DNA from: a virus
Direction: 5' to 3' (one strand)
Length of the DNA stretch: 64,000 nt
IMG/VR virus record: IMGVR_UViG_3300046169_000069
The notes beneath the pieces were generated by a model. It did not search any database and was not told where the DNA came from. It worked only from the letters and a program-made list of their open reading frames with translations. The position numbers were made by a program, and so were the translations under genes. Shown piece by piece: positions 1 to 64,000 of this stretch. How positions within the stretch are numbered: the stretch's first letter is position 1; every line of letters begins with the position of its first letter.

Positions 1-1891
1 TCTCTTCTTGGCCATCCAGATGCCACGATCCGCAATCACCTCTCGTTCCATGACCATACGTTGATCATACGCACCTGTCACATCAGCAAGTTGTTGATAG
101 GCCTTGTTTAGAACTGGCTCAAAGTGATCGTTGCAGATGTTATCCAGAAACTTTACAGGATTCTTGGGACTGAACTTATCAACAAGACCCCCCATCCTAA
201 TATAAACAGAATCGGTGTCAATCGCCACAACATAGTCTTCATCGGTCCCTAGTATCTTCTGCATCTCATTGTTTACAGCTCTCTCCGCCCATTTAATCAC
301 CAACTGACCAGCAGCAGTAATTGACTCGGCGACTCTCTGATCAAAGTAACGGAACCACTTGTTACCCAATGCACCATAAAGAGAGTTCATCAAAATCTTA
401 ATGGCCATCTGTTGGTTGTTAAGAGAGGCAATTCGGTACTCTAATTGTTTAGAGGGATTCTTCTGCAGTTCTTTCTCGGCATCTAACATCTCGCGTTTTA
501 TCACTTTACGTTCGGCCGAGTATTGTTCAATAATTGTAGGGACAACACCTTTGCGATCGTGGGAGAATCGGACGCCCGTAGGCGCAAGAGAGAACCCTTC
601 ACCGTCAATGACACAACTACCATCCAAGAAACTATCCACACTTGCCCTCACGTCCAGACCATCTATAACGGTCTCTGGCGACATGTTGTACTGTACGATG
701 ATGTTTGGATATAGAGAGTTTAAGTCAAAAGAGGTGACCCAGTCGTGCGAACCTACCTGCGGATCTTTTACATAACCGCCGGGATATGGTGTTTTAGGTT
801 TCTCCGTCTTGGGGGGCACAACAATCTTTTGTTCTGTCAACATACGATAGATGATGCAGTCCCAGATATTAGTAGTGCCCAGAGTGTCGTTATAGTTCAC
901 TCCTGCCTTATAAGCCATCGTGAGGATCAGTGAGATCAGATCAAGTTTCTCATCAATCTTATGTACCAACTCCACGTCTTTAATGTTATAGTCAATGAAC
1001 TTTTGATAGTCCTCTTTATACAAAGTGAAAAGGTTACCATGTTCTTCGTAAGAGAGTTTGCGTTCTCCAAGAACAACGTGCGCAATGTGGTCAAGACGAT
1101 ACGATTCTTGTTGGCCTAAAGTGTTGTAAGTAAACTTCCGAAAGACCTCAAGATAATCCAGTTGTTCAACGCCTTCAATGATGTATTCTTGATTCTCCTT
1201 GCCATTAATCTTGGTCTTACGTTCACGCACTGCGCCCCAAGGCGAGAGTCGTTTTAGTAACGTGTCGTCACCAAATAGTTTAACACAACGGTTGATGATG
1301 TAAGGCATATCAAAGAATCGGGTGTTCCACCCAGTGATGACATCGGGAGAGTAACGCTGGAAGTGATCTACGAACTTGCGGACCAGATCAATCTCATTGT
1401 CGCACTTGATGAACAGAACATCCTCACGCGTAGGCGTGTAGTCATTAAGACCCCAGACCCAGTAGTTACCATCGTTCTTACGAATGGCGATTGAGATAAT
1501 TGGGTGCGCAGCTTCAGCCGGTTCGGGGAACCCTTGATCGGACGCCACCTCAATATCAATATTTAAAACGCGGACCAAGTCGCGGTCATACTTGATCTTA
1601 TTAGGAAAATTCTCTGCAATAAATTGTGCAGTATAATTGGTGTTTCCATAAACTTTGAAGTTGGAGACATCAGCATATTTTTTGTTAAACTCTGTCGCCT
1701 CTGGCATAGAGTCAAACTGTACTTCTACAACAGAAGTGCCCTCCAGAGTTTTCCACTCAGATGGGGCTGTCGCCGGTCACGTAAAGTTTGGGTTTAAATG
1801 GAATGCGCAACTTGACTTGCTTGCCGTTGTCATATCCACGATAAAGAATGTTGCTGCCCATACGCAGCACAGAGGTATAAAATTTAGTCAT
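1..1891 (-). CDS. gp43: T4-like family B DNA polymerase, 5' part (runs off window start; one frameshift near 1763)
   Basis: Manual translation: MTKFYTSV...RGY, ExoI DIEV, ExoII ITGWNTRFFD, SFDLNSLYP, KILMNSLYGA, AIDTDSVY. A CCCC run near 1763 breaks the frame. Confidence 0.95.
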
Positions 1892-1898
1892 GTGGTGA

Positions 1899-1927
1899 AT
1901 TATACACCCAAATTATGCGTATGTCAA
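1899..1927 (-). promoter_or_regulatory. sigma70-type promoter for gp43
   Basis: TTGACA (1927-1922), 17 nt, TATAAT (1904-1899). Confidence 0.8.
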
Positions 1928-2733
1928 TCAATAACGTGAAAAAATTTATGTCTATTCCAAGGTTCCTGTATCTTTTTATCACTATATCCATGATGATCCT
2001 GTGTGACTGAAAGGCGTTTTGAAATCACCTGTGTCGTCGGTGTAGGGATTCCTGTCATATGACGATCAGGATAATTAAAATAAATCCCGATATCTCGACC
2101 AACACCTATAGTATCACATTTGGTCCAAGGATGTAAAGCGGTATTTTTGATTCCATAATAATTAATTTCTGGTAGTTCTAGATGACGTGTAGTGTATGTT
2201 CTGAAAAGACGTTGCATCACACAATAGGGCCCACAGTTGATAGGAAATGCATTGTTCAAGAGCATGTGGTATCCCCAGTGCGCAAATCTTTGATCCATGC
2301 AATACATACCCATGAACAGTCCTATATTCGCGTAGAGCGTGTTCTCTGCGTACTCAGCGAGTAGTTTAAAGGATTCATACCTCTCTTCCACCAACCAAGT
2401 GTCATGTTCCATGATCCAGAACTTTTCTTCTGACTCGCCCTGTTGGCGCATCAAATCCCAGTGAGAACACATCCCAGCCTTCTCTGTAGGGGAGTGGTCA
2501 TCTTTTTCTTTGCCTGATAATGTGTCTAAAGTCATAAGACTTTTAGACCAAACATACTTATCTACATGTTCTTGAAACGTATCAGATTGTGGGGTGATTG
2601 CGTCAAAGGTTTCAATAGAGTCGATGTAACCTTCGTCGATAGCGCGTTGGAAAGACTGACGGGAGAGTTCTGCGTACTCTTCAGACCGTTCGTCTCCTTT
2701 CATAACAATTTGTATTGCTTTCATATGACTCAC
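1924..2733 (-). CDS. Glycosyltransferase family 25-like protein (start probably ATG at 2724)
   Basis: FDAITP, then E-K-A-G-M-C-S-H-W-D-L, then FWIMEHD resemble the GT25 motifs (F.AVD, E.GC..SH..LW, ILEDD). Confidence 0.55.
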   Translation of the reverse strand: MSHMKAIQIVMKGDERSEEYAELSRQSFQRAIDEGYIDSIETFDAITPQSDTFQEHVDKYVWSKSLMTLDTLSGKEKDDHSPTEKAGMCSHWDLMRQQGESEEKFWIMEHDTWLVEERYESFKLLAEYAENTLYANIGLFMGMYCMDQRFAHWGYHMLLNNAFPINCGPYCVMQRLFRTYTTRHLELPEINYYGIKNTALHPWTKCDTIGVGRDIGIYFNYPDRHMTGIPTPTTQVISKRLSVTQDHHGYSDKKIQEPWNRHKFFHVID

Positions 2734-2759
2734 AAAAAAGGGGGATGTTACTCCCCCTT
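2734..2759 (-). terminator. Intrinsic terminator after hsp20 and small ORF
   Basis: GGGGGA-GTAACA-TCCCCC followed by T6 on the minus strand. Confidence 0.8.
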
Positions 2760-2764
2760 ATTTA

Positions 2765-2872
2765 TTACATTAGTTGTTGGACACAGACGGCTACCACGAA
2801 TACACTTGATAGTCCTGCGAACATCCAACCCATCTCCTCTAACCTAGAGTTGGCTCGGTTGCTCTTCTCCAT
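2765..2872 (-). CDS. 35-aa small membrane protein, not in ORF track (MEKSNRANSRLEEMGWMFAGLSSVFVVAVCVQQLM)
   Basis: GAGGAG RBS upstream of ATG, a hydrophobic C-terminal helix, and a stop just before the terminator. Confidence 0.55.
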   Translation of the reverse strand: MEKSNRANSRLEEMGWMFAGLSSVFVVAVCVQQLM

Positions 2873-3329
2873 TGTTGCTCTCCTCGTTTAAAAGTTGCGG
2901 GGTCGATTGATAAGTGACACCCGAATTAATTGTTACTTTACGAGGCTTCTGACTTTCAGGGATTATTACCTCCAATTGGATGGCAAGTAACCCGTTCCTG
3001 AAATCAGCTCCCATTACTTCAACATACTCCGACAGACGGAACTGACGTTCAAATCTCTTCGTCGAAATGCCTTTATGAATATACTCTCTAGTGTCGTTTA
3101 CAGACCCTCGAATGCTAAGTGTACGGTTCTTTACTTCGATCTCGAGTTCGTCTTCCGTGAATCCGGCGACTGCTAACTCGATTAGGTATTGATCCTCTCC
3201 CGTCTTTAGAATGTTATGCGGGGGGAACGTATCACCCGAGTGTCGTGCGACTCTATCCAATTCGTCGATCATAGTATCAAATCCGACGAATGCTGAACGT
3301 GGGAACAGTTGTTTTGCTGTTAATGTCAT
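2844..3329 (-). CDS. hsp20: Small heat-shock protein (Hsp20/IbpA family)
   Basis: FPPHNI...YLIELAVAGF...YIHKGISTKRFERQFRLSEYVEV.GADFRNGLLAIQL...IPE..KPRK is the alpha-crystallin/IbpA signature. Confidence 0.95.
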   Translation of the reverse strand: MTLTAKQLFPRSAFVGFDTMIDELDRVARHSGDTFPPHNILKTGEDQYLIELAVAGFTEDELEIEVKNRTLSIRGSVNDTREYIHKGISTKRFERQFRLSEYVEVMGADFRNGLLAIQLEVIIPESQKPRKVTINSGVTYQSTPQLLNEESNNGEEQPSQL

Positions 3330-3390
3330 GTTGTGACTCCTTAAAATTAAGCAAGTTTAAAAGAGTGCCCGAAACATTCGGCACACTCGT
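3330..3390 (-). promoter_or_regulatory. ROSE-like RNA thermometer in hsp20 5' UTR
   Basis: ACUUGCUUAAUUUUAAGGAGU hairpin in which UUGCU with a bulged G pairs with the AGGAG SD, plus an upstream GAGUG..CCGAA/UUCGG..CACUC stem. Confidence 0.65.
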
Positions 3391-3442
3391 TACTATATAT
3401 ACGAGTTATGATACTAAAAGTAACATATAATTTGTGAATATG

Positions 3443-3691
3443 TCACGCAAAAGGATCATAGTCGTCATCATCTATCTCTATAATAGGGACAGAATCATCA
3501 ACCAACACAACCCTTTCATTTTCGATCATGTCGATGATTTCTTTTGTGACCTTGATGTCCATTTCTATGAACGCTTGCTTCTGCAAGCACATGTCCAAGT
3601 GTCTGTAATAAAAATCTAATTCTTTTTCTTTCTCTAATTTCTTTTTAGCTACTTCAGAAAACGAAACAATGTTGTTTTTGTTATCTGTCAT
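3443..3691 (-). CDS. Hypothetical protein, acidic C-terminus
   Basis: 82-aa ORF with AGGA RBS, co-oriented with neighbours. Confidence 0.7.
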   Translation of the reverse strand: MTDNKNNIVSFSEVAKKKLEKEKELDFYYRHLDMCLQKQAFIEMDIKVTKEIIDMIENERVVLVDDSVPIIEIDDDDYDPFA

Positions 3692-3700
3692 ATCTTGTCC

Positions 3701-4240
3701 TTAGTAGTACATTGACGGATCTGGGCTTCCTTCTACCCCGAATGAGAATGATACTCGCGAAACTTTAGGAAACACTTGATGGTGAGTTCCTCTAGGCAAA
3801 TACACATACATGCCTGGCTCAAAGTCAAACGGTTCATTATTGTTTATGCCTTCTACTTTTAGACCGACCGTACTAATAACCTGAACTAAGAACACATCCA
3901 TAGAATCTTTGTGCCATGGATAAGATCCGCTTGCACGACCAAAACCACTAAACGCAATGTTCGTGATTTTGTTTGCGTGAAGCGCGAAGACATCCTGCAT
4001 TTCTTCATAGATCTTTTTCGCAAAGTCCGGTGCACTACCGCGACTATGAAACGAATTTAATCCTATACGCATTTTGTCTGAGTTGCGATCGTAGAGATCA
4101 TTCGGATGCGAGTCCATCATTTGCATGTACTCATTCCAATTATAGGTCTCTTCCATATCAAACGGCAAGTTTCCTATGAATGGTGTTTTGGTCCGAATGT
4201 TCTCATCACGATCGTCAAAAATACCATAATATTCTGACAT
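3701..4240 (-). CDS. JmjC/cupin-4-like Fe(II)/2OG oxygenase
   Basis: WHKD..DVFLVQ and FEPGMYVYLPRGTHH give the HxD...H triad in a JmjC-type context. Confidence 0.75.
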   Translation of the reverse strand: MSEYYGIFDDRDENIRTKTPFIGNLPFDMEETYNWNEYMQMMDSHPNDLYDRNSDKMRIGLNSFHSRGSAPDFAKKIYEEMQDVFALHANKITNIAFSGFGRASGSYPWHKDSMDVFLVQVISTVGLKVEGINNNEPFDFEPGMYVYLPRGTHHQVFPKVSRVSFSFGVEGSPDPSMYY

Positions 4241-4242
4241 TA

Positions 4243-4653
4243 TCAGTTGTTTCCAATATTATACTTCGGTTGCAAGTTCCAGTTGGACTTGTCTTTGTAT
4301 GAGATGATCTTGATCTGTCTCATCGGAGCACAGTCAAGTGCAACGTCTTTATTAACTATTGCAACTAAGCCCCAATCTGCAAGCAGAGTGGCGATAGTGT
4401 TACGTCGTTCCATGTCTGAAACTTCTAGATTAGATTTCTTGCCGTCCAACAAGAACAACTCCTTAAAATGGACGATAAAGTACCTACCCTGCTTGTGCAA
4501 GATATGGCATGATTGGAATAGGGTATTATCTCTACGCGAAGCAACCCCTATACGCGTTAGTGTTTCTCTGACCTTTAAAAAGTCATCTGGTTCTGCCAAC
4601 GTGATTTCTAACATCATGTCGGAGTTCCATTGAACTAGATTATTCTCTTCCAC
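4243..4653 (-). CDS. regA: Translational repressor RegA
   Basis: PDDFLKVRETLTRIGVAS...LFQSCHILHKQGRYFIVHFKELFLLDG. Confidence 0.97.
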   Translation of the reverse strand: MEENNLVQWNSDMMLEITLAEPDDFLKVRETLTRIGVASRRDNTLFQSCHILHKQGRYFIVHFKELFLLDGKKSNLEVSDMERRNTIATLLADWGLVAIVNKDVALDCAPMRQIKIISYKDKSNWNLQPKYNIGNN

Positions 4654-5050
4654 CTCTGGATACCTTATTTTTGATAGTTTTTATTTGTGATTCTGTCAAG
4701 AGCCCAATAATTTGTTTCGCTTTTGATTCACTATACCCAAAATATTCCTTAATACACTCCAAGTCGTCTCGTTGTTCAGGCTGCTTATCCCATTTAGAGA
4801 ATCGTTTCTTCTTACGTACAATATTTATAAGAAAGTCGTATTGCATCTTCGCATCTAGATGATGTAATCTGTTCATTTCATTCGACATAATTACAGTATC
4901 TGGAAAATATGATAAAGACCTGTTTACGAGAAACGAGTTATATTTAGTCTCCACGTCCTCATCTTTGTCCATAAGATTAATTTTTGTGTTATTAATACTG
5001 GTCACAAACTCAAATGGACTCATGCTTTGATCTCTACGTTTGCCATACAT
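4640..5050 (-). CDS. gp62: Clamp loader small subunit (likely start ATG 5023)
   Basis: YNSFLVNRSLSYFPDT...QYDFLINIVRKKKRFSKW...IKEYFGYSESKA; lies between gp44 and regA. Confidence 0.93.
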   Translation of the reverse strand: MYGKRRDQSMSPFEFVTSINNTKINLMDKDEDVETKYNSFLVNRSLSYFPDTVIMSNEMNRLHHLDAKMQYDFLINIVRKKKRFSKWDKQPEQRDDLECIKEYFGYSESKAKQIIGLLTESQIKTIKNKVSRGGRE

Positions 5051-5964
5051 TCAGTGAGACAAGCAACTAAATTCAACTCATGGTCCGCAACAAACGCATT
5101 CTTGTACTGATAGTCAGCCAGAATGAGAACCAACTGAGGTATACTATTCGGGTCAACATGATCATACATCCTATCATATAAACCACGAAATATCGCCGTG
5201 GGTTCTAGATCAAGATTGTTGACAACCCAAGATCGCATCTTCTTAAAGTTTTTGTCGCGTAAAGAAGTAAACAACTGCGTGTATGTGTCGGAGATATCGG
5301 TCTGTTTATCGGGAACGGTGTTGAGTGTTCCTGATATTGTTCCGCGCTGACATTCATTAAGAACACGTCGCCAGTCTGGAGCATGTTTCATAATGATCTG
5401 CGCAACGACCGATTTCTCATACTCAACGTTTTCAGATTTTAGAATATCAACAACCCGTGACATGAAGTCGCCACAGAGCTCCGGAAGATCAGTCTTACTA
5501 AAGTTAAACGAATACTTGGAACATCGCGAGTGGAGAGGTTCAATAATACGATTCTCAAAGTTGCACGTCATAATGAAACGACAGTTCTTTGAGAACTCTT
5601 CAATAAACCCACGCAACGCGGGCTGTGTGGACTGTGGATTGAGATAGTCCGCCTCATCTAGGATAACAACCTTGTACCCACCAGACAGGGACACCGAAGA
5701 GGCAAACTGCTTGATCTTCCCGCGTAGGGTGTCAATATTGCCTTCTTCTGATCCGTTGATTACGATGTAGTCAAGATCCAACTCATCACAGATAGCTTTG
5801 GCAACAGTAGTTTTACCCGTACCTGCACTCCCTGCAAACATCATATTAGGCAGTTCTCCGCCTTTAACGATGTTTTGAAAAGTTGTTTTTAACTCCGCAG
5901 GCAGAATAGTCTGCGACACAGCGGTGGGACGGTATTTTTCAACCCAGAGAAATTCATTACTCAT
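5020..5964 (-). CDS. gp44: Clamp loader large subunit (AAA+)
   Basis: LWVEKYRP, Walker A GSAGTGKT, ILDEAD, SRC motif. Confidence 0.97.
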   Translation of the reverse strand: MSNEFLWVEKYRPTAVSQTILPAELKTTFQNIVKGGELPNMMFAGSAGTGKTTVAKAICDELDLDYIVINGSEEGNIDTLRGKIKQFASSVSLSGGYKVVILDEADYLNPQSTQPALRGFIEEFSKNCRFIMTCNFENRIIEPLHSRCSKYSFNFSKTDLPELCGDFMSRVVDILKSENVEYEKSVVAQIIMKHAPDWRRVLNECQRGTISGTLNTVPDKQTDISDTYTQLFTSLRDKNFKKMRSWVVNNLDLEPTAIFRGLYDRMYDHVDPNSIPQLVLILADYQYKNAFVADHELNLVACLTECMANVEIKA

Positions 5965-5999
5965 TCGTACCTCATAATATAATAAAAGTTGTAGGGAGT

Positions 6000-6028
6000 A
6001 TTATACTACATTTCTCCCTTCAAGTAAA
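6000..6028 (-). promoter_or_regulatory. sigma70-type promoter for gp44
   Basis: TTTACT, 17 nt, TATAAT. Confidence 0.6.
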
Positions 6029-6104
6029 CCTCTCGCATAATTTATTTATGCGATTACAGTTAATAATGTCAATTAATTTTTACAATGTGAACAATCAATA
6101 AAGA

Positions 6105-6699
6105 TTATATGCGTTCATCCGCATAAGCGTGATTGACTTTGGCGTGGTGCATTTCATCACGACGGACACAAACAATCATATCAGAGAGCATTGCACCCTC
6201 TTCAAGATCTACGTAATAGTCAATGGCAATTTGTGGGAGCAGGAACATCCTCAATCTCCCCTGCAGATATTAGTGCCAAGTAACTGGTGTAACTATTTAC
6301 AGCCTCTTCTTCAAAGTACCCAGTCATGCGATGCGCAGTACGGGGAAACAACATATACATCAAAAGATAATAATGCCAGAAGATAAACTGAACAAAAATA
6401 ATGAGAACCCTCTCTAGAACAGAAGGATGAACTATTTCCATAAAGAACATTAAGTGCTTGCGTTCATTAGTGGCTTCGTCTAACAGTTCTTGGATCTTGG
6501 TGCCGTTACCCTTCTGTAGTCTGCGTAGACTATACAAGTGGGTTAACATTCCGCCAACCATGCCCGGCACTCCAGCAACTGTCTCTAAAATGAGAGCGCG
6601 TTTGCCATAGTTTCGCCGGAAGAACGTGTCTGCAAAAAACCTAAAGAAAGAGGTCATTGATCTTGCAAACACATCTGACATTTTTGTAGTGATATTCAC
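6105..6699 (-). CDS. aox: Alternative oxidase (di-iron ubiquinol oxidase); frameshift near 6232
   Basis: LETVAGVPGMVGG, EATNERKHLM, GYFEEEAV.SY; the other frame continues PAPQIAIDYY...VRRDEMHH..VNH to TAA at 6105. Confidence 0.92.
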
Positions 6700-6713
6700 G
6701 GAATCTCCGAAGA

Positions 6714-6779
<66 letters not shown>

Positions 6780-6789
<10 letters not shown>

Positions 6790-7028
6790 ATGTTCTGTTT
6801 CAGTTTTTCCTTACTTCTTTCTGTAAGGGACCTTACTATGTATATGCGAGTGAACGCTACAAACGATATTCCAACAGTAAGAATTGTGGACAGAGTTAAA
6901 GGATCCGTAATTCCCCACTTAACAACCGCTAGCCATGTGTAGAAGATGTTAAGTGGGTAATTGATGACCGTCCCAAGAGCAACGTGGATAGATGTTTCTT
7001 TTGCAATCAGGGGATCATATAGTTTCAT
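6780..7028 (-). CDS. Small two-helix membrane protein; stop overlaps the tRNA 5' end
   Basis: 82 aa with two hydrophobic segments. Confidence 0.6.
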
Positions 7029-7035
7029 AAAAAAG

Positions 7036-7099
7036 GGGTTCGTGGGTATATAAACATTATAAAAAAATCATTCGCAGGCAACAGGTCACCCACGAACCC
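7036..7099 (-). other. 12-bp perfect inverted repeat with 40-nt spacer, followed by T-tract (terminator-like or structured RNA)
   Basis: GGGTTCGTGGGT (7036-7047) and ACCCACGAACCC (7088-7099). Confidence 0.6.
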
Positions 7100-7106
7100 A
7101 AACTGG

Positions 7107-7310
7107 TTACTCGGCAGATTCTTCTGCCTGTTGTTGCGTGAGAGTCTCGTAAAGAGCCACAACCTGAATTGCTTGGTCACGCAACTGTCCGATAGTAGTG
7201 AGTTCTTCGCCTTTGAAACCGCCACGAGTGACGACGGTATCTACAACCGCGACACAGGAACGTGACACGCGATTTGCAAGTTCGTTAAATGTTGTTTGTT
7301 CTTCAGTCAT
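7107..7310 (-). CDS. Hypothetical protein downstream of gp45
   Basis: MTEEQ start with a GGAG RBS at the end of gp45; VVDTVVTRGGFKGEELTTIGQLRD. Confidence 0.75.
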   Translation of the reverse strand: MTEEQTTFNELANRVSRSCVAVVDTVVTRGGFKGEELTTIGQLRDQAIQVVALYETLTQQQAEESAE

Positions 7311-7311
7311 G

Positions 7312-7989
7312 TTAAGCTCCGTATGTTGATGACTTTTCAAGTGCAATGAAATATTGCGTGTTAGAATTAATTGATCGGAAGTGTGAGATCAACTTAGTTG
7401 AGACCGACACCTCATAGTCTTCTCCCAACAACTTCATGTTACCCACACCCATAACAAAGTTGAAGTCTGCGTCCACAGGGAACTGACCTTCAACCAAGAT
7501 AGAGTATGAGTTTGAGGTGGAATCGTTGGTATCGATCACAGACACTTCAATAGAGTTCCCATTGGGACGGATTGATATGTTGTCATATCCAAGAGCAGAC
7601 GACGCACGTTTGATCTTACTTAGTGTCTCGTTTGTGAGTATAAATTTGACCTCACACTCAGGCATCACGATATCTTTCTTGGGTGCAGAAAGCATCTCTG
7701 GATCAGAGTAGAAGTACTTAACCGAAGAAAGGCCACTGCCATCGGACACGGTGCAGAAGTTATCTCCGAAAGTAATTGAAGGATTGTCTACGAGAGACAA
7801 CACAGACAAGAATTCTGACAGATCATAAATTCCAAATGTGTTCGGGAAGTTTTCTTCGATCTCAGCACGAGATACGATGTTTTTTGCGATAGACATAGTC
7901 TTCAAGACGTTACCGCCATTGACTACAATGTTTGGATTGATAGTCGAGAAGTTACGCAAGATCTCGACCGTGCGACTAGATAGTTCCAT
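7312..7989 (-). CDS. gp45: Sliding clamp
   Basis: MELS..T..IL.NFSTINPNI...FGIYDLSEFL...YFIALE. Confidence 0.95.
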   Translation of the reverse strand: MELSSRTVEILRNFSTINPNIVVNGGNVLKTMSIAKNIVSRAEIEENFPNTFGIYDLSEFLSVLSLVDNPSITFGDNFCTVSDGSGLSSVKYFYSDPEMLSAPKKDIVMPECEVKFILTNETLSKIKRASSALGYDNISIRPNGNSIEVSVIDTNDSTSNSYSILVEGQFPVDADFNFVMGVGNMKLLGEDYEVSVSTKLISHFRSINSNTQYFIALEKSSTYGA

Positions 7990-8018
7990 TAGGTCTTTCC
8001 TCAGTTAATATGTTGCAC

Positions 8019-8048
8019 ATTATATAACACTTTACACCCACTTGTCAA
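8019..8048 (-). promoter_or_regulatory. sigma70-type promoter for gp45
   Basis: TTGACA, 18 nt, TATAAT. Confidence 0.7.
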
Positions 8049-9773
8049 GTGGTTTCTCTCATTCGACTGAAGTTTTTGTCCTTAACAAACGTAAGCTTGC
8101 GTTCGAAGTGGGCATCTTCAAGTTCAGTCTTGTGTGAGATTACAAACACATTAGTGTCTTCTTTTAATGTGTCAATAATCTTCATAAGGTTGTCGACACC
8201 CTCCCCATCGAGAGACGAATCAAAAGTCTCATCAAGGATCAACAGGTTGGTCGACACAGAATTTTTCATCTTGGCTATTTGTCGCCAAGTGAATAGTAGG
8301 GACAAATCGATACGTTGTTTCTCACCCTCGGAGAAAGAATCATATGAGAACGTGTCGCGGTAACGTGACCGGATAGTCTCACTGAAAGCTATCGTCCAAC
8401 TCAAAGTGGACAAAGAAATCTAGAATCTGTAAGTACTTGTTGGTCAACTCATTAATGACCGGAATGTACTGTCGGATAATCTTGGTCTTAATACCAGTAT
8501 CTCGCAGTAACTCACTTGCAATACGATTGTACGAAGATCTTTCGGTCAATTTAAATTTATCATCGGTCAACCCGTGTAATTCAGAGTCCAACGTAGTTAG
8601 ATCCGTATTAGCTTTGGCCCATATCACCATCGCTGTCAACCATGTTCTGCAAGTCTTGTTGAATCTTACCGATGGATCGTTGTAGACGACCGATAGTTTG
8701 ATTGTTGTTGTTCAGCGTATTCTGATCTGCAAGACAACTGGCCATCTGTTCTTCTAAGAGATCAATCTCTTCTTGATATTGTTTCTGTTGAACCTCAGCT
8801 TTATCCATCGCAGACTTCAGTTCTTTTGCCTTAGAGGTCGCAGCGTCTTTCTTACTCTTGCGCAAGTCTTCTGCGATATCCTGATCACATGTAGGACACA
8901 CCTCATTATCGTCAAAGAACTTAGCCTCTTTGACCACAGACTTTACCTTGCGACTTAAACTGGGCATAGTATTCGTCTAACTTACTCTTGTTGGTACGTA
9001 TATTGCATAAACTATCTGTGATGGTTGGCATCAAATTATTGACGGTTTCGGATAGTCCTCTCATTCGCAAGATTGAGTTCCGCAATCTCTGACTGGAGAT
9101 CTGCAATATCCTTCTCCTTGTCTTTGCGCTGTTGAGTGTTAATAGCAGTGAGGTCACGAATGTACTTCTTTTGAGAAGATATACGTGTCTTAACCATTTC
9201 AATGGAATGGTTGTTGTTCTCGAGCTCGCCTTTGAGGAGAGAGGTTTTCTCCTTGAGTATCACATTCATTTTAGAAAATATGTTAATATCAAGAAGGTCT
9301 TCTATCACGTCACGCCGAGAGGTTGAGTTGAGTTGCATGAACGGGATAAAAGATGACGAACCGAGAACAACAATTTGGTGGAAACTCTTGTGAGACATCT
9401 GTAGGATGTTCTTCTCAAGAATCTCTTGGTATTCTCGTGCGTGTGAGCTCTGGTTGATCATACTACCATCTTTCCAGATCTCAAACTTAGCGGGTTTAAT
9501 GCCACGTAAGATGCGGTAGTTAATACCGTTAACAGTAAAGGTCACCTCAGTCACACAATCTTTATTATTGATCGTGTTGATCAATTGATTCTTAGTGATC
9601 TTACGGTGTGCTTTACCAAACAATGCAAACGATAGTGCGTCAAGCATTGTGGACTTACCTGCACCGTTCTCACCCACAATAAGATTAGTAGAACGGTCTA
9701 GGAAGTTAATATCGTTAAAATAGTTGCCTGTCGAAAGAAAGTTCTTCCAACGCAATGTTTCAAATTTAATCAT
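8045..9773 (-). CDS. gp46: Recombination ATPase (Rad50/SbcC-like), split by about four frameshifts
   Basis: GENGAGKST, CPTC zinc hook, FSEGEKQRIDL, LILDETFD and FVISH are distributed over five consecutive ORF pieces. Confidence 0.93.
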
Positions 9774-10828
9774 GCAATCTCTACAGCCTGTGCTTCTACC
9801 ATCAATTCAGACACAACAGTTTTAATGCGGTCCTTATCTAATTCAGTTTCTACTTCTTGTATGTAATTATAGATTAAAGTTTCCGTGTCGTCAACCCTTA
9901 AATCCTCATCTGAGACATTTTCACCACGAAACTCACGGAAGTCTTCAGCAATCTTCAGTTCGTGGACCTTTTGTTGTTGGATACGTTCAACATATCTCTC
10001 AAACTTTTGGATGTCGGAACGGTTACTAACTATAAGTTTAACAAATTTGCCGTCAAGATACGATAGATCCTCAAAATACTTAACGGTGTCTTCGTCATAA
10101 TAAATCTTATGGAAGATAGTGACATCATTTTGAACAGCCGTAAGTTCACGAGTCTCTGTGTCATAGATATGAAAGTACTTAGGGTCGTGTGCATCGTTCC
10201 AGAAAAACTCCATCTGTGCGCCAAGGTAGTGGATGTTACCTTTACTTGACTTAGTGTGGAAGTGTCCAGACAGAACAGTCTCAAACTTTTGTAGTGGCTT
10301 AGGGTCCATGCCCTCTTTACAGACTAGACCCTTATCCATCTCAAATCCAGCCAACTCAAAGTGACCGCCGATAACATCCGCACCACAGTTGTCTAAGAAT
10401 GTCAAGATCTCTTTCTCATTTTCAGGACAGATCCAAGGGACAAGACCAAACTTTACACCTTCGTACTCACGAACGATCGGGTCCATAAGAATGTCAACCT
10501 CGTTCATGTAGTGACCCATCAACTCTTTGAGAGAGTTTAGTCCGTTGGTGTTCTTGTAATAAACATCGTGGTTGCCGGGAATGATATCCATATGGATATT
10601 ATATTCTCTCAGTCTGTCTAAGAAAATTCTACGGTTATGGCTGAGCGCCTTGAGATTGACTGTTTTACGATTGTCGTAGTAGTCACCAAGGTGCAATATC
10701 TGTGTGATGTTGTTTTCCAACAAGTATGGAAAGAACACCTCACCGTAGAAGCGTTCTTGGTACTGCATAAAGATGTCAGACGAATTACGACACCCGCAGT
10801 GGGTGTCATTTAGAATTGCGATTTTCAT
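9770..10828 (-). CDS. gp47: Recombination nuclease (Mre11/SbcD-like)
   Basis: DTH, LGDYYD, GNHD and SGHFH metallophosphoesterase motifs. Confidence 0.96.
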   Translation of the reverse strand: MKIAILNDTHCGCRNSSDIFMQYQERFYGEVFFPYLLENNITQILHLGDYYDNRKTVNLKALSHNRRIFLDRLREYNIHMDIIPGNHDVYYKNTNGLNSLKELMGHYMNEVDILMDPIVREYEGVKFGLVPWICPENEKEILTFLDNCGADVIGGHFELAGFEMDKGLVCKEGMDPKPLQKFETVLSGHFHTKSSKGNIHYLGAQMEFFWNDAHDPKYFHIYDTETRELTAVQNDVTIFHKIYYDEDTVKYFEDLSYLDGKFVKLIVSNRSDIQKFERYVERIQQQKVHELKIAEDFREFRGENVSDEDLRVDDTETLIYNYIQEVETELDKDRIKTVVSELMVEAQAVEIA

Positions 10829-10857
10829 AAGGACTCAACTCAACTTATATGGAGATC

Positions 10858-10886
10858 ATTATACTACAAATAAGGGGGTGTGTCAA
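10858..10886 (-). promoter_or_regulatory. sigma70-type promoter for gp47
   Basis: Perfect TTGACA, 17 nt, TATAAT. Confidence 0.8.
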
Positions 10887-10887
10887 G

Positions 10888-11487
10888 TTAATCTTCTATC
10901 CAATCTGATAAATCCGAATCGACATTTACTGCTCGTCGTTTGCGTTTCTTCTCTTCTTTTACATACTCTTTGAATTCATGATCAGAAGATTTGACAGCGT
11001 CAATTCTCATACGGAGAGAATCAATGAAGGGGGATGCTTGTTGAGATGTGTATCCATCTTCCTCAAGTGATTCTGCCAAGAAGTCCATAACGTCGGCTTC
11101 GGCAATAAACTTAAGTTTGATGTTCTGTTGTTTTTTCTCTTTCTCAATCCTGCGAAGAAAGGCAAACCAAGATATCTGAGTGAAGTATGCGAACGCATTT
11201 GGTTTGCCACTACGAGTTGCGGCTTCTATATTATAATTCTCAATCGCTTTGAGCATATTCTCAACAGCGTCCATAACCATCTCTTCACGGTAAGTGTACC
11301 GAACAAAATTTCCTTTGTGAGACAGACCCTCGGCGATCTTAAGAAAGCAAGATGCGATATAATCCGTAACAACCGGAACAGGTTGTTCATTTGATTTAGC
11401 TTCTCTCTAGCTTTCAGTGCAGTACTCCACCACAGCGTTTGAGAAGTCTCTATTACTTACGTAATGTGGTTTTTCTTTTGGTTTCAT
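10888..11487 (-). CDS. gp55: Late-transcription sigma factor (in-frame TAG at 11407-11409, probably sequencing error)
   Basis: HYVSN.DF...YIA.CF.KIAEGLSH..NFVRYTYREEMVMDAVEN...NAFAYFTQI...AFLRRI.KEKKQ. Confidence 0.93.
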
Positions 11488-11515
11488 AATATACAACTCG
11501 ATTAATTAAGATGAC

Positions 11516-11544
11516 ATTATACTATAATTTACAGTGTTTGTCAA
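11516..11544 (-). promoter_or_regulatory. sigma70-type promoter for gp55
   Basis: Perfect TTGACA, 17 nt, TATAAT. Confidence 0.8.
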
Positions 11545-11549
11545 TGCGC

Positions 11550-11578
11550 TTGACAGATCGCGTTTTATAGTGTATAAT
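11550..11578 (+). promoter_or_regulatory. Divergent sigma70-type promoter with no sense gene downstream
   Basis: Perfect TTGACA, 17 nt, TATAAT on the plus strand. Confidence 0.65.
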
Positions 11579-11606
11579 ATCTCTGTTGCCAAGGGAGGAT
11601 AATATA

Positions 11607-12035
11607 CTAATTAATTGTCATCCCACTAATGTCGGAATCAATGTCTCCATCATTCAATTTAATATTCATCTCATCAAGAAAGTCGTCTAGAGAAAGTGAA
11701 TCATTGAAGTCATCTTCCAGTTGTTGACTCTCATCTTCTTCAAGATATTCAGCCATTTCTTTCAGTGCATTACTATACTGAGTTGTCATCTCCTCAGTCG
11801 GAACAGCAATAGACATTACCTTGTCAGTAAATACCATGATTATATTCATCGGTGAGTCTTGATAAACCATGTATGTTTTAAAAGCAAAAAACTTAGTACC
11901 ATCATTCATTGTTTTAGCTGTAAGACTCAATGCATTTCGCACAATAAAAGAGTCTTTCATTTCGCTAACTAACTCACAAATAAGTTCCTCACCCGTTACT
12001 AATTTCAAATGTTTAATCGAAGAGGTTGTCTCCAT
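11607..12035 (-). CDS. Hypothetical protein between uvsW and gp55 (Sm-like N-terminus, acidic tail)
   Basis: IKHLKLVTGEELICEL N-terminal motif. Confidence 0.75.
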   Translation of the reverse strand: METTSSIKHLKLVTGEELICELVSEMKDSFIVRNALSLTAKTMNDGTKFFAFKTYMVYQDSPMNIIMVFTDKVMSIAVPTEEMTTQYSNALKEMAEYLEEDESQQLEDDFNDSLSLDDFLDEMNIKLNDGDIDSDISGMTIN

Positions 12036-13543
12036 ATTCTTCTACTCTTATGGGTTTAAGGTTAATAGGATAGATCTTATAATCAAATCCTTCTTTAGTA
12101 TATATCTTGATTCTTTCAGCGCTATGCTTCAGGGTAAAATTCTTATGAGATTTGACATGGAGATCATCAGCGATATCAATAAGCCTAGTACTCCTACCGT
12201 CGTCAGACTGACGAAGGCCACGACCAATTGATTGGAGAACTTTAACTTGAGATTTGGATGGTGTCGCAAATACAATATTATGAAGGTTGCGGATGTTGAT
12301 GCCAGTGCTGAAAGTGCCAAGAGAAGCGACAATAATAGCGTCATTTTCTTTTTCTACGATCCCTCGTATTTGTTCACGATCAGTAGCGTCTACTTCACCA
12401 GACACGTAAAATACTTTGCGGTCTTCAGCAGCTAACTTCCTGATCATATCGTATAATACCTTTCCGTGTTTCTCTACAAACTGAAACATCACTAAGGTAT
12501 TCCCCGTTTGATCCAACGCAACTTTGCTAATAAACTTATTGCGTGGTTCATATGTGACAATGTAATCAAGTTCTTCTTGATAACTTTTGTCCTTCATCAT
12601 GTGACAGATATCGTTGTGGTATCTTAACAACAAGATGGAGATGTCCAACTCTGCCAGTTCCTTTTGACTTTTGCAGTTCCACCGTGCGGGTAACAGTGAG
12701 TGTTGGGCCAAACAGTCCTTCTAAGACCAGTTTGTTTGTTTCGGTACCGTCAAGGGTACCAGTAAGACCAAATCTGTATTTGGCATTAATGCACTTGTCC
12801 ATCATGGTAGTGAGAGACTTTGCTTTGAATAGATGCACCTCATCGCCAAAGACAGTTCCGAATTGTTCGAACCACTCTTTGCCGAACTTATAGATAGATT
12901 GCCATGTTGAGATGATAATGCGTTTGTCGGTATTCTTTTCTTTACCTGAGTAGATACGATGACAGAATTCATCTACATCATATCCGTAATCTGAGAAGTC
13001 CTTGTACATTTGTTCTACAAGTGATGTGGTAGGAACGACTACCAGAATTTTTTCATCAGTGACCTCAAAACAGTACCGAAGAAGATTATATATGATAAAT
13101 GACTTGCCGCTACCAGTAGGACTAAGTAAAATACAGCGTCGGTGCTCAACGCCGTGTGAAATAGCTTTGTACTGATAGTCTCTAGGCTTGAATGGTGCAT
13201 CAAGAACAGATAAAAACTCAACCAAAGCAGGGTGATCGATGTCTTCTCTAAACGACGGAATTCCATACGTTTCATGTTCAAGTATCTCTAACTGGTAAAA
13301 TCTGTCCGCACAAAAACGGCGCAGATGTTGGTACAATCCTACATTCATTTGTTTCGACACTATGTTGTAGAGTTTAACCCTACCGTCCCAGTGCCGAGAT
13401 TTATATGCTGGCATATATTTATAGCCAGGCACGAAGAAAGAGAAATACTCCCTCAATTCGTTTTCTTGTGCCGGATGAGCCTCCACCATAAAGTGTGAAT
13501 GGTCTTTCATCCGAATTCGTATTTTATTATCCACCAGATTCAA
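12013..13543 (-). CDS. uvsW: SF2 DNA helicase UvsW (frameshift near 12660)
   Basis: PRDYQ, SPTGSGKS, DEVH, GLTGT, FSTGINI, QSIGRGLR over two ORF pieces. Confidence 0.95.
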
Positions 13544-13973
13544 ACTTTCTATAGTCGATCATGTTCTTGATCGTAGAATGTCTCCACTTCAAAACATTTA
13601 ATATATCCGTTAAAGTATCTATCTGTATCTTTAACATAGATATTCTCTCTACTGACTTCTGTATCTCTGGATCAGCGTCATAGTAGTAGTCCATTTCCCC
13701 CTTCAGAATTTTAAGACCATTGAATGGATCTGGTTCCCAGCCCTTATCCATGATCTCTTTCTGATCCATTTTACCATTATAGTATAACCACTTTTGTTTT
13801 AATAGTGTCTTCTGTGAAGTCTCTGCTCGTTGCAGTGACAACTTACTAATGGTAAGGTACTCTAGATATTTTGCATGTAAGTTGGGCGTTCTCCTTGATG
13901 TCTCATCTAACTGGTGGATTGGAATGTGAGAATCTTCTTCCCACTCTTTTAAAATACCTTCAATATTAATCAT
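13527..13973 (-). CDS. uvsY: Recombination mediator UvsY
   Basis: LHAKYL...KWLYYNGK...YYDADPE...IKNMIDYRKFESG; adjacent to uvsW. Confidence 0.9.
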   Translation of the reverse strand: MINIEGILKEWEEDSHIPIHQLDETSRRTPNLHAKYLEYLTISKLSLQRAETSQKTLLKQKWLYYNGKMDQKEIMDKGWEPDPFNGLKILKGEMDYYYDADPEIQKSVERISMLKIQIDTLTDILNVLKWRHSTIKNMIDYRKFESGG

Positions 13974-14006
13974 GTAAAAACTCTTGCGGATAAAACGTAT
14001 AGTATA

Positions 14007-14654
14007 TCACGTATTGGTGATGTAGTCAATACAATCTTTCCAATAATCTTCATTGTGACCTAAGACGTAGCTCAATGTCATACGGTAACAGTTGGTTCTC
14101 GCGGCGTGATACACCACTTGATCTGATCCGTACTCACCAAAATATCCTGCCTTTAGTTGCCACCCCCGTTCATCCGGAATCGTAATAACCGCTTGCGTTT
14201 CTGGATCGACATATTTGAACCATCCGTCTCCTTCTTCTGACCAAGTAAAAATCAGATTGAAGGCAGACGCATTCGCGTTATTGTGCCACCCAATAAACCC
14301 GTTCGGCGGATATAGAGTAGATAACGCACTTGTTTCCAAACCAAGTTCTGTCTTCATTTTACCGTCAAGATGGGACCATGTCTTTGCATACTCTTCAGGA
14401 TGCGTCCCACGATAAAACTCAACCTTGATAGGATGACACACAGAGTTCTCTGCCGCACCCAGATGTCGTTCTCCCATATTCATTATACGACGCATTTCAT
14501 TTTCGCCTGTATAATGATCAGCCATCCCTGCTTGATCTGATCTCAGTACAAGATTGGTCTTTTCTGGTTGGTAGAGTTCACGATAAGTGTACCGAAACTC
14601 TTCTAACAGATCAAGAACATTCCTATTCTTGATCTCGTATTTTGAAAGGGTCAT
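14007..14654 (-). CDS. Double-stranded beta-helix (2OG-Fe oxygenase-like) protein, paralog of 50307-51011
   Basis: YPPNGFIGWHNN...YHAA.T..R.T.SY. Confidence 0.6.
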   Translation of the reverse strand: MTLSKYEIKNRNVLDLLEEFRYTYRELYQPEKTNLVLRSDQAGMADHYTGENEMRRIMNMGERHLGAAENSVCHPIKVEFYRGTHPEEYAKTWSHLDGKMKTELGLETSALSTLYPPNGFIGWHNNANASAFNLIFTWSEEGDGWFKYVDPETQAVITIPDERGWQLKAGYFGEYGSDQVVYHAARTNCYRMTLSYVLGHNEDYWKDCIDYITNT

Positions 14655-14668
14655 TTAGTCGTTGTCAC

Positions 14669-15137
14669 TTAAACTAATTCAAATTCTGTAAATCTAAATG
14701 TCACATCAAAGGATATGTATGTCACATCGCCTTGAGTCGACGTAAACTCAATAGAGCCCCAACTGTGTTGGTATAGCGTTCTTATATCGAATCTTGCCAC
14801 ACGAGTTGTTATGACTATTGAGAATGATAACGGTCACATCATGATTCACGGTCTCGCCTTTGTTATAGACACATTGTTCTAACCAAGTCTGCATTTCTTT
14901 ATATGCAGAAAGATCTTCGTCAAGAATTAGTGTTAAGGACAAATCGCCGTAATTGATAGTATCTCCAGAAACCGGAAACCCTTGAATTCTAGGTATACCA
15001 ATTTCTACAGCATTGACTGTAGAGCCGGGATGTGTAACAGACTGTGAAAAGAACTCAAGGTTTGCATACTGCTCTCGTTCTATTACAATACGAAATCCTG
15101 ACGGCTGCAAAAAGTTCTTGTTGTTAGTTAAACTCAT
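14669..15137 (-). CDS. gp3: Tail completion / tube terminator protein (frameshift near 14757)
   Basis: NFLQP.GF...FFSQSVTHPG...L.LILDEDL..Y.E...W; other frame continues LGSIEF...FDVTFRFTEFELV; T4 synteny. Confidence 0.85.
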
Positions 15138-15158
15138 AATAAGTCCTCGTTATCACTT

Positions 15159-15166
15159 TATTTATA
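15159..15166 (-). promoter_or_regulatory. T4-type late promoter
   Basis: TATAAATA upstream of gp3. Confidence 0.8.
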
Positions 15167-15171
15167 CGCAT

Positions 15172-15197
15172 AAAAAAAGGGAGTCCGAAGACTCCCC
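15172..15197 (-). terminator. Intrinsic terminator after gp23
   Basis: GGGAGTC-TTCG-GACTCCC followed by T7. Confidence 0.92.
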
Positions 15198-15225
15198 AAA
15201 ATGACTAGTAGACTAGTTCTTTTTA

Positions 15226-16590
15226 TTAAACACCTGCGCGATCAAGAATATTGTCGACGCGGAAGATGCGGTAGTATGTGTTCTGACCATTCGTTGCAGT
15301 GATGTCACGTGAAGATCCATCTAGTGCACCGATGAATGGGTTCGCAGCCATACCATAACGAGTCTTAAACCCGATACGTGGTTGGAAATCATCCTCGCCA
15401 ACTGCCTTGACCATCTGTAGTGGTACGTATGGGCAGTAGAACATACCTGCGTCATATGGGTTAGTACCCTTATAACCTACTGTACAGTAGTTGATTTCTG
15501 CGTATGGATCGATGAATACGCGCATACGACCATTTAGAGTACCAGCGAATGTGTTACCAGTATCATCTACTGATAGACCAGCGCCTGGAGTGTAATCTAG
15601 TTGACCAGATGCTGCAAGTGCAGTCGCAACGTCAGATGAACATACGATGATGTTACCCTTACCGCGACGTGTAGCCTTCGCGATCTGGTTCGCTTCGCGT
15701 TCAATCTGCATTGCTAGACCCTTGAACTTCTCCGCAGACCAACGACCATCAGCGTCTGTCGATAGATCGAAGATGCCTGGGTTAGTAACATTTGAAGACT
15801 CGCCTAGACCTAGTTTAGCCTGAGAGTTGATTGTACGAACGATTTCGCGGTTGATTTCAGCAAGAATCTCTGTAGACAGAATGTTTGCTAGTTCTGTCTC
15901 TGCGTCTAGACCGTGGATTGCCTTTAGGTCTTGCGCTAGTTCTAGTGAGTACTCAGCCTTTAGTGCACGTGACTTTGCAGTGACGGCTGTCTTCTCGATT
16001 GAGAAGCCCATCTCTTGGAAAGCGCCTGTATCGCGACCTAGACCTTCTGCCGCAGCAGTTGACATTGGACGACCTACTGCATCAACAACAGTGAAAGTAT
16101 CTGAGTCTCCACCGAAACCAGAACCTTGTGTAGTTGGTGCAGTGTTAGGGGGAGTAAATCCGCTTGAGTATGCTGGGTCAGCGGCTGGATCACCACCAGA
16201 GAATCCAGTACTTGGCTCGTTTAGACCCAATGCTTCTGGTCCGCCCATATTGTTGTAACGTGACTTCATCGCGAAGATTAGACCAGTTGGGCCAGACATT
16301 GGCTGGACACCACATAGGTCATATGCCATTAGGTTTGGCATTGCGCGACGTACTAGTGAGATTAGGATTGGATCCCAGTTAGCAACGCCTGCATTACCGA
16401 CGCTGTTAGTTGGACCAGTTTCTGTTAGAAAACCACCCATTGCAGCACGCTCTTCTGAAAGTGCCTTCTCTTGGTTTTCTAGGATAGCAGCTGTAACTGC
16501 CTTACGGTGATGATCGGTGATTTGACCAGCAGACTCTTCATTAAGTACTGGCGCCCACTTCTCAATCAATTGATCGAATGAATTGTTCAT
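15226..16590 (-). CDS. gp23: Major capsid protein
   Basis: LISLVRRAMPNL.AYD.CGVQPM.GPTGLIFA, KSRALKAEYS.ELAQDLKAIHGLDAE, FYCPYVPL, FQPRIGFKTRYG. Confidence 0.98.
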   Translation of the reverse strand: MNNSFDQLIEKWAPVLNEESAGQITDHHRKAVTAAILENQEKALSEERAAMGGFLTETGPTNSVGNAGVANWDPILISLVRRAMPNLMAYDLCGVQPMSGPTGLIFAMKSRYNNMGGPEALGLNEPSTGFSGGDPAADPAYSSGFTPPNTAPTTQGSGFGGDSDTFTVVDAVGRPMSTAAAEGLGRDTGAFQEMGFSIEKTAVTAKSRALKAEYSLELAQDLKAIHGLDAETELANILSTEILAEINREIVRTINSQAKLGLGESSNVTNPGIFDLSTDADGRWSAEKFKGLAMQIEREANQIAKATRRGKGNIIVCSSDVATALAASGQLDYTPGAGLSVDDTGNTFAGTLNGRMRVFIDPYAEINYCTVGYKGTNPYDAGMFYCPYVPLQMVKAVGEDDFQPRIGFKTRYGMAANPFIGALDGSSRDITATNGQNTYYRIFRVDNILDRAGV

Positions 16591-16601
16591 TGTTAGATTC
16601 C

Positions 16602-17639
16602 TTATTTCTTAGAGGTTTTACGTAGAGCGCTCAAGTATCCTTCCATAGATTGTGATACTTCTACTTCTTCTTCAGCTTCTTCTGAAACTGACTCTTCAAG
16701 TTGCTCTGGAATTTCTTTTGAGAAGTATGATTCTTTAACTGTATTCACTTTAGTAACGAATGTTTCTTCGTTCTCAAAATCAACACTGTTTAGAAGATCT
16801 GCTAACTTCTCCGCTTGTGTGTCTGCCAAATCACGAGATGCTTCAGCGATAATCGCTTCACGCTTATAATTTTCTAGTTCTTCAGCAAGTGAAATTGCAT
16901 CACCAGTAGTTGAGTTTAGACGTTCTTCTAAATCTTCTACTTGTCCTGCAAGTTCATCAACTAGGTCTACCTTAGACTCTGGAACTTCAACGTAAGACTC
17001 TACGAATAGATCACGCATTCCGTTCATGAACCCTTCAGCGATTTCAGTACGTAGACCGCTCTGAATTGCCAACTTGTTCTCTTCCATCCAAGATTCAACC
17101 ACGTAGTTTAGGTATGAATCAACTTTACCGACTAGGTCGGTTTTGATTGTTTCGACTTCTTCAGCAAGCTCTTCAGCATACTGCTCTTCTAGTCGAGTTA
17201 CTTCTTCAGAAAGCTTAGACTTAACTGCAGACTCAAAGATGATTGCGGTCTTTTCCTTGAACTCTTCTGATAGAGTTGCTTCACCATCAACAATTGCAGA
17301 TAGTTCTGCAGATGTGTCAGCGTCTTCAACGTCATCCAGTAGTTCAACAGACTCTGCAAACAACTTGTTGTATGCATTTGTTAGGTCTTCTTTTTTCATT
17401 TTAGAAGTAGCCTTATACATGGCGTTAACCATGCCTGCCTTTGTTTTAGGCGGAGCAGTCTTTGAAGTTGCCTTTTTAGCTTTATCTACAGAGGCGATTG
17501 ACTCAGGTTCATCAATAGGTTGATCTTCCTTTGCCTTGCCTTTAGTTGTAGGAGCTTTTGCTTCTTCGAGAGTTTCCTCCACGATTTCGTTTGTTTCAAC
17601 ATCTAGATCGCGGATTTCACCTTGATTTAAATCAGTCAT
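16602..17639 (-). CDS. gp22: Prohead core scaffold protein
   Basis: LSEEFK.K...IFE.AV, KVDSYLNYVVE.W..EN; synteny. Confidence 0.93.
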   Translation of the reverse strand: MTDLNQGEIRDLDVETNEIVEETLEEAKAPTTKGKAKEDQPIDEPESIASVDKAKKATSKTAPPKTKAGMVNAMYKATSKMKKEDLTNAYNKLFAESVELLDDVEDADTSAELSAIVDGEATLSEEFKEKTAIIFESAVKSKLSEEVTRLEEQYAEELAEEVETIKTDLVGKVDSYLNYVVESWMEENKLAIQSGLRTEIAEGFMNGMRDLFVESYVEVPESKVDLVDELAGQVEDLEERLNSTTGDAISLAEELENYKREAIIAEASRDLADTQAEKLADLLNSVDFENEETFVTKVNTVKESYFSKEIPEQLEESVSEEAEEEVEVSQSMEGYLSALRKTSKK

Positions 17640-17648
17640 AGTGACTCC

Positions 17649-18308
17649 TTATAGTTTAGATTTGATTAACGAGAGGAAATTCTTGAACTCACGCATTTGC
17701 ACTTCAGGTTGATGTGCAATTGGTGCTTGCTTAATTTCAGTCTCTATATCTTCAATGACTTGAGGTTGAAGTACTCCATTATTCCAGACCCAGTCTACAC
17801 CTTCCATAATCCCATTAACAAATGCTTCTGGTGCGCTTGGATCTTGTACGATATCTACCGTATTAAGAATAAAGTCTTCTTTGACGTACATTGCGCCATT
17901 TTTTCTCTCAAGACTTCCCATTCCACGAGTTGACACGCCTAGTTGTACACCACCTTCTAAGAGACCTTTCACAATCTTGCCCATTGGGGTGTCCAATATT
18001 TGTGCCTTTCCAACCACATCATTACCTTCCAATTTTAGGTCTGTGATGAGGTGAGAAACTTTATCAAGGTTAACGGTTGGGCCCTCTGGATGATTCAGTT
18101 CACCCACGGCGCGTTTTTTGTTAACCTGTTCTTCAACGTACTTGTTTACAGCAGATTCCATAATCTGTTTTGGGTAAACACGTCCGTTACGATTCTTTTG
18201 TTCTGCCTGTGCAAATACACCTTCAATAACAAAATTCTTGCCGCCATCTTCTTTGGCTTCAACGATGCATTGTATATCGTTTTCTACGTATTCGCTAATC
18301 AGTTTCAT
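17649..18308 (-). CDS. gp21: Prohead protease
   Basis: NRNGRVYP, GELNHP, GVSTRGMGS, DIVQDPSAP. Confidence 0.96.
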   Translation of the reverse strand: MKLISEYVENDIQCIVEAKEDGGKNFVIEGVFAQAEQKNRNGRVYPKQIMESAVNKYVEEQVNKKRAVGELNHPEGPTVNLDKVSHLITDLKLEGNDVVGKAQILDTPMGKIVKGLLEGGVQLGVSTRGMGSLERKNGAMYVKEDFILNTVDIVQDPSAPEAFVNGIMEGVDWVWNNGVLQPQVIEDIETEIKQAPIAHQPEVQMREFKNFLSLIKSKL

Positions 18309-18309
18309 T

Positions 18310-18507
18310 TTATTTTCCTAAGTCTTTAAGGACTTGTTTCGCGGTTGACTCCGCTTCTTTTTGTGACTTAAATGTGTCAACAGAATCTCCATCGATTGAT
18401 AGATGAAAACCCTTTGCAGTTTTAGTGATGACTACCGGATAACCAGACATCTTTTTCTTCAAGACGACCTTATCTTTCGCCTCACGTAATTCTTGAAAAG
18501 TTTTCAC
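18310..18507 (-). CDS. Small prohead core protein (gp68-like position)
   Basis: MKTFQELRE N-terminus; lies just before gp21, downstream of a late promoter. Confidence 0.6.
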   Translation of the reverse strand: MKTFQELREAKDKVVLKKKMSGYPVVITKTAKGFHLSIDGDSVDTFKSQKEAESTAKQVLKDLGK

Positions 18508-18527
18508 ATTAAGTCTCCTTTAGAATG

Positions 18528-18535
18528 TATTTATA
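18528..18535 (-). promoter_or_regulatory. T4-type late promoter
   Basis: TATAAATA. Confidence 0.8.
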
Positions 18536-18564
18536 CAAAAAAGTTTTTTAAATGTAACTTTTTG

Positions 18565-19200
18565 TTATTTACGATAAAGATGCTTCGTACTACCGAACAT
18601 TTGATCAGCATAAACTGGATCTGGGCCATCATAATAGACATGTTTCTTTTTAAAATGTCTCGGTATCAAATAGTGTGACGGCCATATTACCAGTTTGTGT
18701 TTCTCTTTATCTGGTACAAATTGTGACAACCATTCATTACCCGTAGACTTATACGGTTTAGGGTCCAAGTCTTCCGGTCTTAATTTGTGCAGTTCGTCAA
18801 TCAACATTCGCACAAATGTGTTCTCTGGGTTACACGCCTGTATCGGTGAGATAAAGTTAGGCACAATAGTCTCACTCTCAAATACAGTGTATGCATGATC
18901 CGCAGGCGCAGTGAATAGTTCATCCGTATTACGTAAACAAACTGCATCAGCTGGCGGTAAAAACCCACCTTGTTCATACAGTAGTTCATATCGGATTAAA
19001 TCCGCAACACCTGCGTACGCCCCCTGATTATAATACTTTGCGATTAGATGTTGATTGTGCCATTGTCTGGCTCGTAACATCTCATCTGTAAAAATATAAT
19101 AGTCCCAGTCGGGGTGTTTTTCTTTCCATGTATCCATCCACTGCAATGGTGGACTTAAATGCCCTATCCATATGTGACACATGTTTTTAACTATATTCAC
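18565..19200 (-). CDS. GT32-like (DXD sugar-binding) glycosyltransferase
   Basis: HIWIG...W...HPDWDY...ADLIRYELLYEQGG...ADA; the DxD is degenerate (PADA). Confidence 0.75.
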   Translation of the reverse strand: MNIVKNMCHIWIGHLSPPLQWMDTWKEKHPDWDYYIFTDEMLRARQWHNQHLIAKYYNQGAYAGVADLIRYELLYEQGGFLPPADAVCLRNTDELFTAPADHAYTVFESETIVPNFISPIQACNPENTFVRMLIDELHKLRPEDLDPKPYKSTGNEWLSQFVPDKEKHKLVIWPSHYLIPRHFKKKHVYYDGPDPVYADQMFGSTKHLYRK

Positions 19201-19532
19201 GACTCTTCGGTTTCTTCCAATTCAGAATCTGTAGAACCAAAGTCTTCAGCTTCTTCGCCGTATTCGACTTCCGAAGTATCGTCGACCTCAACTTCGTCGT
19301 CTAGATCCATCTCTTCCGGTTCAACGCCATTAAAGATCTGATCAGCGACCGCAACTTTCTCAGCGTCTAAAGCATCTTGGACTTTATTGCCCAAAATGTC
19401 ATTAAATAGAGTTTCAGCTCCATTGAAGTTGCCGTTCTGAAGTGCATCAACAAAACTTAGAGTAGGATCAACTTCTACCTCAGTCTCTGCCACTTCTAGT
19501 TCTAAATCTAATTCTGTATCTAATTCATTCAT
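19197..19532 (-). CDS. Acidic prohead core protein (gp67-like)
   Basis: F.DAL..G....A...F...L..KV.DALD..K..VA; follows the portal gene. Confidence 0.7.
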   Translation of the reverse strand: MNELDTELDLELEVAETEVEVDPTLSFVDALQNGNFNGAETLFNDILGNKVQDALDAEKVAVADQIFNGVEPEEMDLDDEVEVDDTSEVEYGEEAEDFGSTDSELEETEES

Positions 19533-19534
19533 GG

Positions 19535-21044
19535 TTATACCTCCATATCATCCACGTCTCCGCTTTTTTTCGTTTTCAGCTTCGACTTGTTTTGACATCT
19601 CTTCGATGTCTTCATCATTAAACATCATTACGTTTTTCATTACCCACTCACGTGAGAAGTACTCTCCCACATAACTGGCGATTTGATCCATAGTGGCTAG
19701 TCGTTCTCGCAACAACTCAGAATCTTTTAGTTCTGCGAAGTGGTTGTCTCTAGTGTAGTCAACCTGAATTTGAGTTTTCCACTCTTCCCAGTCTTGTTCT
19801 GTACATACGCCCTTAAGAATAAGTTGTTTCTTAAGAACACCAAGGAACAGGTGCGCAAACTTTTTGCGCAGTCGGTCAATAAACTTTTGGAACTTTACTT
19901 CGTCACGGCCAATTTCTGTTGTACGACCCAAAGAAAACTGTGATTCTTGTTCCAATCGGTTCAAAGGCACGTTTAACGAACGATACAACTTCTTTTGGAA
20001 ATAAATGATATCGTCAATCTGTCCTAGGTTTTCGCCGCCTGGTAGAGTACTTATCTCTGTTCCACGACCACCTTCGCGACGTGGCAACCAAAAGTCCTCT
20101 AACATTGACATATGTTTACGATCGTCTTTGATCTCACCAGAGTTCGCATCATACACAATCTTGTTACGGTATCGCGCCATAATATCTTTGATGTGTTGTT
20201 CGGCCTTACCCTTCGGCAGGTTACCAACATCAATATAGAAGATGCGTCGTTCAGGCGCACGTGCGAGACGATAGATGACCAATGAGTCTTCCATCATGCG
20301 CAATTGGTTTACAGGTTTGATTGCTTTCTGTAGGTAGGATAGGACGCGTTTTTTTGACGCATCCAAAAGACCTGAAGTGACATAAGACACAGAATCTGGT
20401 GTTAACTTAATGCCAGTAGATGCACCACCCTTATCTTGGTAGATGTAAAACTCATTAACTTTATCTACTAACTTTGCCCCAGTTTTCGGATCTTTCTTAT
20501 GTTTTATCTCTTTGACTTTACGAATCTTAGTTGCGTCAATAGGGCGAATCTCTTGGATTCCAGCCTTTAGGTTAGACTCATTAACAACTAAGTGGTGATA
20601 TATGCGACCATCTACATACCAAGAACGGAACATATCGTGTCCATATTCTTCAAAGTTTAACATACCGACGATGTTGTCAAACTCTTCTGTAATAGTCTTT
20701 TTGATTTTATCTCCGGCCTCAACCTTATCTAAATTAAGAGTGACCGAAGATTCTAATTCGGATGAAACGATTGTTTCATTGATAATATCTTCTATCGCAG
20801 CATCACACTCTGGGTGTTCAGCGACCGAACGATATTTTTTGATGAGTTCTGCGTTGTCTTTGGCTGCGCCACCGTCCATGTCGATGTACTGACCAAAATA
20901 AGAACCAGAAGCAGTAACATATCCAGCGCCATCTTCATCGACCTTCGGTACGATAGAGGGCGTCTTGTCATTTTCGTCTTTCATTTTTTGAACGCGTTTT
21001 AGTTCAAATCCGAATGCTTGGAAAATATTTCTTTCGTCTGCCAT
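19535..21044 (-). CDS. gp20: Portal vertex protein (frameshift in the last codons)
   Basis: WYVDGR, KAIKP.NQLRMMEDSLVIYRLARAPERRIFYIDVGNLPK.KAEQ, EDFWLPRREGGRGTEI.TLPGG. Confidence 0.97.
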
Positions 21045-21095
21045 AAAATCCTCGTAATAATAAATGAGGGGGTGGATTAACACCCCCTGTCAACT

Positions 21096-21103
21096 TACTT
21101 ATA
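21096..21103 (-). promoter_or_regulatory. Late promoter variant before gp20
   Basis: TATAAGTA followed by a GGGGGTG/CACCCCC hairpin. Confidence 0.55.
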
Positions 21104-21109
21104 ATACCT

Positions 21110-21634
21110 TTAACTAGTGGTATTTGACTCCCAGTATTGGATTGAAAATGCTACTTCAAACTCTTCTACTGTATCAACTGTATCGTATGATAGGTCGATT
21201 GCAGCAACGCTGTTAGGGAATGCTCCACGGAAGTTATAACTCTTTAGCACACTACCGTCCTTATCTAGTTGATCTACAATAAGATCTGCTTGATAGGCTA
21301 CAGGGTTTGTGAATCCTGTGTTAGCGGTGTGTCCATTCATTCCATTCATCCAACGTTCCATCGCGTTACGGACTTCAAAGCCTGTATCGTTGATTACTGT
21401 AACTGACCAATCTTCAAACGTACGATCACCAGCAATCTTCAACTGGCGACCACGGAATGGTACCTCAACAGCATTGATTGTTGATGCAGGCAACTGTGCG
21501 CCTTTGCACATAAATGAAGTTAGTTCTGCGTTACCACCGGCATACGCTGGGAAATTTAGGGTTACACGGAATAAATTAGGACGTGCACCGCCACCTTTTA
21601 GTTTTGCTTTAAAATCGTCTACTCTTAATGACAT
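21110..21634 (-). CDS. gp19: Tail tube protein
   Basis: GGARPNLF, VPFRGR.LKIAGDRTFEDW.VTVIND. Confidence 0.96.
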   Translation of the reverse strand: MSLRVDDFKAKLKGGGARPNLFRVTLNFPAYAGGNAELTSFMCKGAQLPASTINAVEVPFRGRQLKIAGDRTFEDWSVTVINDTGFEVRNAMERWMNGMNGHTANTGFTNPVAYQADLIVDQLDKDGSVLKSYNFRGAFPNSVAAIDLSYDTVDTVEEFEVAFSIQYWESNTTS

Positions 21635-21645
21635 GATAATTCTCC

Positions 21646-23268
21646 TTAGATTTGTCCGACGACTTCTTCAAAGTCAACACCAGTTCTCACTGCTACAAAG
21701 TTTAGAGTTATGTAGTTGATTGAACGTGCTGGTTTGATAAAGCAAGATGCGACGAATTCGTTGCGGTCAATAACTTCTGGCGTGTTGTTTGTTTCATCAC
21801 ATACAACACGGAAGTCAGTGATACCACGACGACCCTGAACTTCACGTAAGAATGGTTCTACGATGTTTGCGAACTCTGCACGAGTGAACTCATCGTTTAG
21901 TTCGAACATTACGTTCTCTGCCGCTGCAGAAATTGCACGTTCTAGAACTAGGAACAAACGACGTACGTTGATGCGATCAAACGCAGATGGACGTGATAAG
22001 TGAGTCTTGTCACCGTAAAGCATAATGCCCTGGCCAGGGAAACTGACGATTGGGTTAATGCCTGCTTTGTATAGACGATCACGGTCTGTCTTGGATGGAT
22101 TGACTAGAATGTCAGTAACACCCAAGTATTGACCACGACGTGAACCGGCCGGTGAGAACCAAGGCGCATCTGTTACGTCACCTGCAGCCATGATGCCTGC
22201 AGTTGATGATGCCGCTGGAATGTTCTCGTACTTATCGTTGAACTTGTCATAGACCTTCAACCAGTTGCCGTCGACAACTAGGTACGATGAATTCTGTTTT
22301 AAATTTGATACGTGCGTTAACATTGCGTCTACAGTTAGAGTACCAGTAAATGATGGAGAAACGACTGCGATACAATCTTTACGTTGTGTTGCGATACTAA
22401 CCAATTCTTGTTGAATTGCGATGGCATCCCCTTGACCACCTGCTGGTGGGACCAAGAAGTCGATCTGGATAGTGTCCTTATCATCGAACACACCATATGC
22501 TGAGACATAATTTGGTTCAGTGAGAAGAGTTGTACCATCTTTACCGCCAGATAGAGTCTTCGTGGTTGGCCAAGCAACTGGTACGCCCGATAGACTTATC
22601 CAAGAAGAACTCTCGTTTACAACATCTGTGACGAAGTTAGTTGAACCATTGTCTAGTTTATCAGTTGGGTCGGTTGAAACATATGCAAATGTATCTACAA
22701 CCTCGCCATCTACAAGTACGGCAATGTGTAGTTCATTTTCTTCTGGTGCTGAAGAGAAAAGACCTTGATAATCCCAAGGGACTACTTTACCGTCAGAATC
22801 AAGAACTGGTGTAGCATTCCCAGCAGAGTCTAAAACTACAGCTCCATCTGAGTCTCGGACAAGTTCGATCCAAGTCGTTTCATCACAAACTTCTACTGTA
22901 ATAGAGTTGCCTAATTCGCCCGGATACTTTGCTTCGAACAATTTTGGTGAAGTTGGATCAGTTGGGTCCGTTAGAACGTGTGCAGCTGCAGAACCGTCTT
23001 TGGATGCACGTACAACGAATGCGCTTGAAGAGTATTTTAAGAAATGCGCGACAGACAAAAAATCGCCTACGTATGCATCTCCCGCGAGAGGAGTCCCGAA
23101 AGTGGACGCTAGTTCTGTTTCTGTACCGACAAGAACAGGCGTGTTTACAGGGCCCCAGTTGAAGTCACCGACAAAAGCGCCCGTAGTAGATGTGACCGAT
23201 GGAACAACTCCAGTTAGGTCAATCTCACGAACATTTACTGCTGGCGACTCTGAAAATTTAAGAGCCAT
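21646..23268 (-). CDS. gp18: Tail sheath protein
   Basis: SP.V.VREIDLT, WFSPAG..RG, SAFDRINVRRLF, FE.NDEFTR, IKPARSINYITLNF.A. Confidence 0.97.
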   Translation of the reverse strand: MALKFSESPAVNVREIDLTGVVPSVTSTTGAFVGDFNWGPVNTPVLVGTETELASTFGTPLAGDAYVGDFLSVAHFLKYSSSAFVVRASKDGSAAAHVLTDPTDPTSPKLFEAKYPGELGNSITVEVCDETTWIELVRDSDGAVVLDSAGNATPVLDSDGKVVPWDYQGLFSSAPEENELHIAVLVDGEVVDTFAYVSTDPTDKLDNGSTNFVTDVVNESSSWISLSGVPVAWPTTKTLSGGKDGTTLLTEPNYVSAYGVFDDKDTIQIDFLVPPAGGQGDAIAIQQELVSIATQRKDCIAVVSPSFTGTLTVDAMLTHVSNLKQNSSYLVVDGNWLKVYDKFNDKYENIPAASSTAGIMAAGDVTDAPWFSPAGSRRGQYLGVTDILVNPSKTDRDRLYKAGINPIVSFPGQGIMLYGDKTHLSRPSAFDRINVRRLFLVLERAISAAAENVMFELNDEFTRAEFANIVEPFLREVQGRRGITDFRVVCDETNNTPEVIDRNEFVASCFIKPARSINYITLNFVAVRTGVDFEEVVGQI

Positions 23269-23332
23269 AATAGTTTCCTTTTGTTAAGGTATAATAAGAG
23301 ATCATAATACGGAGTAATTATTTCAATGTAAC

Positions 23333-23340
23333 TATTTATA
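23333..23340 (-). promoter_or_regulatory. T4-type late promoter
   Basis: TATAAATA upstream of gp18. Confidence 0.8.
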
Positions 23341-23352
23341 ATAACGCGATTT

Positions 23353-24960
23353 TTACCAATCTTCGGGGTCATATTTAGCCCATTGCATACTATATGGGTC
23401 ATATGGTTCTGACGGAGGCACATAATGATTTCCGTCGTCTATAATGCCAAACGGAGGCACGTCGTCTTCAATCTCTCTCATCCGTTGATCAAATAACATC
23501 TGCTTTATATTCACGTCTGTCATATCACCGAAAGACTGTGTCCCTACGAAGTATCCAAACATCACTAGGTTCATCATCAAGTCGTCGTGGTTGCCGTCAC
23601 TGGCCTCAAACGACTGTCCCTTAGACACAAACGTAGAGATCTCCATAATCGTATTCTCATCTACGATATCAAGTTTATGATTCTCGATAATATCCTTGAT
23701 GGCGGAACATCCGATACGTTTTACCTTGCGGTCCATACGAATGCCGATCGCATCGGCCTTCACTGCAGACTCAAGGTGAATGTTCTCGTACTCTAGATCT
23801 TGATACAAACCCACACAAGTCACCATACCCTGATCGTTATTCTCAATGACAGTGTATGCCTCGTTATAAAGGGTGGCGTACTTGTAAATTATATTCGGAA
23901 AAAGTATTGGAGATATTCTATTGTTACGATATACACACACCTGTTTGAAAGGTTGTACCGAAACATCTATTATATTAAATGTAGAATAATCTTGACCACG
24001 GCCTTGACAGACATCTACTGTCATGATATACTGGTGTTCTTCAATAACATCTTCATAAACTAATAAGTCGCCACCTTCTAGTCTACGTTTAGGTTCTCTA
24101 GCCCGTAAATCTAATAATATCTGGCCTTCAATTAGAGTATTGCCAGTACCAAAAAAAGTGTTGCCAAATTCTTGGTCAAACTGTAAACTAGAGGTATTGG
24201 CAATGGTTTGTTCTTTCCACTTTTCATTTCGGCCAGGCACATCCCACCAATCTACACGGAATGGTTTGTATTCGTTCACTCCTTGTACGGCACCTTCCCA
24301 TATCTTGTGATAGGTATTTCCGATACCGTTCGCAGTACTTGTTATGATAACTTTTGTATCTTTACCAGATGAGATTACTGGATATGTGGATGTGTAAAAC
24401 TCAGCGGCATTCTCTACGAACGCAAACTCATCTAGGAACAATAAGTTGACCGACATACCACGAATAGATGAACCAGAGGTTGCAGCTGCAATAATACGAC
24501 TATTATTACTGAATTCCAAAGACCCCTTGTTGAGTGCCTTACACCCTGGCTGTAAGAAGAACGGTAGGTTCTCAAGCATAAGTGTGACACGTGCCAACAT
24601 CTCTCTTGCAGTCATACCTTTGTTTGCAAGGATCGCGATAGTCTTCTCTGGGTGAAAGAGTGCGTACCACAACAGATAACCGACCGAACTGATAGACTTA
24701 CCCGACTGACGACATGCCAATACGATGTTGAATCGGTTATCGTTGAAGTGTTCAAACATCTTTTCCTGATACGGATAGAGTTTGAATGGCACGAGACCTT
24801 TATCTAGGTGAATGACCTTGACGTACTTGCGACAGAAATACGATGGGTCCTTCATGCATTTCTTATACTCGCGCAGCTTCTTGGCGTCCCATTCTTCTGC
24901 GACACCATCTTTCTTAACTAACGGATTACCTAGGTAGGAGTTCTTTGTATAACTACTCAT
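23353..24960 (-). CDS. gp17: Terminase large subunit
   Basis: YLGNP, RQSGKS, LFLDEFAF, ITSTANG, HDDLMM. Confidence 0.97.
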   Translation of the reverse strand: MSSYTKNSYLGNPLVKKDGVAEEWDAKKLREYKKCMKDPSYFCRKYVKVIHLDKGLVPFKLYPYQEKMFEHFNDNRFNIVLACRQSGKSISSVGYLLWYALFHPEKTIAILANKGMTAREMLARVTLMLENLPFFLQPGCKALNKGSLEFSNNSRIIAAATSGSSIRGMSVNLLFLDEFAFVENAAEFYTSTYPVISSGKDTKVIITSTANGIGNTYHKIWEGAVQGVNEYKPFRVDWWDVPGRNEKWKEQTIANTSSLQFDQEFGNTFFGTGNTLIEGQILLDLRAREPKRRLEGGDLLVYEDVIEEHQYIMTVDVCQGRGQDYSTFNIIDVSVQPFKQVCVYRNNRISPILFPNIIYKYATLYNEAYTVIENNDQGMVTCVGLYQDLEYENIHLESAVKADAIGIRMDRKVKRIGCSAIKDIIENHKLDIVDENTIMEISTFVSKGQSFEASDGNHDDLMMNLVMFGYFVGTQSFGDMTDVNIKQMLFDQRMREIEDDVPPFGIIDDGNHYVPPSEPYDPYSMQWAKYDPEDW

Positions 24961-25342
24961 CTTCGTCGTCGTGGTCTATAGTTTTTTCATCACCCATCAG
25001 CATACGCTGTAATTCTGTAGTAGACCCGACAAATAGATTATTATTAGTAGTTGTTGCTTCGGCAGGTTTGTCTTCTTTCTGAAGTTCTTTCTGTTTCTTG
25101 TTGAGATCCATCAACTTGTCATTGACATCTGCGATGCCTTTGATCATGCCAGACAGAACCTCAAACGCACGAGGGTGTTCGCTCTCACGTGCGACTTCAA
25201 TCATGAGTTCTAGTGACTCACGACCTTTCTCAATTAGGTCATAGTAAGTGTCACGAGAGTACTCATAGTCCTGTTCGTGCACGAAGTTTTTCTTCTGTTC
25301 TTCGTCAAATAACGCTGGTGGCTTACGACGATCTGTCATCAT
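24953..25342 (-). CDS. gp16: Terminase small subunit
   Basis: DYEYSR..Y..LIEKG, ESEHPRAFEV, NNNLFVGSTTELQ. Confidence 0.95.
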   Translation of the reverse strand: MMTDRRKPPALFDEEQKKNFVHEQDYEYSRDTYYDLIEKGRESLELMIEVARESEHPRAFEVLSGMIKGIADVNDKLMDLNKKQKELQKEDKPAEATTTNNNLFVGSTTELQRMLMGDEKTIDHDDEDE

Positions 25343-26112
25343 GTCTCACTCGTGAAATCATTATCATTTATCACAGTTGAAAATCCATAATCACTGTCTG
25401 GACTCACATCAATAGGGTTTGGGGTTACTTGAACATTTTCAATGAAACCTCCTGTATCTATAAGATTGATATTGGTGTTAACTTCACGAATAATTGGAGC
25501 TGAATTTTCTGGGCCATAGAAGTTCACACGCATATCAAATGTCATGTTATATATGATAGTACGTCTCTGTTCTACGGGACCCTCAAAGTCGTCTTGAAAA
25601 TCAACACTCGTTAGTGAAATGGGAATGTCTTCTTTTATTTCTGGTTGATCAGAAAAAGGTTTGACTGACAATGTATACTGCGGCGCAAAGTATGGCAGGA
25701 TTTGTTCTACCACCTGAAGCGCATCATCCTGAGATCGTGCGTAAACACTTAACTGAAATGACAAAGTATATGGTACGCCGACATAGTATTTGTCTGCAAG
25801 TTGACTGCCGTCTGCAACGGTAAAGTGATTAAGTTTGGGTAGTTGTCTCTGTGCGTCGTATGCAATAGAAACGATCTCAAATGACATGCGCGGGAGCTTT
25901 AACGCAACCCTACGTTCAGCACTCTCGCCCTGTGACATCTCTTCTAGTCGTTCAATAAACGATCTAGCCGGTGCATAAGATAGAGGAACCTTTACCTGCG
26001 ACAACACTTTACCCGCAGAGTTTGTTCTTAAAATATTAATATCATCAAACATAGAACCGAATAAAGCCACGCAAGACCTAACTCGTTTATGATAAAAGTG
26101 TCCGCCCATCAT
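25339..26112 (-). CDS. gp15: Tail sheath stabiliser / terminator
   Basis: HFYH...FG..F..I, VPLSYAP, LPRMSFE, QVVEQILPYF.P. Confidence 0.95.
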   Translation of the reverse strand: MMGGHFYHKRVRSCVALFGSMFDDINILRTNSAGKVLSQVKVPLSYAPARSFIERLEEMSQGESAERRVALKLPRMSFEIVSIAYDAQRQLPKLNHFTVADGSQLADKYYVGVPYTLSFQLSVYARSQDDALQVVEQILPYFAPQYTLSVKPFSDQPEIKEDIPISLTSVDFQDDFEGPVEQRRTIIYNMTFDMRVNFYGPENSAPIIREVNTNINLIDTGGFIENVQVTPNPIDVSPDSDYGFSTVINDNDFTSET

Positions 26113-26996
26113 TAGAATATATCTCCAAACGGATTGGATTCTGAGAAATCAACAAAGTCATTTGCCCAATCGTCAAACACTTCCTTCTGTGATAAACGAT
26201 CAATCTCGTTGATTCCTTCCTCTTCAGAAATAGGTGTCAATGATGCATTCTCGCCAATAACAGGTCTGTCTGTTGACCATTCGTGATACTTACCGTCTGT
26301 TGCGCCTGTGTGTGCAATCTTTAACATGCGTGTATTACTATTCCATGTGGTGACCTCACCCTCAAGTCGAAAATCATCAAACTCTTGATAAACATTTTCA
26401 CCCGACAAGTAGTAAGATTCGTCTCCTTCAACTTTGCCTGGCATCTGAAGTTCGTATTGGAATGCGCCTTCAGCCTCAACGTTGTCAATGACTGGAATGC
26501 CAGTATCAAAGTCCTCATCGGAGAATTCAAACAACTCACATTGCATACGGAAAAGAGGCAGTTGGGATAGTTGATAAAACGGAGATTCTGTATAGACGCG
26601 TTTGACCTCGAAAAGAGATTCTGATAGAGGCAAGTATATTACATCGCCCTCACGTGGCCGGAACTGTGCGTCAGAAAGACGATCACCAATCAAACTTTTC
26701 CATCTGCGTCGTGCGATAACAAATGTAGCTGCTTGATCACGCAACTCGATGCCGAACTTAGTGAACAGATCGCCTTCGCCTTCGAAACCTTCTGCGTTCT
26801 CGATGTACACCTCAACTTTGTAGGCGTCAGAGAACTGAGACTGAATACTATCTAAGAAGATGTCTTCTCTCTCGACCACTTCGCGTGGGAGATAGTAAAC
26901 ATCCTGACCATAGAACTGAATCGCCTCAATGAGAATGTCCTCATAGAGGTCCTGTTCTTGTCTGTTTTTTAAACTAATATATGGATTAGTAGCCAT
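26112..26996 (-). CDS. gp14: Neck protein
   Basis: EQ.LYED...E.IQ.YG.DVYYLPR, KFG.E.RD, RP.EGD.IY.PL, FSESNPFG. Confidence 0.95.
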   Translation of the reverse strand: MATNPYISLKNRQEQDLYEDILIEAIQFYGQDVYYLPREVVEREDIFLDSIQSQFSDAYKVEVYIENAEGFEGEGDLFTKFGIELRDQAATFVIARRRWKSLIGDRLSDAQFRPREGDVIYLPLSESLFEVKRVYTESPFYQLSQLPLFRMQCELFEFSDEDFDTGIPVIDNVEAEGAFQYELQMPGKVEGDESYYLSGENVYQEFDDFRLEGEVTTWNSNTRMLKIAHTGATDGKYHEWSTDRPVIGENASLTPISEEEGINEIDRLSQKEVFDDWANDFVDFSESNPFGDIF

Positions 26997-26999
26997 GTC

Positions 27000-27770
27000 T
27001 TACCCCATGAAGAACATTGGACCTTCATCTTCGTCCGTACGAAAACGTTCAATTATTCTCTCGATGTCTGAAAGTGCATCTTCGTAAATAAGACGTGCGT
27101 TGACAGTAACACCGCCAGGCAATGCCATACCATCGAACTTGATTAGGTTGAGTCCCCATTGACGTTTGATCAATGCGGTTGCATACTCTTTTAGAAAACG
27201 ATGATTCCAAAGTGAGTTATATTCCGTAACAGACTCATCTGGATCACGGATAGTATAGACCTCAAATACAATATAATCATGCAGTTCTAGTTTCGTTTTA
27301 GAAACATGTAGATTAACACGATTATACTGACGATCAAATGTGATCTGAGGCATACCACCAAGTTTCATATCTAGGAGTGATAACTGTTGTTGCATTTGTT
27401 CATAGTGTGCAAGGTCACCCAAAATTCCGCCGTTACGAGTAAAGTCGGAAATGGTGTAGGCCATAACCTGCCATGCATCACTAAACCACCCTGAGTGTGC
27501 AGAACTAAATGTTACTGGCACCATACGAACAACCGCAGACAGATCTAGATTATCTGGAAAATCAACATACTGATTTTCGATATCCTGTTCGGTTAATTGG
27601 TGTTTTAGATAATATCTTTTAGAACCATCGGGGTGATTTTCACGAAACCACTGCAACGCCTCATCAATACGATCATCTAACTGTTCTTCGTCAATGTTTA
27701 CTTCTACTACTGGATGGCCCAGTGCGCGTAGACAGTAATCAATTAACTCTTCTCTAGTTGTAGAATACAT
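27000..27770 (-). CDS. gp13: Neck protein
   Basis: L..YCLR.LG.PV.EVN....Q..DRIDEALQ, KEYATALIKRQWG.NL.KF.G..LPGGVT.N. Confidence 0.95.
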   Translation of the reverse strand: MYSTTREELIDYCLRALGHPVVEVNIDEEQLDDRIDEALQWFRENHPDGSKRYYLKHQLTEQDIENQYVDFPDNLDLSAVVRMVPVTFSSAHSGWFSDAWQVMAYTISDFTRNGGILGDLAHYEQMQQQLSLLDMKLGGMPQITFDRQYNRVNLHVSKTKLELHDYIVFEVYTIRDPDESVTEYNSLWNHRFLKEYATALIKRQWGLNLIKFDGMALPGGVTVNARLIYEDALSDIERIIERFRTDEDEGPMFFMG

Positions 27771-27798
27771 GTCAGTTTCCGAAATTGGTTTACTGTTC

Positions 27799-27806
27799 TA
27801 TTTATA
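27799..27806 (-). promoter_or_regulatory. T4-type late promoter
   Basis: TATAAATA upstream of gp13. Confidence 0.8.
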
Positions 27807-27819
27807 CGTTTTTTAAAGT

Positions 27820-27846
27820 AAAAAAAAGGGAGTCCGAAGACTCCCT
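27820..27846 (-). terminator. Intrinsic terminator after giant fibre gene
   Basis: GGGAGTC-TTCG-GACTCCC followed by T8; same hairpin as after gp23. Confidence 0.92.
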
Positions 27847-27866
27847 TGTTAAACACTAATGTGTGA

Positions 27867-30800
27867 TTAGTTGACTAGGTTACCGGCAGCGTCATAGACG
27901 TTGATACGGTAGTATGTAGGAGCTTGTCCACCCAGTGCGTTCGCGTCATGCGATTCCGCAACTGTTAGTGATGAAGCAGCTTCTACTTCGTCAATTGAAA
28001 TCTCACCAGTTGTTGAGTTGTAGTCGATACATAGACCACCAGATAGACAATCCTTAGTACGTTGTTCTGTCCAGTACTTGTTGATTGATCCTTCTGATAG
28101 GTTGTCTGTTGTCCAACTATTGATAGTTCCAACATTTGTTTCTAGTGAAGTGATGCGTGAACCATTACTACTGATTAGACCAGATAACGTTCCATCTACT
28201 GACTGGAATTCTGCAACGATCTCTGTTAGAGAATCTAGTGATGCAGAGTCAGTGTTAGATACGATGAAGTCAATCTGAGACTGTAGACTTGCGTCTGCAG
28301 ATACACGAGCACTTTCTTCAGCAGAGATATCACTTGACAGTGCACTTTCTGCAGCAGTCGCACGGGCAACTTCAGCAGCTAGTGAATCAGTCAGATCAGA
28401 ATCACCCGCGATGCGAGCATCTTCTTCTTGACTTAACTGGAACTGTAGTGAACTCTTACCTGCAGTCTCTTCCGCAGACAATGCGTCAATCTGAGATTGT
28501 AGTTCTGCGTCAGCAGAGTCACGATCAGATTCAGATGCAACGATTGCAGCCGCACGTGCGTTCTGTTCTGCGGTAATCGCAGCAGCACGAGCAGTTGATT
28601 CTGCAGTAATCGCATCCGCATTCACCTGTACCGCAGCAACACGCGCCACTGTCTCAGCAGAGATAGCGTTTGCGTTAGACGTTGTTGCAAGTTCAGTTGC
28701 GTCCATCTCACTTTCTAGAGTTGAAACACGTGCAGTCAATGCACTTGCGTCACCACCTAGATTAGAGATTACGGTCTGTAGATCAGAGTCAGCATCTTCA
28801 AATGCCGCGACAACTTCAACCAACTGGTTCAGAGTTTCTGGAGAACCGTTTGTGATTGCAGTTACTGCCGCATCTACCGCATTGATGTTCGCCTGAAGTG
28901 CATTGTCAGCAGATGTTCTTGCTAACTCTTCAGCATCAATTGCAGACTGAAGTACTGCATCAGCCGCGATACGTGCGTTCTCTTCTGCAGTGATTGCAGA
29001 CTGTAGACCTTGGTCAGATAGGATACGAGCAGACTGTTCTGAGTCTAGTAGTGACTGTAGAACACCTTCCGCAGCAGTTGCACGGGCAACTTCTACATCT
29101 AGTCCAGACTGTAACGACGCATCACCAGCAACACGTAGTGCAGCTTCAACAGCGATGTCTGAGTCTAGATCTTCTCTCATTGACTGATCTGCAGCAGAAC
29201 GTGCCGCAACTTCAGAAGTGATCTGAGATTGTAGATCTGTTTCAACACCAGTCGCACGTGTCTCTTCCGCGTCGATTGCACTTTGTAGTACACCTTCAGC
29301 AGTTAGGGCACGTGTCTCTTCTGCAGTAATCGCAGCAGCATTCGCTGTGTGTGATCCTGCGTTAGATGAGATTAGTGTCTGTAGATCAGAATCTGCGTTC
29401 TCAAATGCAGCGACAACTTCTACGATTGTATCTAGTGAGTCCGAAGAACCATTTAGAATCGCGTCAACACGTCCACTTACTGTGTCGATGTTAGACTGTA
29501 GAGTATTATCTGCAGTAGTACGTGCTGTACCTTCGTCAACAACCGCTTGTGCGTTAACCGCTTCAGCCGCAGTTGCACGAACGATCTCAGCATCGATCGC
29601 AGACTGTAGGTCTGAATCAGCGTCAGCACGAGTACTTGCTTCTGCAGCTTCTGCCGCTAGAGCACGTGACTCTTCCGCAGAGATGTCAGATGCAAGTGCC
29701 GCTTCCGCAGACGTTGCACGAGAGATCTCGTTAGCCAAGTTAGTTGTCAATACACCTTCTGCAGTTGTCGCACGAGATTCCTCGTTTGAAATCGCAGTAG
29801 AAAGTAGTGCATTTAGATCACTATCAGCTTCATCAACATATCGCTTGTTTGCAGCAAGATTTGCTGAAGTTGGTTCGTCAACGATTACTTGTGAACCACC
29901 GAAGTGTACTAGACCATCTTGCCAATCAATAGTTGATCCTGGCTGTTCTACCTTTAGTGTTCCTTCAACTACGATTTGGTTAGAAGCAATACGACCTTGA
30001 ATGTAATCAGTGAACTCGTAGTCTGTTCCGTTCCACTTCAAGAACTCACCAGAATCCGCAGCAGAAACATTCAAGTGTTGGTCGATCTCTGCCTTAGTAG
30101 CATTACCGAAACCACCACCAATGATTGTTGATGAACCGAAGTTTACTATAGAACCTTCGAAATCAACAGTTCCTGTTTGAACTTTCAGGTCATTCGATTC
30201 AATCGTGTCAATGAATGCACGGTTAGCGTAAACATCATTAACATCCTTGATGTTGTTCTGACCCATCTCAATGCCTACTGACAATGCGACATTAGAGTCG
30301 GAATCTACACTGATACCTGCAGTACGTGCGTTCGTTGCAGCAATTGCACTTGCATTTGAGGCCACCATTGTGGTAACGTCACTATCTGCGTCTTGGAATG
30401 CAGAGACTAGTTCAGTCAATGAATCCAATGCAGCTGGATCAGTATTTTCCTTAATGAAGTCAATCTGTGTCTGCAAGTCAGAGTCAGCAGCAACACGAGC
30501 ACTTGTCTCTGCAGATTCTGCAGCAGTTGCACGAGCAACTTCAGTAGCAAGATCAGCAGTTAGTACTGCGTCAGCCGCGGTACGTAGTGCAGCCTCATCT
30601 GAGTCAGCGTTCGCACGATCAGTTGCTTCAGTTGCAATTGCAGCAGCATTCTGCGAAATTGTTGAAGCGTTCGCAGTAATTAGGTTTTGGATATTGCTAT
30701 CCGCACCTTCAAATGCACTTACAACCTCTACAACAGTGTCTAGTGATTCAACAGAACCATTTAGAATCGCGTCGATACGAGCATTTGCAGCGTCAATGTT

Positions 30801-33800
30801 AGACTGCAGTGAAGTGTCTTCTGTTGTACGACTAGTTGCTTCTGTCGCGACAGTTGCATCAACGTATGACTTAGTTGCAGCGTCTTGTGCGGCAGTTGGA
30901 TCAGCCATATCAGTAATCTTGTTACCAGACATGTCAACTTCAGCACTCATCTCAATGTTAGATGAACCAGAAGATGTGCTTACACCAGCAACCTGTGATT
31001 GTAAACCTGAAATCGCAGTCGCGTTTGCAGATACGTCAGAAGTTAATACCGCTTCCGCACCTTGTGCACGTAGTGACTCATCAGCAATGTCTTGAGCAAG
31101 TGACGCTTCGACCGTAGTCGCACGTGTTGTCTCATCGGCAATTGCCTGAGCATTAACACCCTCAGCAGCTGTTGCACGTGATGTTTCAGCAGCAATGTCT
31201 GACGCAAGACCTGTTTCTGCAGATGTTGCACGGGCAACCTCAGCAGCAAGATCAGACGTTAGTACACCTTCTGCCGATAGAGCACGAGACAGTTCAGTAG
31301 ACAAACCAGCACTCAAATCAGAGTCAGCATTTGCACGAGCAGTTGCTTCATCTGTGATTGCCTGTTGACGTGCCGCCACTTCCGCATTAATTGCATTAGT
31401 GTTAGCAGTAACACTTGCACTGTTAGATGTGATCAACGATTGGATATCACTATCCGCGTTCTCGAATGCCGCAACCACTTCAACGATTGTGTCTAGTGAT
31501 TCACCAGCACCGTTCAAGATTGCGTCAACACGATCACTTACTGTCTGAGTAGTTGCATCAACATATGCCTTATTAGCGGCATCGGCTGAATCTACTGGAG
31601 CAGCAACATTGATAACACTATTATCCATCATGTCTAGGTCTGATAGTACTTGCAGATGATCAACAGATGAGTTGAATCCGATAGTACCAGTTCCGTCACC
31701 GAAGTATAGACCACCGTTGAATGTCGCTAGACCGTCAACTGTGATAGATCCGTCAGTGAAGTTTGCACCTAGATGGTTTGCAAGTTGAGTTTCTGCAGCT
31801 GTTGCACGAGCAGTTTCTACCGCGATATCCGCAGCAAGACCTGCTTCTACTGCTTCTGCACGTACTTTCTCAGTTACGACAGCGGCAGCGTTTGCAGCCT
31901 CTGCAGTCTGAGCACGTGTAGATTCTGCGTCAATGTTAGACTGAAGTGTGTTCTCAGCACCAGTCGCACGAGCAGTTTCTGCTGCAATTGATACTTCTAG
32001 ACCACTCTTATCAGAAGTTTGTGTACCAGACAATGTATCAATCTGAGACTGTAGACTTGCGTCACCCGCAGTGCGAGCAGAAGACTCAGTGTTGATATTT
32101 GACTGTAGTACTGCTTCTGCAGCAAGAGCACGTACTTCTTCAACACCTTCTGCAGTTTGTGCACGTAGCACCTCTGCGTCTAGTTCTGAGTGTACTTCGT
32201 TGATCGCTTCAACAACAGATGTTGCAGTTGTTTCTAGTGAAGGAACACCACCCTGTCCTGTTATTTTAACAGATCCTGCTTCTATTTGGTAAATACCAAT
32301 ACCAGTATCAGAACTTAATACAAATATGACACCATTGTCTTGAGTCGTAAATGGTAAAGATACTGTTGTAGGTACTGATCCCGCAGAAACTGTTGTTGAC
32401 GCATATACTGTAGCTGAAGACTGTAGATTTCCGGCGACAACAGTAATAGTCATGTCACTAGCAGCCTGCAGAACAGTCATGCTAAGTGTATAACTTTCAC
32501 CAACAACCAATGGAGTTGGTCCACTGTATGAGGTATAGTTAGATCCAATATATCCCCATATACCGCCACCAAGACCTGTCGAGTCTGGAGAAGGTACAGA
32601 GAATTTTATTTCTTGATCTGGACCCCAAGTAGTCGCACCTGCGGCTTGATCCCAGTACTGAGCACTGATATTAGTGACGTTTCTGACGTAGTTAGTCTCT
32701 TCACCCTTAACAAACGTGTCTAGATCAGAGATTGTCGAAGCGTTTGTAGTGATCAACGTCTGTAGATCGCCATCCGCACCTTCAAACGCAGCAACAACTT
32801 CTTGCAACGTGTCTAGTGTTTCTGGTGATGTACCAACGATGGCATCCAACTGAGACTGTAGACCAGACTCAACGCCAGTTGCACGAGCAACTTCCGCATC
32901 AACTGCAGCTTTGTACAGTTGCATCACCTGCAATACGTGCCGCCGCTTCATCTGAGTCACCAGCGATACGTGCCGCTGATTCCACTGAAACGTCACCACT
33001 TGCAGCGATGGTTAGGTTATCAATCTGAGTTTGTAGACTTGCGTCACCAGCAACACGAGCCGCTTGTTCTGCACTGTCCGCGTCTTCTAGATTTGATGTC
33101 AAAGTCTCAACAACATCTAGACGGTTAGAGTTAGACATTGCTGTCAACGCGCCAGAGTTATTGACGTTCTGAACCTGAACTTTCAGTTCTTCGGTCTTGC
33201 CTTCTAGATAGTTAATACCGTCAGATAGACTTGCGTTAGGTATGATAACTTCTTTGATCTCAACAGCACCGGAAGCGATCGTGAGGTCCAGATCATAAGA
33301 ACCAAGATTGCTAGTGTCCATACTCACAAACGATTCGCTGACTTTGATAGGAATACCTGACAAAGCCGAAGTGTCGTAAATATACAATGAACCAGATGTA
33401 GTACTATTATCATCATCTCCATGTGAAGAGACAACTAACTTACCACCTTCTACATCCAGACTATAACCAAAGTAATCGCTAGCGTTTCCGTCATATGCAT
33501 ATATTGTCTGAATATGACTTCCGTCAGATACGTCAAAGACTTCAACTTTACCTACATCTGACCCTTGTGCACCGTCCCAACCATAAGAACCTACGTATAG
33601 TCGAGTGTCGTCCAACGCAACAGATCTACCGAAGTTGTCCCAATCTTGTGAATCTGGAGACTGTAAAGCGTAAGCCATAGTTCCTGAAGCATACCCATCT
33701 GTATTTTTAGGATAAACATAGACAGCACCTCTACCGTACACGACTCCATTGTTATCATTTCTAGGACCGTAACGAGAACCTACGGCAACATAGTTATCGT

Positions 33801-36800
33801 TGAACGCAGTTCCGTTTGAGAAATGGCCAAAATTGCTTCCATCTTGATCATCGGACCACTGTCCATTAGGCGGCATTATTACAGAAGGTGTTGCCTGAAT
33901 ATCTCTCAGATCAAATATTGCAATGAAACTATTGTAGTTATTACTACCGTAGTAACTGTATCCATTAACTGTCACATATAGATAATCTTCATCGACTTCT
34001 ACTTGACGACCGAACTGAAGGTTATCATTCGAGTAGCTACTATTCGATCTCCAGAAGCTAGGAATCCCAGTAGGATCTAAAATGATAGGTTGACTTGTCA
34101 GATTGTTGATATCGTACAAATAAACTCTACCTGAGTTATCTTGGAAAGTTACGTTGTATGCATCTCTTCCAGTCCAATCTCGGCCCCATTCCCCTACAAT
34201 GATGTAGTTGTGATCGGCAGAACCGGTCACAGACCAACCAAAGTAATTATAAGCAGAAGTGTTTGAAGGTTTCAACACTACAGGATCTGCGCTAAGATCA
34301 TTTAGATCCCAAACATAGACTTCACCTGCGTTAGTCACATTGCCTGGATCTGAGTAATCATATCCAACGACAACTTTATCTCTTATGATTTTCGCGGTTC
34401 TTGGATTACCCATATTAGAAGTAGCACCAATATGACTACCATGACCTTCAGGAGATAAAACCGTTGGTGGTGACAATGGACTGTTCGCATCAAATACTAA
34501 TGCGTGACCACACGGAACGTCGGCGGTTGAAGCAGACACCGTAACGATATACTGATCTTGATAAACCCAACGTGAGACTTCAGTAGGCATATTTGGAACT
34601 GTTAGTCCCGCACCTGCGTGAATCTGATCATCAAGTGTTGCGATCTGTGTCGTATGCGTTGATACGATTGATGTGTTACCAGTGATTAGAGCCTGCAAGT
34701 CATTGTCTGCGTTCTGGAACGTAGATACAACTTCTTGTAGAGTGTCTAGTGTCTCTGGTGAAGTGCCAACGATGTTGTCGATCTGAGATTGCAACGCAGC
34801 ATCACCTGCCGCACGATCAGCAACTTCAGTAGCAATCTGGCCAGAGTGAACATCGATCTGTGCCTGTAGATTAGGTACAGAAGTATCTTCGATGACATCC
34901 AAACGTCCACGAACATCTACAAAGTCTGAATCGTGACCAGCGATGTCAGTTTGGTTTGTTGCGATATCGTCTAGGAACTGCGTGTCAGAACCAGTGATTG
35001 ACTGTAGAGATGTGTTCAACTCGTTGATTGCACCAACAACATCGGTAGCAGCTGTTTCTAGTGCTGGATTTGAAAGAGGATCTAAATCACTCTTCAACTC
35101 GTTGATTGCACCAGATAGAGTCTGACTTGATGTTGATAATGTACTGTTTCCGATTTCACTATGCAACTCGTTAATTGCACCATATATTGTTTTTGCGGTA
35201 GTTCCTACTGTAGTATCTAATTCATTATAATCCGATGAAACCACCTGACCATTTTCTAGAACAGCTGATCCCGTGCGGGTGCTTCTTAGATCATATTCGG
35301 TAAGGAGACTGCCATTGGAACCATAAAATCGAATCGCATCAAATGAGTAATTGTTACCAGTTAAATGTTCATCATAGGCTCGGCCGCCAGGAGCTGGTGA
35401 TATTGTATTACTTGGTATAATATTGTAGTCAGACCCCCAAGTTCCTGTGTGGTTTATTATCTGTTGGGCACCAGTGTTAGTGTGGAGCGGTACTGTCATA
35501 GTATTCCAATAACCAGAACTAAACTGAGCTCCACCGGAACCTAAAGTAATTCTCGTAGGAGATTCAATGCGGTACATAACATTTTCACCGTTTAGAATCT
35601 CTAAAGCATATACCGGATATCCATTTATATTATTAGCAACAGTATTTGGAATTGTAGCATAACTCTGACTATTAGTAAAATATAATGATGTCGTACTGTA
35701 CCCACTAGCGCTTACGGTACTAGAACCGCCACCGAAACTTACCATACCATGTTCTGTTTGATAATATTTCGGAGCTTTTGTTTGAGAAATAATATCTTTT
35801 ATTGATTGAATGTCAGAATCATTTCCACTGATTAAAGTTTGCAGGTCATGATCAGCATTCTCATATGCAGATACAAGTTCTTGTAGAGTGTCTAGAGTTT
35901 CTGGAGACGTTCCTACAATAGTGTCGATCTGTGACTGTAAACTCGCAATATCGCCGTCGTTTGAGGTGATTTGAGTTTGTAAGTTATTATCTGCGTTTTG
36001 GCGAGATAAAGTTTCACCAGAAGTATACTGTTCGAAGTATGCCACGTGTGCCGCATTTGCACTGTCATAGATTGATGACTGTTCTGCGTTAGCCGCAGCG
36101 TAGATCGCAGTCTGTTCTGCGTTAGCCGAATCATAAAGTGCAATCTGTTCCGCTTTATCAGAATCGTAACGTTGATCTTGTGCAAGCAGTTTGAAGTCAA
36201 TATTTGCTTCAACAGTTTGCAGATCTTGTACGATTGTAGATGAACCAGTAACCGCTTCAACAGCAGTAAGAAGTTCTTCTTTCTTAGCGTTCAAGTAGTT
36301 GACCGCAGCAGTTAGGTCGTCATTTGGATTGAATGTCTCTGTGACACTTAGGGTTACAGTTCCTGTTGCAGATACTGCAGGAAGTTTGTTTCCATAACCA
36401 AAACCAGTTTCTTCGATCATTACTGGATGTTGAAGAGAAACTCCCTCAACTCCATTGACAAGATCGGTGAAGTTATTCAGATCATGAATGTATATGGTTC
36501 CAGTATCTTCTGAAGTTCCACCAGACATTTTCATGTTTCGAGAAGTGATAATTAACTTATCATTTTGGATCTGAATAGAGGAAGGATAATCCCACCCATC
36601 TATATTAGATATTCCGCCCCAAGCGTTAGGAGCGAACTGATACACTCTCACATTGGAGAAATTATAACCAGAAAGTTCGCCACCTTTAAATTGTGCCTCA
36701 ATCCAACCAAAACTGCCAGGAATCCATGAATAATTATTACCACTACTTGGGAAGTTGTTGTTGAATAAGTCGTCTTTAGTGACCATTACAACTTCTTCTG

Positions 36801-39800
36801 TGCTTCCAAACACTAACCAGTCATCACTAACTGCAAGCTTTCGGTCCGAATTGTATAGGTAATATGCGTTAGAGTATCTTCTGTAAACCGAAGAATACAT
36901 CATACTGTTGTCGGTGCGGTAAAAAGGAGCAGCATTTAAGTTAGATGCGTCCCACACCATCAATCGGCCGTAATTATCGTGGACGTAGTATGATCCGTAA
37001 TTCTGTACAGCAGCAATCATAGTGTTACTTACAACGAAGTTGGACGCCACTACACCACCGTCATAGATAGAATCTTGCAAAGTAGTCACATAAGAAAGGT
37101 CTGTTCTATTATAGACAAATATTCTATCCTGGCCTGTTAAAGCGCCAACAAACACGTGAGTGTCGTTCCAATCTACTCTACATGCGAAACCATCGTAATC
37201 GTTTGACCCTAATGTTGGATAATTTACACCAGTTGGTAAGTCTTCGCTTGTTGTTTCAATGTAGATAGCGTTTCCAGAAACAAGTGATGGAACATCATAT
37301 ATTCTTGCACTGCCAACTACAGTATCAGTACTTACGTTACCGATAAGAACTTTAGAACCGCCATCATATCGAATTTGAGCATAATCATAAACAGTGCGTA
37401 GATCAGCATGTACTTCTGCGATAGGTAGTGAAGATGAATCTATCGTAGCAAGTTCGTAAACTAGGAAGTAAATCTCACGAGCATCAAGGCTGGTGTTGTC
37501 CAACCTAGCCATAACTATAACATGGTCACGAGTTATGAAGTTACCTTCTGGTTTAGAATTGTATGCCGACGGCAATACTACTCTTGTGCCTAATCCAGTC
37601 TGAACCGATTGGTTTTCAACATACTCTGCAGAAGTGTAGACAAAGAATTCGTCGTCACCTTCGATAACAGTGTAGTACTGATCACCAACATCTTTATTGT
37701 AAGTAATAGAAGTTAGTTCTTGTGGTAGAGCAATGTGACCTGTACCCATACGACCACGAATTTCGTTTTGTAATAGGTTTGTGTCTGCAAAAGAACCACT
37801 TACAGATGATGTGAAATAATTGTAATCGGAGTCGTGATCTACAATAAACTGTGCTTGAGACGCATTGACCGCATCTTCAAACCCTTGACGTTCAGCGTTT
37901 ACCGAAGCTTCGAATGCAGTACGATCTGCATTTACCTGATCAATATCAGCTTGAACTGCATCACGGTGTGCTTGACGATCCGCGTTTACAGATGCTTCGA
38001 ATGCAGTACGATCTGCATCTACCGCAACGATTGCAGCCGCGTTAGTCGCAATGTTTGCAGTGTTAGTTGCAACGTCTGCCGCGATTGAAGCGATGTCAGC
38101 ATCATTTGACTGGATTGCTGCCAAGTTTGCTTCTAGATCTGCACGTAGTTCCTGACGCTTAGCTTCCAAGTAGTTGATCGAGTTGCCTAGACCGGATGCT
38201 GGAATGATGGTGTCAGTAATTGTTTGCGTAACCGTTTCTGCTGGCGAGATCGCAATAAGACGACCGAAATTGCCAGAAGCTGTACTAGAATCACCTCGAA
38301 CTAAACGCTCAGGCGGTTGATCCATATTTGTTAGGTCATAAACAAACATAGCAGTACCGGAAGAACCAGCTACAATCAATCGATTGCTTTCTTCATGCAT
38401 CTGGTATGGGAAAATCCCTAGGTTGTTTTCTGGCGGTGTTATTACTAACGGAGGCAATAATAAATTATTCGCATCATAGATGAAAATAAGACCAACCGAA
38501 CTCGTAATTCCAGGCGTATTGCCCTCAAGTGTGCCTACAATTAATCTTGTGTCTGTTAATGCTATAGAGTATCCAAACTGAAGGTTATTTGTTGCATATT
38601 CTGCAGGCGGATATAACTTAGTATGTGCTTCATTCAGGTTATCTGGGTTAAACAAATAAACAGAACCGTGATTTGGTCCATCTATATCATCTCCATACGC
38701 ACCTACAGCAATACGTGTAGAAGAAACTTCGAACGAACCAGTAAGTTCGCCATTAGCCCAAGAGATAACGTCGGAGTTTTGATCGCCAGAAGTTAATTCA
38801 TGTCCATTGATCAAATGACCATCACTTTGTCGGATATCTAAAACCCAAAGTGCATCAACACCACTATATCTAAATGCACAAAGTTTATCGCCAAATACTC
38901 TCAGTTTATAATCGACTATACTAGCAATATTATATGTACTAGTTCTTAAGTTACTTCCAGATTCCGATAAAGGTTGTTTCCATATAGTATCCGTTCCTGA
39001 AGTTTCGTGCGCATAAATGTAATCTTCTGAAACAGCAAATCCATTTATATTTTGGTTTTCCGCAGTAGCATAAGATTTGGAAGCCGAAGTTATGCCCAGT
39101 ACTAAATCTGCCCATTCGTATCTGTACACTAGATGTCTATTGACATTCCAATTAATGAATAGAGCTTCACTGTTGGCGTCAATATGATATATGTAGTATC
39201 CGCTAAAGTAAACTTTTGCAACCGGAGTAGATGAATCGACACTATCATACACATAGACGTTATGATTATCAGCAGTCGCATAGAACTGACGGCCCGCATA
39301 CTCTACATCAAAGGTAATTGTCTCACCGATGTCTGGAGTAATTAGAGGAACGCCTTCAGCACCAATTGTTGTCTGTAGTGCAGCTAGTGTACCAGTGTTT
39401 GTGTTGATTAGACCCTGTAGAGTGCTGTCTGCATTTGAGTATGCAGTCACGATCTCTTGTAGAGTGTCTAGTGTCTCTGGAGAAGTACCAATGATTGCGT
39501 CTAACTGTGCTTGTAGTGCCGCGTCACCTGTGACGATTGCACTTGCGTTAGCCTGTTCTGCCAACTGAGCACGGACAACTTCTGCGTCTAGATTAGACTG
39601 TACTGCATTAACTTCATCTACTGTTGCACCACTTGCGGTTCGAGCTGCATTTTCTGCAACGATGTCATCGATCTGTGTTTGTAGACCCGAGTCAGCAGTT
39701 GTACGGTTTGAGATTTCTGTATTAAGTGCAGTAGACTGTGCAGAGATTAGAGTTGCTTGTGATGTCTGTGAAGATTCACGAGCAGCAGTTTCTGCAACGA

Positions 39801-42800
39801 TCTTCGCATCTAATGCATTGTCTGCAGAGATACGCGCTTGTGTTTCAGCAGTGTCTGCTGCCGCACGAGCGTTTGATTCGTCAACGATTGCACTTGCGTT
39901 AGTTGCATCACCAGCGATACGTGAAGTTTCTTCTGCAGAGATTGCCGCAACACGTGCGTCTGTTTCTGCCTGAACAGCTGTAGAAGTGGCACTATTGTCC
40001 GCCATTTCAGCGTGTAGTTCGTTGATCGCAGCACCAATGGTTTGTGCAGTAGTGTCTAGATTTGTTAGAACAGTTGAAACGTCGATTACGTCTTCATATA
40101 CTGCAGGCACTTCTTGTGAGGCGACCAAAGAATTGTGTCCGGCACTGACGGCGTAAGTTCTAGTGATTGCACCTGAAGTGGGTGTGAGACCAGTAGTGGA
40201 CTCATTATAGATCTTAACAGTTCCGTTGTCATCATTTTGTAAATAAACTTTACCGTTATCGACATCGACGAACTGTTTTTTGGTTGTGGAAATAGACCGA
40301 CCAAGATAAGATACTCCATTAGCATCCCAAGTCCATTCATGAAGATATGCATAACCTGAGACATGAGTAGTAACATATAGTTTATTATCAGTCATATCTA
40401 CATCAAACCCGTAACCTCGCCAGTAGGTATTCAAGTCGTTACTAGGGATAGTAGTATGTAACTCAAAAGTTTGACCTGTTACGTAGTTTTTTAAATTTAC
40501 TCTTTCATAGTTATTATATCCATCTTTGCGCTGAGACCATAAAATGTAATCTCCGCGAATATCAAATCCCCATACATTACCATTCCCTATGAAGGTATCT
40601 TGATTGTTGTATTGGGAAGTTGGGGATATCATATGTACACTGGATGGATTTGCACCATCTGTTACGTCCCAGATAGATATTCTGCCTTCTTCATAAGACC
40701 AAGTGTATCCTATAGCAATCTTAGTTCCGTCCTCGTTCATCTTTAGATAAACTTCTGTAGAACCTATGTTAGGTAGACCGTTATAAATTAGATTTGTATT
40801 AGAGTAAACTTCATTTCCTGCTAAATCGTATACTTTGAATCCTTTTTCAAAAGAAACAAATACATGCGTGTCGTTAGAAACGAGATTATAACCGAACTTT
40901 TGTATCGTTCCGCTAGATTCTAACACATAAGTGTAGTCTTCTGGGCCTGGGTTTGTTGATAGATCGTAGTGATAAACTCTACCAGTACCAGCGGCAGGGA
41001 TTGCGTCTGGCGCACTAACCCACAAATGGTTTCCTGTTTTCGCCACAGAAGCACCGAACGAACCCTGAGATCCGGATGGACTTGTGATGGTGTGGGTTAT
41101 ATTACCGGAGTATAAAATATCCCCCGTATATACACTAACAGAACCGGACTTAGCAACAGCCATTTCTGCTGGTGTTTCTGCAGTTACTAGGTTTTGACCA
41201 ACAACTGTGCTTACTTCGTGACCTAGGTATGATTCTAGAGATGAAATATCAGATGAGTTTGCAACCATCAACGCCTGTAGATCACCGTCAGCACTTTCGA
41301 ATGCAGCTACGATCTCTTGTAGCGTATCCAAACTTTCTGGAGATGAACCCAAGATCGCATCAATCTGTGACTGAATGCTTGATAGATCTAAGTTTGCTAG
41401 GTCCGAAGACTTCGCTAGTTCTACCCACTGACCAGCGTGTGCAAAGTATGCAGCACCCTCTGCGTGGACGTGTGCAAACATACCGTGATTTGCAGATGCG
41501 TCTGGTAGATCTGCCAATGTAGAGAACAATGGGTGTGTTGCACCAGTTGCTTCGACTTGGTTAATCTGATTTTGTAGATCTGTTTCTGCTGCAGTAGCAC
41601 GTGCAGTTTCTGCAGAGATTGCAGATGCATTTGCTTGTTCAGCTGATGTTGCGCGAGCTGCTTCTGCGTCTACCGCTGCCTGTACTGTTGCATCACCTGC
41701 AACACGAGCAGTTGCTTCTGCAGTGATTGCTGCTTCACGTGCTTCTGCTTCAGCTTCATCTCCAGCAACACGGGCTGCAGTTTCGGTTGAAATTGCACTT
41801 GTCTTCGCTGCGTTATTAGATGATACTGTTGCGCTAAGTGAATCGATTGCACTTTGTAGATCTGAGTCAGCATCTTCACGTTGTTGCTTTTCTGCAGCGT
41901 CAAAGAATGTGCGGTCAGAGACTTCTTGTGTCAATGATGCATTTACTGCTGTAATAGTAGAAGAGTTGCCTATGATTAGACCTGTAAGATCACTATCCGC
42001 ACCTTCAAACGCCGCCACAACTTCTTGAATTGTGTCTAGTGTTTCCGGAGATGTTCCAACGATTGCGTCTAGTTGTGATTGTAGAGCTGATAGATCTGTA
42101 CCAGTTACAGAGTTTAACTGTGATTGTAGATCGGAGACTGCAGCTGCACGTGTTTGTGCTTCTGCTAGGTCAGCAGCAATACGTGCTGATTGTTCTGCGT
42201 CTACCGCTGCCTGTACTGTTGCATCGCCAGCGATACGTGCTGCAGATTCGTCTGAGTCTGCATCAGCACGAGCACTTGCTTCAGCAACGATAGCCTGCAG
42301 CGTTTGCTTGTTCTGCAGATGTTGCGCGAGCAATTTCCGCATCAATTGCAGCACCACGTGCCGTTGCTTCCGCAGCGACTGCATCAGCGATATCCTGAGA
42401 TACTGCCTCACGTGCGCGTACGACTGTGAAGAATAACTTATTGTCACCTTCAGCAATAACGTCTGTGCTTGTTACTGCGATTGGAGTTGCAGTGACACCG
42501 TCGTATACTTCCCAACGATCTTCTAGTTCGTTCCAACGTAGCTGAACTGCAGGTTCGTCACCACGCATGATACGAATACCTGCGTTAAGTACCGGAGCAC
42601 CTGTAGAAACATTGCTGTTTAGATCGATGATATTGTCAGCGACTTTTAAGGTCTGACTGTCTAGAGTTGTTGTAGTACCCTCGACGGTCAAATTGCCTTC
42701 GATGGTTACATTATCTTCAAAGACTTTATCGCCAGTGATTGTACCGTCTGCATTTAAACTGTCAACATATTCTTTTGTTGCAGCGTCTGAAGCATCTACT

Positions 42801-43816
42801 GGAGCACCGACATTTTTAACTTTGTGTGTTCCCATATCAACAGCACCACCAAACTTAGTTGGTTCGCCGCCGACTGTAGAAATTGTTTCTCCAACAGACA
42901 TTACTAGATCTGACTTCAACTGGACACTTTCGTCGCCAGCGTTTAGATCAATGTTACCACCACCTGTTGCGCCGAACGACAGGTTCTGACCTGCGTCTGC
43001 GTACATAGTGATTGTACCGCTGTTGTCTTCTAGAATCTTAGTACCGTTAATGTACAGAGAGCCTGGACCGATGTATAGATCTTTCCATACGCGATCTGGA
43101 GAACCTAGTGTGTACTCGTTGTCAGCTGATGGAATTAAGTTTCCTGTCCAACCGTCGCTGTCGTTATACGTGAACTGTGACGCTTGTAGTGCGCTAACAG
43201 CGGCACCACGCGTTGCAGATTCAGCAGCAATTGCCGCAGCGTTCGCAAGTTCTGCTGCAGACGCACGAGTAACTTCTGCATCAATGTTCTGTTGTAGAGT
43301 TACGTCTCCTGCGATACGCTGAGTGGTTTCGATGCCGATAGCGGCAGTGTTTGCACTTAACGATGAGGAGTTTGCAGCTAGAAGTGATTGAATGTCACTA
43401 TCTGCACCTTCGAAAGCGGAAACGATCTCGACAAGAGTGTCAAGTGTTTCTGGTGAAGCGCCTACGATGGAGTCAATTTGAGTTTGTAGTGAATCTACTT
43501 CTGCTTGAGTGTCAGCATTAACTCCTAGTGAGTCAATCTGGGTTTGTAGAGATGCAATATCTGAAATACGTGTTGCTGTTTCGGATGCGATTGCAACTGT
43601 GTTACTGTTTACATCTATGAAAATTTGTGAGTCTGAGTCGACGATAGAACTGCCGGAACCAGTGAGTGCACCTTCATCTACTAGAGATGAGACTGCGTCT
43701 GCGATGGCCCCTGCAACTATAGTACCATCAGCTCGGATTATGACGACATCATTGACGGTTAATTCACCTTTTACGTCAACGCCGTTCTGAATCCTAAACT
43801 TTTTGTTAGTATTCAT
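27867..43816 (-). CDS. Giant (~5,300 aa) coiled-coil virion fibre/adhesin with inserted beta-propeller-like and other domains; three track ORFs joined across two frameshifts (~42296, ~32910)
   Basis: Repeat text continues across the breaks (EQANAA|AIVAEASAR; GDATVQ|AAVDAEVAR). Motifs: AE..RA.AAE, SPETLDTLQE.V.AF..ADSD, YadA-neck-like DAA(T/N)K.YVD, FG-GAP-like FG.SV...G.V.VFD. Confidence 0.75.
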
Positions 43817-43898
43817 TGCTTATACCTTTTTTGGCTATGTGGGAAATGGGGGTGGACTGATTCCACCCCCGAAGTTATGATTTAGAAATTATAATATA

Positions 43899-46800
43899 TT
43901 ATACGTCAACGTGAGTGGCAGTGACCTTAACGGTTGCACCAGCACTTACAGCTGTGTATGTTAGTTCTACTGAACCATTTGTCATTTGAACGTCGGTATC
44001 ACCTAGCAGACCTGCGCCTGTATAAACGATGCCGTACTCTGTTATATATGCATTGGTTCCGTCGTGGATTACCATGCACTCACGTACTTCGTGTTGACCG
44101 CCTAGATCTACAGTTACGATGAACTTAGCAGAACGATGGACAGTTGAATCAAACGAAGATACGACAACAGCAGATGTACCTACAGCAACATCTTCACCCT
44201 GAATGAATGCCTTGATTTCGTCAGCTAGTGTTTCAGCACCAACAGACTTAGGATCTAGGACACCAACCGAGTTAGTAGACTGAGCGATAACAACCGCCTG
44301 TGTACCGACTGGGATAGCAGAAGTGAATGTGATTGTCTGATTAGGACCATCGATTGTGTAGTGAGTTGTTGGATCCTGAATAACACCACCAACAAACACG
44401 AACGAGTTCTGGTTAGTAGTTGCGAAATCTAGTGCAAATACTGTTTGTGAACCGTCACCGCTTAGTGTCTGACGTTGTGCGTCATTGAACTGAAGTTGAG
44501 TTGGATCAACAAGCTCGATACCAGTACCGTCTGTACGTACGCGAGCAACATATCCTGCCTTTGCAGTACCTAGAGATGAATCAGTAACGTCTTCCAACTC
44601 AACGAATGCCTTACCAGTTGATACTGATAGAACACCTGTTGAACTGTTGTAAGATACGTCGCCTTCACCATCTACGTCTGTGACAGAGATTGAAGCACGA
44701 GCACGTGCTGGAGTAAAGTATTCGTTATCGCCTTCACTTAGATCAGTAGTTGAGAATACAGAGATATGCTGTGCAGCAAGTCCTGCATCCATCTGACCTT
44801 TGTTGACTGCGTCTGTTGCGTCAGTACCGTTAGCAACTGCGATGACCTTGTTTGAACCCATGTTCAAAACACCAGTCATTGTGTCGCCAGACTTTGATAC
44901 CTTAGTATCTACTGCAGCTTGTAGAATTACGTCAGCAGCAGCAAACTCTGCACGGATCGCAGCGTCTTCTGAAACACGTGTTGAAGTTTCAGTAGCAATT
45001 GCAGTCGCGTTAGCAGCGATGTCTGTTTGGTTCTGTGATACTAGACCTGTTAGAGTACCGTCTGCAGCTTGGAAAGCAGCAACGATTTCTGTTAGTGAGT
45101 CTAGTGCAGCAGAGTCAGTGTTTGACTTAATGAAGTCAACTTGTGACTGTAGAGATGTTTCAACACCCTGTGCACGAGTTGATTCAGCAGCGATTGCCGC
45201 AGCGTTAGTTGCGATGTCGCCTGCGTTTGCAACTTCAGCAGCCGTTGCACGGGCAACTTCTGCTGCTAGAGATGCAGTTAGATCTGAATCGCCAGCAATA
45301 CGTGCAGCTTCTTCTGCATCAATCTGTGCCTGAAGTGAAGACTCTTTTGATAAACGACCAGTATCTACTGCTTTGATCGCTGCGTCCAACTTCTGGTCTG
45401 CATCTGCAAGAGATGTAGATAGATTGATGTAGTTAGTGCCGGATGGAGTTGCATAAGTGCCGTCAGCGTTAACGCCAGCAGCTGTTTGTGTTGCAGTCAT
45501 TTCACCTTCAACGACTGTTAGACGTGAGTCTAGAGCGTTGTCAGCAACTTGACGTGCGTTTGTTTCTGTAGTGATCTTACCGTCTAGGACGTTATCCGCA
45601 TTCTCACGTAGAGTAGCTTTCGTTTGCAACGATGCCGTCTGCGTAAGTCTTAGCATTTGCTTCTGCAGTGTCAGCCTTAGTAGTAGCGTCTGTTGCCGCT
45701 TCTGACTTGACTACAGCGTCTGCCGCGATGTATGCGTTAGTTACTACCACATCTGCCGCAGCGAACTCAGAACGGATTGCAGAGTCTTCTAGGACACGTG
45801 TTGCAATTTCAGAAGCAAGAGCATCTGAATCTGCGTCTGCGCGAGCAACAGCAGCTTGCAAGACCTGCAGTGTTAACGTCTGTCTCGCCGTGTACTTCGT
45901 TGATTGCACCAGTTAGAGTCTGTGCAGTTGTGTCTAGAGTTTCTTCTGCAGAACCGATCTTCGCTTCTAGAGCGTCGATGTCTGCTTCGTTAACTGTTAG
46001 ACGACCTGCTTGTAGACCCTGTTCTGTTTCTAGAGCAGTCGCACGACCTTCTAGTGAAGTAGAACGAGATTCTAGATCAGTTGCACGTAGTTCAAGAGCA
46101 TCGATGTCTGCTTCGTTGACTGTTAGACGACCAGAGTTTGCAGAAATAACATTCTGTAGGTCTGAGTCTGCGTCTTCAAATGCAGCTACGATTTCTTGTA
46201 GTGTGTCTAGAGTTTCTGGCGAAGTACCAACAATCGCATCAACACGACCAGTTACTGCGTCAACGTCAGTACGTAGACCACCTTCAACGCCAGTAGCGCG
46301 AGTAGTTTCGTCTGCGATTGCAGTAGCGTTGGCTTGTTCTGCAGCCTGTGCACGTGTAACTTCAATTGTTAGATCAGCTGCGTTCTGTGCGATTGCAGCA
46401 GTGTTTGTGTTAACGTCTGAACGTAGACCACCTTCAATACCAGTAGCACGAGCAACTTCTGCTGCAAGTGATGCTGTTAGATCGGAGTCTGCGTTTGCAC
46501 GTGTAACGGCTTCTGCATCAATGTTGTTCTGCAATGCAGTGTCTGCGTTTGCACGAGCAACTGCTTCTGCGTCGATGTTAGACTGTAGAGTCGCATCACC
46601 AGCAGCACGAGCAACTTCTTCTGCACGTAGATCAGTTTCGTTTTGATCAGCAAGTGCTTCTACTGCATCCATCTCACCTTCTAGCGCAGTAGTGCGTAGA
46701 GAAAGTGCGTCGTCTGCAGCTGAACGAGTTGCAGCTTCTGCAGTAACTTGTGCAGTAGTGAAGTCGTTTGCTTCTTGCTTAGCAGTTAGGATACGTGCAG

Positions 46801-48533
46801 TAACAGTGTTACCGACAGTTCCGTCTACTGTTGCGTCACCGATTAGGGCAGCGTCTTGTGCATCAGCGTGTGCAATTGCAGCCGCTTGATGTAGATCTGC
46901 TTCTTGATCAGTGTATGCTTTTGCAGCGAATAGTACGTCTGAGTCGCGATCGATGTAATCTAGAGTGATGTTATCAATCTGTGTCTGTAGACCAGCATCT
47001 GCAGTACCACGAGTCGCCGCTTCTGCGTCAATCGCGTTCTGTAGTGCAGTGTCTGCAGAAGCACGTACAGACGCTTCCGTTGAAATAGCAGTAGTGTTAG
47101 ATGATACTAGTGCAGAGATGTCTGAGTCCGCATCTACAAATGCAGAGACAATCTCTTCTAGTGTATCTAGAGTTTCTGGTGAAGCACCAAGGATTGTTGT
47201 AACTTGTGATTGAACAGCGTCAACGTCAGTACGTAGACCAGATTCAACACCAGTTGCACGAGTAACTTCTGCCGCTAGGTCAGATGTTAGTACGCCTTCC
47301 GCAGCAGTCGCACGAGCGATTTCAGCGTCAAGACCTGCTTGTAGGTCAGAGTCGCCTGCAATACGTGCAGCTTTCTTCTGCAGCAACACCTGAATCAGCG
47401 TGTGACTTAGATGCAGCTTCTGCAGATGCGATACGGTCAGTTACAGTGTTTCCTGTAGTACCATCTACAGTTGCATCACCGATCAATAGATCATCGTGTG
47501 CTTTTGCAGATACTAGAGTTGCAGCGTCACCAGAGTTGATCAATGCAGTCATGTCAGTGCGGACTTGTGTGTCAGCAGTTGCACGTGCAGAGATTTCGTC
47601 TTGGATAGATTGTGCGTTTGCAGCTTCTGCCGCTGTTGCACGAGTTTCTTCGTCTGCGATATCCTGAGCGTTAACCGCTTCAGCCGCAGTTGCACGAACG
47701 ATCTCAGCAGCAAGGTCAGATTGTAGAGTGTCTACATTGCCTTCTTCTGTGGTTAGTCGAACGTCTAGTGCGTTGTCAGCAGCGATACGAGCAGCAGCTT
47801 CTTCTGCAGTAAGTGCAGTCTGAAGTGCAGTGTCGCCAGCAGTACGTGCAGATACTTCTGCAGTGATCTGACCTTGTAGATCAGCTTCTGCAGTTGTTGC
47901 ACGTGTAACCTCGTTAGAGATTGCAGTTGAGTTTGCAATAGTAGATGCAGTCAATACGCTATCTGCGTTTTGGAATGCAACGACGATTTCTGCAAGTGAG
48001 TCAAGTGCAGCAGCTGGGTCAGTATTGCTAACAATGTTGTCAATACGAGTGGTTAGAGCTGAATCTGCAGTTTGGTATGCAAGTTCAATTGCATCTTCAC
48101 GTGCTACCGCACGAGTAACTTCTGCAGCAAGATCAGCAGTGAGTGTTGCGTCAGCAGCGATACGAGCAGCTTCTTCCGCGTCAATGTTTTGTTGTAGTAG
48201 AGTTTCAGCCGCTGATGCGCGTGAAGATTCAGTTGCTACCGCGTCTGCGATATCTTGTGCAACTGCCGCCTTAGCACGTGCGTCAGTGAAGTACTTAGAT
48301 GAATTTTCGGTAGTGCCTTCAGAGATGTCGTCCGTAGAGAACGATGCGATGAAGTCATCTGCGCCAATTTTCTTAAGTGAGTCTGAACCTACATCGTACA
48401 ATAGGGTAAAACAATCTGCAGGGTTAACCATTCCCTGTAGTTCGGCTTGCCCCTGTACCGCGCTCTCATCAAGTTTTGTATTGATGACGGCCTTGTCGGC
48501 CAGAGCAGGTGATTTAATTTGCCTAAATGCCAT
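43899..48533 (-). CDS. Second long coiled-coil fibre protein (~1,540 aa); four track ORFs joined across three frameshifts
   Basis: Same AE..RA and LDTL.E.V.AF..ADS repeats; TDDxSEG..N.YFT..RA motifs; C-terminal beta domains (V.VGGV.Q.P...Y; RSAKF.V). Confidence 0.75.
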
Positions 48534-48583
48534 TAGGTAATCTCCTAGGTTAGTGGTTTTGGAATTAAACGTTTAATAATATA

Positions 48584-48943
48584 CTAACGAAATTTAATGT
48601 AGATGTCCGTCCCTACTGGGGGGATCTCAAAAAACTGAATAGTATTCTCAATTGTTTCATAGATTTCTTCAGGATGCTGAAGAACATCGTTAACCCAGAC
48701 ATCAATTAGATCATCACGAGATGGGATACCATTCAAAGTAAATACTGCAGTGTCGCCTGGAGCAATGATAGACTGTGCTTCAGGAATGACAGTGCGTTCA
48801 TTGGTTGATGAAGAGGTACCTTCGATATAATCGAATAATGCGGTTTCTTGGCCGGGTGTCGCAGAAACTTCTTCTTGTTTTTGTTTAGCTAAGTTGAAAA
48901 GACTTTCGGCAAGTACCCTGTTGAAGGATTTATTATTGATCAT
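48584..48943 (-). CDS. Small virion-associated protein
   Basis: VWVNDVLQHP...Y......I.F.E.P..G motif, also seen in the neighbouring fibres; late promoter upstream. Confidence 0.65.
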   Translation of the reverse strand: MINNKSFNRVLAESLFNLAKQKQEEVSATPGQETALFDYIEGTSSSTNERTVIPEAQSIIAPGDTAVFTLNGIPSRDDLIDVWVNDVLQHPEEIYETIENTIQFFEIPPVGTDIYIKFR

Positions 48944-48980
48944 ATCTTTGGAATACTACGTCTGATTAATATACTGTCTT

Positions 48981-48988
48981 TATTTATA
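48981..48988 (-). promoter_or_regulatory. T4-type late promoter
   Basis: TATAAATA. Confidence 0.75.
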
Positions 48989-49020
48989 TTAAAAACGAGT
49001 TCAAAGCGTATTTTTATTTT

Positions 49021-49903
49021 TTATGACTGCCTGAACTGTAGTAATTCTTGTAATAACTCTGTGACATCTTGTAGATCACTATCCAGACTATTAATTCTGG
49101 CGTGTAATACGTCTACTTCAGTTTGTGTAGTGACACTCTGGCCATTCAATGTATAGTTACCAAGAAGTTGAACTCCAGTATCGTCCAGAACAAGTCTATC
49201 ATCATTTTGGTGTTGTATCTTGAACTGACTATCGTTAAACCCCAAGTGTTTAATAATAGTGTCAGTACCATTATGATAAAAACGAGTTTCTTCGTTGGTG
49301 CCTACAATAAAGGCAAAGTGGTCATCTATGATGAGGTCGTTTCCAAAAGAAACGCCAGTAGAATTGTAGGCTGCTACCTGAACTACCTGTTCATCGCCTA
49401 CAATGTGTGTAAGGGAGATCGTGTCTCCGTCATTCGCAACGTAGTCTATTCCTTGATGGAGTAAGACACCGTTGAGATATACTTGAATTCTTGATGGACT
49501 GTTCGGATCTGGATCGTATTGTAATACGTTGCCAGCGTCATCTGCACCCGTTATAACCTCTAGTGTTCCATCGGACGTATAGATGTATGCGTTGAATGTA
49601 GTTGTCGCAGAGAGACTATCGTCCCCTACAGCGCCAATCTCTACAATCGTTTGAACTCCACCATCATACTCTCGTTTGATGTAGAGCTTTTCCGTCTTGA
49701 GTATTTATACCGATCTCGCCCAGTTTTAACTCTTCAATACTGGGAATATCACCAAGACCGTCAAATGTCTTGATGTTCGCACCGATATTCTGTACGACAT
49801 TACTGATAGGTCGGCCGACCGTGACTCTCTTAACCTTGGTTCCAGAACCAAACCCACTGATAGAGGATACGTTTGTGACTCCGCCAATTCTACGTATAGG
49901 CAT
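49021..49903 (-). CDS. Virion structural protein (track fragments joined; frameshift near 49688)
   Basis: LGEIGINTQDGK|LYIKR fibre N-terminal motif, then QVYLNGVLL..G.DY.A..G and a coiled-coil tail. Confidence 0.65.
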
Positions 49904-49907
49904 GTCG

Positions 49908-50258
49908 TTACCTCGTGACCGAAGGGTTGACTTTTATCTTACCTTCTAGTATTCTTTCTATAATAGTATGACCGTCTTCATCAACGAAACTGATCTCAAC
50001 ATCATAGACGTATCTACCACGAGTGGATAGGGCATCGGTTTGCAAGTTAGTTAAGGATATTGTAACGATGCCCTCTAAAGGAGGAGTGGGTATTACAGCC
50101 GTGAAGTCAATTGACTCTGTACTTCTGTAAGTTTTTTTCAGTTTGGCGGCCGCTGAATAACCAGTAAGATCTTTCTTAGATCCGTCCGGATTCACTAACT
50201 CTATCTGTAGAGCTAGGTCCGAACCTTGATCAATTGTAAAATCTTCGTAAGTCGCCAT
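49908..50258 (-). CDS. BppU-like baseplate/fibre adaptor protein
   Basis: IDQGSD...DLTGY...A.L.K...G...ISLT..QT..L..GRYVYDVEI......RILEG.I.V.P.VT. Confidence 0.7.
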   Translation of the reverse strand: MATYEDFTIDQGSDLALQIELVNPDGSKKDLTGYSAAAKLKKTYRSTESIDFTAVIPTPPLEGIVTISLTNLQTDALSTRGRYVYDVEISFVDEDGHTIIERILEGKIKVNPSVTR

Positions 50259-50294
50259 TATGGTTAAACCCTAAGTGTTATAAACTTCTGTTTC

Positions 50295-50302
50295 TATTTA
50301 TA
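50295..50302 (-). promoter_or_regulatory. T4-type late promoter
   Basis: TATAAATA. Confidence 0.75.
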
Positions 50303-50306
50303 ACAC

Positions 50307-51011
50307 TTAAACTGCAGAAATGTCGTCAAGAACCATCTCACGAAATTCTTCAGAAGTCTCTGACCAGTCAAATACATAAGAAACGGTAACACGCCAGTCA
50401 TCTGTAGATGCGGCATGATACATTAACTTTTCTGGTTCGTCATAGTGTCCGAAGTATGCAGCCTTACAAGTCCATACTCCTGGCGTGTCTTGACAGCGAA
50501 CAACTTCTTTCGTTTCTGGGTGAATGTAGTCAAAGTAACCAGAACCATCTTCTGAGTAAGAGAAGATAAGATTAAAACCTGGCGCATTTGCATTGTTATG
50601 CCATGAGATATACCCGCCCGGTGGATAGACTGCTGCAAGTGCATTGTGTTTAACAGACAAGAAGTTCATCATCTTGTCGTTTAGATCACGTAGGTGATGA
50701 GTCATGTCACGTTTAAAGATTGGGTCTGCATCTTTTTCAAACATCTTATGTGCGCGGTCAGATAGTTTGAAGTTATATCCAACCATCTCTTCGGGAAATC
50801 CATCATGTCCCTTTCCCATTGCAACGATGTCATTCATGTATCCTTCACCAACGTAGTATGAACGTTGACGAATATGTTCTGCTGCAGTCAAGTGACAGTT
50901 CTTTTCAAAACCCTGCATAGTATGCAATTTGGCATACTGGTCTAAAACCTCTAGCAACTCTGGGTTATTTACCTCTACGTGCTTTAGATATTGGTCGTTT
51001 ACCTGTGTCAT
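50307..51011 (-). CDS. DSBH / 2OG-Fe oxygenase-like protein, paralog of 14007-14654
   Basis: YPPGGYISWHNNANA.GFNLIF...YHAA.T..WRVT.SY. Confidence 0.6.
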   Translation of the reverse strand: MTQVNDQYLKHVEVNNPELLEVLDQYAKLHTMQGFEKNCHLTAAEHIRQRSYYVGEGYMNDIVAMGKGHDGFPEEMVGYNFKLSDRAHKMFEKDADPIFKRDMTHHLRDLNDKMMNFLSVKHNALAAVYPPGGYISWHNNANAPGFNLIFSYSEDGSGYFDYIHPETKEVVRCQDTPGVWTCKAAYFGHYDEPEKLMYHAASTDDWRVTVSYVFDWSETSEEFREMVLDDISAV

Positions 51012-51736
51012 ACGATTGGAGTATCCTTGTTCAACCCAGCCGAGAAGTGTCTTAAAATTACGGGTCCCGTCTCAGGTCGTGTTCTTGCCCAATTGAGGGC
51101 ATTGTAATAATTCCACCTCAAGTCATCATCAAAGATACCAACCTTGAGGTCCTTATACTTTTCTTCCTTCTCAGTTAACCACCAAAGCGAGAACTGATCC
51201 CAAGACTTGAGACTGTCTGCATACCCTTCTGGCCACCAAGAGTCGTTCATCTGTCTGAATGTCAAGTCCCACCAATCGTCCATGAATTCACGTACAATCG
51301 GTTTACTCATATCATACAAACAAACGCCACCGCATAATGTAAACTTCGCCATACCCTCTGGTGTAGAGAAGTCGCGTTCTGCGTAGATGTAATCTCTATC
51401 ATCTGTTAACGCAGAAAACACCACATCGTGGTCTTTCATCTCATCCCAAACTTTTACAATGTCTTCGTGCTCACATTCCATATCAGCATCAATGTACATT
51501 GTCAAGTCATACGGAGACTTTGCCATCCCCCACAACTTCGCACGGTAGTGATCATCACAAAAGATGATATCATCCGCGACTTCGCGACCACGATCATCAA
51601 TAAACCGTTCTTCGGTCACTAAACAAATCTTGCAATCCTCATAGTAATCTCTAATGGATTCGGCAAGATTCAATGCGTACAAATAAAAGTTGCGTTTCTT
51701 AGACGCAACTAACAAAAATCCTTTACTCTTTTCCAC
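51008..51736 (-). CDS. GT-A fold glycosyltransferase (GT8-like)
   Basis: A..LAESIR..., K.W....SPYD.TMYIDAD, GGV.LY, WDQ.SL, WNYY, ILRH. Confidence 0.75.
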   Translation of the reverse strand: MEKSKGFLLVASKKRNFYLYALNLAESIRDYYEDCKICLVTEERFIDDRGREVADDIIFCDDHYRAKLWGMAKSPYDLTMYIDADMECEHEDIVKVWDEMKDHDVVFSALTDDRDYIYAERDFSTPEGMAKFTLCGGVCLYDMSKPIVREFMDDWWDLTFRQMNDSWWPEGYADSLKSWDQFSLWWLTEKEEKYKDLKVGIFDDDLRWNYYNALNWARTRPETGPVILRHFSAGLNKDTPIV

Positions 51737-52185
51737 TGTCTTCGGCCTCTAGTTGTTCTTGCAGAATCATAATTGAGTACATATCTACTTCAATCTTTGA
51801 CTTTGCCCGACGCAGTTTAGCCTTCAACTTGCGGTTCTTAGAGTTCTTAATCTCTTCAACCTCAAACGCTTCTAGTTTGTAGTTGAACAGTTTTTCAAGC
51901 TTACGTGCCTTTTGATGTTCTTCTTCACGTATCTTGTCTTCTTCAGCTTCTGCCTTCTTGCGAACAACACGATTCAGATGTTTCCTTATCAATCGCATCT
52001 TCACCTAGAGAATCAATCACTTCTTTAAAAAGTTCGTTCTCACTACCGTCCTTATCATGACGATGTAAAAACATTTGTTGGCGCGTCACTCTACCAACGT
52101 CATCTTCAAGTTCTAGAATACAGTTTAGTTCTTTCTTTTCGTCTGTTTCCCAGAACGCATTATCCATCCAACGCTTATAACTCAT
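51723..52185 (-). CDS. Hypothetical protein with basic helical C-terminus (two track ORFs joined; frameshift near 51977)
   Basis: MSYKRW...IDKET|NRVVRKK...LFNYKLEAFEVEEIKNSKNRKLKAKLRRAK. Confidence 0.65.
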
Positions 52186-52231
52186 TAAGTATCTCCAAAG
52201 AGTTCAATTCAATTCAAATGTATATAGTGTA

Positions 52232-52261
52232 GAAATAAAACGGGTCAAGTGAATGACCCGC
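52232..52261 (-). terminator. Intrinsic terminator after repeat-hairpin gene
   Basis: CGGGTCA-TTCACT-TGACCCG followed by TTTTATTT. Confidence 0.75.
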
Positions 52262-52291
52262 ATTTCCTATATTATAACACAGTACGGTTGA

Positions 52292-55200
52292 TTATGCAAC
52301 ACGTACGTATAATGTATATGTTTCAGTAACCTCTGTAAGCGTATCTGAAATCGTTGCACCCACGTAGTTACCCAAGAAAGATCTTGCATAGTTACCAACG
52401 TAATCTCGAGCATAGTTACCACCAAATGTACGTGAGTAATTACCTGTAAAGTCTCCAACATAGGCAGAGTCACGATTGCGTGAGTATGCACCAGAGTAGG
52501 CCGAGTTACGGACACGAGCGTATGCAGATACACGTACGCGTGAGTAGTTACCTACGAAGTCGCGTGAGTAAGTGCCAGTGTATTCACCAGTAAATGTACG
52601 TGAATAATCACCGACATAGTTGCCACCGAAGTCGCGAGTATATGTGCCAGTGTATTCACCAGCAAAGTCACGGGAGTAGTTACCTACATATTCCCCAGCG
52701 AAGCCGCGTGAGTAGTTGCCCGCATACTGACCAGAGAAGTCGCGAGTATATGTGCCAGTGTATTCACCCGCGAATCCACGAGCATAGTTACCTACGAAGT
52801 CGCCGACAAAGTCACTTGCATAAGCCCCAGTGTATTCACCAGCAAATGTTCTTGCATAGTTACCAGTAAAGTCTCCAGCAAAATCACGTGCATAATTACC
52901 AGCAAATGTTCTTGCATAGTTACCAGTAAATGTGGCATTATATGTTCCCGCATACTCACCAACAAATCCACGTGAGTAAGCACCAGTATATTCACCAACG
53001 AAGTTGTTGTTGTAAGTACCAGTGTATGCGCCTGTGTATTCACCTACGAATGTTCGGTTATAAGTTCCTGCGTATTCGCCAACAAATCCACGTGAATAGT
53101 TACCCGCAAAGTTTCCACCAAAGTCACGTGCGTAGTTTCCTACGTAGTTTCCACCGAAGTCTCCAACAAAATCACCGATAAAGTTACCAGCGAAGTTACG
53201 AGAGTAGTTACCAGTGAATGTGCGTGAGTAGTTGCCTGCAAAATCTCCAGCGAAGTCACGCGAGTAGTTACCAGTGAATGTACGTGAATAGTTACCAGCA
53301 AAGTTTCCTGCAAAGTTAGTCACACGATCACGAGCATATGTTGATGCGCGGTTGCGGATGTATGCAGAAACACGAGTCACGACATATGCAGAGTAACGAG
53401 TACGAGTAGATGTACGAGTATACTCACCAGTAAAGTTACCGGCATATTCACCCGCGAATCCACGAGCATAGTTACCTACAAAGTCACCTGCATAGTTACG
53501 GGCGTAGTTACCGATAAAGTTACCAGCGAAATTTGTTACTCTATCACGAGTGAAGTTACCTATGTAATCAGTAATTCGTGTACGTGCATACGAAGAGTTG
53601 CGATTACGCGTAGATGTACGTGTTGATGTACGAGTAAAGTTACCTGTGTAATCAGTAATTCGTGTACGTGCATAAGCTGAGTAACGTGTGCGTGTTGAAG
53701 TAATTGTCGATACACGTGTGAAGTTGCCTACGTAGTTTGTTACGCGATCACGAGCGTAAGCTGAGTTACGTGTACGAGTATAGTTTGTTGCACGAGTTCT
53801 TGCATAAGCACTGTAACGAGTACGAGTAGATGTGCGCGTAGATGTACGAGTAAAGTCACCAACATAGTTAGTAATACGAGTACGTGAGTAGGCACTGTAA
53901 CGAGTACGTGTTGAAGTACGTGTTGACGTACGAGCATATTCACCTACGAAGTCACCAGCATAGTATCCAGTACGTGTGTAGTTACCTGTATTGGTAAAGG
54001 TCTGAACACGATTACGAGTGAACGCACGAGCGTAGTTACCTGTGTAGTACAATGTACGAGTGTAGTAACCAGTACCTGTACCCGTACGTGTTGACGTACG
54101 GCTGTAATTGCCTTCATATGAGAACGGACGACTACGAGTATAGTTTCCTACAAAATCACCAGTAAAGTTGGTTACACGATCACGTGAGTAGTTTCCAGCG
54201 TATGAGAACGCACGACTTCGATTATACGTAGAAGTACGGGTGCGCGTATAGTCGCGAGAGTAGTTTCCAGCGTAAGAGAATGCACGACTGCGAGTATAAT
54301 CCTCTGCGGATACACGAGTTCGGGCATAGTCCCCAACAAAGTTGCCGGTAAAAGAACCAGCCGTGCCTTGAGTAACCAACCCATAGTAATAATTTTGAAA
54401 AAGTTGCATTTGGAGAGTGCCTCTTGAATAGGTCACTCCATTGTGCGTAATTGAAGTTGCGTTGGCGTTAGTGCTGGTCGCAATAGTCGTAGCGTTAATA
54501 ACAACAGAAGCTCCCGCAGTACTCTTTAACCAATATGTGACATATTGGGCGTACTGAGTAGTACTTCCCGAATTAACAGAAGTTCGGGTTGATGTGCGTG
54601 CGTAGTTGCCTACATACGAAGTACCGCCCGTAACTCCAGTATAGTTTCCTACAAAGTTTCCTGTAAAAGAACCGCCAGAACCACTGTAAGTAACGCCGTA
54701 ACGAGTTTCCAGCCCAAAGTTCTCTCGGAAAGTGCCTCGATTATACGTGACACCACCATTGGTTATTGATGTCATGGTGGTTCCTTGCGCTATATAGCGA
54801 CAGAAGAACCGCCCACATAAACAATTACAGTACTGGATTCATTATCAATAACCCAACCATCTGTCACTGTGTTGAAAGGACTCTCCGAATAATCGTCAGT
54901 AGCACCACCAGAACCTGTAGAAACGCGAGTAGAAGTTCGGGTGAAATCTGTACTAGTTGGAGTTCCAGTGTAGTTACCTAAATAAGATCCCGTTCGGTTT
55001 CGAGTAAAGTTTCTTGAATAGTTTCCGCCGAAGTTGCGCGAATAATTACCCAAATAAGATCCAGTACGAGTACGGCCGTAGTTACCTATAAAGTTGCCTG
55101 CGTAGTTGACATCTGGTTCGCGAGTATAGTTACCCAAATAAGATCCGGTTCGTGTACGCGCATAGTTACCTACGAAGTCACCTGCGTAGTATAGAGTACG

Positions 55201-57697
55201 AGTATAGGCTGGGGTACGTGCATAGTCTGCAGCATAGTTACGTGCATAGTTGCCAGTGAAGTCGCCGACATAGTACAGTGTACGCTGATAGTTCAAAGTA
55301 CGTGTTGAAGTACGTGTTGATGTGCGTGAATAGTTTCCTACAAAATCACCAGCATAGTTACCAGCAAAACCACGAGAATAGTTGCCTACAAAGTCGCCAG
55401 TAAATGTAGTCGCGTAATTACCTACGAAATCACCACCGTAGTTGCCTGCGAATCCTCGAGCATAGTTGCCTACAAAGTCGCCTACATAGTCTCCGACATA
55501 ATTTCGGGCGTAGTTACCAATAAAGTTACCAGCGAATGTGGTTGTATAGTTGCCTGTGTAGTTACCTGCAAAGTCACCAGCGTATCCACGAGCATAGTTA
55601 CCTACGAAATCTCCGGTGAATACTGTAGTGTAGTTACCAACGAAATCGCCACCGTAGTTGCCCACAAATGTACGTGCATAGTTTCCTACGAAATCTCCGG
55701 TGAATACTGTTGTATAATTGCCAACAAAGTTACCAGCGTAGTTAGTAACACGGTCACGTGTGTATGCAGACGCACGAGTACGTGTTGACGTACGTGCATA
55801 AGCTGAGTAACGTGTTCTCGCAGAAGTACGAGTAGAAACACGAGCATAGTTACCTACGTAGTTTCCTGCAAATCCGCGTGAGTAGTTACCTACGAAGTTA
55901 CGCGAATAGTTGCCTTGGAAGTTACGTGAGTAGTTTCCAATAAAGTTGCCAGCAAAATCGGTCACACGATCGCGAACATATGAAGAAACACGGCCACGAG
56001 TAAACTCACCCGTGAAGTTAGTCACACGATTGCGTGTGTAAGTAGAAACACGGGCACGAGCATAAGCATTTGCAAAGTTAGTGACACGGTCGCGAGTGTA
56101 GTTAGTGATGCGGGTTCGTGTGTAATCTGCAGAGTATGCTGATGTGCGTGTACGAGTTGAAGTTCTTGTATAAGCTGAGTTACGAGTACGTGAGTATGTT
56201 CCGGCATAAGCTGATACACGGTTTCGTGAATATGTACCAGAGTATGTACCTGTGTATGAAGAAACACGAGTACGAGCGTAAGTGCCTGAATAGGCAGAGT
56301 TACGAGTACGTGCATATGTACCTGCATAAGCAGAAACACGACCACGAGTGTATGCAGAAGAACGAGAACGCGTGAACGTACCAGTAAAGTTCTGTACGCG
56401 ATTACGTGTGTAAGTAGAAACACGTGCGCGTGAGTAAGTTCCCGCAAAGTAACCAGTAAATGCAGTTAGTCTATTACGAGAATATGTAGAGATACGGTTA
56501 CGAGCATACGCGCCAGAGTACGCAGATGTGCGTGTGCGCGAATATGTTCCAACGTATGTTGAGACACGGGTTCTCGCATAAGTGTCTGAATACGCGGATG
56601 TACGAGTTCGTGAGTAGGTTCCTGTATAAGAGGAAACACGTGTACGAGTGTAATCAGCCGAGTAAGTAGAAACACGATTGCGAATATAAGTCCCTTCATA
56701 TGAAGATGGTCGCGTACGAGTGTACTCTCCGACGAAATCTCGAGAATAGTTACCTACGAAATCTCTATTATATGTTCCTGTGTAGTCTCCAACAAAGGTG
56801 CGGGAGAATGTATCTACACTATTACGTGTGTATGTTGAAACTCTATCGCGAGTGTAAGCCGAAATACGCGTACGTGCGTATGATGAGTTACGTGTGCGAG
56901 AGTATGAACTATTTACAATAGTACGTCGGGTGTTAGTTGCATCACCAACAACAGACCATGTTCCAGGCAGTGTTGGTACACCTTGCGCAGCTGAACGGAA
57001 CTGATAAGATCCGATCGCACCGGCCGTCGCACGGAGGGATTTGACACGTTGACCAATAGTATATTTGATCTGATCATCCGACATTTCTTTGAATCCGTCA
57101 AAGTTGGATGACCCATCGTAACAAATAGCAACGGGACGCACTGCGTTAACCACAGGCATCGTTACACGTTGATAGATGTTGTAATTTGTTACTGTACCAT
57201 CACCGTGTGTGTCTGAGAAGACATTTGCGAGGAAGACCGTATAGTCTGCGCCAGGTGATGTACTAGAAAGTTTGAATGTACCGACATAGTCATTCTGGAC
57301 CATGTTACTGAGTACACGACTTGCAAGATTATCCAAATCTGGATCTACCATTTCGTAGAAGCCTGGATTTGGGGCCTGAGTCATAATAACCCACAGGACG
57401 AACAAAATCGGCACCAGTTTCATCTGCAACACCGCCCACCTGACGTAGAGGTGTGGTTACAGTTGTAGATGTGATATTAGTAATTGGGTGAGTGCCCGCA
57501 GATTCATTAAAATACGCGTCCGTAAATGAACCAATATTAACATCACCAGTTAAACTGATATCTCCGACTTCACCAGCAGATGCATCTGCTAATGCTTGTC
57601 CCACCGCATAAGAAAGATAGTTCTCTTCTAGCGGTGTAAATTCCTGTAGGTCACCATTAGTATTTTTAATTTTTAGTGGGATACTAGATGCTGACAC
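52292..57697 (-). CDS. ~1,800-aa self-complementary tetrapeptide-repeat protein (putative beta-ribbon fibre with two tip domains); three track ORFs joined across frameshifts near 57372 and 54792
   Basis: Late promoter upstream, globular N-domain, two 648-codon arms of [YFRS]-x-[RGST]-x units flanking a 2-domain loop, and a short C-terminal strand. Confidence 0.8.
52355..54298 (-). repeat. C-terminal arm: 160 tetrapeptide units plus 4 dipeptides
   Basis: YTRS RAFS ... FLGN YVGA; 1944 nt. Confidence 0.9.
54961..56904 (-). repeat. N-terminal arm: 160 tetrapeptide units plus 4 dipeptides (12-nt periodic coding repeat)
   Basis: YSRT RNSS YART ... YLGN YTGT; 1944 nt. Confidence 0.9.
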
Positions 57698-57746
57698 AAT
57701 AATTGCTCTCTTGTAAAAGTTGAAATTAACGGTTAATAACGTACTT

Positions 57747-57754
57747 TATTTATA
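57747..57754 (-). promoter_or_regulatory. T4-type late promoter for the repeat-hairpin gene (second copy at 57802-57809)
   Basis: TATAAATA. Confidence 0.75.
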
Positions 57755-57756
57755 AT

Positions 57757-57793
57757 AAAAAAAATGTGCGGAAACCAAAGTCTGCGCACATTT
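57757..57793 (-). terminator. Intrinsic terminator after tail-fibre chaperone
   Basis: AAATGTGCG...CGCACATTT stem followed by a T-tract. Confidence 0.7.
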
Positions 57794-57816
57794 CGTAAAA
57801 ATATTTATACCAACTG

Positions 57817-58284
57817 TTACTGTGGTGGAGTTGGCCAGTTAATGTCAGTTAAATTCTCAATTCCGTCAAGATTTTCTGTAATATCACGCAACTCTTGACG
57901 ATAACCTGCCCATGCATTCTTCATATCGAGTGATAGTGGGGCGTCTGGAATTTGCGTCCAATCTGTTCTCATCAACTCATTGTTGCGAGTCTGACGAATT
58001 TCGATATGTAAAGATTGTAAATTGATCTTCCAAGAATGACCGTCACGGTAAGCGTGTTCGTTCGGAGGTTCGCCAATATCAACGAAAGACTCTGACGATC
58101 TGTCATAAAAATTTCTGCGGACGAACTCTAATGGGGTAAGAGAGCCCATGCGTTCATCGCCAATCAATTCGAATCTACTAGACCCGTCTGGTTGTAAACC
58201 TAATTCAACTTTTAAAGTTGCCGGTTCTATCTGTAGGTTCATAATTGAACCGTTTGATTCATTAATATGTGCTAACCAACTCAT
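57817..58284 (-). CDS. Tail fibre assembly chaperone-like protein
   Basis: IR..RN..L..TDWTQ.PDAPL......W..YRQ.LRDIT......I.WP.PP. Confidence 0.85.
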   Translation of the reverse strand: MSWLAHINESNGSIMNLQIEPATLKVELGLQPDGSSRFELIGDERMGSLTPLEFVRRNFYDRSSESFVDIGEPPNEHAYRDGHSWKINLQSLHIEIRQTRNNELMRTDWTQIPDAPLSLDMKNAWAGYRQELRDITENLDGIENLTDINWPTPPQ

Positions 58285-59108
58285 TCTACTATACTTCCTC
58301 TAAATATTACGAAATCTGGTGATCTTTGACTATAAGTAATAGATCCAAAAATACCTGTCGTTGTTGTTGATTGAAATCCATACACTCCTGAGGCAATTGT
58401 TACTGGGCTCGAGGCAGTGCTTGGTTGATAATTACCACTTCCTGTTGGTGCGAAAATTAACGCTCTACTAGTTGATGAACTTGTTAAAAGAGAAACCCCC
58501 GTTGATTGAGAGATATCATCGCCTATACTATAAAAAAAATCAAAAGAAGAGTTTAAAAGATCTGACCTTACAACCGAACCGTTGTTAGTAATTAAAGCAA
58601 CAGAGCCTGGTGGATAGTATTCTTCTAACTTAATTGTTTTTTCTGAGGTCATCGCTCTGGAATCGAACTGAACTCTATTTTCTTTATTTATTATCTGTAG
58701 TCCATAGTCTCCGGTAGGGGTGACATCGGATGACGGTTTCAAAACAATATATTCTAGTGATCCGACTCCAGAAAAAGTGATTTGAGATTCTTTATACCAT
58801 ATGTTTGGTCTAACGCCTAACAACAGGGTTGTGGGTGTTGGGTTTCCGTTTGCGTCCTCTTCATAAAGAGGATTGGGTTGGCCACTATCATATTCATCAT
58901 AAAAAAACTTAATGAAATCATGCGGAAAAGTTGGTCCCCTTACCGGAGTGTGTCGAACGAACACAAGGTCTCTTGCTAAATCAACATCGACTGTAGTCTT
59001 AGACCCAAATCCATGTTCAACTGCTACGTAGTTAGACATGTCTGCTTCTGTATCAGCAATTACAATGTTATTAGATGATCCTGATTTTATTTCTAATCCA
59101 TATGACAT
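58281..59108 (-). CDS. Putative tail-tip/fibre-associated protein
   Basis: YGLEI and GDYGLQI.N......FDS repeats typical of minor tail proteins. Confidence 0.6.
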   Translation of the reverse strand: MSYGLEIKSGSSNNIVIADTEADMSNYVAVEHGFGSKTTVDVDLARDLVFVRHTPVRGPTFPHDFIKFFYDEYDSGQPNPLYEEDANGNPTPTTLLLGVRPNIWYKESQITFSGVGSLEYIVLKPSSDVTPTGDYGLQIINKENRVQFDSRAMTSEKTIKLEEYYPPGSVALITNNGSVVRSDLLNSSFDFFYSIGDDISQSTGVSLLTSSSTSRALIFAPTGSGNYQPSTASSPVTIASGVYGFQSTTTTGIFGSITYSQRSPDFVIFRGSIVE

Positions 59109-59109
59109 A

Positions 59110-59991
59110 TTAGAACCTTAACATATAATATGTGTAATTAATTGTACGGGCATAGTTAAAAGTTAATCCATATTCATCTTGTGCCGTTATTAAAACGCCG
59201 TTATTTGTTCTGGTGTAGTTTATAAATGACGTTCTGAAGTAAATATCTATAACAGATCTATTGGTTAATGTCCACCCAAAACTTCTAAGATCTAGTTCGT
59301 ATGTTGCGCTTGCAACATTTGCGGGGATAGTTATGCCGACTGTGCCTATCTCATTAACTAAACTTATTACTCTTTGACCACCGCCCCAGACTTCATTGCC
59401 ATTAGCATTTAATATTTGTATTCCATAGTCTCCCTGAGACACATCGACAATCGTTGTGGGGTCTCCTAAATCTACAGGGTTAATTTCGCTCTGTCTGGAT
59501 ACAGTATAAAACTTGTTTGAAGACATTGATGTCGAAGTCTGAGAACCTCTGGTGTAGATATACTCACCAACTTCAACTTGAATCGCCCCTTCGGATATCA
59601 GTCCGTTAAAAACTTCATCGCCGACCCAATTGATGACAACAGTTTTAACTCCGTCGCTTGAGTAGTCGGCTGGTTCATACCAATAGGATGATCCACCACC
59701 ACCTCCACCACCACTAGTCGTTTCGCCAGTAACTGCATATTGAACAGTTGTGAGGCCAGAAAAAGATTCGGTAGTTTCTCTGGTATACGTCACTCCCCCG
59801 AAACTATATTGAGTATCGGTTGTCGCAATTAAGTCCGTACCAACTTCATCTACGACAATAGATCCATTATATTTTATTGTCGTAGTGTATACCGGCACTG
59901 CGGAACCGCCATCAAATTGATATGTGGTAGTTATCTGCCAATAGTTATCTGTTAACGCAGTCCCGCCACCGATATTATCATCACCGATCAT
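59110..59991 (-). CDS. Putative receptor-binding minor tail protein with two small beta domains
   Basis: Two YW...G...(G)G..YTR..Y.V modules separated by poly-Gly, then GDYGIQI.N.NG. Confidence 0.6.
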   Translation of the reverse strand: MIGDDNIGGGTALTDNYWQITTTYQFDGGSAVPVYTTTIKYNGSIVVDEVGTDLIATTDTQYSFGGVTYTRETTESFSGLTTVQYAVTGETTSGGGGGGGSSYWYEPADYSSDGVKTVVINWVGDEVFNGLISEGAIQVEVGEYIYTRGSQTSTSMSSNKFYTVSRQSEINPVDLGDPTTIVDVSQGDYGIQILNANGNEVWGGGQRVISLVNEIGTVGITIPANVASATYELDLRSFGWTLTNRSVIDIYFRTSFINYTRTNNGVLITAQDEYGLTFNYARTINYTYYMLRF

Positions 59992-62900
59992 GATAGTTTA
60001 CCAAGTTTGACTCTAACTCTAGAGACTTCAACATTATCTACAATAACACTATCACTAATTGTGATAAGATCGTTAGTAATTGACACACTACCTTGTCCGG
60101 CTACACTAGATGTTATATTTAGACCAGTGTCTCCCGGCAGGTAACTATCTGGATCAGTTGTAATAGCAACTAAACTTGCATCGATTCTACCTGTTTTGAT
60201 CCCACCACCATCGATTATAGTAATCCCATCTACGTCCCTTTGTAGAGTTCCTTCGCTATTTTGGAAAGTTACTACTCCATTGAAGTTGTATGCTTTGAAT
60301 GGTGGCCCGAAACTTACCAATGTACTACCATTCTCGCCTCCGGATTTCTCTGCCCAATATCGGGCAGACCAATAATCTCCACTCAAATTAGTATTTACAA
60401 TAGGGTCTTGAACCCATCCGGTTGGGAGATTCCCTAAAGCGTTATCGTCCCAATTAAAAGTGGCACCATCATATGATAAAGGATTTGGATAAGTATCGTC
60501 ATCAGGCCATTCAGATCCTATAACTGGACTTGTGTAATAAATGTACCCACGGGACTCTCTAGGGAGATTGCTTAAGTCTGGAGTGCCTGGGTCCCCATCA
60601 CGTGAGTGAATAATCGGAGCAGACCAAGTTAGTTGATAATCGTTTCCAGTCAATTGACCTTGTGTACTTGCTAAAGCTTGAGTCATCCATAATGCGTTAG
60701 CACCAGTGTCCGCCGGTTCTTCAGACCAACCTTTATCGGGGTCGAGACCAATGACTTTGTCTTGATCAAAACTGTAGTAAATGCCCGTTGGCGGATCGCC
60801 TGCAACTCCCGTTGTTGTCAGACCTGAAGAGATGCCCAGACCTGTTCTTAAATCATCTTCTGCGTTACTGCTTCCGAAGTCTTTGTCTAGTCTCTTGAAG
60901 AGTTGTATTCTGTATGTTGAGAAACCATCTTCACCGTTGTTTTTTGATTTATAAGGTGCCGACCATCCACCATCTGCTCTTTCGGGATCTTCGTCACCTA
61001 CTATCGCAAATGTTCTTTCGATTTCCCAAATAGTGTTGCCGTTAGTCGGGAATCCTTCATCACTAACATGATCCCACCAACCAGCTGGAGGACACACACT
61101 ATTTCCTGCTAGGGTGTACGAACCAGAGCTTCCATCTAAGTATGCGAGATTAAGTCCATTTGCATCTGATATTGATATAGGCGAACTACCAAAATTAACA
61201 ATTCCGTCTGTCGGGGTGGTTGGAGGAGTGTCTCGGTCCCCACCGCGTGTAACAACTCTCAATAGGTATGTTGATCTTCCAGGCGCACCAGTTCCTCCAG
61301 CCGTAGTTGGATCAGGATCTGACCACGCAATATTATTATCTACTTTAGATTCGCCTGGAATACCAGAGATTGAAGCGACCCCGCTACTAACATAAAGTGT
61401 TGCGTTTGGGTAATCCGTTTCATCATAAGGATTTATCGGAACAACCTTTTTCCAAGGGGAATTATTGTCTATAGTAAACGTCTTGTTCGCAAAATTAAAA
61501 GATGCGTCATCACTCTCGGGTTTACTAGGTGGAGTATCATTTTCGACCCATCGATATACATTTAATTGAGCGACAGTTCCGCCATCAACAGCGACATTCA
61601 GAATCAACTTAGGTTCTGTAAATGTAAGTGTGTTGTCTATGCCGATAGCGCCACGAAGAGTTGCGACAGTAGAAATTTCATATAGTGGTCCGTTACTATT
61701 ACCTTCCGCATCATATAAAGCAGGAATTTCCTCATACCAACCAATACCTTCATGGGTTAATGCTGGAGTTGATGTGAATCGGTTCGTTGTGAAACTATAA
61801 ACTGCTCCGTTGCCAAAGTCAGAGGAGTTTGGATCTGGAATTTGGTTCCAATCCGGATCTAATGCAGTAACATCTGGAATGCGGGCATATAATGACTTGA
61901 AGTAAGTGGATACTGGAATCAGAACATCAATTGTAGGTGTTGACCAAGCCTCTTTTGTTCCGTCGGGGTTGCCATTAGTTGTGGCCCAATCTGTCCCTTC
62001 GTCACCAGATAGAGAGAACAATCTCTGAGAAGACCAAAGTGTGTCTTCGCCAGGCGGTTTTGCATAAAGCCACTCTATTCCATCTTCATCTGTTATTGAG
62101 TAAGCTGAATTTGTAATAGGGCCCATATGCTGGTGTTGCGGTCGCAGAGTGACCTACATATGAGTTTGCAGGGGTTGTTGCACTGAAATCAAAACCACCA
62201 CCAAGTGGAGGTTTAGGTACAACTAAGTTGCCATTAGTGTCTAAGGCGTCCGCAACTCTACGATATAAAACGGCAGTAAATGTAGATCGACCGTTTCTGC
62301 CGTCACTTCCGGAAGTAGTTAGTTGTGGATCGCTCCAAGTAATATCATCGTCTAATGTCGAATCATTAGGTAATCCAGATTCGCTAGCAATACCCGTAGA
62401 GACATATAGTTTAGGCGCTTCGTCAGTTCTAGGAGGAGTGGCGGCAAACCATCCTTCATCTACTGGAGCTGAGTATTCGTTTGATCCGAAGTCAAAACTG
62501 CCGCCTGTAGGTTTGTCCTCAGACACTAGATTAGTTTCTGCCGCGACTCGCTTGTATGCAAATAACTGAACAGTTCTTGCTCCGACTACACCATCGACTG
62601 GTGGACCACCCACTAAAGCAGGAGAAGACCAAGCACCAGAAGGCGCAGTAAATGATTGACCATCTTCTGGGTCTATCGCAACAAAAGTATAAGTTGATGA
62701 CCAAAGTTCGTCAGTCTCAGGAGAAGTTGGTTGAGAAACTGACCACCCAGAAGGTTCGCTAAACACACCTGAACTGAAGACATAAGATCCACCATCTGGT
62801 TCCGATGGAGGAACACGAGCGCCGTCAGCTACAGTTTTTGGATGTCTTGTAAATACTGTGATAGTTTCACGAAAGGTGCCTGAGGGATTACCGCCACCGC

Positions 62901-63438
62901 CACCACCAGTTACAGTAGCAGCTTTCCATTCATTGCCCGACCATCGCAGTACTTGGCCTGGTTCTTTGCCTGAAGTGTCTACGTTCGAGAGATCGTCTAA
63001 TCCAGAAGGTATAGATGGTCTATTAGTTAGACTGTTATAGTCTCCATCAAAACCACCCGAACCAATATCACTCTTGTTTGCAAGTTCTACCCATGAACCA
63101 CCGTGCGCAAAATATGCAGCTCCAGTATTATGGACATGCGCGAACATACCATGATAAGCAGACGCGTCTGGTAGCTCTGCAACATTAGCATACATGTTAC
63201 CAAAGAGAATCTTATTGCCACCAAGATCTAATGTCTGCGATGCAAGAAAGTCACGAATCTCTTGTTCAGTAAATCCCGCGTCATCCACAATATCAGCGAT
63301 CGCCGCATCAATTAAAGCTTGTACTTCCGCTTCGGACAATCCGGCGTTCTCCAGTACATTTTGAAAATTGTCGTTAATCTTCAGAATCGCTTCATTGATT
63401 TTATCCGCAAGATTAATTGTGTATATTGGATTACTCAT
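59988..63438 (-). CDS. Large tail fibre / host-specificity protein (~1,150 aa; frameshift near 62120)
   Basis: HGMFAHVH module, tandem ~100-aa Pro/Trp repeats (P.GG.FDF...W...LYVS.G.AS...WSDP), and C-terminal IDGG.I.TG.I.A...RVKLG.L typical of tail-tip proteins. Confidence 0.65.
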
Positions 63439-63664
63439 TTACATCACCTGTTAATTTTAAGAGCAATTGTTTAATCTCATTCATGTCTTCTTTTAATCCC
63501 TTAACGTCCTCAGTAAGTGAGTTGATGTGTTCTTTTCTTTCATCACTTACTTGTTTCAGTTTTCTTGCCCTTTCAATCTCTGTTGTGTTAGTATTTAGTA
63601 TGGCCCCAGTACGCTTATCTCGTACTAAATTGGTATGGCCTTCTACTTTTATATGCGACTTCAT
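63431..63664 (-). CDS. Small coiled-coil protein
   Basis: KVEGH.NLVRD..TGAILN...I..L..D...LK.DM.EIK.LL. Confidence 0.75.
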   Translation of the reverse strand: MKSHIKVEGHTNLVRDKRTGAILNTNTTEIERARKLKQVSDERKEHINSLTEDVKGLKEDMNEIKQLLLKLTGDVNE

Positions 63665-63673
63665 GTAAAACCT

Positions 63674-64000
63674 TTAGTGATGAAAGACTAGAGCATCATC
63701 TTCTGATTGCCAAGCAGGGTTTACTGATCCACCCGCATCTCTATATTCATCTGTGTATCGAATACCGATCGGTATATCCAACCAATCAAAAGTCTCACCA
63801 CTGTGAGTAGCGGATAGGTTGACACTATAGTTACCTGAAGCTTCAGAAGTAATCGTGTTCACAAACTCTGTACCATAGTTCATAGTAACAGTACCCGTAG
63901 TAGACCATTCCGGACCAAATGTGTATGTTATTGGATAGTAGTGTGTGTTATGACCTTCTGGTCTTTCGATTCCGTAAGTTATGAATCTAACATCATGTTG
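63674..64000 (-). CDS. 3' end of a gene entering from the window edge (probably structural)
   Basis: Open frame ending ...DDALVFHH at 63674. Confidence 0.5.
   Translation of the reverse strand, partial: QHDVRFITYGIERPEGHNTHYYPITYTFGPEWSTTGTVTMNYGTEFVNTITSEASGNYSVNLSATHSGETFDWLDIPIGIRYTDEYRDAGGSVNPAWQSEDDALVFHH

Follow-up and report, generated by a model that had tools for sequence, protein, structure and literature searches.

The tip needle of the long tail fiber of bacteriophage T4 is formed by gp37, whose chain goes out to the tip and returns, leaving its outgoing and returning strands antiparallel to each other. This needle (Bartual et al. 2010, as described in PMC9659904) is the closest known system to the protein analyzed here, which is encoded in a 64,000-nucleotide stretch of viral DNA (the window). 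Both would share a chain reversal at the tip, read in the window protein from sequence covariation and modeled end closure only, as well as a receptor-binding part where the chain turns and a nearby gene for a dedicated assembly chaperone. Each gp37 arm contributes only about 100 residues, within an otherwise parallel trimer, whereas here the arms comprise about 640 residues each and make up nearly the whole protein. The gp37 needle is held by His-coordinated iron, whereas none of the 1,296 arm residues of the window protein is His, leaving no His-x-His metal sites. No sequence similarity between the two proteins was found with Pfam and PHROGs. Unlike gp37, the window protein is modeled with its chain end back at the N-terminal domain, and it is characterized by an aperiodic unit code and, in its family, by bulged domains.

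The triple-stranded beta-helix of T4 gp5, with its octapeptide VxGxxxxx (PMC3004832), offers a second comparison. It likewise consists of short Gly-containing repeats in a long, thin beta structure of a tail protein, but its chains run parallel and intertwine as a trimer whose period is fixed at 8 residues, whereas the window protein has antiparallel halves made of aperiodic units with a basic period of 4. In tryptophan-zipper hairpins, and in the aromatic rescue of glycine, cross-strand aromatic pairs and large residues placed over Gly stabilize two-stranded sheets without a buried core. Those cases are peptides of 12 to 16 residues or single sites; in the window protein the principle would be repeated about 160 times with Tyr, Phe, and Arg. 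The central sheet of OspA and the staphylococcal protein SasG demonstrate that thin, single-layer beta rods can be stable as single chains without a conventional hydrophobic core. They are, however, three-stranded and composed of repeated small domains and measure tens of nanometers, in contrast to the one global hairpin proposed here. We know of no solved precedent for a 200-nm two-stranded ribbon without such a core.

Our best explanation of the locus (Table 1), to which as a whole we assign a probability of about 0.7, is that it encodes an 1,800-residue protein of the tail-fiber module of a T4-like (Kyanoviridae-like) marine phage that is widely distributed, and that the gene product is a fold-back, register-coded beta-ribbon tail fiber. 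A reading made earlier from the sequence alone (the sequence-only reading) had assumed a single chain. Contigs from 4/4 independent seawater metagenome runs lack exactly the 1 + 2 extra bases of the window, and the nearest virus record contains an uninterrupted 1,800-residue ORF that is 99.6% identical to the window gene; therefore, the natural gene is one ORF of 1,800 codons. The assumption holds for this natural gene but not for the literal sequence of the window, which has three ORFs in three frames. The sequence-only reading was silent on the frame breaks, and 52292-57697 as given is not one ORF.

Table 1. Features of the putative tail fiber gene and its surroundings (positions in the window)
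Feature	Coordinates	Strand	Remarks
Whole gene	52292..57697	-	Three frames in the window: 57697-57329, 57432-54790, 54775-52292
Frame break 1	57370..57372	-	1 extra base in GGCCCCAAATCC; homologs read GPNPGFYEMVD; base 57371 absent in 4/4 runs
Frame break 2	54790..54792	-	TAG made by extra TA in GCTATATAGCG; removal of TA gives VAIAQGTTMTSIT; 2 bases absent at 54791 in 4/4 runs
N-terminal base domain	56905..57697	-	Residues ~1-264; conserved in the family; high-confidence model in homologs
N-arm	54961..56904	-	648 residues, 162 four-residue units; Arg/Ser-rich near the base, FxGx-rich further out
Tip region	54299..54960	-	220 residues; two related ~65-residue modules
C-arm	52355..54298	-	648 residues, 162 units; read backwards, complement of the N-arm unit for unit
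C-terminal 20 residues, TISDTLTEVTETYTLYVRVA	52295..52354	-	Family signature; modeled as a strand inserted in the N-terminal domain
84-nt tandem repeat, N-arm	55588..55743	-	Units ~n97-n110
84-nt tandem repeat, C-arm	53545..53734	-	Units ~c100-c116; rough mirror of the N-arm repeat
Late-promoter-like motif TATAAATA, T4 type	57747..57754	-	~50 nt upstream of the GTG start; preceded by a hairpin, then a T-run
Upstream gene	57817..58284	-	C-terminal part matches a phage tail (fiber) assembly chaperone domain, PF16778 (Phage_tail_APC), E 8e-15, above cut-off
Downstream gene	49908..50258	-	L-shaped tail fiber assembly / LtfC-like: phrog_1084 8e-23, phrog_3304 2e-16; LtfC below cut-off

Translation of 56904-54961 and 54298-52355 gave the two arms of equal length that had been proposed, with outer boundaries that are natural and inner boundaries picked by symmetry. 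N-arm units were numbered forwards and C-arm units backwards. Within the first 134 pairs, all 63 R/S-initial units stood opposite an [FY]xGx unit, and neither R-R nor R-Y pairs occurred. The same score was at most about 70% at other antiparallel offsets from -60 to +60, dropped to 47 to 70% at neighboring offsets in the same phase, and exceeded 80% at none of the parallel offsets. Block shuffles of the C-arm units (blocks of 4 to 134 units, 20,000 trials each) reached a maximum of 53/63. Phase-conditioned mutual information yielded a single peak, position 1 versus position 1, which reached 0.69 bits where the background was 0.24 ± 0.03. Offset scan, mutual information, and shuffled controls all agreed on a unique peak at offset zero. 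Mutual information was also higher at even offsets (±2) than at odd ones, as same-face neighbors of a beta-ladder would produce.

The pairing rule extended beyond the first residue of each unit. Position-1 pairs included Y-Y (52), R-F (27), and F-R (16). At the third position, the partner of R was G in 63 pairs, S in 31, and N in one, but in no case R, and T was found opposite G, as had been noticed from the sequence; positions 2 and 4 (T/V/A with N/D/E) covaried across the arms too. The dipeptide breaks are mirrored between the arms, which keeps the aromatic ladder in register. Using a matrix trained on the window protein itself, a gapless antiparallel alignment of 640 residues scored 619, whereas the best parallel alignment scored 213. 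The 640 aligned pairs comprised 84 aromatic-aromatic, 77 Arg-Gly, 55 aromatic-Arg, and only 2 Arg-Arg pairs. Within each arm, the basic period is 4 residues and the order of unit types is aperiodic, apart from local repeats of 3 and 7 units. The arms are neither copies nor reversals of each other, and a DNA/RNA inverted repeat, considered as the cause of pairing, was not found: identity to the reverse complement was 31.6% at offset 0, the same as at other even offsets. The complementarity of the two arms that the sequence-only reading described was thereby confirmed as a real observation.

The same reading had the C-terminal TYTLYVRVA strand return to the N-terminal domain, and models from two programs place it there. 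The N-terminal ~264 residues and the last ~24 (ending in ETYTLYVRVA) are thus predicted to close into one base. AlphaFold2 modeled P0015 from a full-family alignment and P0130 from homologs over the N-domain only; for both, the N-domain had a pLDDT of >90 and the C-terminal strand one of 85 to 98. Their arms had a pLDDT of about 30 to 45, with spurious helices in P0130, so the models are silent for or against a ribbon. A two-chain prediction of residues 1-400 versus 1641-1800 scored 0.88, compared to 0.00 for the best of 3 controls; the mark for this score is reached by 58/80 solved complexes and 2/110 mismatched pairs and is only rough here, since own alignments were used. Its runs agreed in at least 56% of contacts, with a partner pLDDT of at least 51, and in the predicted interface the last 24 residues lay against residues 226-237 and 245-265. 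Foldseek returned no match in the PDB. A beta-prism-like fold adjoining MACPF/MABP was considered for the N-domain, but its VIA-align Z scores (≤6.7) are too middling to name the fold. At the opposite end, each tip module has S/R-type units bordering it N-terminally and FxGx units bordering it C-terminally; the homolog C48C1 has a single module versus two in the window protein. A match of these modules to the ORF at 59110-59991 was weak and confined to motif level (E 0.2 to 0.3), and it was rejected.

Pairing is conserved and compensated in relatives. Homologs of 3,347 to 3,893 residues retain it: a hairpin alignment paired 163 units in the window protein and 255, 243, and 240 in C48C1, P0002, and P0003, with R-units opposite G-units in 75/76, 111/116, 103/108, and 108/110 cases, respectively. 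Alignment scores were 165, 217, and 222, whereas block shuffles gave 73 ± 8, 103 ± 11, and 106 ± 10 and parallel order gave about 0 to 3. Arm lengths match or covary, as expected from the sequence-only reading, with N/C unit counts of 134/134 in the window protein and 214/225, 203/208, and 213/215 in three relatives. The N-arm shows an indel of 11 units (55/66/55/66), and the same two proteins have its counterpart in the C-arm (34/45/34/45); globular inserts of 884 to 1,089 residues occur in the C-arm only, as bulges. Base-anchored covariation across 91 other members was 0.073 at offset 0 versus 0.000 ± 0.011.

A pairing matrix derived from C48C1 and the window protein was applied to 89 members in a cognate-partner test. 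The member's own C-arm ranked first in 16/89 and within the top 10 in 41/89, scoring 26.2 bits, compared to 1.6 for the same segment read forwards and 9.9 for noncognate arms. A cruder gapless count over 95 members, diluted by phase breaks, gave 35% at offset 0 and at most 24% elsewhere. Smith-Waterman alignment with the window-protein matrix did not separate antiparallel (88) from parallel (84) order in the distant member P0006, and about 5/20 polar-initial units of P0015, in a parse judged by eye, were not opposite FxGx. Distant members whose blocks are ordered differently also show the relation.

These results support the fold-back reading, and each of the refuting checks set out in the sequence-only reading turned out in its favor. 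The architecture that we propose is as follows. The base, where the chain ends meet, would be one globule made of the N-terminal domain (~264 residues) and the final ~24 residues. From it, about 640 residues of the N-arm would run outwards, antiparallel to about 640 returning residues of the C-arm, giving a shaft of about 200 nm if extended at ~0.33 nm per residue. Positions 1 and 3 of each unit would occupy one face of the beta-strand and positions 2 and 4 the other; position 1 would lie opposite position 1 (Tyr-Tyr or Arg-Phe) and position 3 opposite position 3 (Arg over Gly/Ser, no Arg-Arg). Arg-type and Gly-type units that succeed one another aperiodically, combined with the mirrored dipeptide breaks, would permit just one register despite the high repetitiveness. 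The turn at the tip would bear one or two small modules, which presumably contact the receptor, and in larger relatives extra globular domains would bulge from the returning arm.

Whether such hairpins act singly or in bundles affects the details of this proposal. Three of them may associate into a six-stranded antiparallel needle of about 200 nm, as in the T4 gp37 tip, which would refine rather than oppose our best explanation; we regard it as possible, although clearly not the leading option. Trimers are the usual form of phage tail fibers, the needle of gp37 consists of six antiparallel strands (PMC9659904), the gene immediately upstream is tail-assembly-chaperone-like, and the covarying face of positions 2/4 (T/V/A with N/D/E) could line a narrow core. 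However, the N-domain and C-terminal strand are modeled (pLDDT >90) as a self-contained monomeric unit, the arms lack His and with it His-x-His metal sites, and no link to gp37 is seen in the sequence. Pairing might also occur between chains, with two or more extended molecules arranged head-to-tail or domain-swapped, the N-arm on another chain's C-arm and the C-terminal strand in another's N-domain. All of the covariation and compensation data, as well as the two-chain base model, fit pairing in trans equally well, but the position of the tip modules exactly at the turn, each clamped on both sides by a few complementary units, makes this arrangement unlikely. Furthermore, the extra tip module of the window phage brings its own short stem, which represents local, within-chain pairing; the short member P0134 has no tip domain, just a switch of repeat type at its midpoint; and a head-to-tail dimer would carry attachment domains at both ends.

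The remaining alternatives deny the mirror relation any structural meaning. Each arm could fold independently, with FxGxYxRx octapeptides building either a beta-solenoid or a parallel, trimeric triple beta-helix, an idea suggested by the resemblance of FxGNYxRx runs to the repeats (VxGxxxxx) in the beta-helix of T4 gp5 (PMC3004832) and by the failure of AlphaFold2 to show an arm hairpin. This would leave unexplained the unique antiparallel register, the matched indels, the covarying arm lengths, the mirrored breaks, and the preference for the cognate arm; an aperiodic order of units, repeating only locally every 3 or 7, provides no fixed coil length, and the chain ends are modeled together. 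We therefore consider it very improbable. Even less credit can be given to an artefact, in which block composition plus periodicity, or an old DNA/RNA inverted repeat, mimics complementarity. The block composition of the arms is indeed complementary (Arg-rich versus Gly-rich), and class definitions and boundaries were the earlier reader's choice. Nevertheless, shuffles preserving blocks down to 4 units never matched the observed value, same-phase neighboring offsets gave only 47 to 70%, nucleotide complementarity is absent, and the relation recurs in distant members with another block order.

Genomic context is consistent with the fold-back product being a tail appendage, as the late promoter and the location among fiber genes had suggested: there is a late motif, and the gene is flanked by fiber-chaperone-like genes. 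The TATAAATA motif had 11 matches in the whole window, all on the minus strand, compared to 2.8 expected. Synteny with C48C1 placed genes named "tail fiber" and "tail assembly chaperone" at the locus, while three genes at 50307-52004 had no match in Pfam or PHROGs. By its module, chaperone neighbors, and late motif, the protein is a putative tail fiber.

The likeness of the putative fiber to an RNA stem-loop is an analogy: two arms, a pairing rule, compensating changes and indels, bulges, a possibly branched tip, and detectability by covariation. Here, side-chain packing would take the place of base pairing, and the rule is degenerate, with Y-units facing Y- or G-units. We lean, by a small measure, towards a broader interpretation, namely, that the protein is a true analogue of an RNA stem-loop, one chain forming a two-stranded antiparallel beta-ribbon of ~200 to 340 nm whose register is written in a code of 4-residue units (Arg-type opposite [FY]xGx, Tyr-Tyr, never Arg-Arg), and which has grown by compensating duplications in both arms, bulged globular domains, and tip branching, a new building principle in a large marine phage fiber family. 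If true, this would be an undescribed way to build very long, thin protein fibers, in which the chain zips onto itself and a sequence-encoded register solves the slippage problem that repetitive beta structures face. In addition, this would be one of the few cases in which long-range protein pairing is readable by RNA logic (covariation, compensating indels, and bulges), with simple pairing rules that are testable and possibly usable in design.

In the literature, we found no fold-back or antiparallel tail fiber of this kind, no two-stranded beta-ribbon phage fiber, and no account of C48C1, the sole match to the window protein among 50,697 phage records. Pfam had no family for the protein, PHROGs gave one weak repeat match to a family of unknown function, and the ESM Atlas returned unnamed viral clusters only. 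The family is nonetheless large, with at least 264 clusters matching the N-domain at an E value of ≤1e-3, all uncharacterized, and about 100 full-length members of 400 to 4,000 residues with the C-terminal motif ETYTLYVR[VI]A. A conserved ~260-residue N-domain, aromatic-periodic arms of 4-residue units, and a conserved C-terminal strand are its traits, all of which the window protein has. This large unannotated family belongs to the host-recognition module of phages common in seawater and is, therefore, relevant to host finding by abundant marine phages. The phage itself was present in 20 runs from 19 studies.

As it stands in the window, the fibre gene at 57697-52292 (-) is divided among three ORFs in three frames (table 11). 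When contigs from four metagenome runs, seawater or viral and each from a different study, were aligned to the gene, all four were found to be short of one base at 57371 and of two at 54791. In the nearest virus record (160 kb, with 57% of the window's words in common), the gene is a single uninterrupted ORF of 1,800 residues; when both breaks are bridged, the window matches it at 99.6% identity. The natural gene is therefore one ORF, and both indels are peculiar to the window record. The phage C48C1 (156 kb, Kyanoviridae, unclassified) has a homolog that is uninterrupted at both sites, with YYENGPNPGFYEMVD at one and VAMASGTSQTSV at the other. The sequence-only reading had treated 52292-57697 as one protein, which holds for the natural gene but not for the window's literal sequence. 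Elsewhere on the minus strand lie three very long ORFs, each overlapping the next at its end. The span 27867-43816 (-) looks like another giant gene split by frame slips, fitting the idea of scattered small indels in the window record.

Coordinates of the fibre gene, its arms, and other features of the window
Feature	Position	Strand	Remark
Fibre ORF 1	57697-57329	-	122 aa
Fibre ORF 2	57432-54790	-	880 aa
Fibre ORF 3	54775-52292	-	827 aa
Frame break 1	near 57371	-	within GGCCCCAAATCC
Frame break 2, TAG	54790-54792	-	inside GCTATATAGCG; AAGGA then ATG after it
N-arm	56904-54961	-	648 residues
C-arm	54298-52355	-	648 residues
Very long ORFs	27867-32999, 32899-42456, 42281-43816	-	overlapping end to end
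Small genes	50307-52185	-	three or four, directly downstream of the fibre gene
ORF with GGVTYTRET-type stretch	59110-59991	-	

Translation and parsing reproduced the two arms, both divisible into 4-residue units, for which an antiparallel complementarity resembling that of an RNA stem-loop had been proposed. Units were classed as R (R or S initial), G ([FY]xGx), or Y ([FY]xRx), with the C-arm numbered backwards. As claimed, every R unit in the first 134 pairs was opposite a G unit (63/63); the classes comprised 36 R-G, 27 G-R, 25 Y-Y, 24 Y/G, and 10 G-G pairs, with no R-R or R-Y. Register shifts of 1 to 60 units in either direction yielded 47 to 70%, parallel alignments all remained at or below 80%, and shuffling of C-arm units within blocks of 4, 6, 8, 12, or 134 reached a maximum of 53/63 (20,000 trials each). 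Residue-level, phase-conditioned mutual information, which had been suggested as a check for a unique register, gave a single peak of 0.69 bits versus a background of 0.24 ± 0.03, with position 1 opposite position 1. The signal at this register was present in all four unit positions, including the 2/4 face. Values at offsets of ±2 were higher than those at ±1, as is expected where facing residues occupy the same face of a beta-ladder.

At position 1 of the window protein, the pairs were Y-Y (52), R-F (27), and F-R (16). Position 3 Arg was opposite Gly 63 times, Ser 31 times, Asn once, and never Arg, and Thr was opposite Gly, in agreement with the original parsing. Over the whole gapless 640-residue pairing, we counted 84 aromatic-aromatic, 77 Arg-Gly, 55 aromatic-Arg, 32 Arg-Ser, and 2 Arg-Arg pairs. 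The dipeptide breaks reported to be mirrored between arms were indeed found, giving 6-residue spacings at matching places in both and thus an aromatic ladder that stays in phase. The Arg densities of the two facing arms were anticorrelated (r = -0.50). Net charge is positive along the entire paired stem (+6 to +18 per 80 pairs), which would make the fibre strongly cationic. The arms use a reduced alphabet, with His, Cys, Trp, Met, and Lys absent and 4 Pro in 1,296 residues. No complementarity between the arms was found at the nucleotide level. Tandem repeats of 84 nt are located at roughly mirrored sites, n97-110 and c100-116, counting units outwards in the N-arm and back from the end of the C-arm.

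Homologs had been proposed as a source of evidence for equal arms and compensatory changes. The C48C1 protein (L001:5012-15055; 3,347 residues, annotated hypothetical) shares the N and C termini of the window protein, and its gene is flanked by genes annotated as tail fibre, tail assembly chaperone, and L-shaped tail fibre assembly. Two metagenomic homologs, P0002 and P0003, are 3,893 and 3,884 residues long. In hairpin alignments anchored at the protein ends, with non-repeat segments as free bulges, R units were opposite G units in 75/76 cases over 163 unit pairs in the window protein, 111/116 over 255 in C48C1, 103/108 over 243 in P0002, and 108/110 over 240 in P0003. The pairing reached the tip, mirrored dipeptide breaks included. 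Alignment scores were 165, 217, and 222 versus 73 ± 8, 103 ± 11, and 106 ± 10 for local block shuffles and ~0 to 3 for parallel order. Arm lengths covaried, the N-arm and C-arm units between independent landmarks numbering 134/134 in the window protein, 214/225 in C48C1, 203/208 in P0002, and 213/215 in P0003. In two proteins the distal N-arm is longer by a block of 11 units (66 versus 55), and this is matched by an 11-unit block in the opposite C-arm segment of the same two (45 versus 34). Part of the C-arm excess of C48C1 is an exact tandem duplicate of 7 units (~75 residues, KTRHRSYLYY...NFSGQY, residues ~2000-2100) that has no N-arm partner and represents either an artefact of assembly or a recent duplication awaiting compensation. 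Inserted globular domains, which amount to 884 to 1,089 residues, were confined to the C-arm; the N-arm had none. P0002 and P0003 also contain FG-GAP repeats (beta-propeller, Pfam E 5e-97) at residues ~300-700, N-terminal of the arms and within or beside the base domain, so that the base can also carry passenger domains.

Used as query in a full HMMER scan, the N-terminal domain retrieved 264 cluster representatives (E ≤ 1e-3). Approximately 100 are full-length members of 400 to more than 4,000 residues ending in ...ETYTLYVR[VI]A. No name for the family was found in Pfam, PHROGs, or ESM Atlas, and of 50,697 phage records C48C1 alone carried a member. The first arm unit starts a fixed 20 residues past a conserved GTW, and the last precedes the C-terminal motif by a constant distance, allowing columns to be anchored without alignment. 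For 91 members, the window's close relatives left out, APC-corrected mutual information was calculated between N-arm columns at distance d from the base and C-arm columns at d' counted backwards from the end. It averaged 0.073 at d = d', 0.05 to 0.07 at ±2, 0.02 to 0.03 at ±4, and 0.000 ± 0.011 elsewhere. A pairing matrix trained on the window protein and C48C1 only was applied to 89 other members. In 16 of these, the protein's own C-arm was the best partner of the N-arm, and in 41 it ranked within the first ten (median rank 13; ~45 expected by chance). The cognate arm scored 26.2 bits on average, compared with 1.6 when that segment was read forwards and 9.9 for noncognate arms. Inspection by eye revealed the polarity swap between arms also in members with quite different block orders, e.g., TRNST-type runs opposite FxGx runs and the reverse. 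Two further repeat dialects, also read by eye, seem to follow this mirror rule: in P0089, self-complementary Y[VI]GNPxIx repeats occur in both arms with palindromic pairing (P on P, G on I), and P0134 (422 residues) has seven VRDVNF followed by five PQPQNF repeats, without a tip domain.

AlphaFold2 models of a 711-residue same-dialect member and a 476-residue member placed the long C-terminal strand (pLDDT 85 to 98) in the N-terminal domain (pLDDT >90) and left the arms unmodelled. A two-chain model of residues 1-400 versus 1641-1800 of the intact protein scored 0.88 (best of three controls, 0.00) and passed the mark set by the tool, which 58/80 solved complexes and 2/110 mismatched pairs attained, counts that are rough here owing to the use of user-supplied alignments. 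Contact agreement between runs was at least 56% and partner pLDDT at least 51. The confident interface joined the last 24 residues to strands 226-237 and 245-265 and stopped exactly at the first arm units. Both kinds of model, which cover the base and not the shaft, support the chain ends meeting in a single base unit, and the predicted return of the C-terminal strand agrees with what had been anticipated. Fold searches with the base domain gave no clear relative.

The best explanation, to which we assign a probability of about 0.7, is a three-part fold-back fibre. The N-terminal domain and C-terminal strand would form the base, the outgoing and returning arms an antiparallel shaft, and the turn would bear one or two small modules. 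At ~0.33 nm per paired residue, a single hairpin would be ~200 nm long in this protein and ~30 nm in the 476-residue member. One shaft face would alternate Tyr-Tyr and Arg-aromatic pairs with Arg-over-Gly/Ser pairs, while the other would set small hydrophobic residues opposite polar ones; the aperiodic unit order and mirrored breaks would permit a single register. The covariation is equally compatible with arms that pair between chains, and the modelled base would fit a between-chain domain swap as well as a fold-back. However, local stems around the tip modules and short members without a tip domain argue against such pairing, which we consider improbable. The pairing tests on this protein and its relatives contradict both arms that fold independently and a compositional artefact.

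In the needle of gp37, the T4 long tail fibre tip protein, each chain runs out and back over ~100 residues. This needle, which is six-stranded (PMC9659904), is the nearest known system to the fold-back fibre. The out-and-back topology, here read from sequence and models, is common to both, whereas sequence, metal sites, and scale are not shared. By analogy, the shaft might be a bundle of three hairpins instead of a single two-stranded ribbon, which we regard as possible, if somewhat unlikely. The triple beta-helix of gp5 type has short Gly-containing repeats (PMC3004832), and its likeness to the window protein is limited to these. A literature search turned up no fibre described as a single global hairpin that is register-coded and has compensating indels and bulged domains. 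We infer the putative three-dimensional structure from sequence relations.

The late promoter and fibre-gene setting noted in the sequence-only reading fit the motif and gene content found here. A TATAAATA motif lies ~50 nt upstream of the fibre gene start, after a hairpin and T-run. It occurs 11 times in the whole window, always on the minus strand, versus 2.8 expected, a distribution that fits T4-type late promoters before structural genes. The upstream gene encodes a tail assembly chaperone domain (PF16778, 8e-15), and one downstream gene resembles L-shaped-fibre assembly proteins. For the small genes directly downstream, neither Pfam nor PHROGs gave a match; the corresponding place in C48C1 is occupied by three hypothetical genes. 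The GGVTYTRET-type stretch of a separate ORF is like GGVTYNRGT and NGVTYSRGT of the two tip modules, at a BLASTP E value of only 0.2 to 0.3. The phage of the window is common, with at least 70% of sampled words present in 20 runs from 19 studies.

What the first reader, a model, noticed from the sequence alone, without database searches (positions are those of the whole stretch)
53563..55710. Compensatory 84-nt duplications at mirror positions in the two arms
Seen directly. In the N-arm, CCTACGAAATCTCCGGTGAATACTGT occurs at 55601 and 55685, 84 nt apart, within units YTTV FTGD FVGN (n100-102 and n107-109). In the C-arm, TGTAATCAGTAATTCGTGTACGTGCATA occurs at 53563 and 53647, also 84 nt apart, covering YART RITD Y (c103-101 and c110-108). 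The two duplicated blocks differ in sequence and lie about 2 kb apart, yet have the same 7-unit period and are partners in the hairpin register. Inference: the stem lengthens by paired duplications, which implies strong selection on pairing, or a mechanism that expands both arms together. This supports the hairpin model independently of the amino-acid pairing.
Basis: partly seen in the sequence, partly recalled or inferred. Interest (0 to 1): 0.8.

Follow-up and report, generated by a model that had tools for sequence, protein, structure and literature searches.

The report
Paired duplications in fold-back phage fibre
A giant tail-fibre gene of a marine T4-like phage is built of four-residue repeats whose first and second halves match rung by rung in opposite directions, and the fibre changes length only through equal-sized duplications or deletions at mirror positions in both halves, much as an RNA stem evolves.

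Summary
Exact 26-nt (55601/55685) and 28-nt (53563/53647) repeats lie 84 nt apart, inside 7-unit tandem duplications at rungs n98-111 and c100-113.

They are not an isolated coincidence.
- Other within-arm repeats are mirrored too: lag 7 at n119/c120, lag 10 at n47/c47, lag 5 at n67/c69.
- The two arms follow a pairing code in one ungapped antiparallel register: RxSx lies only opposite [FY]xGx, and Arg is almost never opposite Arg.
- In 31 relatives, arm lengths of 304-846 aa co-vary with r = 0.997.
- Close relatives differ by equal paired indels: 28/28, 40/40, 44/44, 84/84 and 176/176 aa.
- The same 7-unit module occurs 1, about 2.5 or 4 times in both arms.
- One relative has an unpaired 24-aa deletion.

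Relatives encode one ORF of about 1,800 aa. The window's three ORFs come from two small insertions that are probably sequence errors.

The best reading is a fold-back beta fibre whose length is tuned by compensatory module duplication. The 3-D fold is unproven because AlphaFold2 failed. I found no Pfam family, PDB sequence relative or paper for it. The scan's other notes on this hairpin concern this same stretch, not other DNA.

The parts
52292..57697 (-). Whole fibre gene. Here it is three ORF fragments (57329-57697, 54790-57432, 52292-54775). In relatives it is one ORF of 1163-3347 codons.
   Evidence: The window is 98.8% identical to L008 apart from one extra C and one extra TA.
56905..57697 (-). 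N-terminal non-repeat domain (about 262 aa in the intact form). One extra C in the C-run 57371-57374 shifts the frame.
   Evidence: AlphaFold2 model pLDDT 71. No clear PDB match; the best is T4 gp11 at Z 4.7 over 43 residues.
54925..56904 (-). N arm: 165 four-residue units n1-n165, counted from the base. Units n2-n134 (55297-56892) pair without a gap with c2-c134.
54359..54924 (-). Tip: two homologous domains of about 60-70 aa flanking a short repeat stretch. An extra TA at 54795-54796 creates the apparent stop/start between ORFs A and B.
   Evidence: pairwise E = 2e-7 between the two tip domains.
52355..54358 (-). C arm: 167 four-residue units, c1 at 52355-52366, counted from the base (the C-terminal end). 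Units c2-c134 = 52367-53962.
52292..52354 (-). Conserved C-terminal tail ending ...ETYTLYVRVA, plus the stop codon. The motif YTLYVR[TVI]A ends most of the distant family members examined.
55573..55740 (-). N-arm tandem duplication of a 7-unit (84-nt) module, n98-104 and n105-111. It holds the exact 26-nt repeat at 55601 and 55685.
53543..53710 (-). C-arm tandem duplication of the partner 7-unit module, c100-106 and c107-113. It holds the exact 28-nt repeat at 53563 and 53647.
55378..55482 (-). Second mirrored lag-7 repeat, N arm: exact 21 nt at 55378 and 55462 (n119-121, n126-128).
53808..53908 (-). Second mirrored lag-7 repeat, C arm: exact 17 nt at 53808 and 53892 (c122-123, c129-130).
56113..56352 (-). 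Mirrored lag-10 (120-nt) repeat, N arm, about n47-n66.
   Evidence: family D10, spacing 120.
52907..53146 (-). Mirrored lag-10 repeat, C arm, about c47-c66 (exact 17 nt at 52959 and 53079).

Best explanation
Window 52292-57697 (minus strand) is one giant tail-fibre gene of a T4-like marine phage.

Shown:
- After an N-terminal domain of about 260 aa, the protein has an array of about 165 four-residue units, a tip, a second array of about 167 units and a short conserved C-terminal tail.
- Unit n_i, counted from the start of the first array, is complementary to unit c_i, counted back from the end of the second array. Complementarity holds over 133 consecutive units without a gap.
- Across relatives the two arrays always change length together.

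Inferred:
- The two arrays lie side by side in opposite directions as a fold-back beta ribbon. The N-terminal domain and the C-terminal tail then meet at the base, and the tip domains sit at the far end.
- On one face of the ribbon, position 1 faces position 1 (Tyr:Tyr, or Arg:Phe). Position 3 faces position 3 of the neighbouring unit (Arg:Gly or Arg:Ser, almost never Arg:Arg).
- Because every rung must be matched, a slippage or unequal-recombination event that adds or removes repeat modules in one arm leaves a bulge. The bulge is cured when the partner module in the other arm is duplicated or deleted too.
- The two 84-nt duplications in the finding are one such pair. The same 7-unit module has copy numbers of 1, about 2.5 and 4 in both arms of different relatives. 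Paired module duplication is therefore how the fibre's length is tuned.

Not shown: the oligomeric state (a trimer giving six strands, as in the T4 gp37 needle, is one possibility) and the exact fold.
For: 1. Pairing code. Antiparallel unit-class mutual information is 0.75 bits at offset 0, against a background of 0.17 +/- 0.08 and a parallel maximum of 0.33. All 34 RxSx-type units of the N arm face [FY]xGx (32) or an unclassified unit (2). There are no Rx:Rx or Rx:aR pairs.
2. The same code in 20 relatives. Position 3 against position 3 gives R:G 1163, R:S 559 and R:R 6. Position 1 against position 1 gives Y:Y 894, R:F 798 and R:R 0.
3. Every one of 32 complete, non-identical relatives of 1163-2282 aa has its best antiparallel match anchored at the base. 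In 31 it is one ungapped segment of 75-212 units scoring 55-134; L025 has it split in two. The best parallel match scores 14-67.
4. The distance from the base to the first irregular RTLYY-type rung is 304-846 aa in the N arm. It matches the C arm with r = 0.997 and a mean difference of 1.6 aa.
5. Equal paired indels between relatives of 80-93% identity: 176/176, 28/28, 44/44, 40/40, 84/84, 102/102, and 12+16 against 12+16 aa. The 28/28 case is a 7-unit tandem duplication in both arms at rungs of about 100-110.
6. Copy-number series of the very module duplicated in the window: L052 has 1 copy, L051 about 2.5 and L065 has 4, the same in both arms. Identities between copies run in parallel in the two arms, for example 67, 73, 66 of 84 against 66, 75, 66 of 84. 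With each C-arm block taken at the same rungs as its N-arm partner, the correlation over all copy pairs is r = 0.88 in L065 and r = 0.63 in the window.
7. Within the window, mirrored repeats share lag and rung.
8. Tail-fibre context: a tail-fibre assembly chaperone (PF16778) lies upstream and an LtfC-like protein downstream.
9. In C48C1 the C arm is interrupted by globular inserts of 127-328 aa while the N arm runs on. This fits side domains hanging off a paired stem.
Against: - There is no structure. AlphaFold2 on a 532-aa tip-plus-stem construct gave pLDDT 26, and the ESM Atlas gave nothing useful.
- The scoring matrix was trained on this window and the relatives are homologous. The pairing scores in relatives are therefore not fully independent, although the indel and length tests do not use the matrix.
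- L025 differs from L023 (99.9% identical) by a 24-aa deletion in the C arm only.
- Several strong C-arm nucleotide repeats have no equally conserved N-arm partner.
- Beyond about rung 134 the register slips and my unit classes no longer follow it.
- In most distant family members the window-trained code scores weakly, and a code-free Arg-density test was uninformative.
Confidence: 0.85

Rival explanations
1. The arms do pair in antiparallel, but between different chains. The N arm of one chain lies against the C arm of another in a head-to-tail dimer or higher oligomer, rather than within one folded-back chain.
For: Sequence covariation cannot tell pairing within a chain from pairing between chains. 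In this window the arms even sit on separate ORFs.
Against: The ORF split is caused by a 2-nt insertion absent from all relatives, which encode one chain. In the L014/L017 lineage the tip is only a short irregular turn region, which suits a hairpin. The N-terminal domain and the conserved C-terminal tail would be brought together at one end. A phage fibre needs one attachment end and one free end.
Confidence: 0.12
2. The paired length differences are not made by two separate duplications. They arise when the whole distal part of the hairpin is swapped between phages by homologous recombination. That part (distal N arm, tip, distal C arm) is one contiguous piece of DNA, so a swap changes both arms at once.
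For: The distal hairpin is contiguous in the gene. The locus is mosaic: the window and L008 are 98.4% identical over 11 kb and diverge abruptly upstream of 57968. Tips differ strongly between otherwise close relatives.
Against: Cassette exchange moves length variants around but does not create them. In the window, L013 and L065 the extra units are tandem copies of the neighbouring module in each arm, with matching divergence. This points to duplication in place. The two explanations can both be true.
Confidence: 0.25
3. It is chance. Two long arrays with a 12-nt period and similar composition will show many repeats at multiples of 12, and some will coincide.
For: Period-84 spacings recur in several repeat families of both arms. 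The C arm holds many repeats with no N-arm partner. With the orientation flipped, one shift in 165 also matched 4 peaks.
Against: In the register fixed by the pairing code, 6 of 9 peaks match, against a null mean of 0.35 and maximum of 2. Relatives show the same module at copy numbers 1, about 2.5 and 4 in both arms, and arm lengths correlate at r = 0.997.
Confidence: 0.02
4. The mirror symmetry comes from a nucleic-acid stem. The two halves of the gene or its mRNA would base-pair, and the amino-acid complementarity would be a by-product.
For: The evolutionary pattern (compensatory changes, paired indels) is the one known from RNA stems.
Against: Base complementarity, including G:U, at the mirror register is 0.46. 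That lies inside the spread of all diagonals (mean 0.37, sd 0.07, maximum 0.49). The inverted-repeat search found only six pairs of 14-15 nt.
Confidence: 0.01

Closest known systems
Bacteriophage T4 gp37 distal long-tail-fibre 'needle' (domains D10/D11)
   Same: It is a T4-type phage fibre in which the chain runs out to the receptor-binding tip and comes back. D11 (residues 882-1009) is nested inside D10 (811-881 plus 1010-1026). In the stem a glycine (G921) packs against a phenylalanine (F970) of another subunit, so that no other residue would fit there (PMC6957217). Small-against-aromatic packing is also the logic of the code seen here.
   Different: There is no detectable sequence or profile similarity. 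The gp37 needle is held by seven iron ions bound by histidines, and these arms contain no His at all. The gp37 stem has tens of residues per strand, against 300-850 here. No repeat code, module duplication or paired indels have been described for gp37. The trimeric state is unknown here.
SMC / Rad50 fold-back coiled-coil arms
   Same: The overall logic matches: N- and C-terminal halves of one chain run antiparallel to form a long rod, the two termini form the 'head' at one end, and a distinct domain sits at the turn. The SMC arm is about 49 nm long (PMC5526789). That the two halves of such arms must stay matched in length is my own knowledge, not tested here.
   Different: Those are alpha-helical heptad coiled coils in chromosome-organising ATPases. 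This protein has a four-residue period with alternating residues typical of beta strands, in a virion fibre. The resemblance is an analogy only.
Base-paired RNA stems (as a mode of evolution)
   Same: There is a pairing rule between antiparallel partners, forbidden pairs are excluded, and stem length changes by matched insertions on both sides.
   Different: The pairing here is between amino-acid units. Nucleotide complementarity is absent.

Membership tests
Phage tail fibre (generic) | Encoded in the tail-fibre/baseplate module next to fibre assembly genes | tested here: met
   The upstream ORF 57817-58284 matches PF16778 (tail assembly chaperone, E = 8e-15) and tail-fibre-assembly PHROGs. 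The downstream ORF 49908-50258 matches LtfC-like / L-shaped tail fibre assembly. C48C1 annotates tail fibre genes on both sides.
Phage tail fibre (generic) | Long repetitive shaft with a distinct terminal domain | tested here: met
   There are about 330 four-residue units and two homologous tip domains.
T4 gp37-type needle | Out-and-back chain topology, with strands before and after the tip lying antiparallel | tested here: met
   Inferred from covariation and paired indels, not from a structure.
T4 gp37-type needle | His-x-His motifs that bind iron along the core | tested here: not met
   There are 0 His in either arm and 0 HxH motifs in ORFs A and B.
T4 gp37-type needle | Sequence or profile similarity to gp37 | tested here: not met
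   No Pfam family for A or B. No PDB sequence match for the N-terminal domain or the tip.
T4 gp37-type needle | gp10/gp11/gp12-type collar domain next to the needle | tested here: inconclusive
   The best structural match of the N-terminal domain model is T4 gp11, at Z 4.7 over only 43 aligned residues. Foldseek found nothing at E <= 0.001.
T4 gp37-type needle | Homotrimer | not testable with these tools
   Only single-chain prediction is available, and it failed on the stem.
SMC/Rad50-type fold-back rod | Alpha-helical heptad coiled coil | tested here: not met
   The period is strictly 4 residues, with aromatic/Arg at position 1, Gly/Arg/Ser at position 3 and small polar residues at positions 2 and 4.
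Beta-solenoid repeat proteins (e.g. pentapeptide repeats) | A constant coil length, so that repeats stack in register along the whole array | tested here: not met
   Tandem Repeats Finder periods vary from 12 to 108 nt along the arrays. The strong signal is antiparallel between the two halves, not in-register within an array.
Collagen-like phage fibre | Gly-X-Y triplet repeat | tested here: not met
   The period is 4, and Gly occupies only part of the position-3 sites.

The most novel reading that the evidence does not exclude
This is a previously undescribed class of fibrous protein. It would be a very long beta ribbon, about 100-290 nm if fully extended, whose two antiparallel halves recognise each other through a simple residue pairing code (Arg:Gly/Ser, Arg:Phe, Tyr:Tyr). 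It therefore evolves like an RNA stem, by compensatory changes and paired module duplications. This gives phages a modular way to set fibre length and to hang receptor-binding domains on the stem.
Probability: 0.5. Interest if true: 0.95.

Novelty: new variant of a known kind. Interest (0 to 1): 0.85.

Why it matters
If the arms really pair, three things follow.
- This would be a rare case where protein architecture can be read from sequence covariation within a single gene, as is done for RNA.
- It shows a simple evolutionary route, paired module duplication, by which a phage changes the reach of its fibre.
- It defines a large family, unannotated in Pfam and PHROGs: 518 cluster representatives at E < 1e-3, most of the 150 listed ending in YTLYVR[TVI]A. 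The family has a candidate pairing code that could be tested by structure determination.

It also matters for annotation. Genes like this are easily split or collapsed by assembly errors, as in this window and perhaps in L025.

Tried and rejected
- AlphaFold2 on the tip plus about 60 rungs per arm of L014 (532 aa, 6-sequence alignment) gave pLDDT 26 and no usable model.
- The ESM Atlas look-up with ORF B gave only unnamed viral clusters scoring below 0.9.
- The N-terminal domain model (pLDDT 71) found nothing with Foldseek. VIA-align gave only weak matches, with T4 gp11 best at Z 4.7.
- PDB sequence searches with the N-terminal domain profile and the tip found nothing.
- A residue-level Smith-Waterman alignment with a matrix trained on single residues was corrupted by pseudocounts and was discarded. 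I replaced it with unit-class scoring.
- The raw correlation of the two lag maps was weak (0.07-0.11) because of the common 12-nt background. I replaced it with peak matching.
- A code-free test on distant family members, looking for anticorrelated Arg density, was uninformative.
- Low gap penalties did not extend the chain reliably into the irregular region near the tip.
- The word-indexed protein search with the N-terminal domain returned only one protein.
- Seven literature searches found no description of this fibre type. The tail-fibre atlas paper does not mention a fold-back repeat fibre.
- I first read 'TAG ... AAGGA ... ATG' between ORFs A and B as a real gene boundary with a ribosome-binding site. 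I rejected this once L008 showed it to be coding sequence shifted by a TA insertion.
Full report
**What is at the locus**

The finding lies in two long minus-strand ORFs, A (54790-57432, 880 aa) and B (52292-54775, 827 aa), preceded by a 122-aa ORF (57329-57697).

Both A and B consist mostly of four-residue units. Position 1 is Tyr, Phe, Arg or Ser. Position 3 is Gly, Arg, Ser or Thr. Positions 2 and 4 are small or polar residues.

The neighbouring genes place it in a tail-fibre module. A tail-fibre assembly chaperone (PF16778) lies upstream and an LtfC-like protein downstream.

The only GenBank phage with this gene is Phage C48C1 (Kyanoviridae), where the whole region is one ORF of 3347 codons. 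All complete IMG/VR relatives also have a single ORF, of 850-2282 codons.

The nearest relative, L008, is 98.8% identical across the gene. It differs by one C (C-run 57371-57374) and one TA (54795-54796), both extra in the window. Over 11 kb the window carries five such extra 1-2-nt insertions. Each splits an ORF that is intact in L008. The three-ORF state is therefore most likely a sequence error, and the natural product is one chain of about 1,800 aa.

**The observation**

They sit in period-84 tandem arrays.

The duplicated modules are then n98-104/n105-111 and c100-106/c107-113.

Nucleotide identity at lag 7 peaks at 0.77 in both arms (n97-98, c100-101). It peaks again at n119 (0.75) and c120 (0.74).

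The 26-nt repeat is the longest exact repeat in the N arm. The second longest (21 nt, lag 7, n119-128) also has a lag-7 partner in the C arm (c122-130).

With a threshold of 0.72 on 5-unit windows, 6 of 9 N-arm peaks have a C-arm peak with the same lag within 3 rungs. Shifted registers give a mean of 0.35 and at most 2.

These six peaks are not all independent. Lags 7, 18 and 25 come from one family of four module copies, which begin at rungs 100, 107, 114 and 125 in both arms. About three independent mirrored features remain: this module family, lag 10 at rung 47, and lag 5 at rungs 67-69.

**The register is fixed independently**

I classed units by positions 1 and 3 and compared A forwards with B backwards. 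This gives 0.75 bits of mutual information at offset 0. The background is 0.17 +/- 0.08, and the parallel orientation reaches at most 0.33.

All 34 Rx-type units of the N arm face [FY]xGx (32) or an unclassified unit (2). The same holds the other way round. Rx:Rx and Rx:aR pairs never occur.

In 20 relatives the most informative residue pairs are:
- position 1 with position 1 of the same rung;
- position 3 with position 3 of the next rung;
- position 2 with position 4 of the next rung.

Together these define one consistent antiparallel residue register.

In that register, position 3 pairs are R:G 1163, R:S 559 and R:R 6. Position 1 pairs are Y:Y 894, R:F 798 and R:R 0. The partner of RxSx is Phe-type in over 90% of cases, against 62% Phe among all [FY]xGx units.

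This looks like size and cation-pi complementarity on one face of a two-stranded sheet. That reading is an inference.

The net charge of the two arms per ten rungs is roughly constant.

The symmetry is not at the nucleic-acid level. Base complementarity at the mirror register is 0.46, within the spread of all diagonals, and there are no long inverted repeats.

Each of 32 complete, non-identical relatives has its best antiparallel match anchored at the start of the N array and the end of the C array. In 31 of them it is a single ungapped run of 75-212 units.

A test that does not use my scoring matrix gives the same answer. I measured the distance from the base to the first irregular 'RTLYY'-type rung. 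It is 304-846 aa in the N arm and matches the C arm with r = 0.997. The usual difference is -1 or +5 aa, and about 13 distinct length classes are represented.

Ordinary global alignments of close relatives show equal indels in the two arms at roughly mirror positions:
- 176 aa against 156 + 20 aa (L014 vs L017)
- 120 + 56 against 176 aa (L011 vs L017)
- 28/28 (L013 group vs L019 and L057)
- 44/44, 40/40, 84/84 and 102/102
- 12 + 16 against 12 + 16

The 28/28 case is a 7-unit tandem duplication present in both arms of L013 and absent from both arms of L019.

The module duplicated in the window reads RVTN-YAGN-FVGN-YTTV-FTGD-FVGN-YART in the N arm and faces FIGN-FAGN-RVTN-FTRD-YIGN-RITD-YART in the C arm. 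It occurs once in L052, about 2.5 times in L051 and four times in L065, always equally in both arms.

In L065 the identities between successive copies are 67, 73 and 66 of 84 in the N arm and 66, 75 and 66 of 84 in the C arm. With each C-arm block taken at the same rungs as its N-arm partner, the correlation over all six copy pairs is r = 0.88. The two arms therefore share one duplication history.

In C48C1 the chain of pairs continues through a C arm that is interrupted by globular inserts of 127-328 aa, while the N arm is continuous. That alignment used nearly free gap extension, so its segment boundaries are soft.

**The exception**

L025 is 99.9% identical to L023 but lacks 24 aa (72 nt) in the C arm only. 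The missing piece lies between two 36-nt periods that differ at one base. It could be a real slippage product, and so an unpaired intermediate, or a repeat collapsed during assembly. It shows that the rule is not absolute, or that such contigs need checking.

**How it most likely works**

The two arrays lie antiparallel as a fold-back ribbon. The N-terminal domain and the conserved C-terminal tail meet at the base, and the tip domains sit at the far end.

Slippage or unequal recombination in the 12-nt-periodic DNA changes one arm. Selection then keeps genomes in which the partner module has changed equally.

The matching divergence of copies in the two arms says the two events follow each other closely. 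Nothing requires a single concerted event. Exchange of the contiguous distal cassette between phages can then spread length variants.

A fully extended ribbon of 133-165 rungs would be about 180-220 nm long. This estimate comes from the standard rise per residue in a beta strand and is not measured here.

**Family and novelty**

A full HMMER scan with ORF B finds 518 cluster representatives at E < 1e-3, 92 of them below 1e-30. Most of the 150 listed end in YTLYVR[TVI]A.

Of 84 representatives with the C-terminal motif, 23 have their best antiparallel match anchored at the C-terminal base. Among those with a match score of 10 or more, the figure is 9 of 17. In the distant P0007, I read five 12-aa modules of one kind at the base of the N arm and five of another kind at the base of the C arm (read by eye).

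No Pfam family, PDB sequence relative or paper describing this architecture was found.

The closest known parallel in phages is the out-and-back T4 gp37 needle, where a stem glycine packs on a phenylalanine of another subunit (PMC6957217). These arms, however, have no histidines and no similarity to gp37. SMC-type fold-back coiled coils (PMC5526789) are an architectural analogy only.

**Limits**

There is no structural evidence, since AlphaFold2 failed on the stem. The oligomeric state is unknown, and pairing within a chain cannot be separated from pairing between chains. The relatives are phylogenetically related, so counts of residue pairs overstate the number of independent observations. 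Near the tip the register slips in ways I did not model.

The scan's earlier notes on the hairpin concern this same stretch of the same genome. I did not see their follow-up reports.

Noticed in passing
window 57371-57374, 54795-54796, 51973, 49688, 47372: Relative to the 98.4%-identical contig L008, the window has five extra 1-2-nt insertions, mostly in short base runs. Each splits an ORF that is intact in L008: the fibre gene twice, the 159-aa ORF after it, a 297-aa ORF and a fibre-like ORF of more than 550 aa. This pattern suggests sequencing or assembly errors in this genome record.
   Followed up: partly
window 54359-54924; L008:12803-13336: The tip holds two homologous domains of about 60-70 aa (pairwise E = 2e-7; shared motif SIT-x-GVTY-x-RGT) on either side of a short stretch of the same four-residue repeats. 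L009 lacks 92 aa here, about one domain. The L014/L017 lineage has no such domains, only a short irregular turn region.
   Followed up: partly
L001:5138-15181 (Phage C48C1, P0001): The C48C1 homologue (3347 aa) carries several globular inserts of about 130-330 aa in the C arm only. It also contains an exact tandem duplication of about 74 aa (RKTRHRSYLYY...NFSGQY, twice), which may be real or an assembly artefact. A related protein, P0002, has precomputed Pfam hits PF13385 and PF14312.
   Followed up: no
L025 against L023 (gene nt 4327-4398 of L023): A 72-nt deletion in the C arm only, between two near-identical 36-nt periods, in contigs that are otherwise 99.9% identical. It is either an unpaired intermediate or a collapsed repeat.
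   Followed up: partly
window 52355-56904: The 1,328 residues of the two arms contain no Lys, His, Cys or Trp and only 5 Pro. Arg is the only basic residue, and the net charge is about +104.
   Followed up: no
window about 57968: Similarity between the window and L008 ends abruptly inside the chaperone gene just upstream of the fibre gene. This looks like a recombination boundary beside the fibre gene.
   Followed up: no
window 50307-51736: The two ORFs downstream of the fibre gene (242 aa and 234 aa) had no Pfam family at E <= 0.01 and no PHROG at E <= 0.001. The scan's first-stage notes call them a glycosyltransferase and an oxygenase. I did not test that further.
   Followed up: no
window 55250-55300 and 53960-54070 (rungs about 135-143): Irregular five-residue elements (RTLYY / RTGYY) occur at about the same rungs in both arms: n136 and n143 against c135 and c142. 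Even one-residue departures from the four-residue period appear to be mirrored.
   Followed up: partly

Follow-up and report, generated by a model that had tools for sequence, protein, structure and literature searches.

How does a long fibre protein that seems to fold back on itself end at its far side, in a plain turn or in a branched tip carrying more than one domain? The question is raised by a gene of the window, by which we mean the whole stretch of viral DNA analysed here (64,000 nucleotides, IMG/VR record IMGVR_UViG_3300046169_000069). A sequence-only reading of the loop between the two arms of the encoded protein (aa 913-1132, nt 54299-54960) had described it as a three-way junction whose two homologous tip domains sit on short sub-stems obeying the pairing code of the main stem, and had suggested a forked tip presenting two small adhesion modules. 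The follow-up analysis points to a hairpin ribbon fibre with two tip modules, each perhaps on its own stalk in a forked three-way tip, a reading to which we assign a probability of about 0.45.

The fibre gene and its genomic setting

The window comes from a T4-like marine cyanophage, and the fibre gene lies inside its tail-fibre module. Fibre assembly chaperones are encoded nearby: the upstream neighbour of the gene is one (Table 1), and the product of 49908-50258 is LtfC-like (phrog_3304, E 2e-16). The syntenic region of phage C48C1 bears tail-fibre gene annotations. Moreover, when the near-identical IMG/VR contig L002 was compared with its relative L003, the protein was found to have a conserved proximal and a variable distal part. 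We predict that the gene product is a tail-fibre-type protein, the N-terminal domain of which would be the virion-proximal end. The fibre protein matched no family in Pfam, phrog_15773 alone among the PHROGs (unknown function, E 2e-7) and nothing below E 0.4 among the PDB sequences. Literature searches on the repeat type, cyanophage fibres, the name C48C1 and the literal motifs returned nothing relevant, and a description of the family was not found.

In the window the reading frame of the gene is broken by two small insertions, near 57374 and at 54791-54792. Contig L002 carries a single intact ORF of 1800 aa (L002:9677-15076) that differs by 7 substitutions, and the gene is likewise intact (1800 aa) in four seawater metagenomes. 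Since the L002 ORF is intact and the two bases at 54791-54792 are absent in 4/4 of the seawater metagenome runs, the frame correction used below is justified. All arm and domain strings quoted in the sequence-only reading were recovered where it had placed them, on the minus strand.

Table 1. Features of the fibre gene and its upstream neighbour in the window, listed from the 5' end of the gene; amino-acid numbers refer to the frame-corrected protein.
Feature	Coordinates	Strand	Basis or remark
Tail-fibre assembly chaperone, upstream neighbour of the fibre gene	57817..58284	-	PF16778 (E 8e-15) and several tail-fibre assembly PHROGs
Whole hairpin fibre protein gene	52292..57697	-	ORFs and translations; 1800 aa once the two insertions are read through
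N-terminal globular domain, aa 1-265	56902..57697	-	boundary 56902 approximate; 93% identity to L003
N arm of main stem, aa ~266-912, tetrapeptide units	54961..56901	-	antiparallel to the C arm without gaps (i+j=2044)
N-side junction linker PTSTD, aa 913-917	54946..54960	-	located on the minus strand
Module A 5' arm FTRT STRV STGS, aa 918-929	54910..54945	-	orthologue in L003 shares 92% identity
Tip domain A, aa 930-1009	54668..54909	-	counterpart (orthologue) of the one tip domain in L003 and in C48C1
Insertion of 2 nt (TA, within a run of TATATA)	54791..54792	.	domain A split over two frames, a break confined to this window
Module A 3' arm FTGN FVGN YTGV, aa 1010-1021	54632..54667	-	pairing-code fit
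Inter-module linker TGGTS, aa 1022-1026	54617..54631	-	junction strand if forked, hairpin turn if pairing is swapped
Module B 5' arm YVGN YART STRT SVNS, aa 1027-1042	54569..54616	-	pairing-code fit
Tip domain B, aa 1043-1114	54353..54568	-	predicted core of seven beta strands
Module B 3' arm FTGN FVGD YART RVSA, aa 1115-1130	54305..54352	-	pairing-code fit
C-side junction linker ED, aa 1131-1132	54299..54304	-	located on the minus strand
C arm of main stem, aa 1133-1780	52355..54298	-	antiparallel to the N arm without gaps (i+j=2044)
C-terminal tail, aa 1781-1800, and stop codon	52292..52354	-	tail 100% identical to L003

The two long arms are complementary in one antiparallel register

The N arm (~266-911) and the C arm (1133-1780) matched each other antiparallel and without gaps in one register (i+j=2044) over ~650 aa. 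In this register all aromatic-face arginines were opposite Tyr, Phe or Gly (174/174) and Ser/Thr was opposite F or G in 66 of the 72 cases, and the remaining 174 in-phase registers gave a mean of 56% and a maximum of 78%. The commonest pairs of the main stem were R-Y, R-G, F-S/T and Y/F-G; the counts for aromatic residues opposite Gly or Arg were F-G 17, F-R 14, Y-G 39 and Y-R 104. The same single diagonal was present in more than ten homologues, among them L003, L004, L006, L008, L010, L020, L027, L029, L035 and L040; the arms of the homologues measured 282-939 aa, and the main diagonal scored about 1.7-3 times higher than the next best. We also considered that the protein complementarity could be a by-product of a DNA palindrome. 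This was ruled out, as the fibre gene held no palindrome beyond a single trivial 15-nt inverted repeat and its bases, when set against each other in the mirror register, were not complementary (19-34% matched).

These regularities suggest that the chain may run out along an arm of about 650 residues built of four-residue units, turn, and return through a second arm of the same length; most likely, the two arms are neighbours in an antiparallel beta-ribbon. On one face of the putative ribbon, a large residue (Tyr, Phe or Arg) would be opposite a small residue or a stacking partner. Because the chain would fold back on itself, the N-terminal domain and the C-terminal tail would both lie at the base, presumably attached to the virion, and the middle of the chain would form the far end. 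We know of no precedent for an isolated two-stranded ribbon with ~650 residues per strand.

A constant i+j is met equally well by an antiparallel homodimer, in which the N arm of one chain would pair with the C arm of another and residues 913-1132 would sit halfway along a symmetric rod. Oligomers are the rule among phage fibres, and the path of the chain appeared in none of our predictions. However, the arms of L040 and L035 are joined by Gly-rich turns of just 3 and 6 residues, respectively, and in L020 and C48C1 the stem extends as far as a small inserted domain. Moreover, a rod with the same structure at both ends would be unusual in a fibre connecting virion and host, and the conserved ends and hypervariable middle of the protein (see below) fit a base-and-tip polarity. 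We regard pairing between chains as improbable.

The loop holds two homologous modules

The loop contains two modules, A and B, each ordered as 5' arm, domain and 3' arm, with the 5' arm of Arg type and the 3' arm of Gly type. When the modules were compared with their arms included, BLASTP returned an E value of 1e-16 with 36% identity across 101 aa. The cores alone gave a Smith-Waterman score of 93 (z 10), which was reached in 0/2000 shuffles, and a profile built solely from five single-domain homologues recovered A with 46 bits and B with 22 bits, each near full length. Thus, the profile-level similarity on which the earlier claim of two homologous tip domains depended is present, and A and B are homologous, arms included, well beyond chance. 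The domains, for which a size of ~65-70 aa had been proposed, measure 80 aa in A and 72 aa in B, and the confident predicted core of B is about 65 aa long.

The number of tip domains differs among homologues: it is 0 or 1 in the relatives and 2 in the lineage of the window only. In the alignment of L002 with L003, module B appeared as an insertion 3' of the conserved A stalk, and in the two-domain alignment (A2) all homologues landed on domain A. The ancestral far end may have been one small all-beta domain of ~65-80 aa, inserted between an Arg-type STRx 5' arm and a Gly-type FxGN 3' arm that closed directly on it. In the lineage of the window, the module is present twice in tandem, domain and both arms included, and B would have been inserted just 3' of the A stalk.

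A possible stalk of its own for each domain

The short arms around the domains follow the code of the main stem, as had been suggested: the A sub-stem had 6/6 aromatic-face pairs at i+j=1938, and in the B sub-stem, at i+j=2156, 6 pairs were good and 2 were marginal. However, 26% of random in-phase arm pairs also gave 6/6 fits, as against 60% in the true register, and, taken alone, the code fit of six-pair sub-stems is weak evidence for sub-stems. Support for sub-stems came from the lengths of the arms. These match within the modules (12/12 aa in A and 16/16 aa in B) and not across them, and over seven modules the numbers of arm units co-vary (3/3 in A and L003, 4/4 in B, 5/5 in C48C1 and L021). 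In the single-domain homologues the flanking arms fitted the code in every case, in a register closing directly on the domain, with 6 pairs in L003, 6 in L019, 4 in L036, 10 in C48C1 and 11 in L021.

The fit of the six-pair stems not being significant alone and the arms being predicted at low confidence (see below), the repeat runs around A and B could be no more than spacers, flexible remnants of a tandem duplication, with the domains hanging like beads on the loop. This we consider very doubtful in view of the co-varying arm lengths, of the flanking arms of C48C1 and L020 that lie on the main-stem diagonal, and of the stronger conservation of the arms than of the domain cores after an old duplication.

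If the arms do pair, two topologies are to be compared. Most likely, each domain sits on its own stalk of 3-4 units and the tip is forked. Alternatively, beyond an internal loop of 6/7 residues the main stem may simply continue into a pairing of the A 5' arm with the B 3' arm, while a local hairpin around TGGTS joins the A 3' and B 5' arms; or all four arms may form one small sheet beneath a compact two-domain head, without independent stalks. Both swapped pairings had 6/6 pairs (at i+j=2043 and i+j=2047, respectively) and scored 8.2 and 7.1 bits of log-odds per stem, comparable with 7.7 and 10.2 bits for the forked arrangement, and the aromatic-face parity of all four arms, as given by the registers, allows a single common sheet. 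The totals are not decisively different, the fork reaching ~18-22 bits and the swapped pairing ~15 bits; log-odds stem scoring within the tip was dominated by noise that the globular domains contributed, and did not serve to rank the topologies. A third alternative, in which the A 3' arm pairs with residues 1139-1157 of the C arm, gave 10 pairs.

What speaks against the swapped arrangement is that in all single-domain relatives the own arms of a module must pair together, and that arm lengths are equal within the modules and not across them. In addition, the first pair of the stalk is F-G in module A and Y-R in module B, a change that by the pair counts of the main stem favours own-arm pairing about 3 to 1. 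We consider the swapped tip unlikely, though deserving to be kept in mind. As for the earlier claim of a three-way junction, the two homologous domains with code-fitting arms hold good, but the nesting of each domain between its own arms is equalled by the swapped pairing, 6/6 twice. A three-way junction is plausible, and the homology of the modules together with the co-varying lengths of their arms would favour the fork; the covariation concerns single modules, and there is none across species for the fork itself because two domains occur in one lineage only.

Structure prediction and fold searches

When the whole tip was modelled with AlphaFold2 from a single sequence, the mean pLDDT was 31. 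With a 7-row alignment, the core of domain B (aa ~1047-1111) reached a pLDDT of 83-95 and was predicted to be all-beta. In both runs the arms remained below 50; the only arm strands in the single-sequence model set the A 3' arm against the B 5' arm, and at pLDDT <50 these carry no weight. When the two halves of the tip were given separate alignments and predicted as a complex, the score was 0.00, which speaks neither for nor against their pairing. None of the predictions supports a stem, and on the nested sub-hairpins of the earlier reading they speak neither way.

The domain B model had no match in the PDB at E 0.001 or better (Foldseek), and a wide VIA-align search gave a best Z of 3.7 and no clear structural relative. 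In BFVD the best E value was 0.3; one row there was a Gp38-domain protein of Rhizobium phage RL2RES (E 0.6, TM 0.30), and the PDB offered nothing comparable. A feature-based search with the same model returned unnamed viral clusters only, below the recognition mark.

Comparison with known fibres, rods and branched folds

The arrangement resembles the receptor-binding ends that phages carry on their long tail fibres (T4 gp37 with gp38, T5 pb1) in that a gene of the tail-fibre module with a conserved attachment end lies beside an assembly chaperone, and a small hypervariable distal domain is swapped, lost or multiplied among close relatives. However, the tip in the window has no sequence or clear fold similarity to these proteins, its distal end is formed by mid-chain residues and not by the C terminus, and its shaft consists of four-residue units with long-range antiparallel complementarity instead of a trimeric beta-helix or coiled coil.

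Elongated beta rods, single-layer or of two or three strands and without a conventional hydrophobic core, are found in the central sheet of OspA from Borrelia and the E-G5 repeats of staphylococcal SasG, where stability comes from aromatic and charged side chains arranged in ladders across the strands. These are sheets of short local hairpins, and to our knowledge none has strands of ~650 residues, a residue-pairing code or branch points; neither rod was matched in the fold searches, which covered the domain only. YD/Rhs repeat proteins share Tyr-, Arg- and Gly-rich beta-hairpins with the fibre, the structural hits being at noise level (Z 2.8-2.9), but their hairpins are local, about 20 residues long and part of a shell, with no period of four and no mirror complementarity.

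As an analogy only, the fibre recalls RNA stem-loops with multiloops: the arms are antiparallel and complementary, their lengths change in compensation among homologues, and inserted modules carry their own complementary flanks. Unlike in RNA, pairing involves the side chains of a beta-ribbon and not bases, and the alphabet is degenerate, any Arg-type arm fitting any Gly-type arm. Because of this degeneracy, short fibre stems are not specified as RNA helices are. We would only tentatively go further and propose a family of virus fibres that fold by side-chain pairing along two strands of hundreds of residues, and whose scaffold accepts self-contained modules as side branches in an RNA-like manner, with the tip described here as the first three-way beta-ribbon junction in a protein. 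Receptor-binding heads could then be added, lost or multiplied at the tip (0, 1 or 2) or along the shaft, as in C48C1, while the register of the stem stays undisturbed.

If the arms pair, this would be a protein architecture without a described counterpart: a one-chain fold-back fibre of up to ~200 nm, as estimated from ~650 residues per strand, in which a code of large against small residues and cation-pi contacts keeps the register and the receptor-binding end lies in mid-sequence. Such an architecture might offer a design principle for long programmable beta-ribbon materials, and it is a demanding, clearly delimited benchmark for structure predictors, since these fail with the fibre.

Domain A is the most variable part of the fibre

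Between L002 and L003, the N domain was 93% identical, the arms ~90% and the C tail 100%, whereas domain A was 42% identical and module B was absent. The A 5' arm alone, at 92%, was far better conserved than the domain that it flanks, in line with arms being more conserved than domain cores. Among co-existing alleles in two seawater metagenomes, 19 nt differences in module A led to 15 amino-acid changes, as compared with 1 in domain B. Domain A is thus the hotspot of divergence and non-synonymous microdiversity in the fibre protein, which suits receptor binding. Domains A and B are likely host-recognition elements, A being the fast-evolving one, and the adhesion role suggested for them earlier would be in keeping with this. 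The history of the tip, in which a domain travels with its own two matching arms and can be inserted in tandem, would provide, if the arms pair, a testable model of host-range change in abundant marine cyanophages.

A word-indexed homologue search with the tip region returned nothing, and C48C1 was the only GenBank phage with a homologue. An exhaustive search of representatives yielded one true fragment, P0007; three further matches from this search were spurious repeat proteins. The tip sequence itself was found in seawater metagenome runs of 19 studies.

The tip of the hairpin fibre carries two homologous modules

All the tip strings quoted in the sequence-only reading were present at their positions, and the resemblance that it had noticed between domains A and B was borne out. 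The two modules aligned end to end, including their arms (BLASTP E 1e-16, 36% identity), and the domain cores compared alone gave a z of 10, a score reached in none of 2000 shuffles. Since a profile built only from five single-domain homologues matched both A (46 bits) and B (22 bits) over almost the whole length, the two are homologous at the profile level independently of each other. Tip-domain-like modules were also seen outside the fibre: a 293-aa protein encoded two genes upstream (59110-59991, minus strand) has two of them, bridged by poly-Gly. The same profile gave an i-E of 9e-5 at aa 114-170 of this protein and only 0.33 at aa 16-94, and pairwise comparison of domain A with its module 1 gave a z of 4.9.

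Coordinates of the fibre gene, its neighbours, the parts of its protein and the C48C1 homologue
Feature	Nucleotides	Strand	Residues (aa)	Remarks
Hairpin fibre gene with tip	57697 -> 52292	minus		
Tail-fibre assembly chaperone	57817-58284			Upstream neighbour of fibre gene; PF16778, E 8e-15
LtfC-like assembly protein	49908-50258			Downstream of fibre gene
N-terminal domain			1-265	
N arm			~266-911	
Tip			913-1132	
Module A			918-1021	5' arm 918-929; domain 930-1009; 3' arm 1010-1021
Linker between modules				TGGTS, five residues, directly after module A
Module B			1027-1130	5' arm 1027-1042; domain 1043-1114; 3' arm 1115-1130
C arm			1133-1780	
C-terminal tail				20 residues
C48C1 homologue (L001)	5138-15181	minus		3347 aa

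In the window the fibre gene is split into three ORFs. Relative to the near-identical IMG/VR contig L002 (98.4% identity over 11 kb), this gene is longer in the window by one base near 57374 and by two bases (TA) at 54791-54792, and three more frameshifting single-base insertions fall in genes neighbouring it. L002 has one intact 1800-aa ORF, differing at 7 residues from the read-through window protein, and the two bases at 54791 were absent from all contigs of four seawater metagenome runs (four different studies); one of these contigs covers both tip domains with just three other differences from the window. The earlier frame correction of the loop is therefore right, and the frame breaks, private to the window assembly, are most likely errors. 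The five frameshifting insertions of 1-2 nt (~57374, 54791-54792, ~51974, ~49691 and ~47374) all lie in short runs, each breaking a structural-module ORF that is whole in L002.

The arms of the main stem are complementary in a single register

Both arms repeat a four-residue unit whose first position holds Tyr or Phe and whose third holds Gly or Arg. Comparison of the forward N arm with the reversed C arm brought out a single ungapped register (i+j=2044, by residue numbers). Nearly all of its 324 aromatic-face pairs were R-Y (104), R-G (56), F-S/T (49), Y-G (39), F-G (17), G-S (17) or F-R (14), with no R-R or Y-Y and one G-G. Every Arg faced Y, F or G (174/174), and 66 of the 72 Ser/Thr faced F or G; across the 174 remaining in-phase registers the mean was 56% and the maximum 78%. 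A pair matrix trained on L002 and then applied to independent homologues revealed the same single ungapped full-length diagonal, scoring ~1.7-3 times the runner-up, at arm lengths of 665 aa (L003), 939 (L004), 586 (L006), 774 (L008), 655 (L010), 632 (L020), 645 (L029), 444 (L035), 282 (L040) and 651 (L027). The two arms therefore always lengthen and shorten together. Their complementarity does not stem from a DNA palindrome. At the sequence level the evidence is strong that the arms are juxtaposed antiparallel, and they would form a two-stranded beta-ribbon. If the complementarity instead operated between chains, the tip would lie in the middle of a rod; we regard this as improbable, because the turns joining the arms are as short as 3 residues in L040 and 6 in L035, which favours a fold-back inside one chain. 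These Gly-rich turns (L040 aa 556-560, L035 aa 704-711) hold no tip domain, and the two proteins, nature's simplest examples of the family's hairpin, are good structure targets.

Pairing of the tip arms

The sequence-only reading had set each domain on a nested sub-stem, making the tip a three-way junction. The sub-stems do obey the stem code, with six of six pairs in A (i+j=1938) and six good and two marginal pairs in B (i+j=2156). The code is degenerate: 26% of six-pair windows drawn at random, in phase, from the arms satisfy it, versus 60% in the true register. Moreover, as the 5' arms of A and B are both Arg-type and the 3' arms both Gly-type, swapped pairing fits equally well, with six of six pairs in each of two combinations: A 5' arm to B 3' arm (i+j=2043, one residue off the main register) and, around TGGTS, A 3' arm to B 5' arm (i+j=2047). 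A third alternative pairing of the tip arms also exists. The observation of two homologous domains, each with code-fitting arms, is confirmed, whereas nested own-arm pairing does not follow from the code and the interpretation as a fork is partly supported.

Comparison across relatives favours the fork. The domain-flanking arms of every single-domain relative fit the code in the register closing directly on the domain (6 pairs in L003, 6 in L019, 4 in L036, 10 in Phage C48C1 and 11 in L021), and in C48C1 and L020 they lie on the main diagonal itself. The numbers of units in the 5' and 3' arms co-vary (3/3, 3/3, 5/5 and 5/5, with 4/4 in module B), which would be unexpected were the arms mere spacers around A and B, a reading to which we give little credence. 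In the alignment of L002 with L003 (86% identical overall), the A stalk is conserved, module B is inserted just 3' of it, and the arms are more conserved than the domain cores. We estimate the probability of a three-way fork, in which each domain stands on a stalk of its own arms, at roughly 0.45. A swapped or four-strand arrangement appears less likely, given that the outermost stalk pair switches from F-G in A to Y-R in B and main-stem pair counts then back own-arm pairing over swapped pairing by ~3:1. Should the termini of each domain be adjacent, as is required in single-domain relatives, all four arms would converge under either pairing and could form one small sheet, with which their aromatic-face parity is compatible.

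AlphaFold2 on the single sequence of aa 866-1178 was unusable (mean pLDDT 31). A second fold, with a 7-row alignment of natural modules, covered aa 1005-1135, from the A 3' arm through module B to the beginning of the C arm, chosen so that the 3' arms of A and B compete for the B 5' arm. Domain B was predicted with confidence (pLDDT 83-95 over aa ~1047-1111) as an all-beta fold of seven strands, whose final long hairpin bears the conserved GVTY.RGT and YYG motifs, and all arms remained below pLDDT 50. The model had no PDB Foldseek match at E <=0.001, and neither a wide structural search (best Z 3.7) nor BFVD (best E 0.3) gave a clear relative.

The number of tip domains varies among homologues

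A domain HMM searched against all fetched loci in six frames showed that the number of tip domains varies between 0, 1 and 2. Two were present only in the window and L002, and one in L003, L019/L020, L021, L036 and C48C1; a divergent domain of this kind was recognised by eye in L027. Only an irregular or tight turn was found in L004, L006, L008, L010, L012, L029, L035 and L040. L023 and L026 have larger loops with a related opening motif in common. These loop domains (aa ~700-830 and ~680-780, respectively) open with W.L.W/Y followed by V.NGVL, recalling how the small tip domain and the shaft inserts of C48C1 begin, which may point to a single broader domain superfamily. In C48C1 the big globular inserts are confined to the C arm (e.g., ~325 aa opposite 10 aa of the N arm), so the scaffold tolerates domains displayed sideways from one strand. 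Its mirror register is kept in blocks (865-1299 with 1367-1801; 575-854 with 2127-2406), and four further domains of 110-170 aa follow along the chain.

Variability, distribution and genomic setting

Between L002 and L003 the identity was 93% in the N domain, ~90% in the arms, 100% in the C tail and 42% in domain A, with indels in the distal stem. Co-existing alleles in two metagenomes, a small contig-based sample and a measure different from formal dN/dS, had 19 nt differences in module A causing 15 amino-acid changes, and one change in domain B. Within 54643-54915, the seawater runs X2 and X3 contain a second allele, roughly one third as deep in coverage, with 12 differences in domain A's C-terminal half, and another X2 contig had 7 in its N-terminal half and adjoining 5' arm; nearly all change amino acids, and domain B is almost invariant. 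Such a pattern is what receptor-binding tips usually show, and binding would be predicted for this one; the conserved termini, which would lie together at the base, are consistent with virion attachment.

The family is common in seawater, where this tip occurs in 20 metagenome runs from 19 studies. Within the limits of our searches of Pfam, PHROGs, PDB sequences and the literature, no family, solved structure or paper on these repeats or this architecture was found, the fibre protein itself giving nothing meaningful in the three databases. The novelty lies mainly in the parent hairpin; new at the tip is that a domain moves as a unit with its own complementary arms and that two such units stand in tandem in the lineage of the window and L002.

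The window derives from a T4-like cyanophage. Phage C48C1 (Kyanoviridae), the sole GenBank relative of this stretch, is also the one carrier of the family among ~50,000 GenBank phage records; its syntenic gene encodes a single hypothetical protein of 3347 aa and is flanked on its map by genes with tail-fibre and fibre-assembly annotations. Downstream of the fibre gene, neither 50307-51011 nor 51008-51736 (both minus strand) matched a Pfam or PHROGs family at E <=0.001. The minus strand also has two more giant ORFs, one of 1710 aa (27867-32999) and one of 3185 aa (32899-42456); the 1710-aa product has a high Ala, Glu, Ser and Thr content and recurrent blocks of the kind typical for a coiled-coil fibre.
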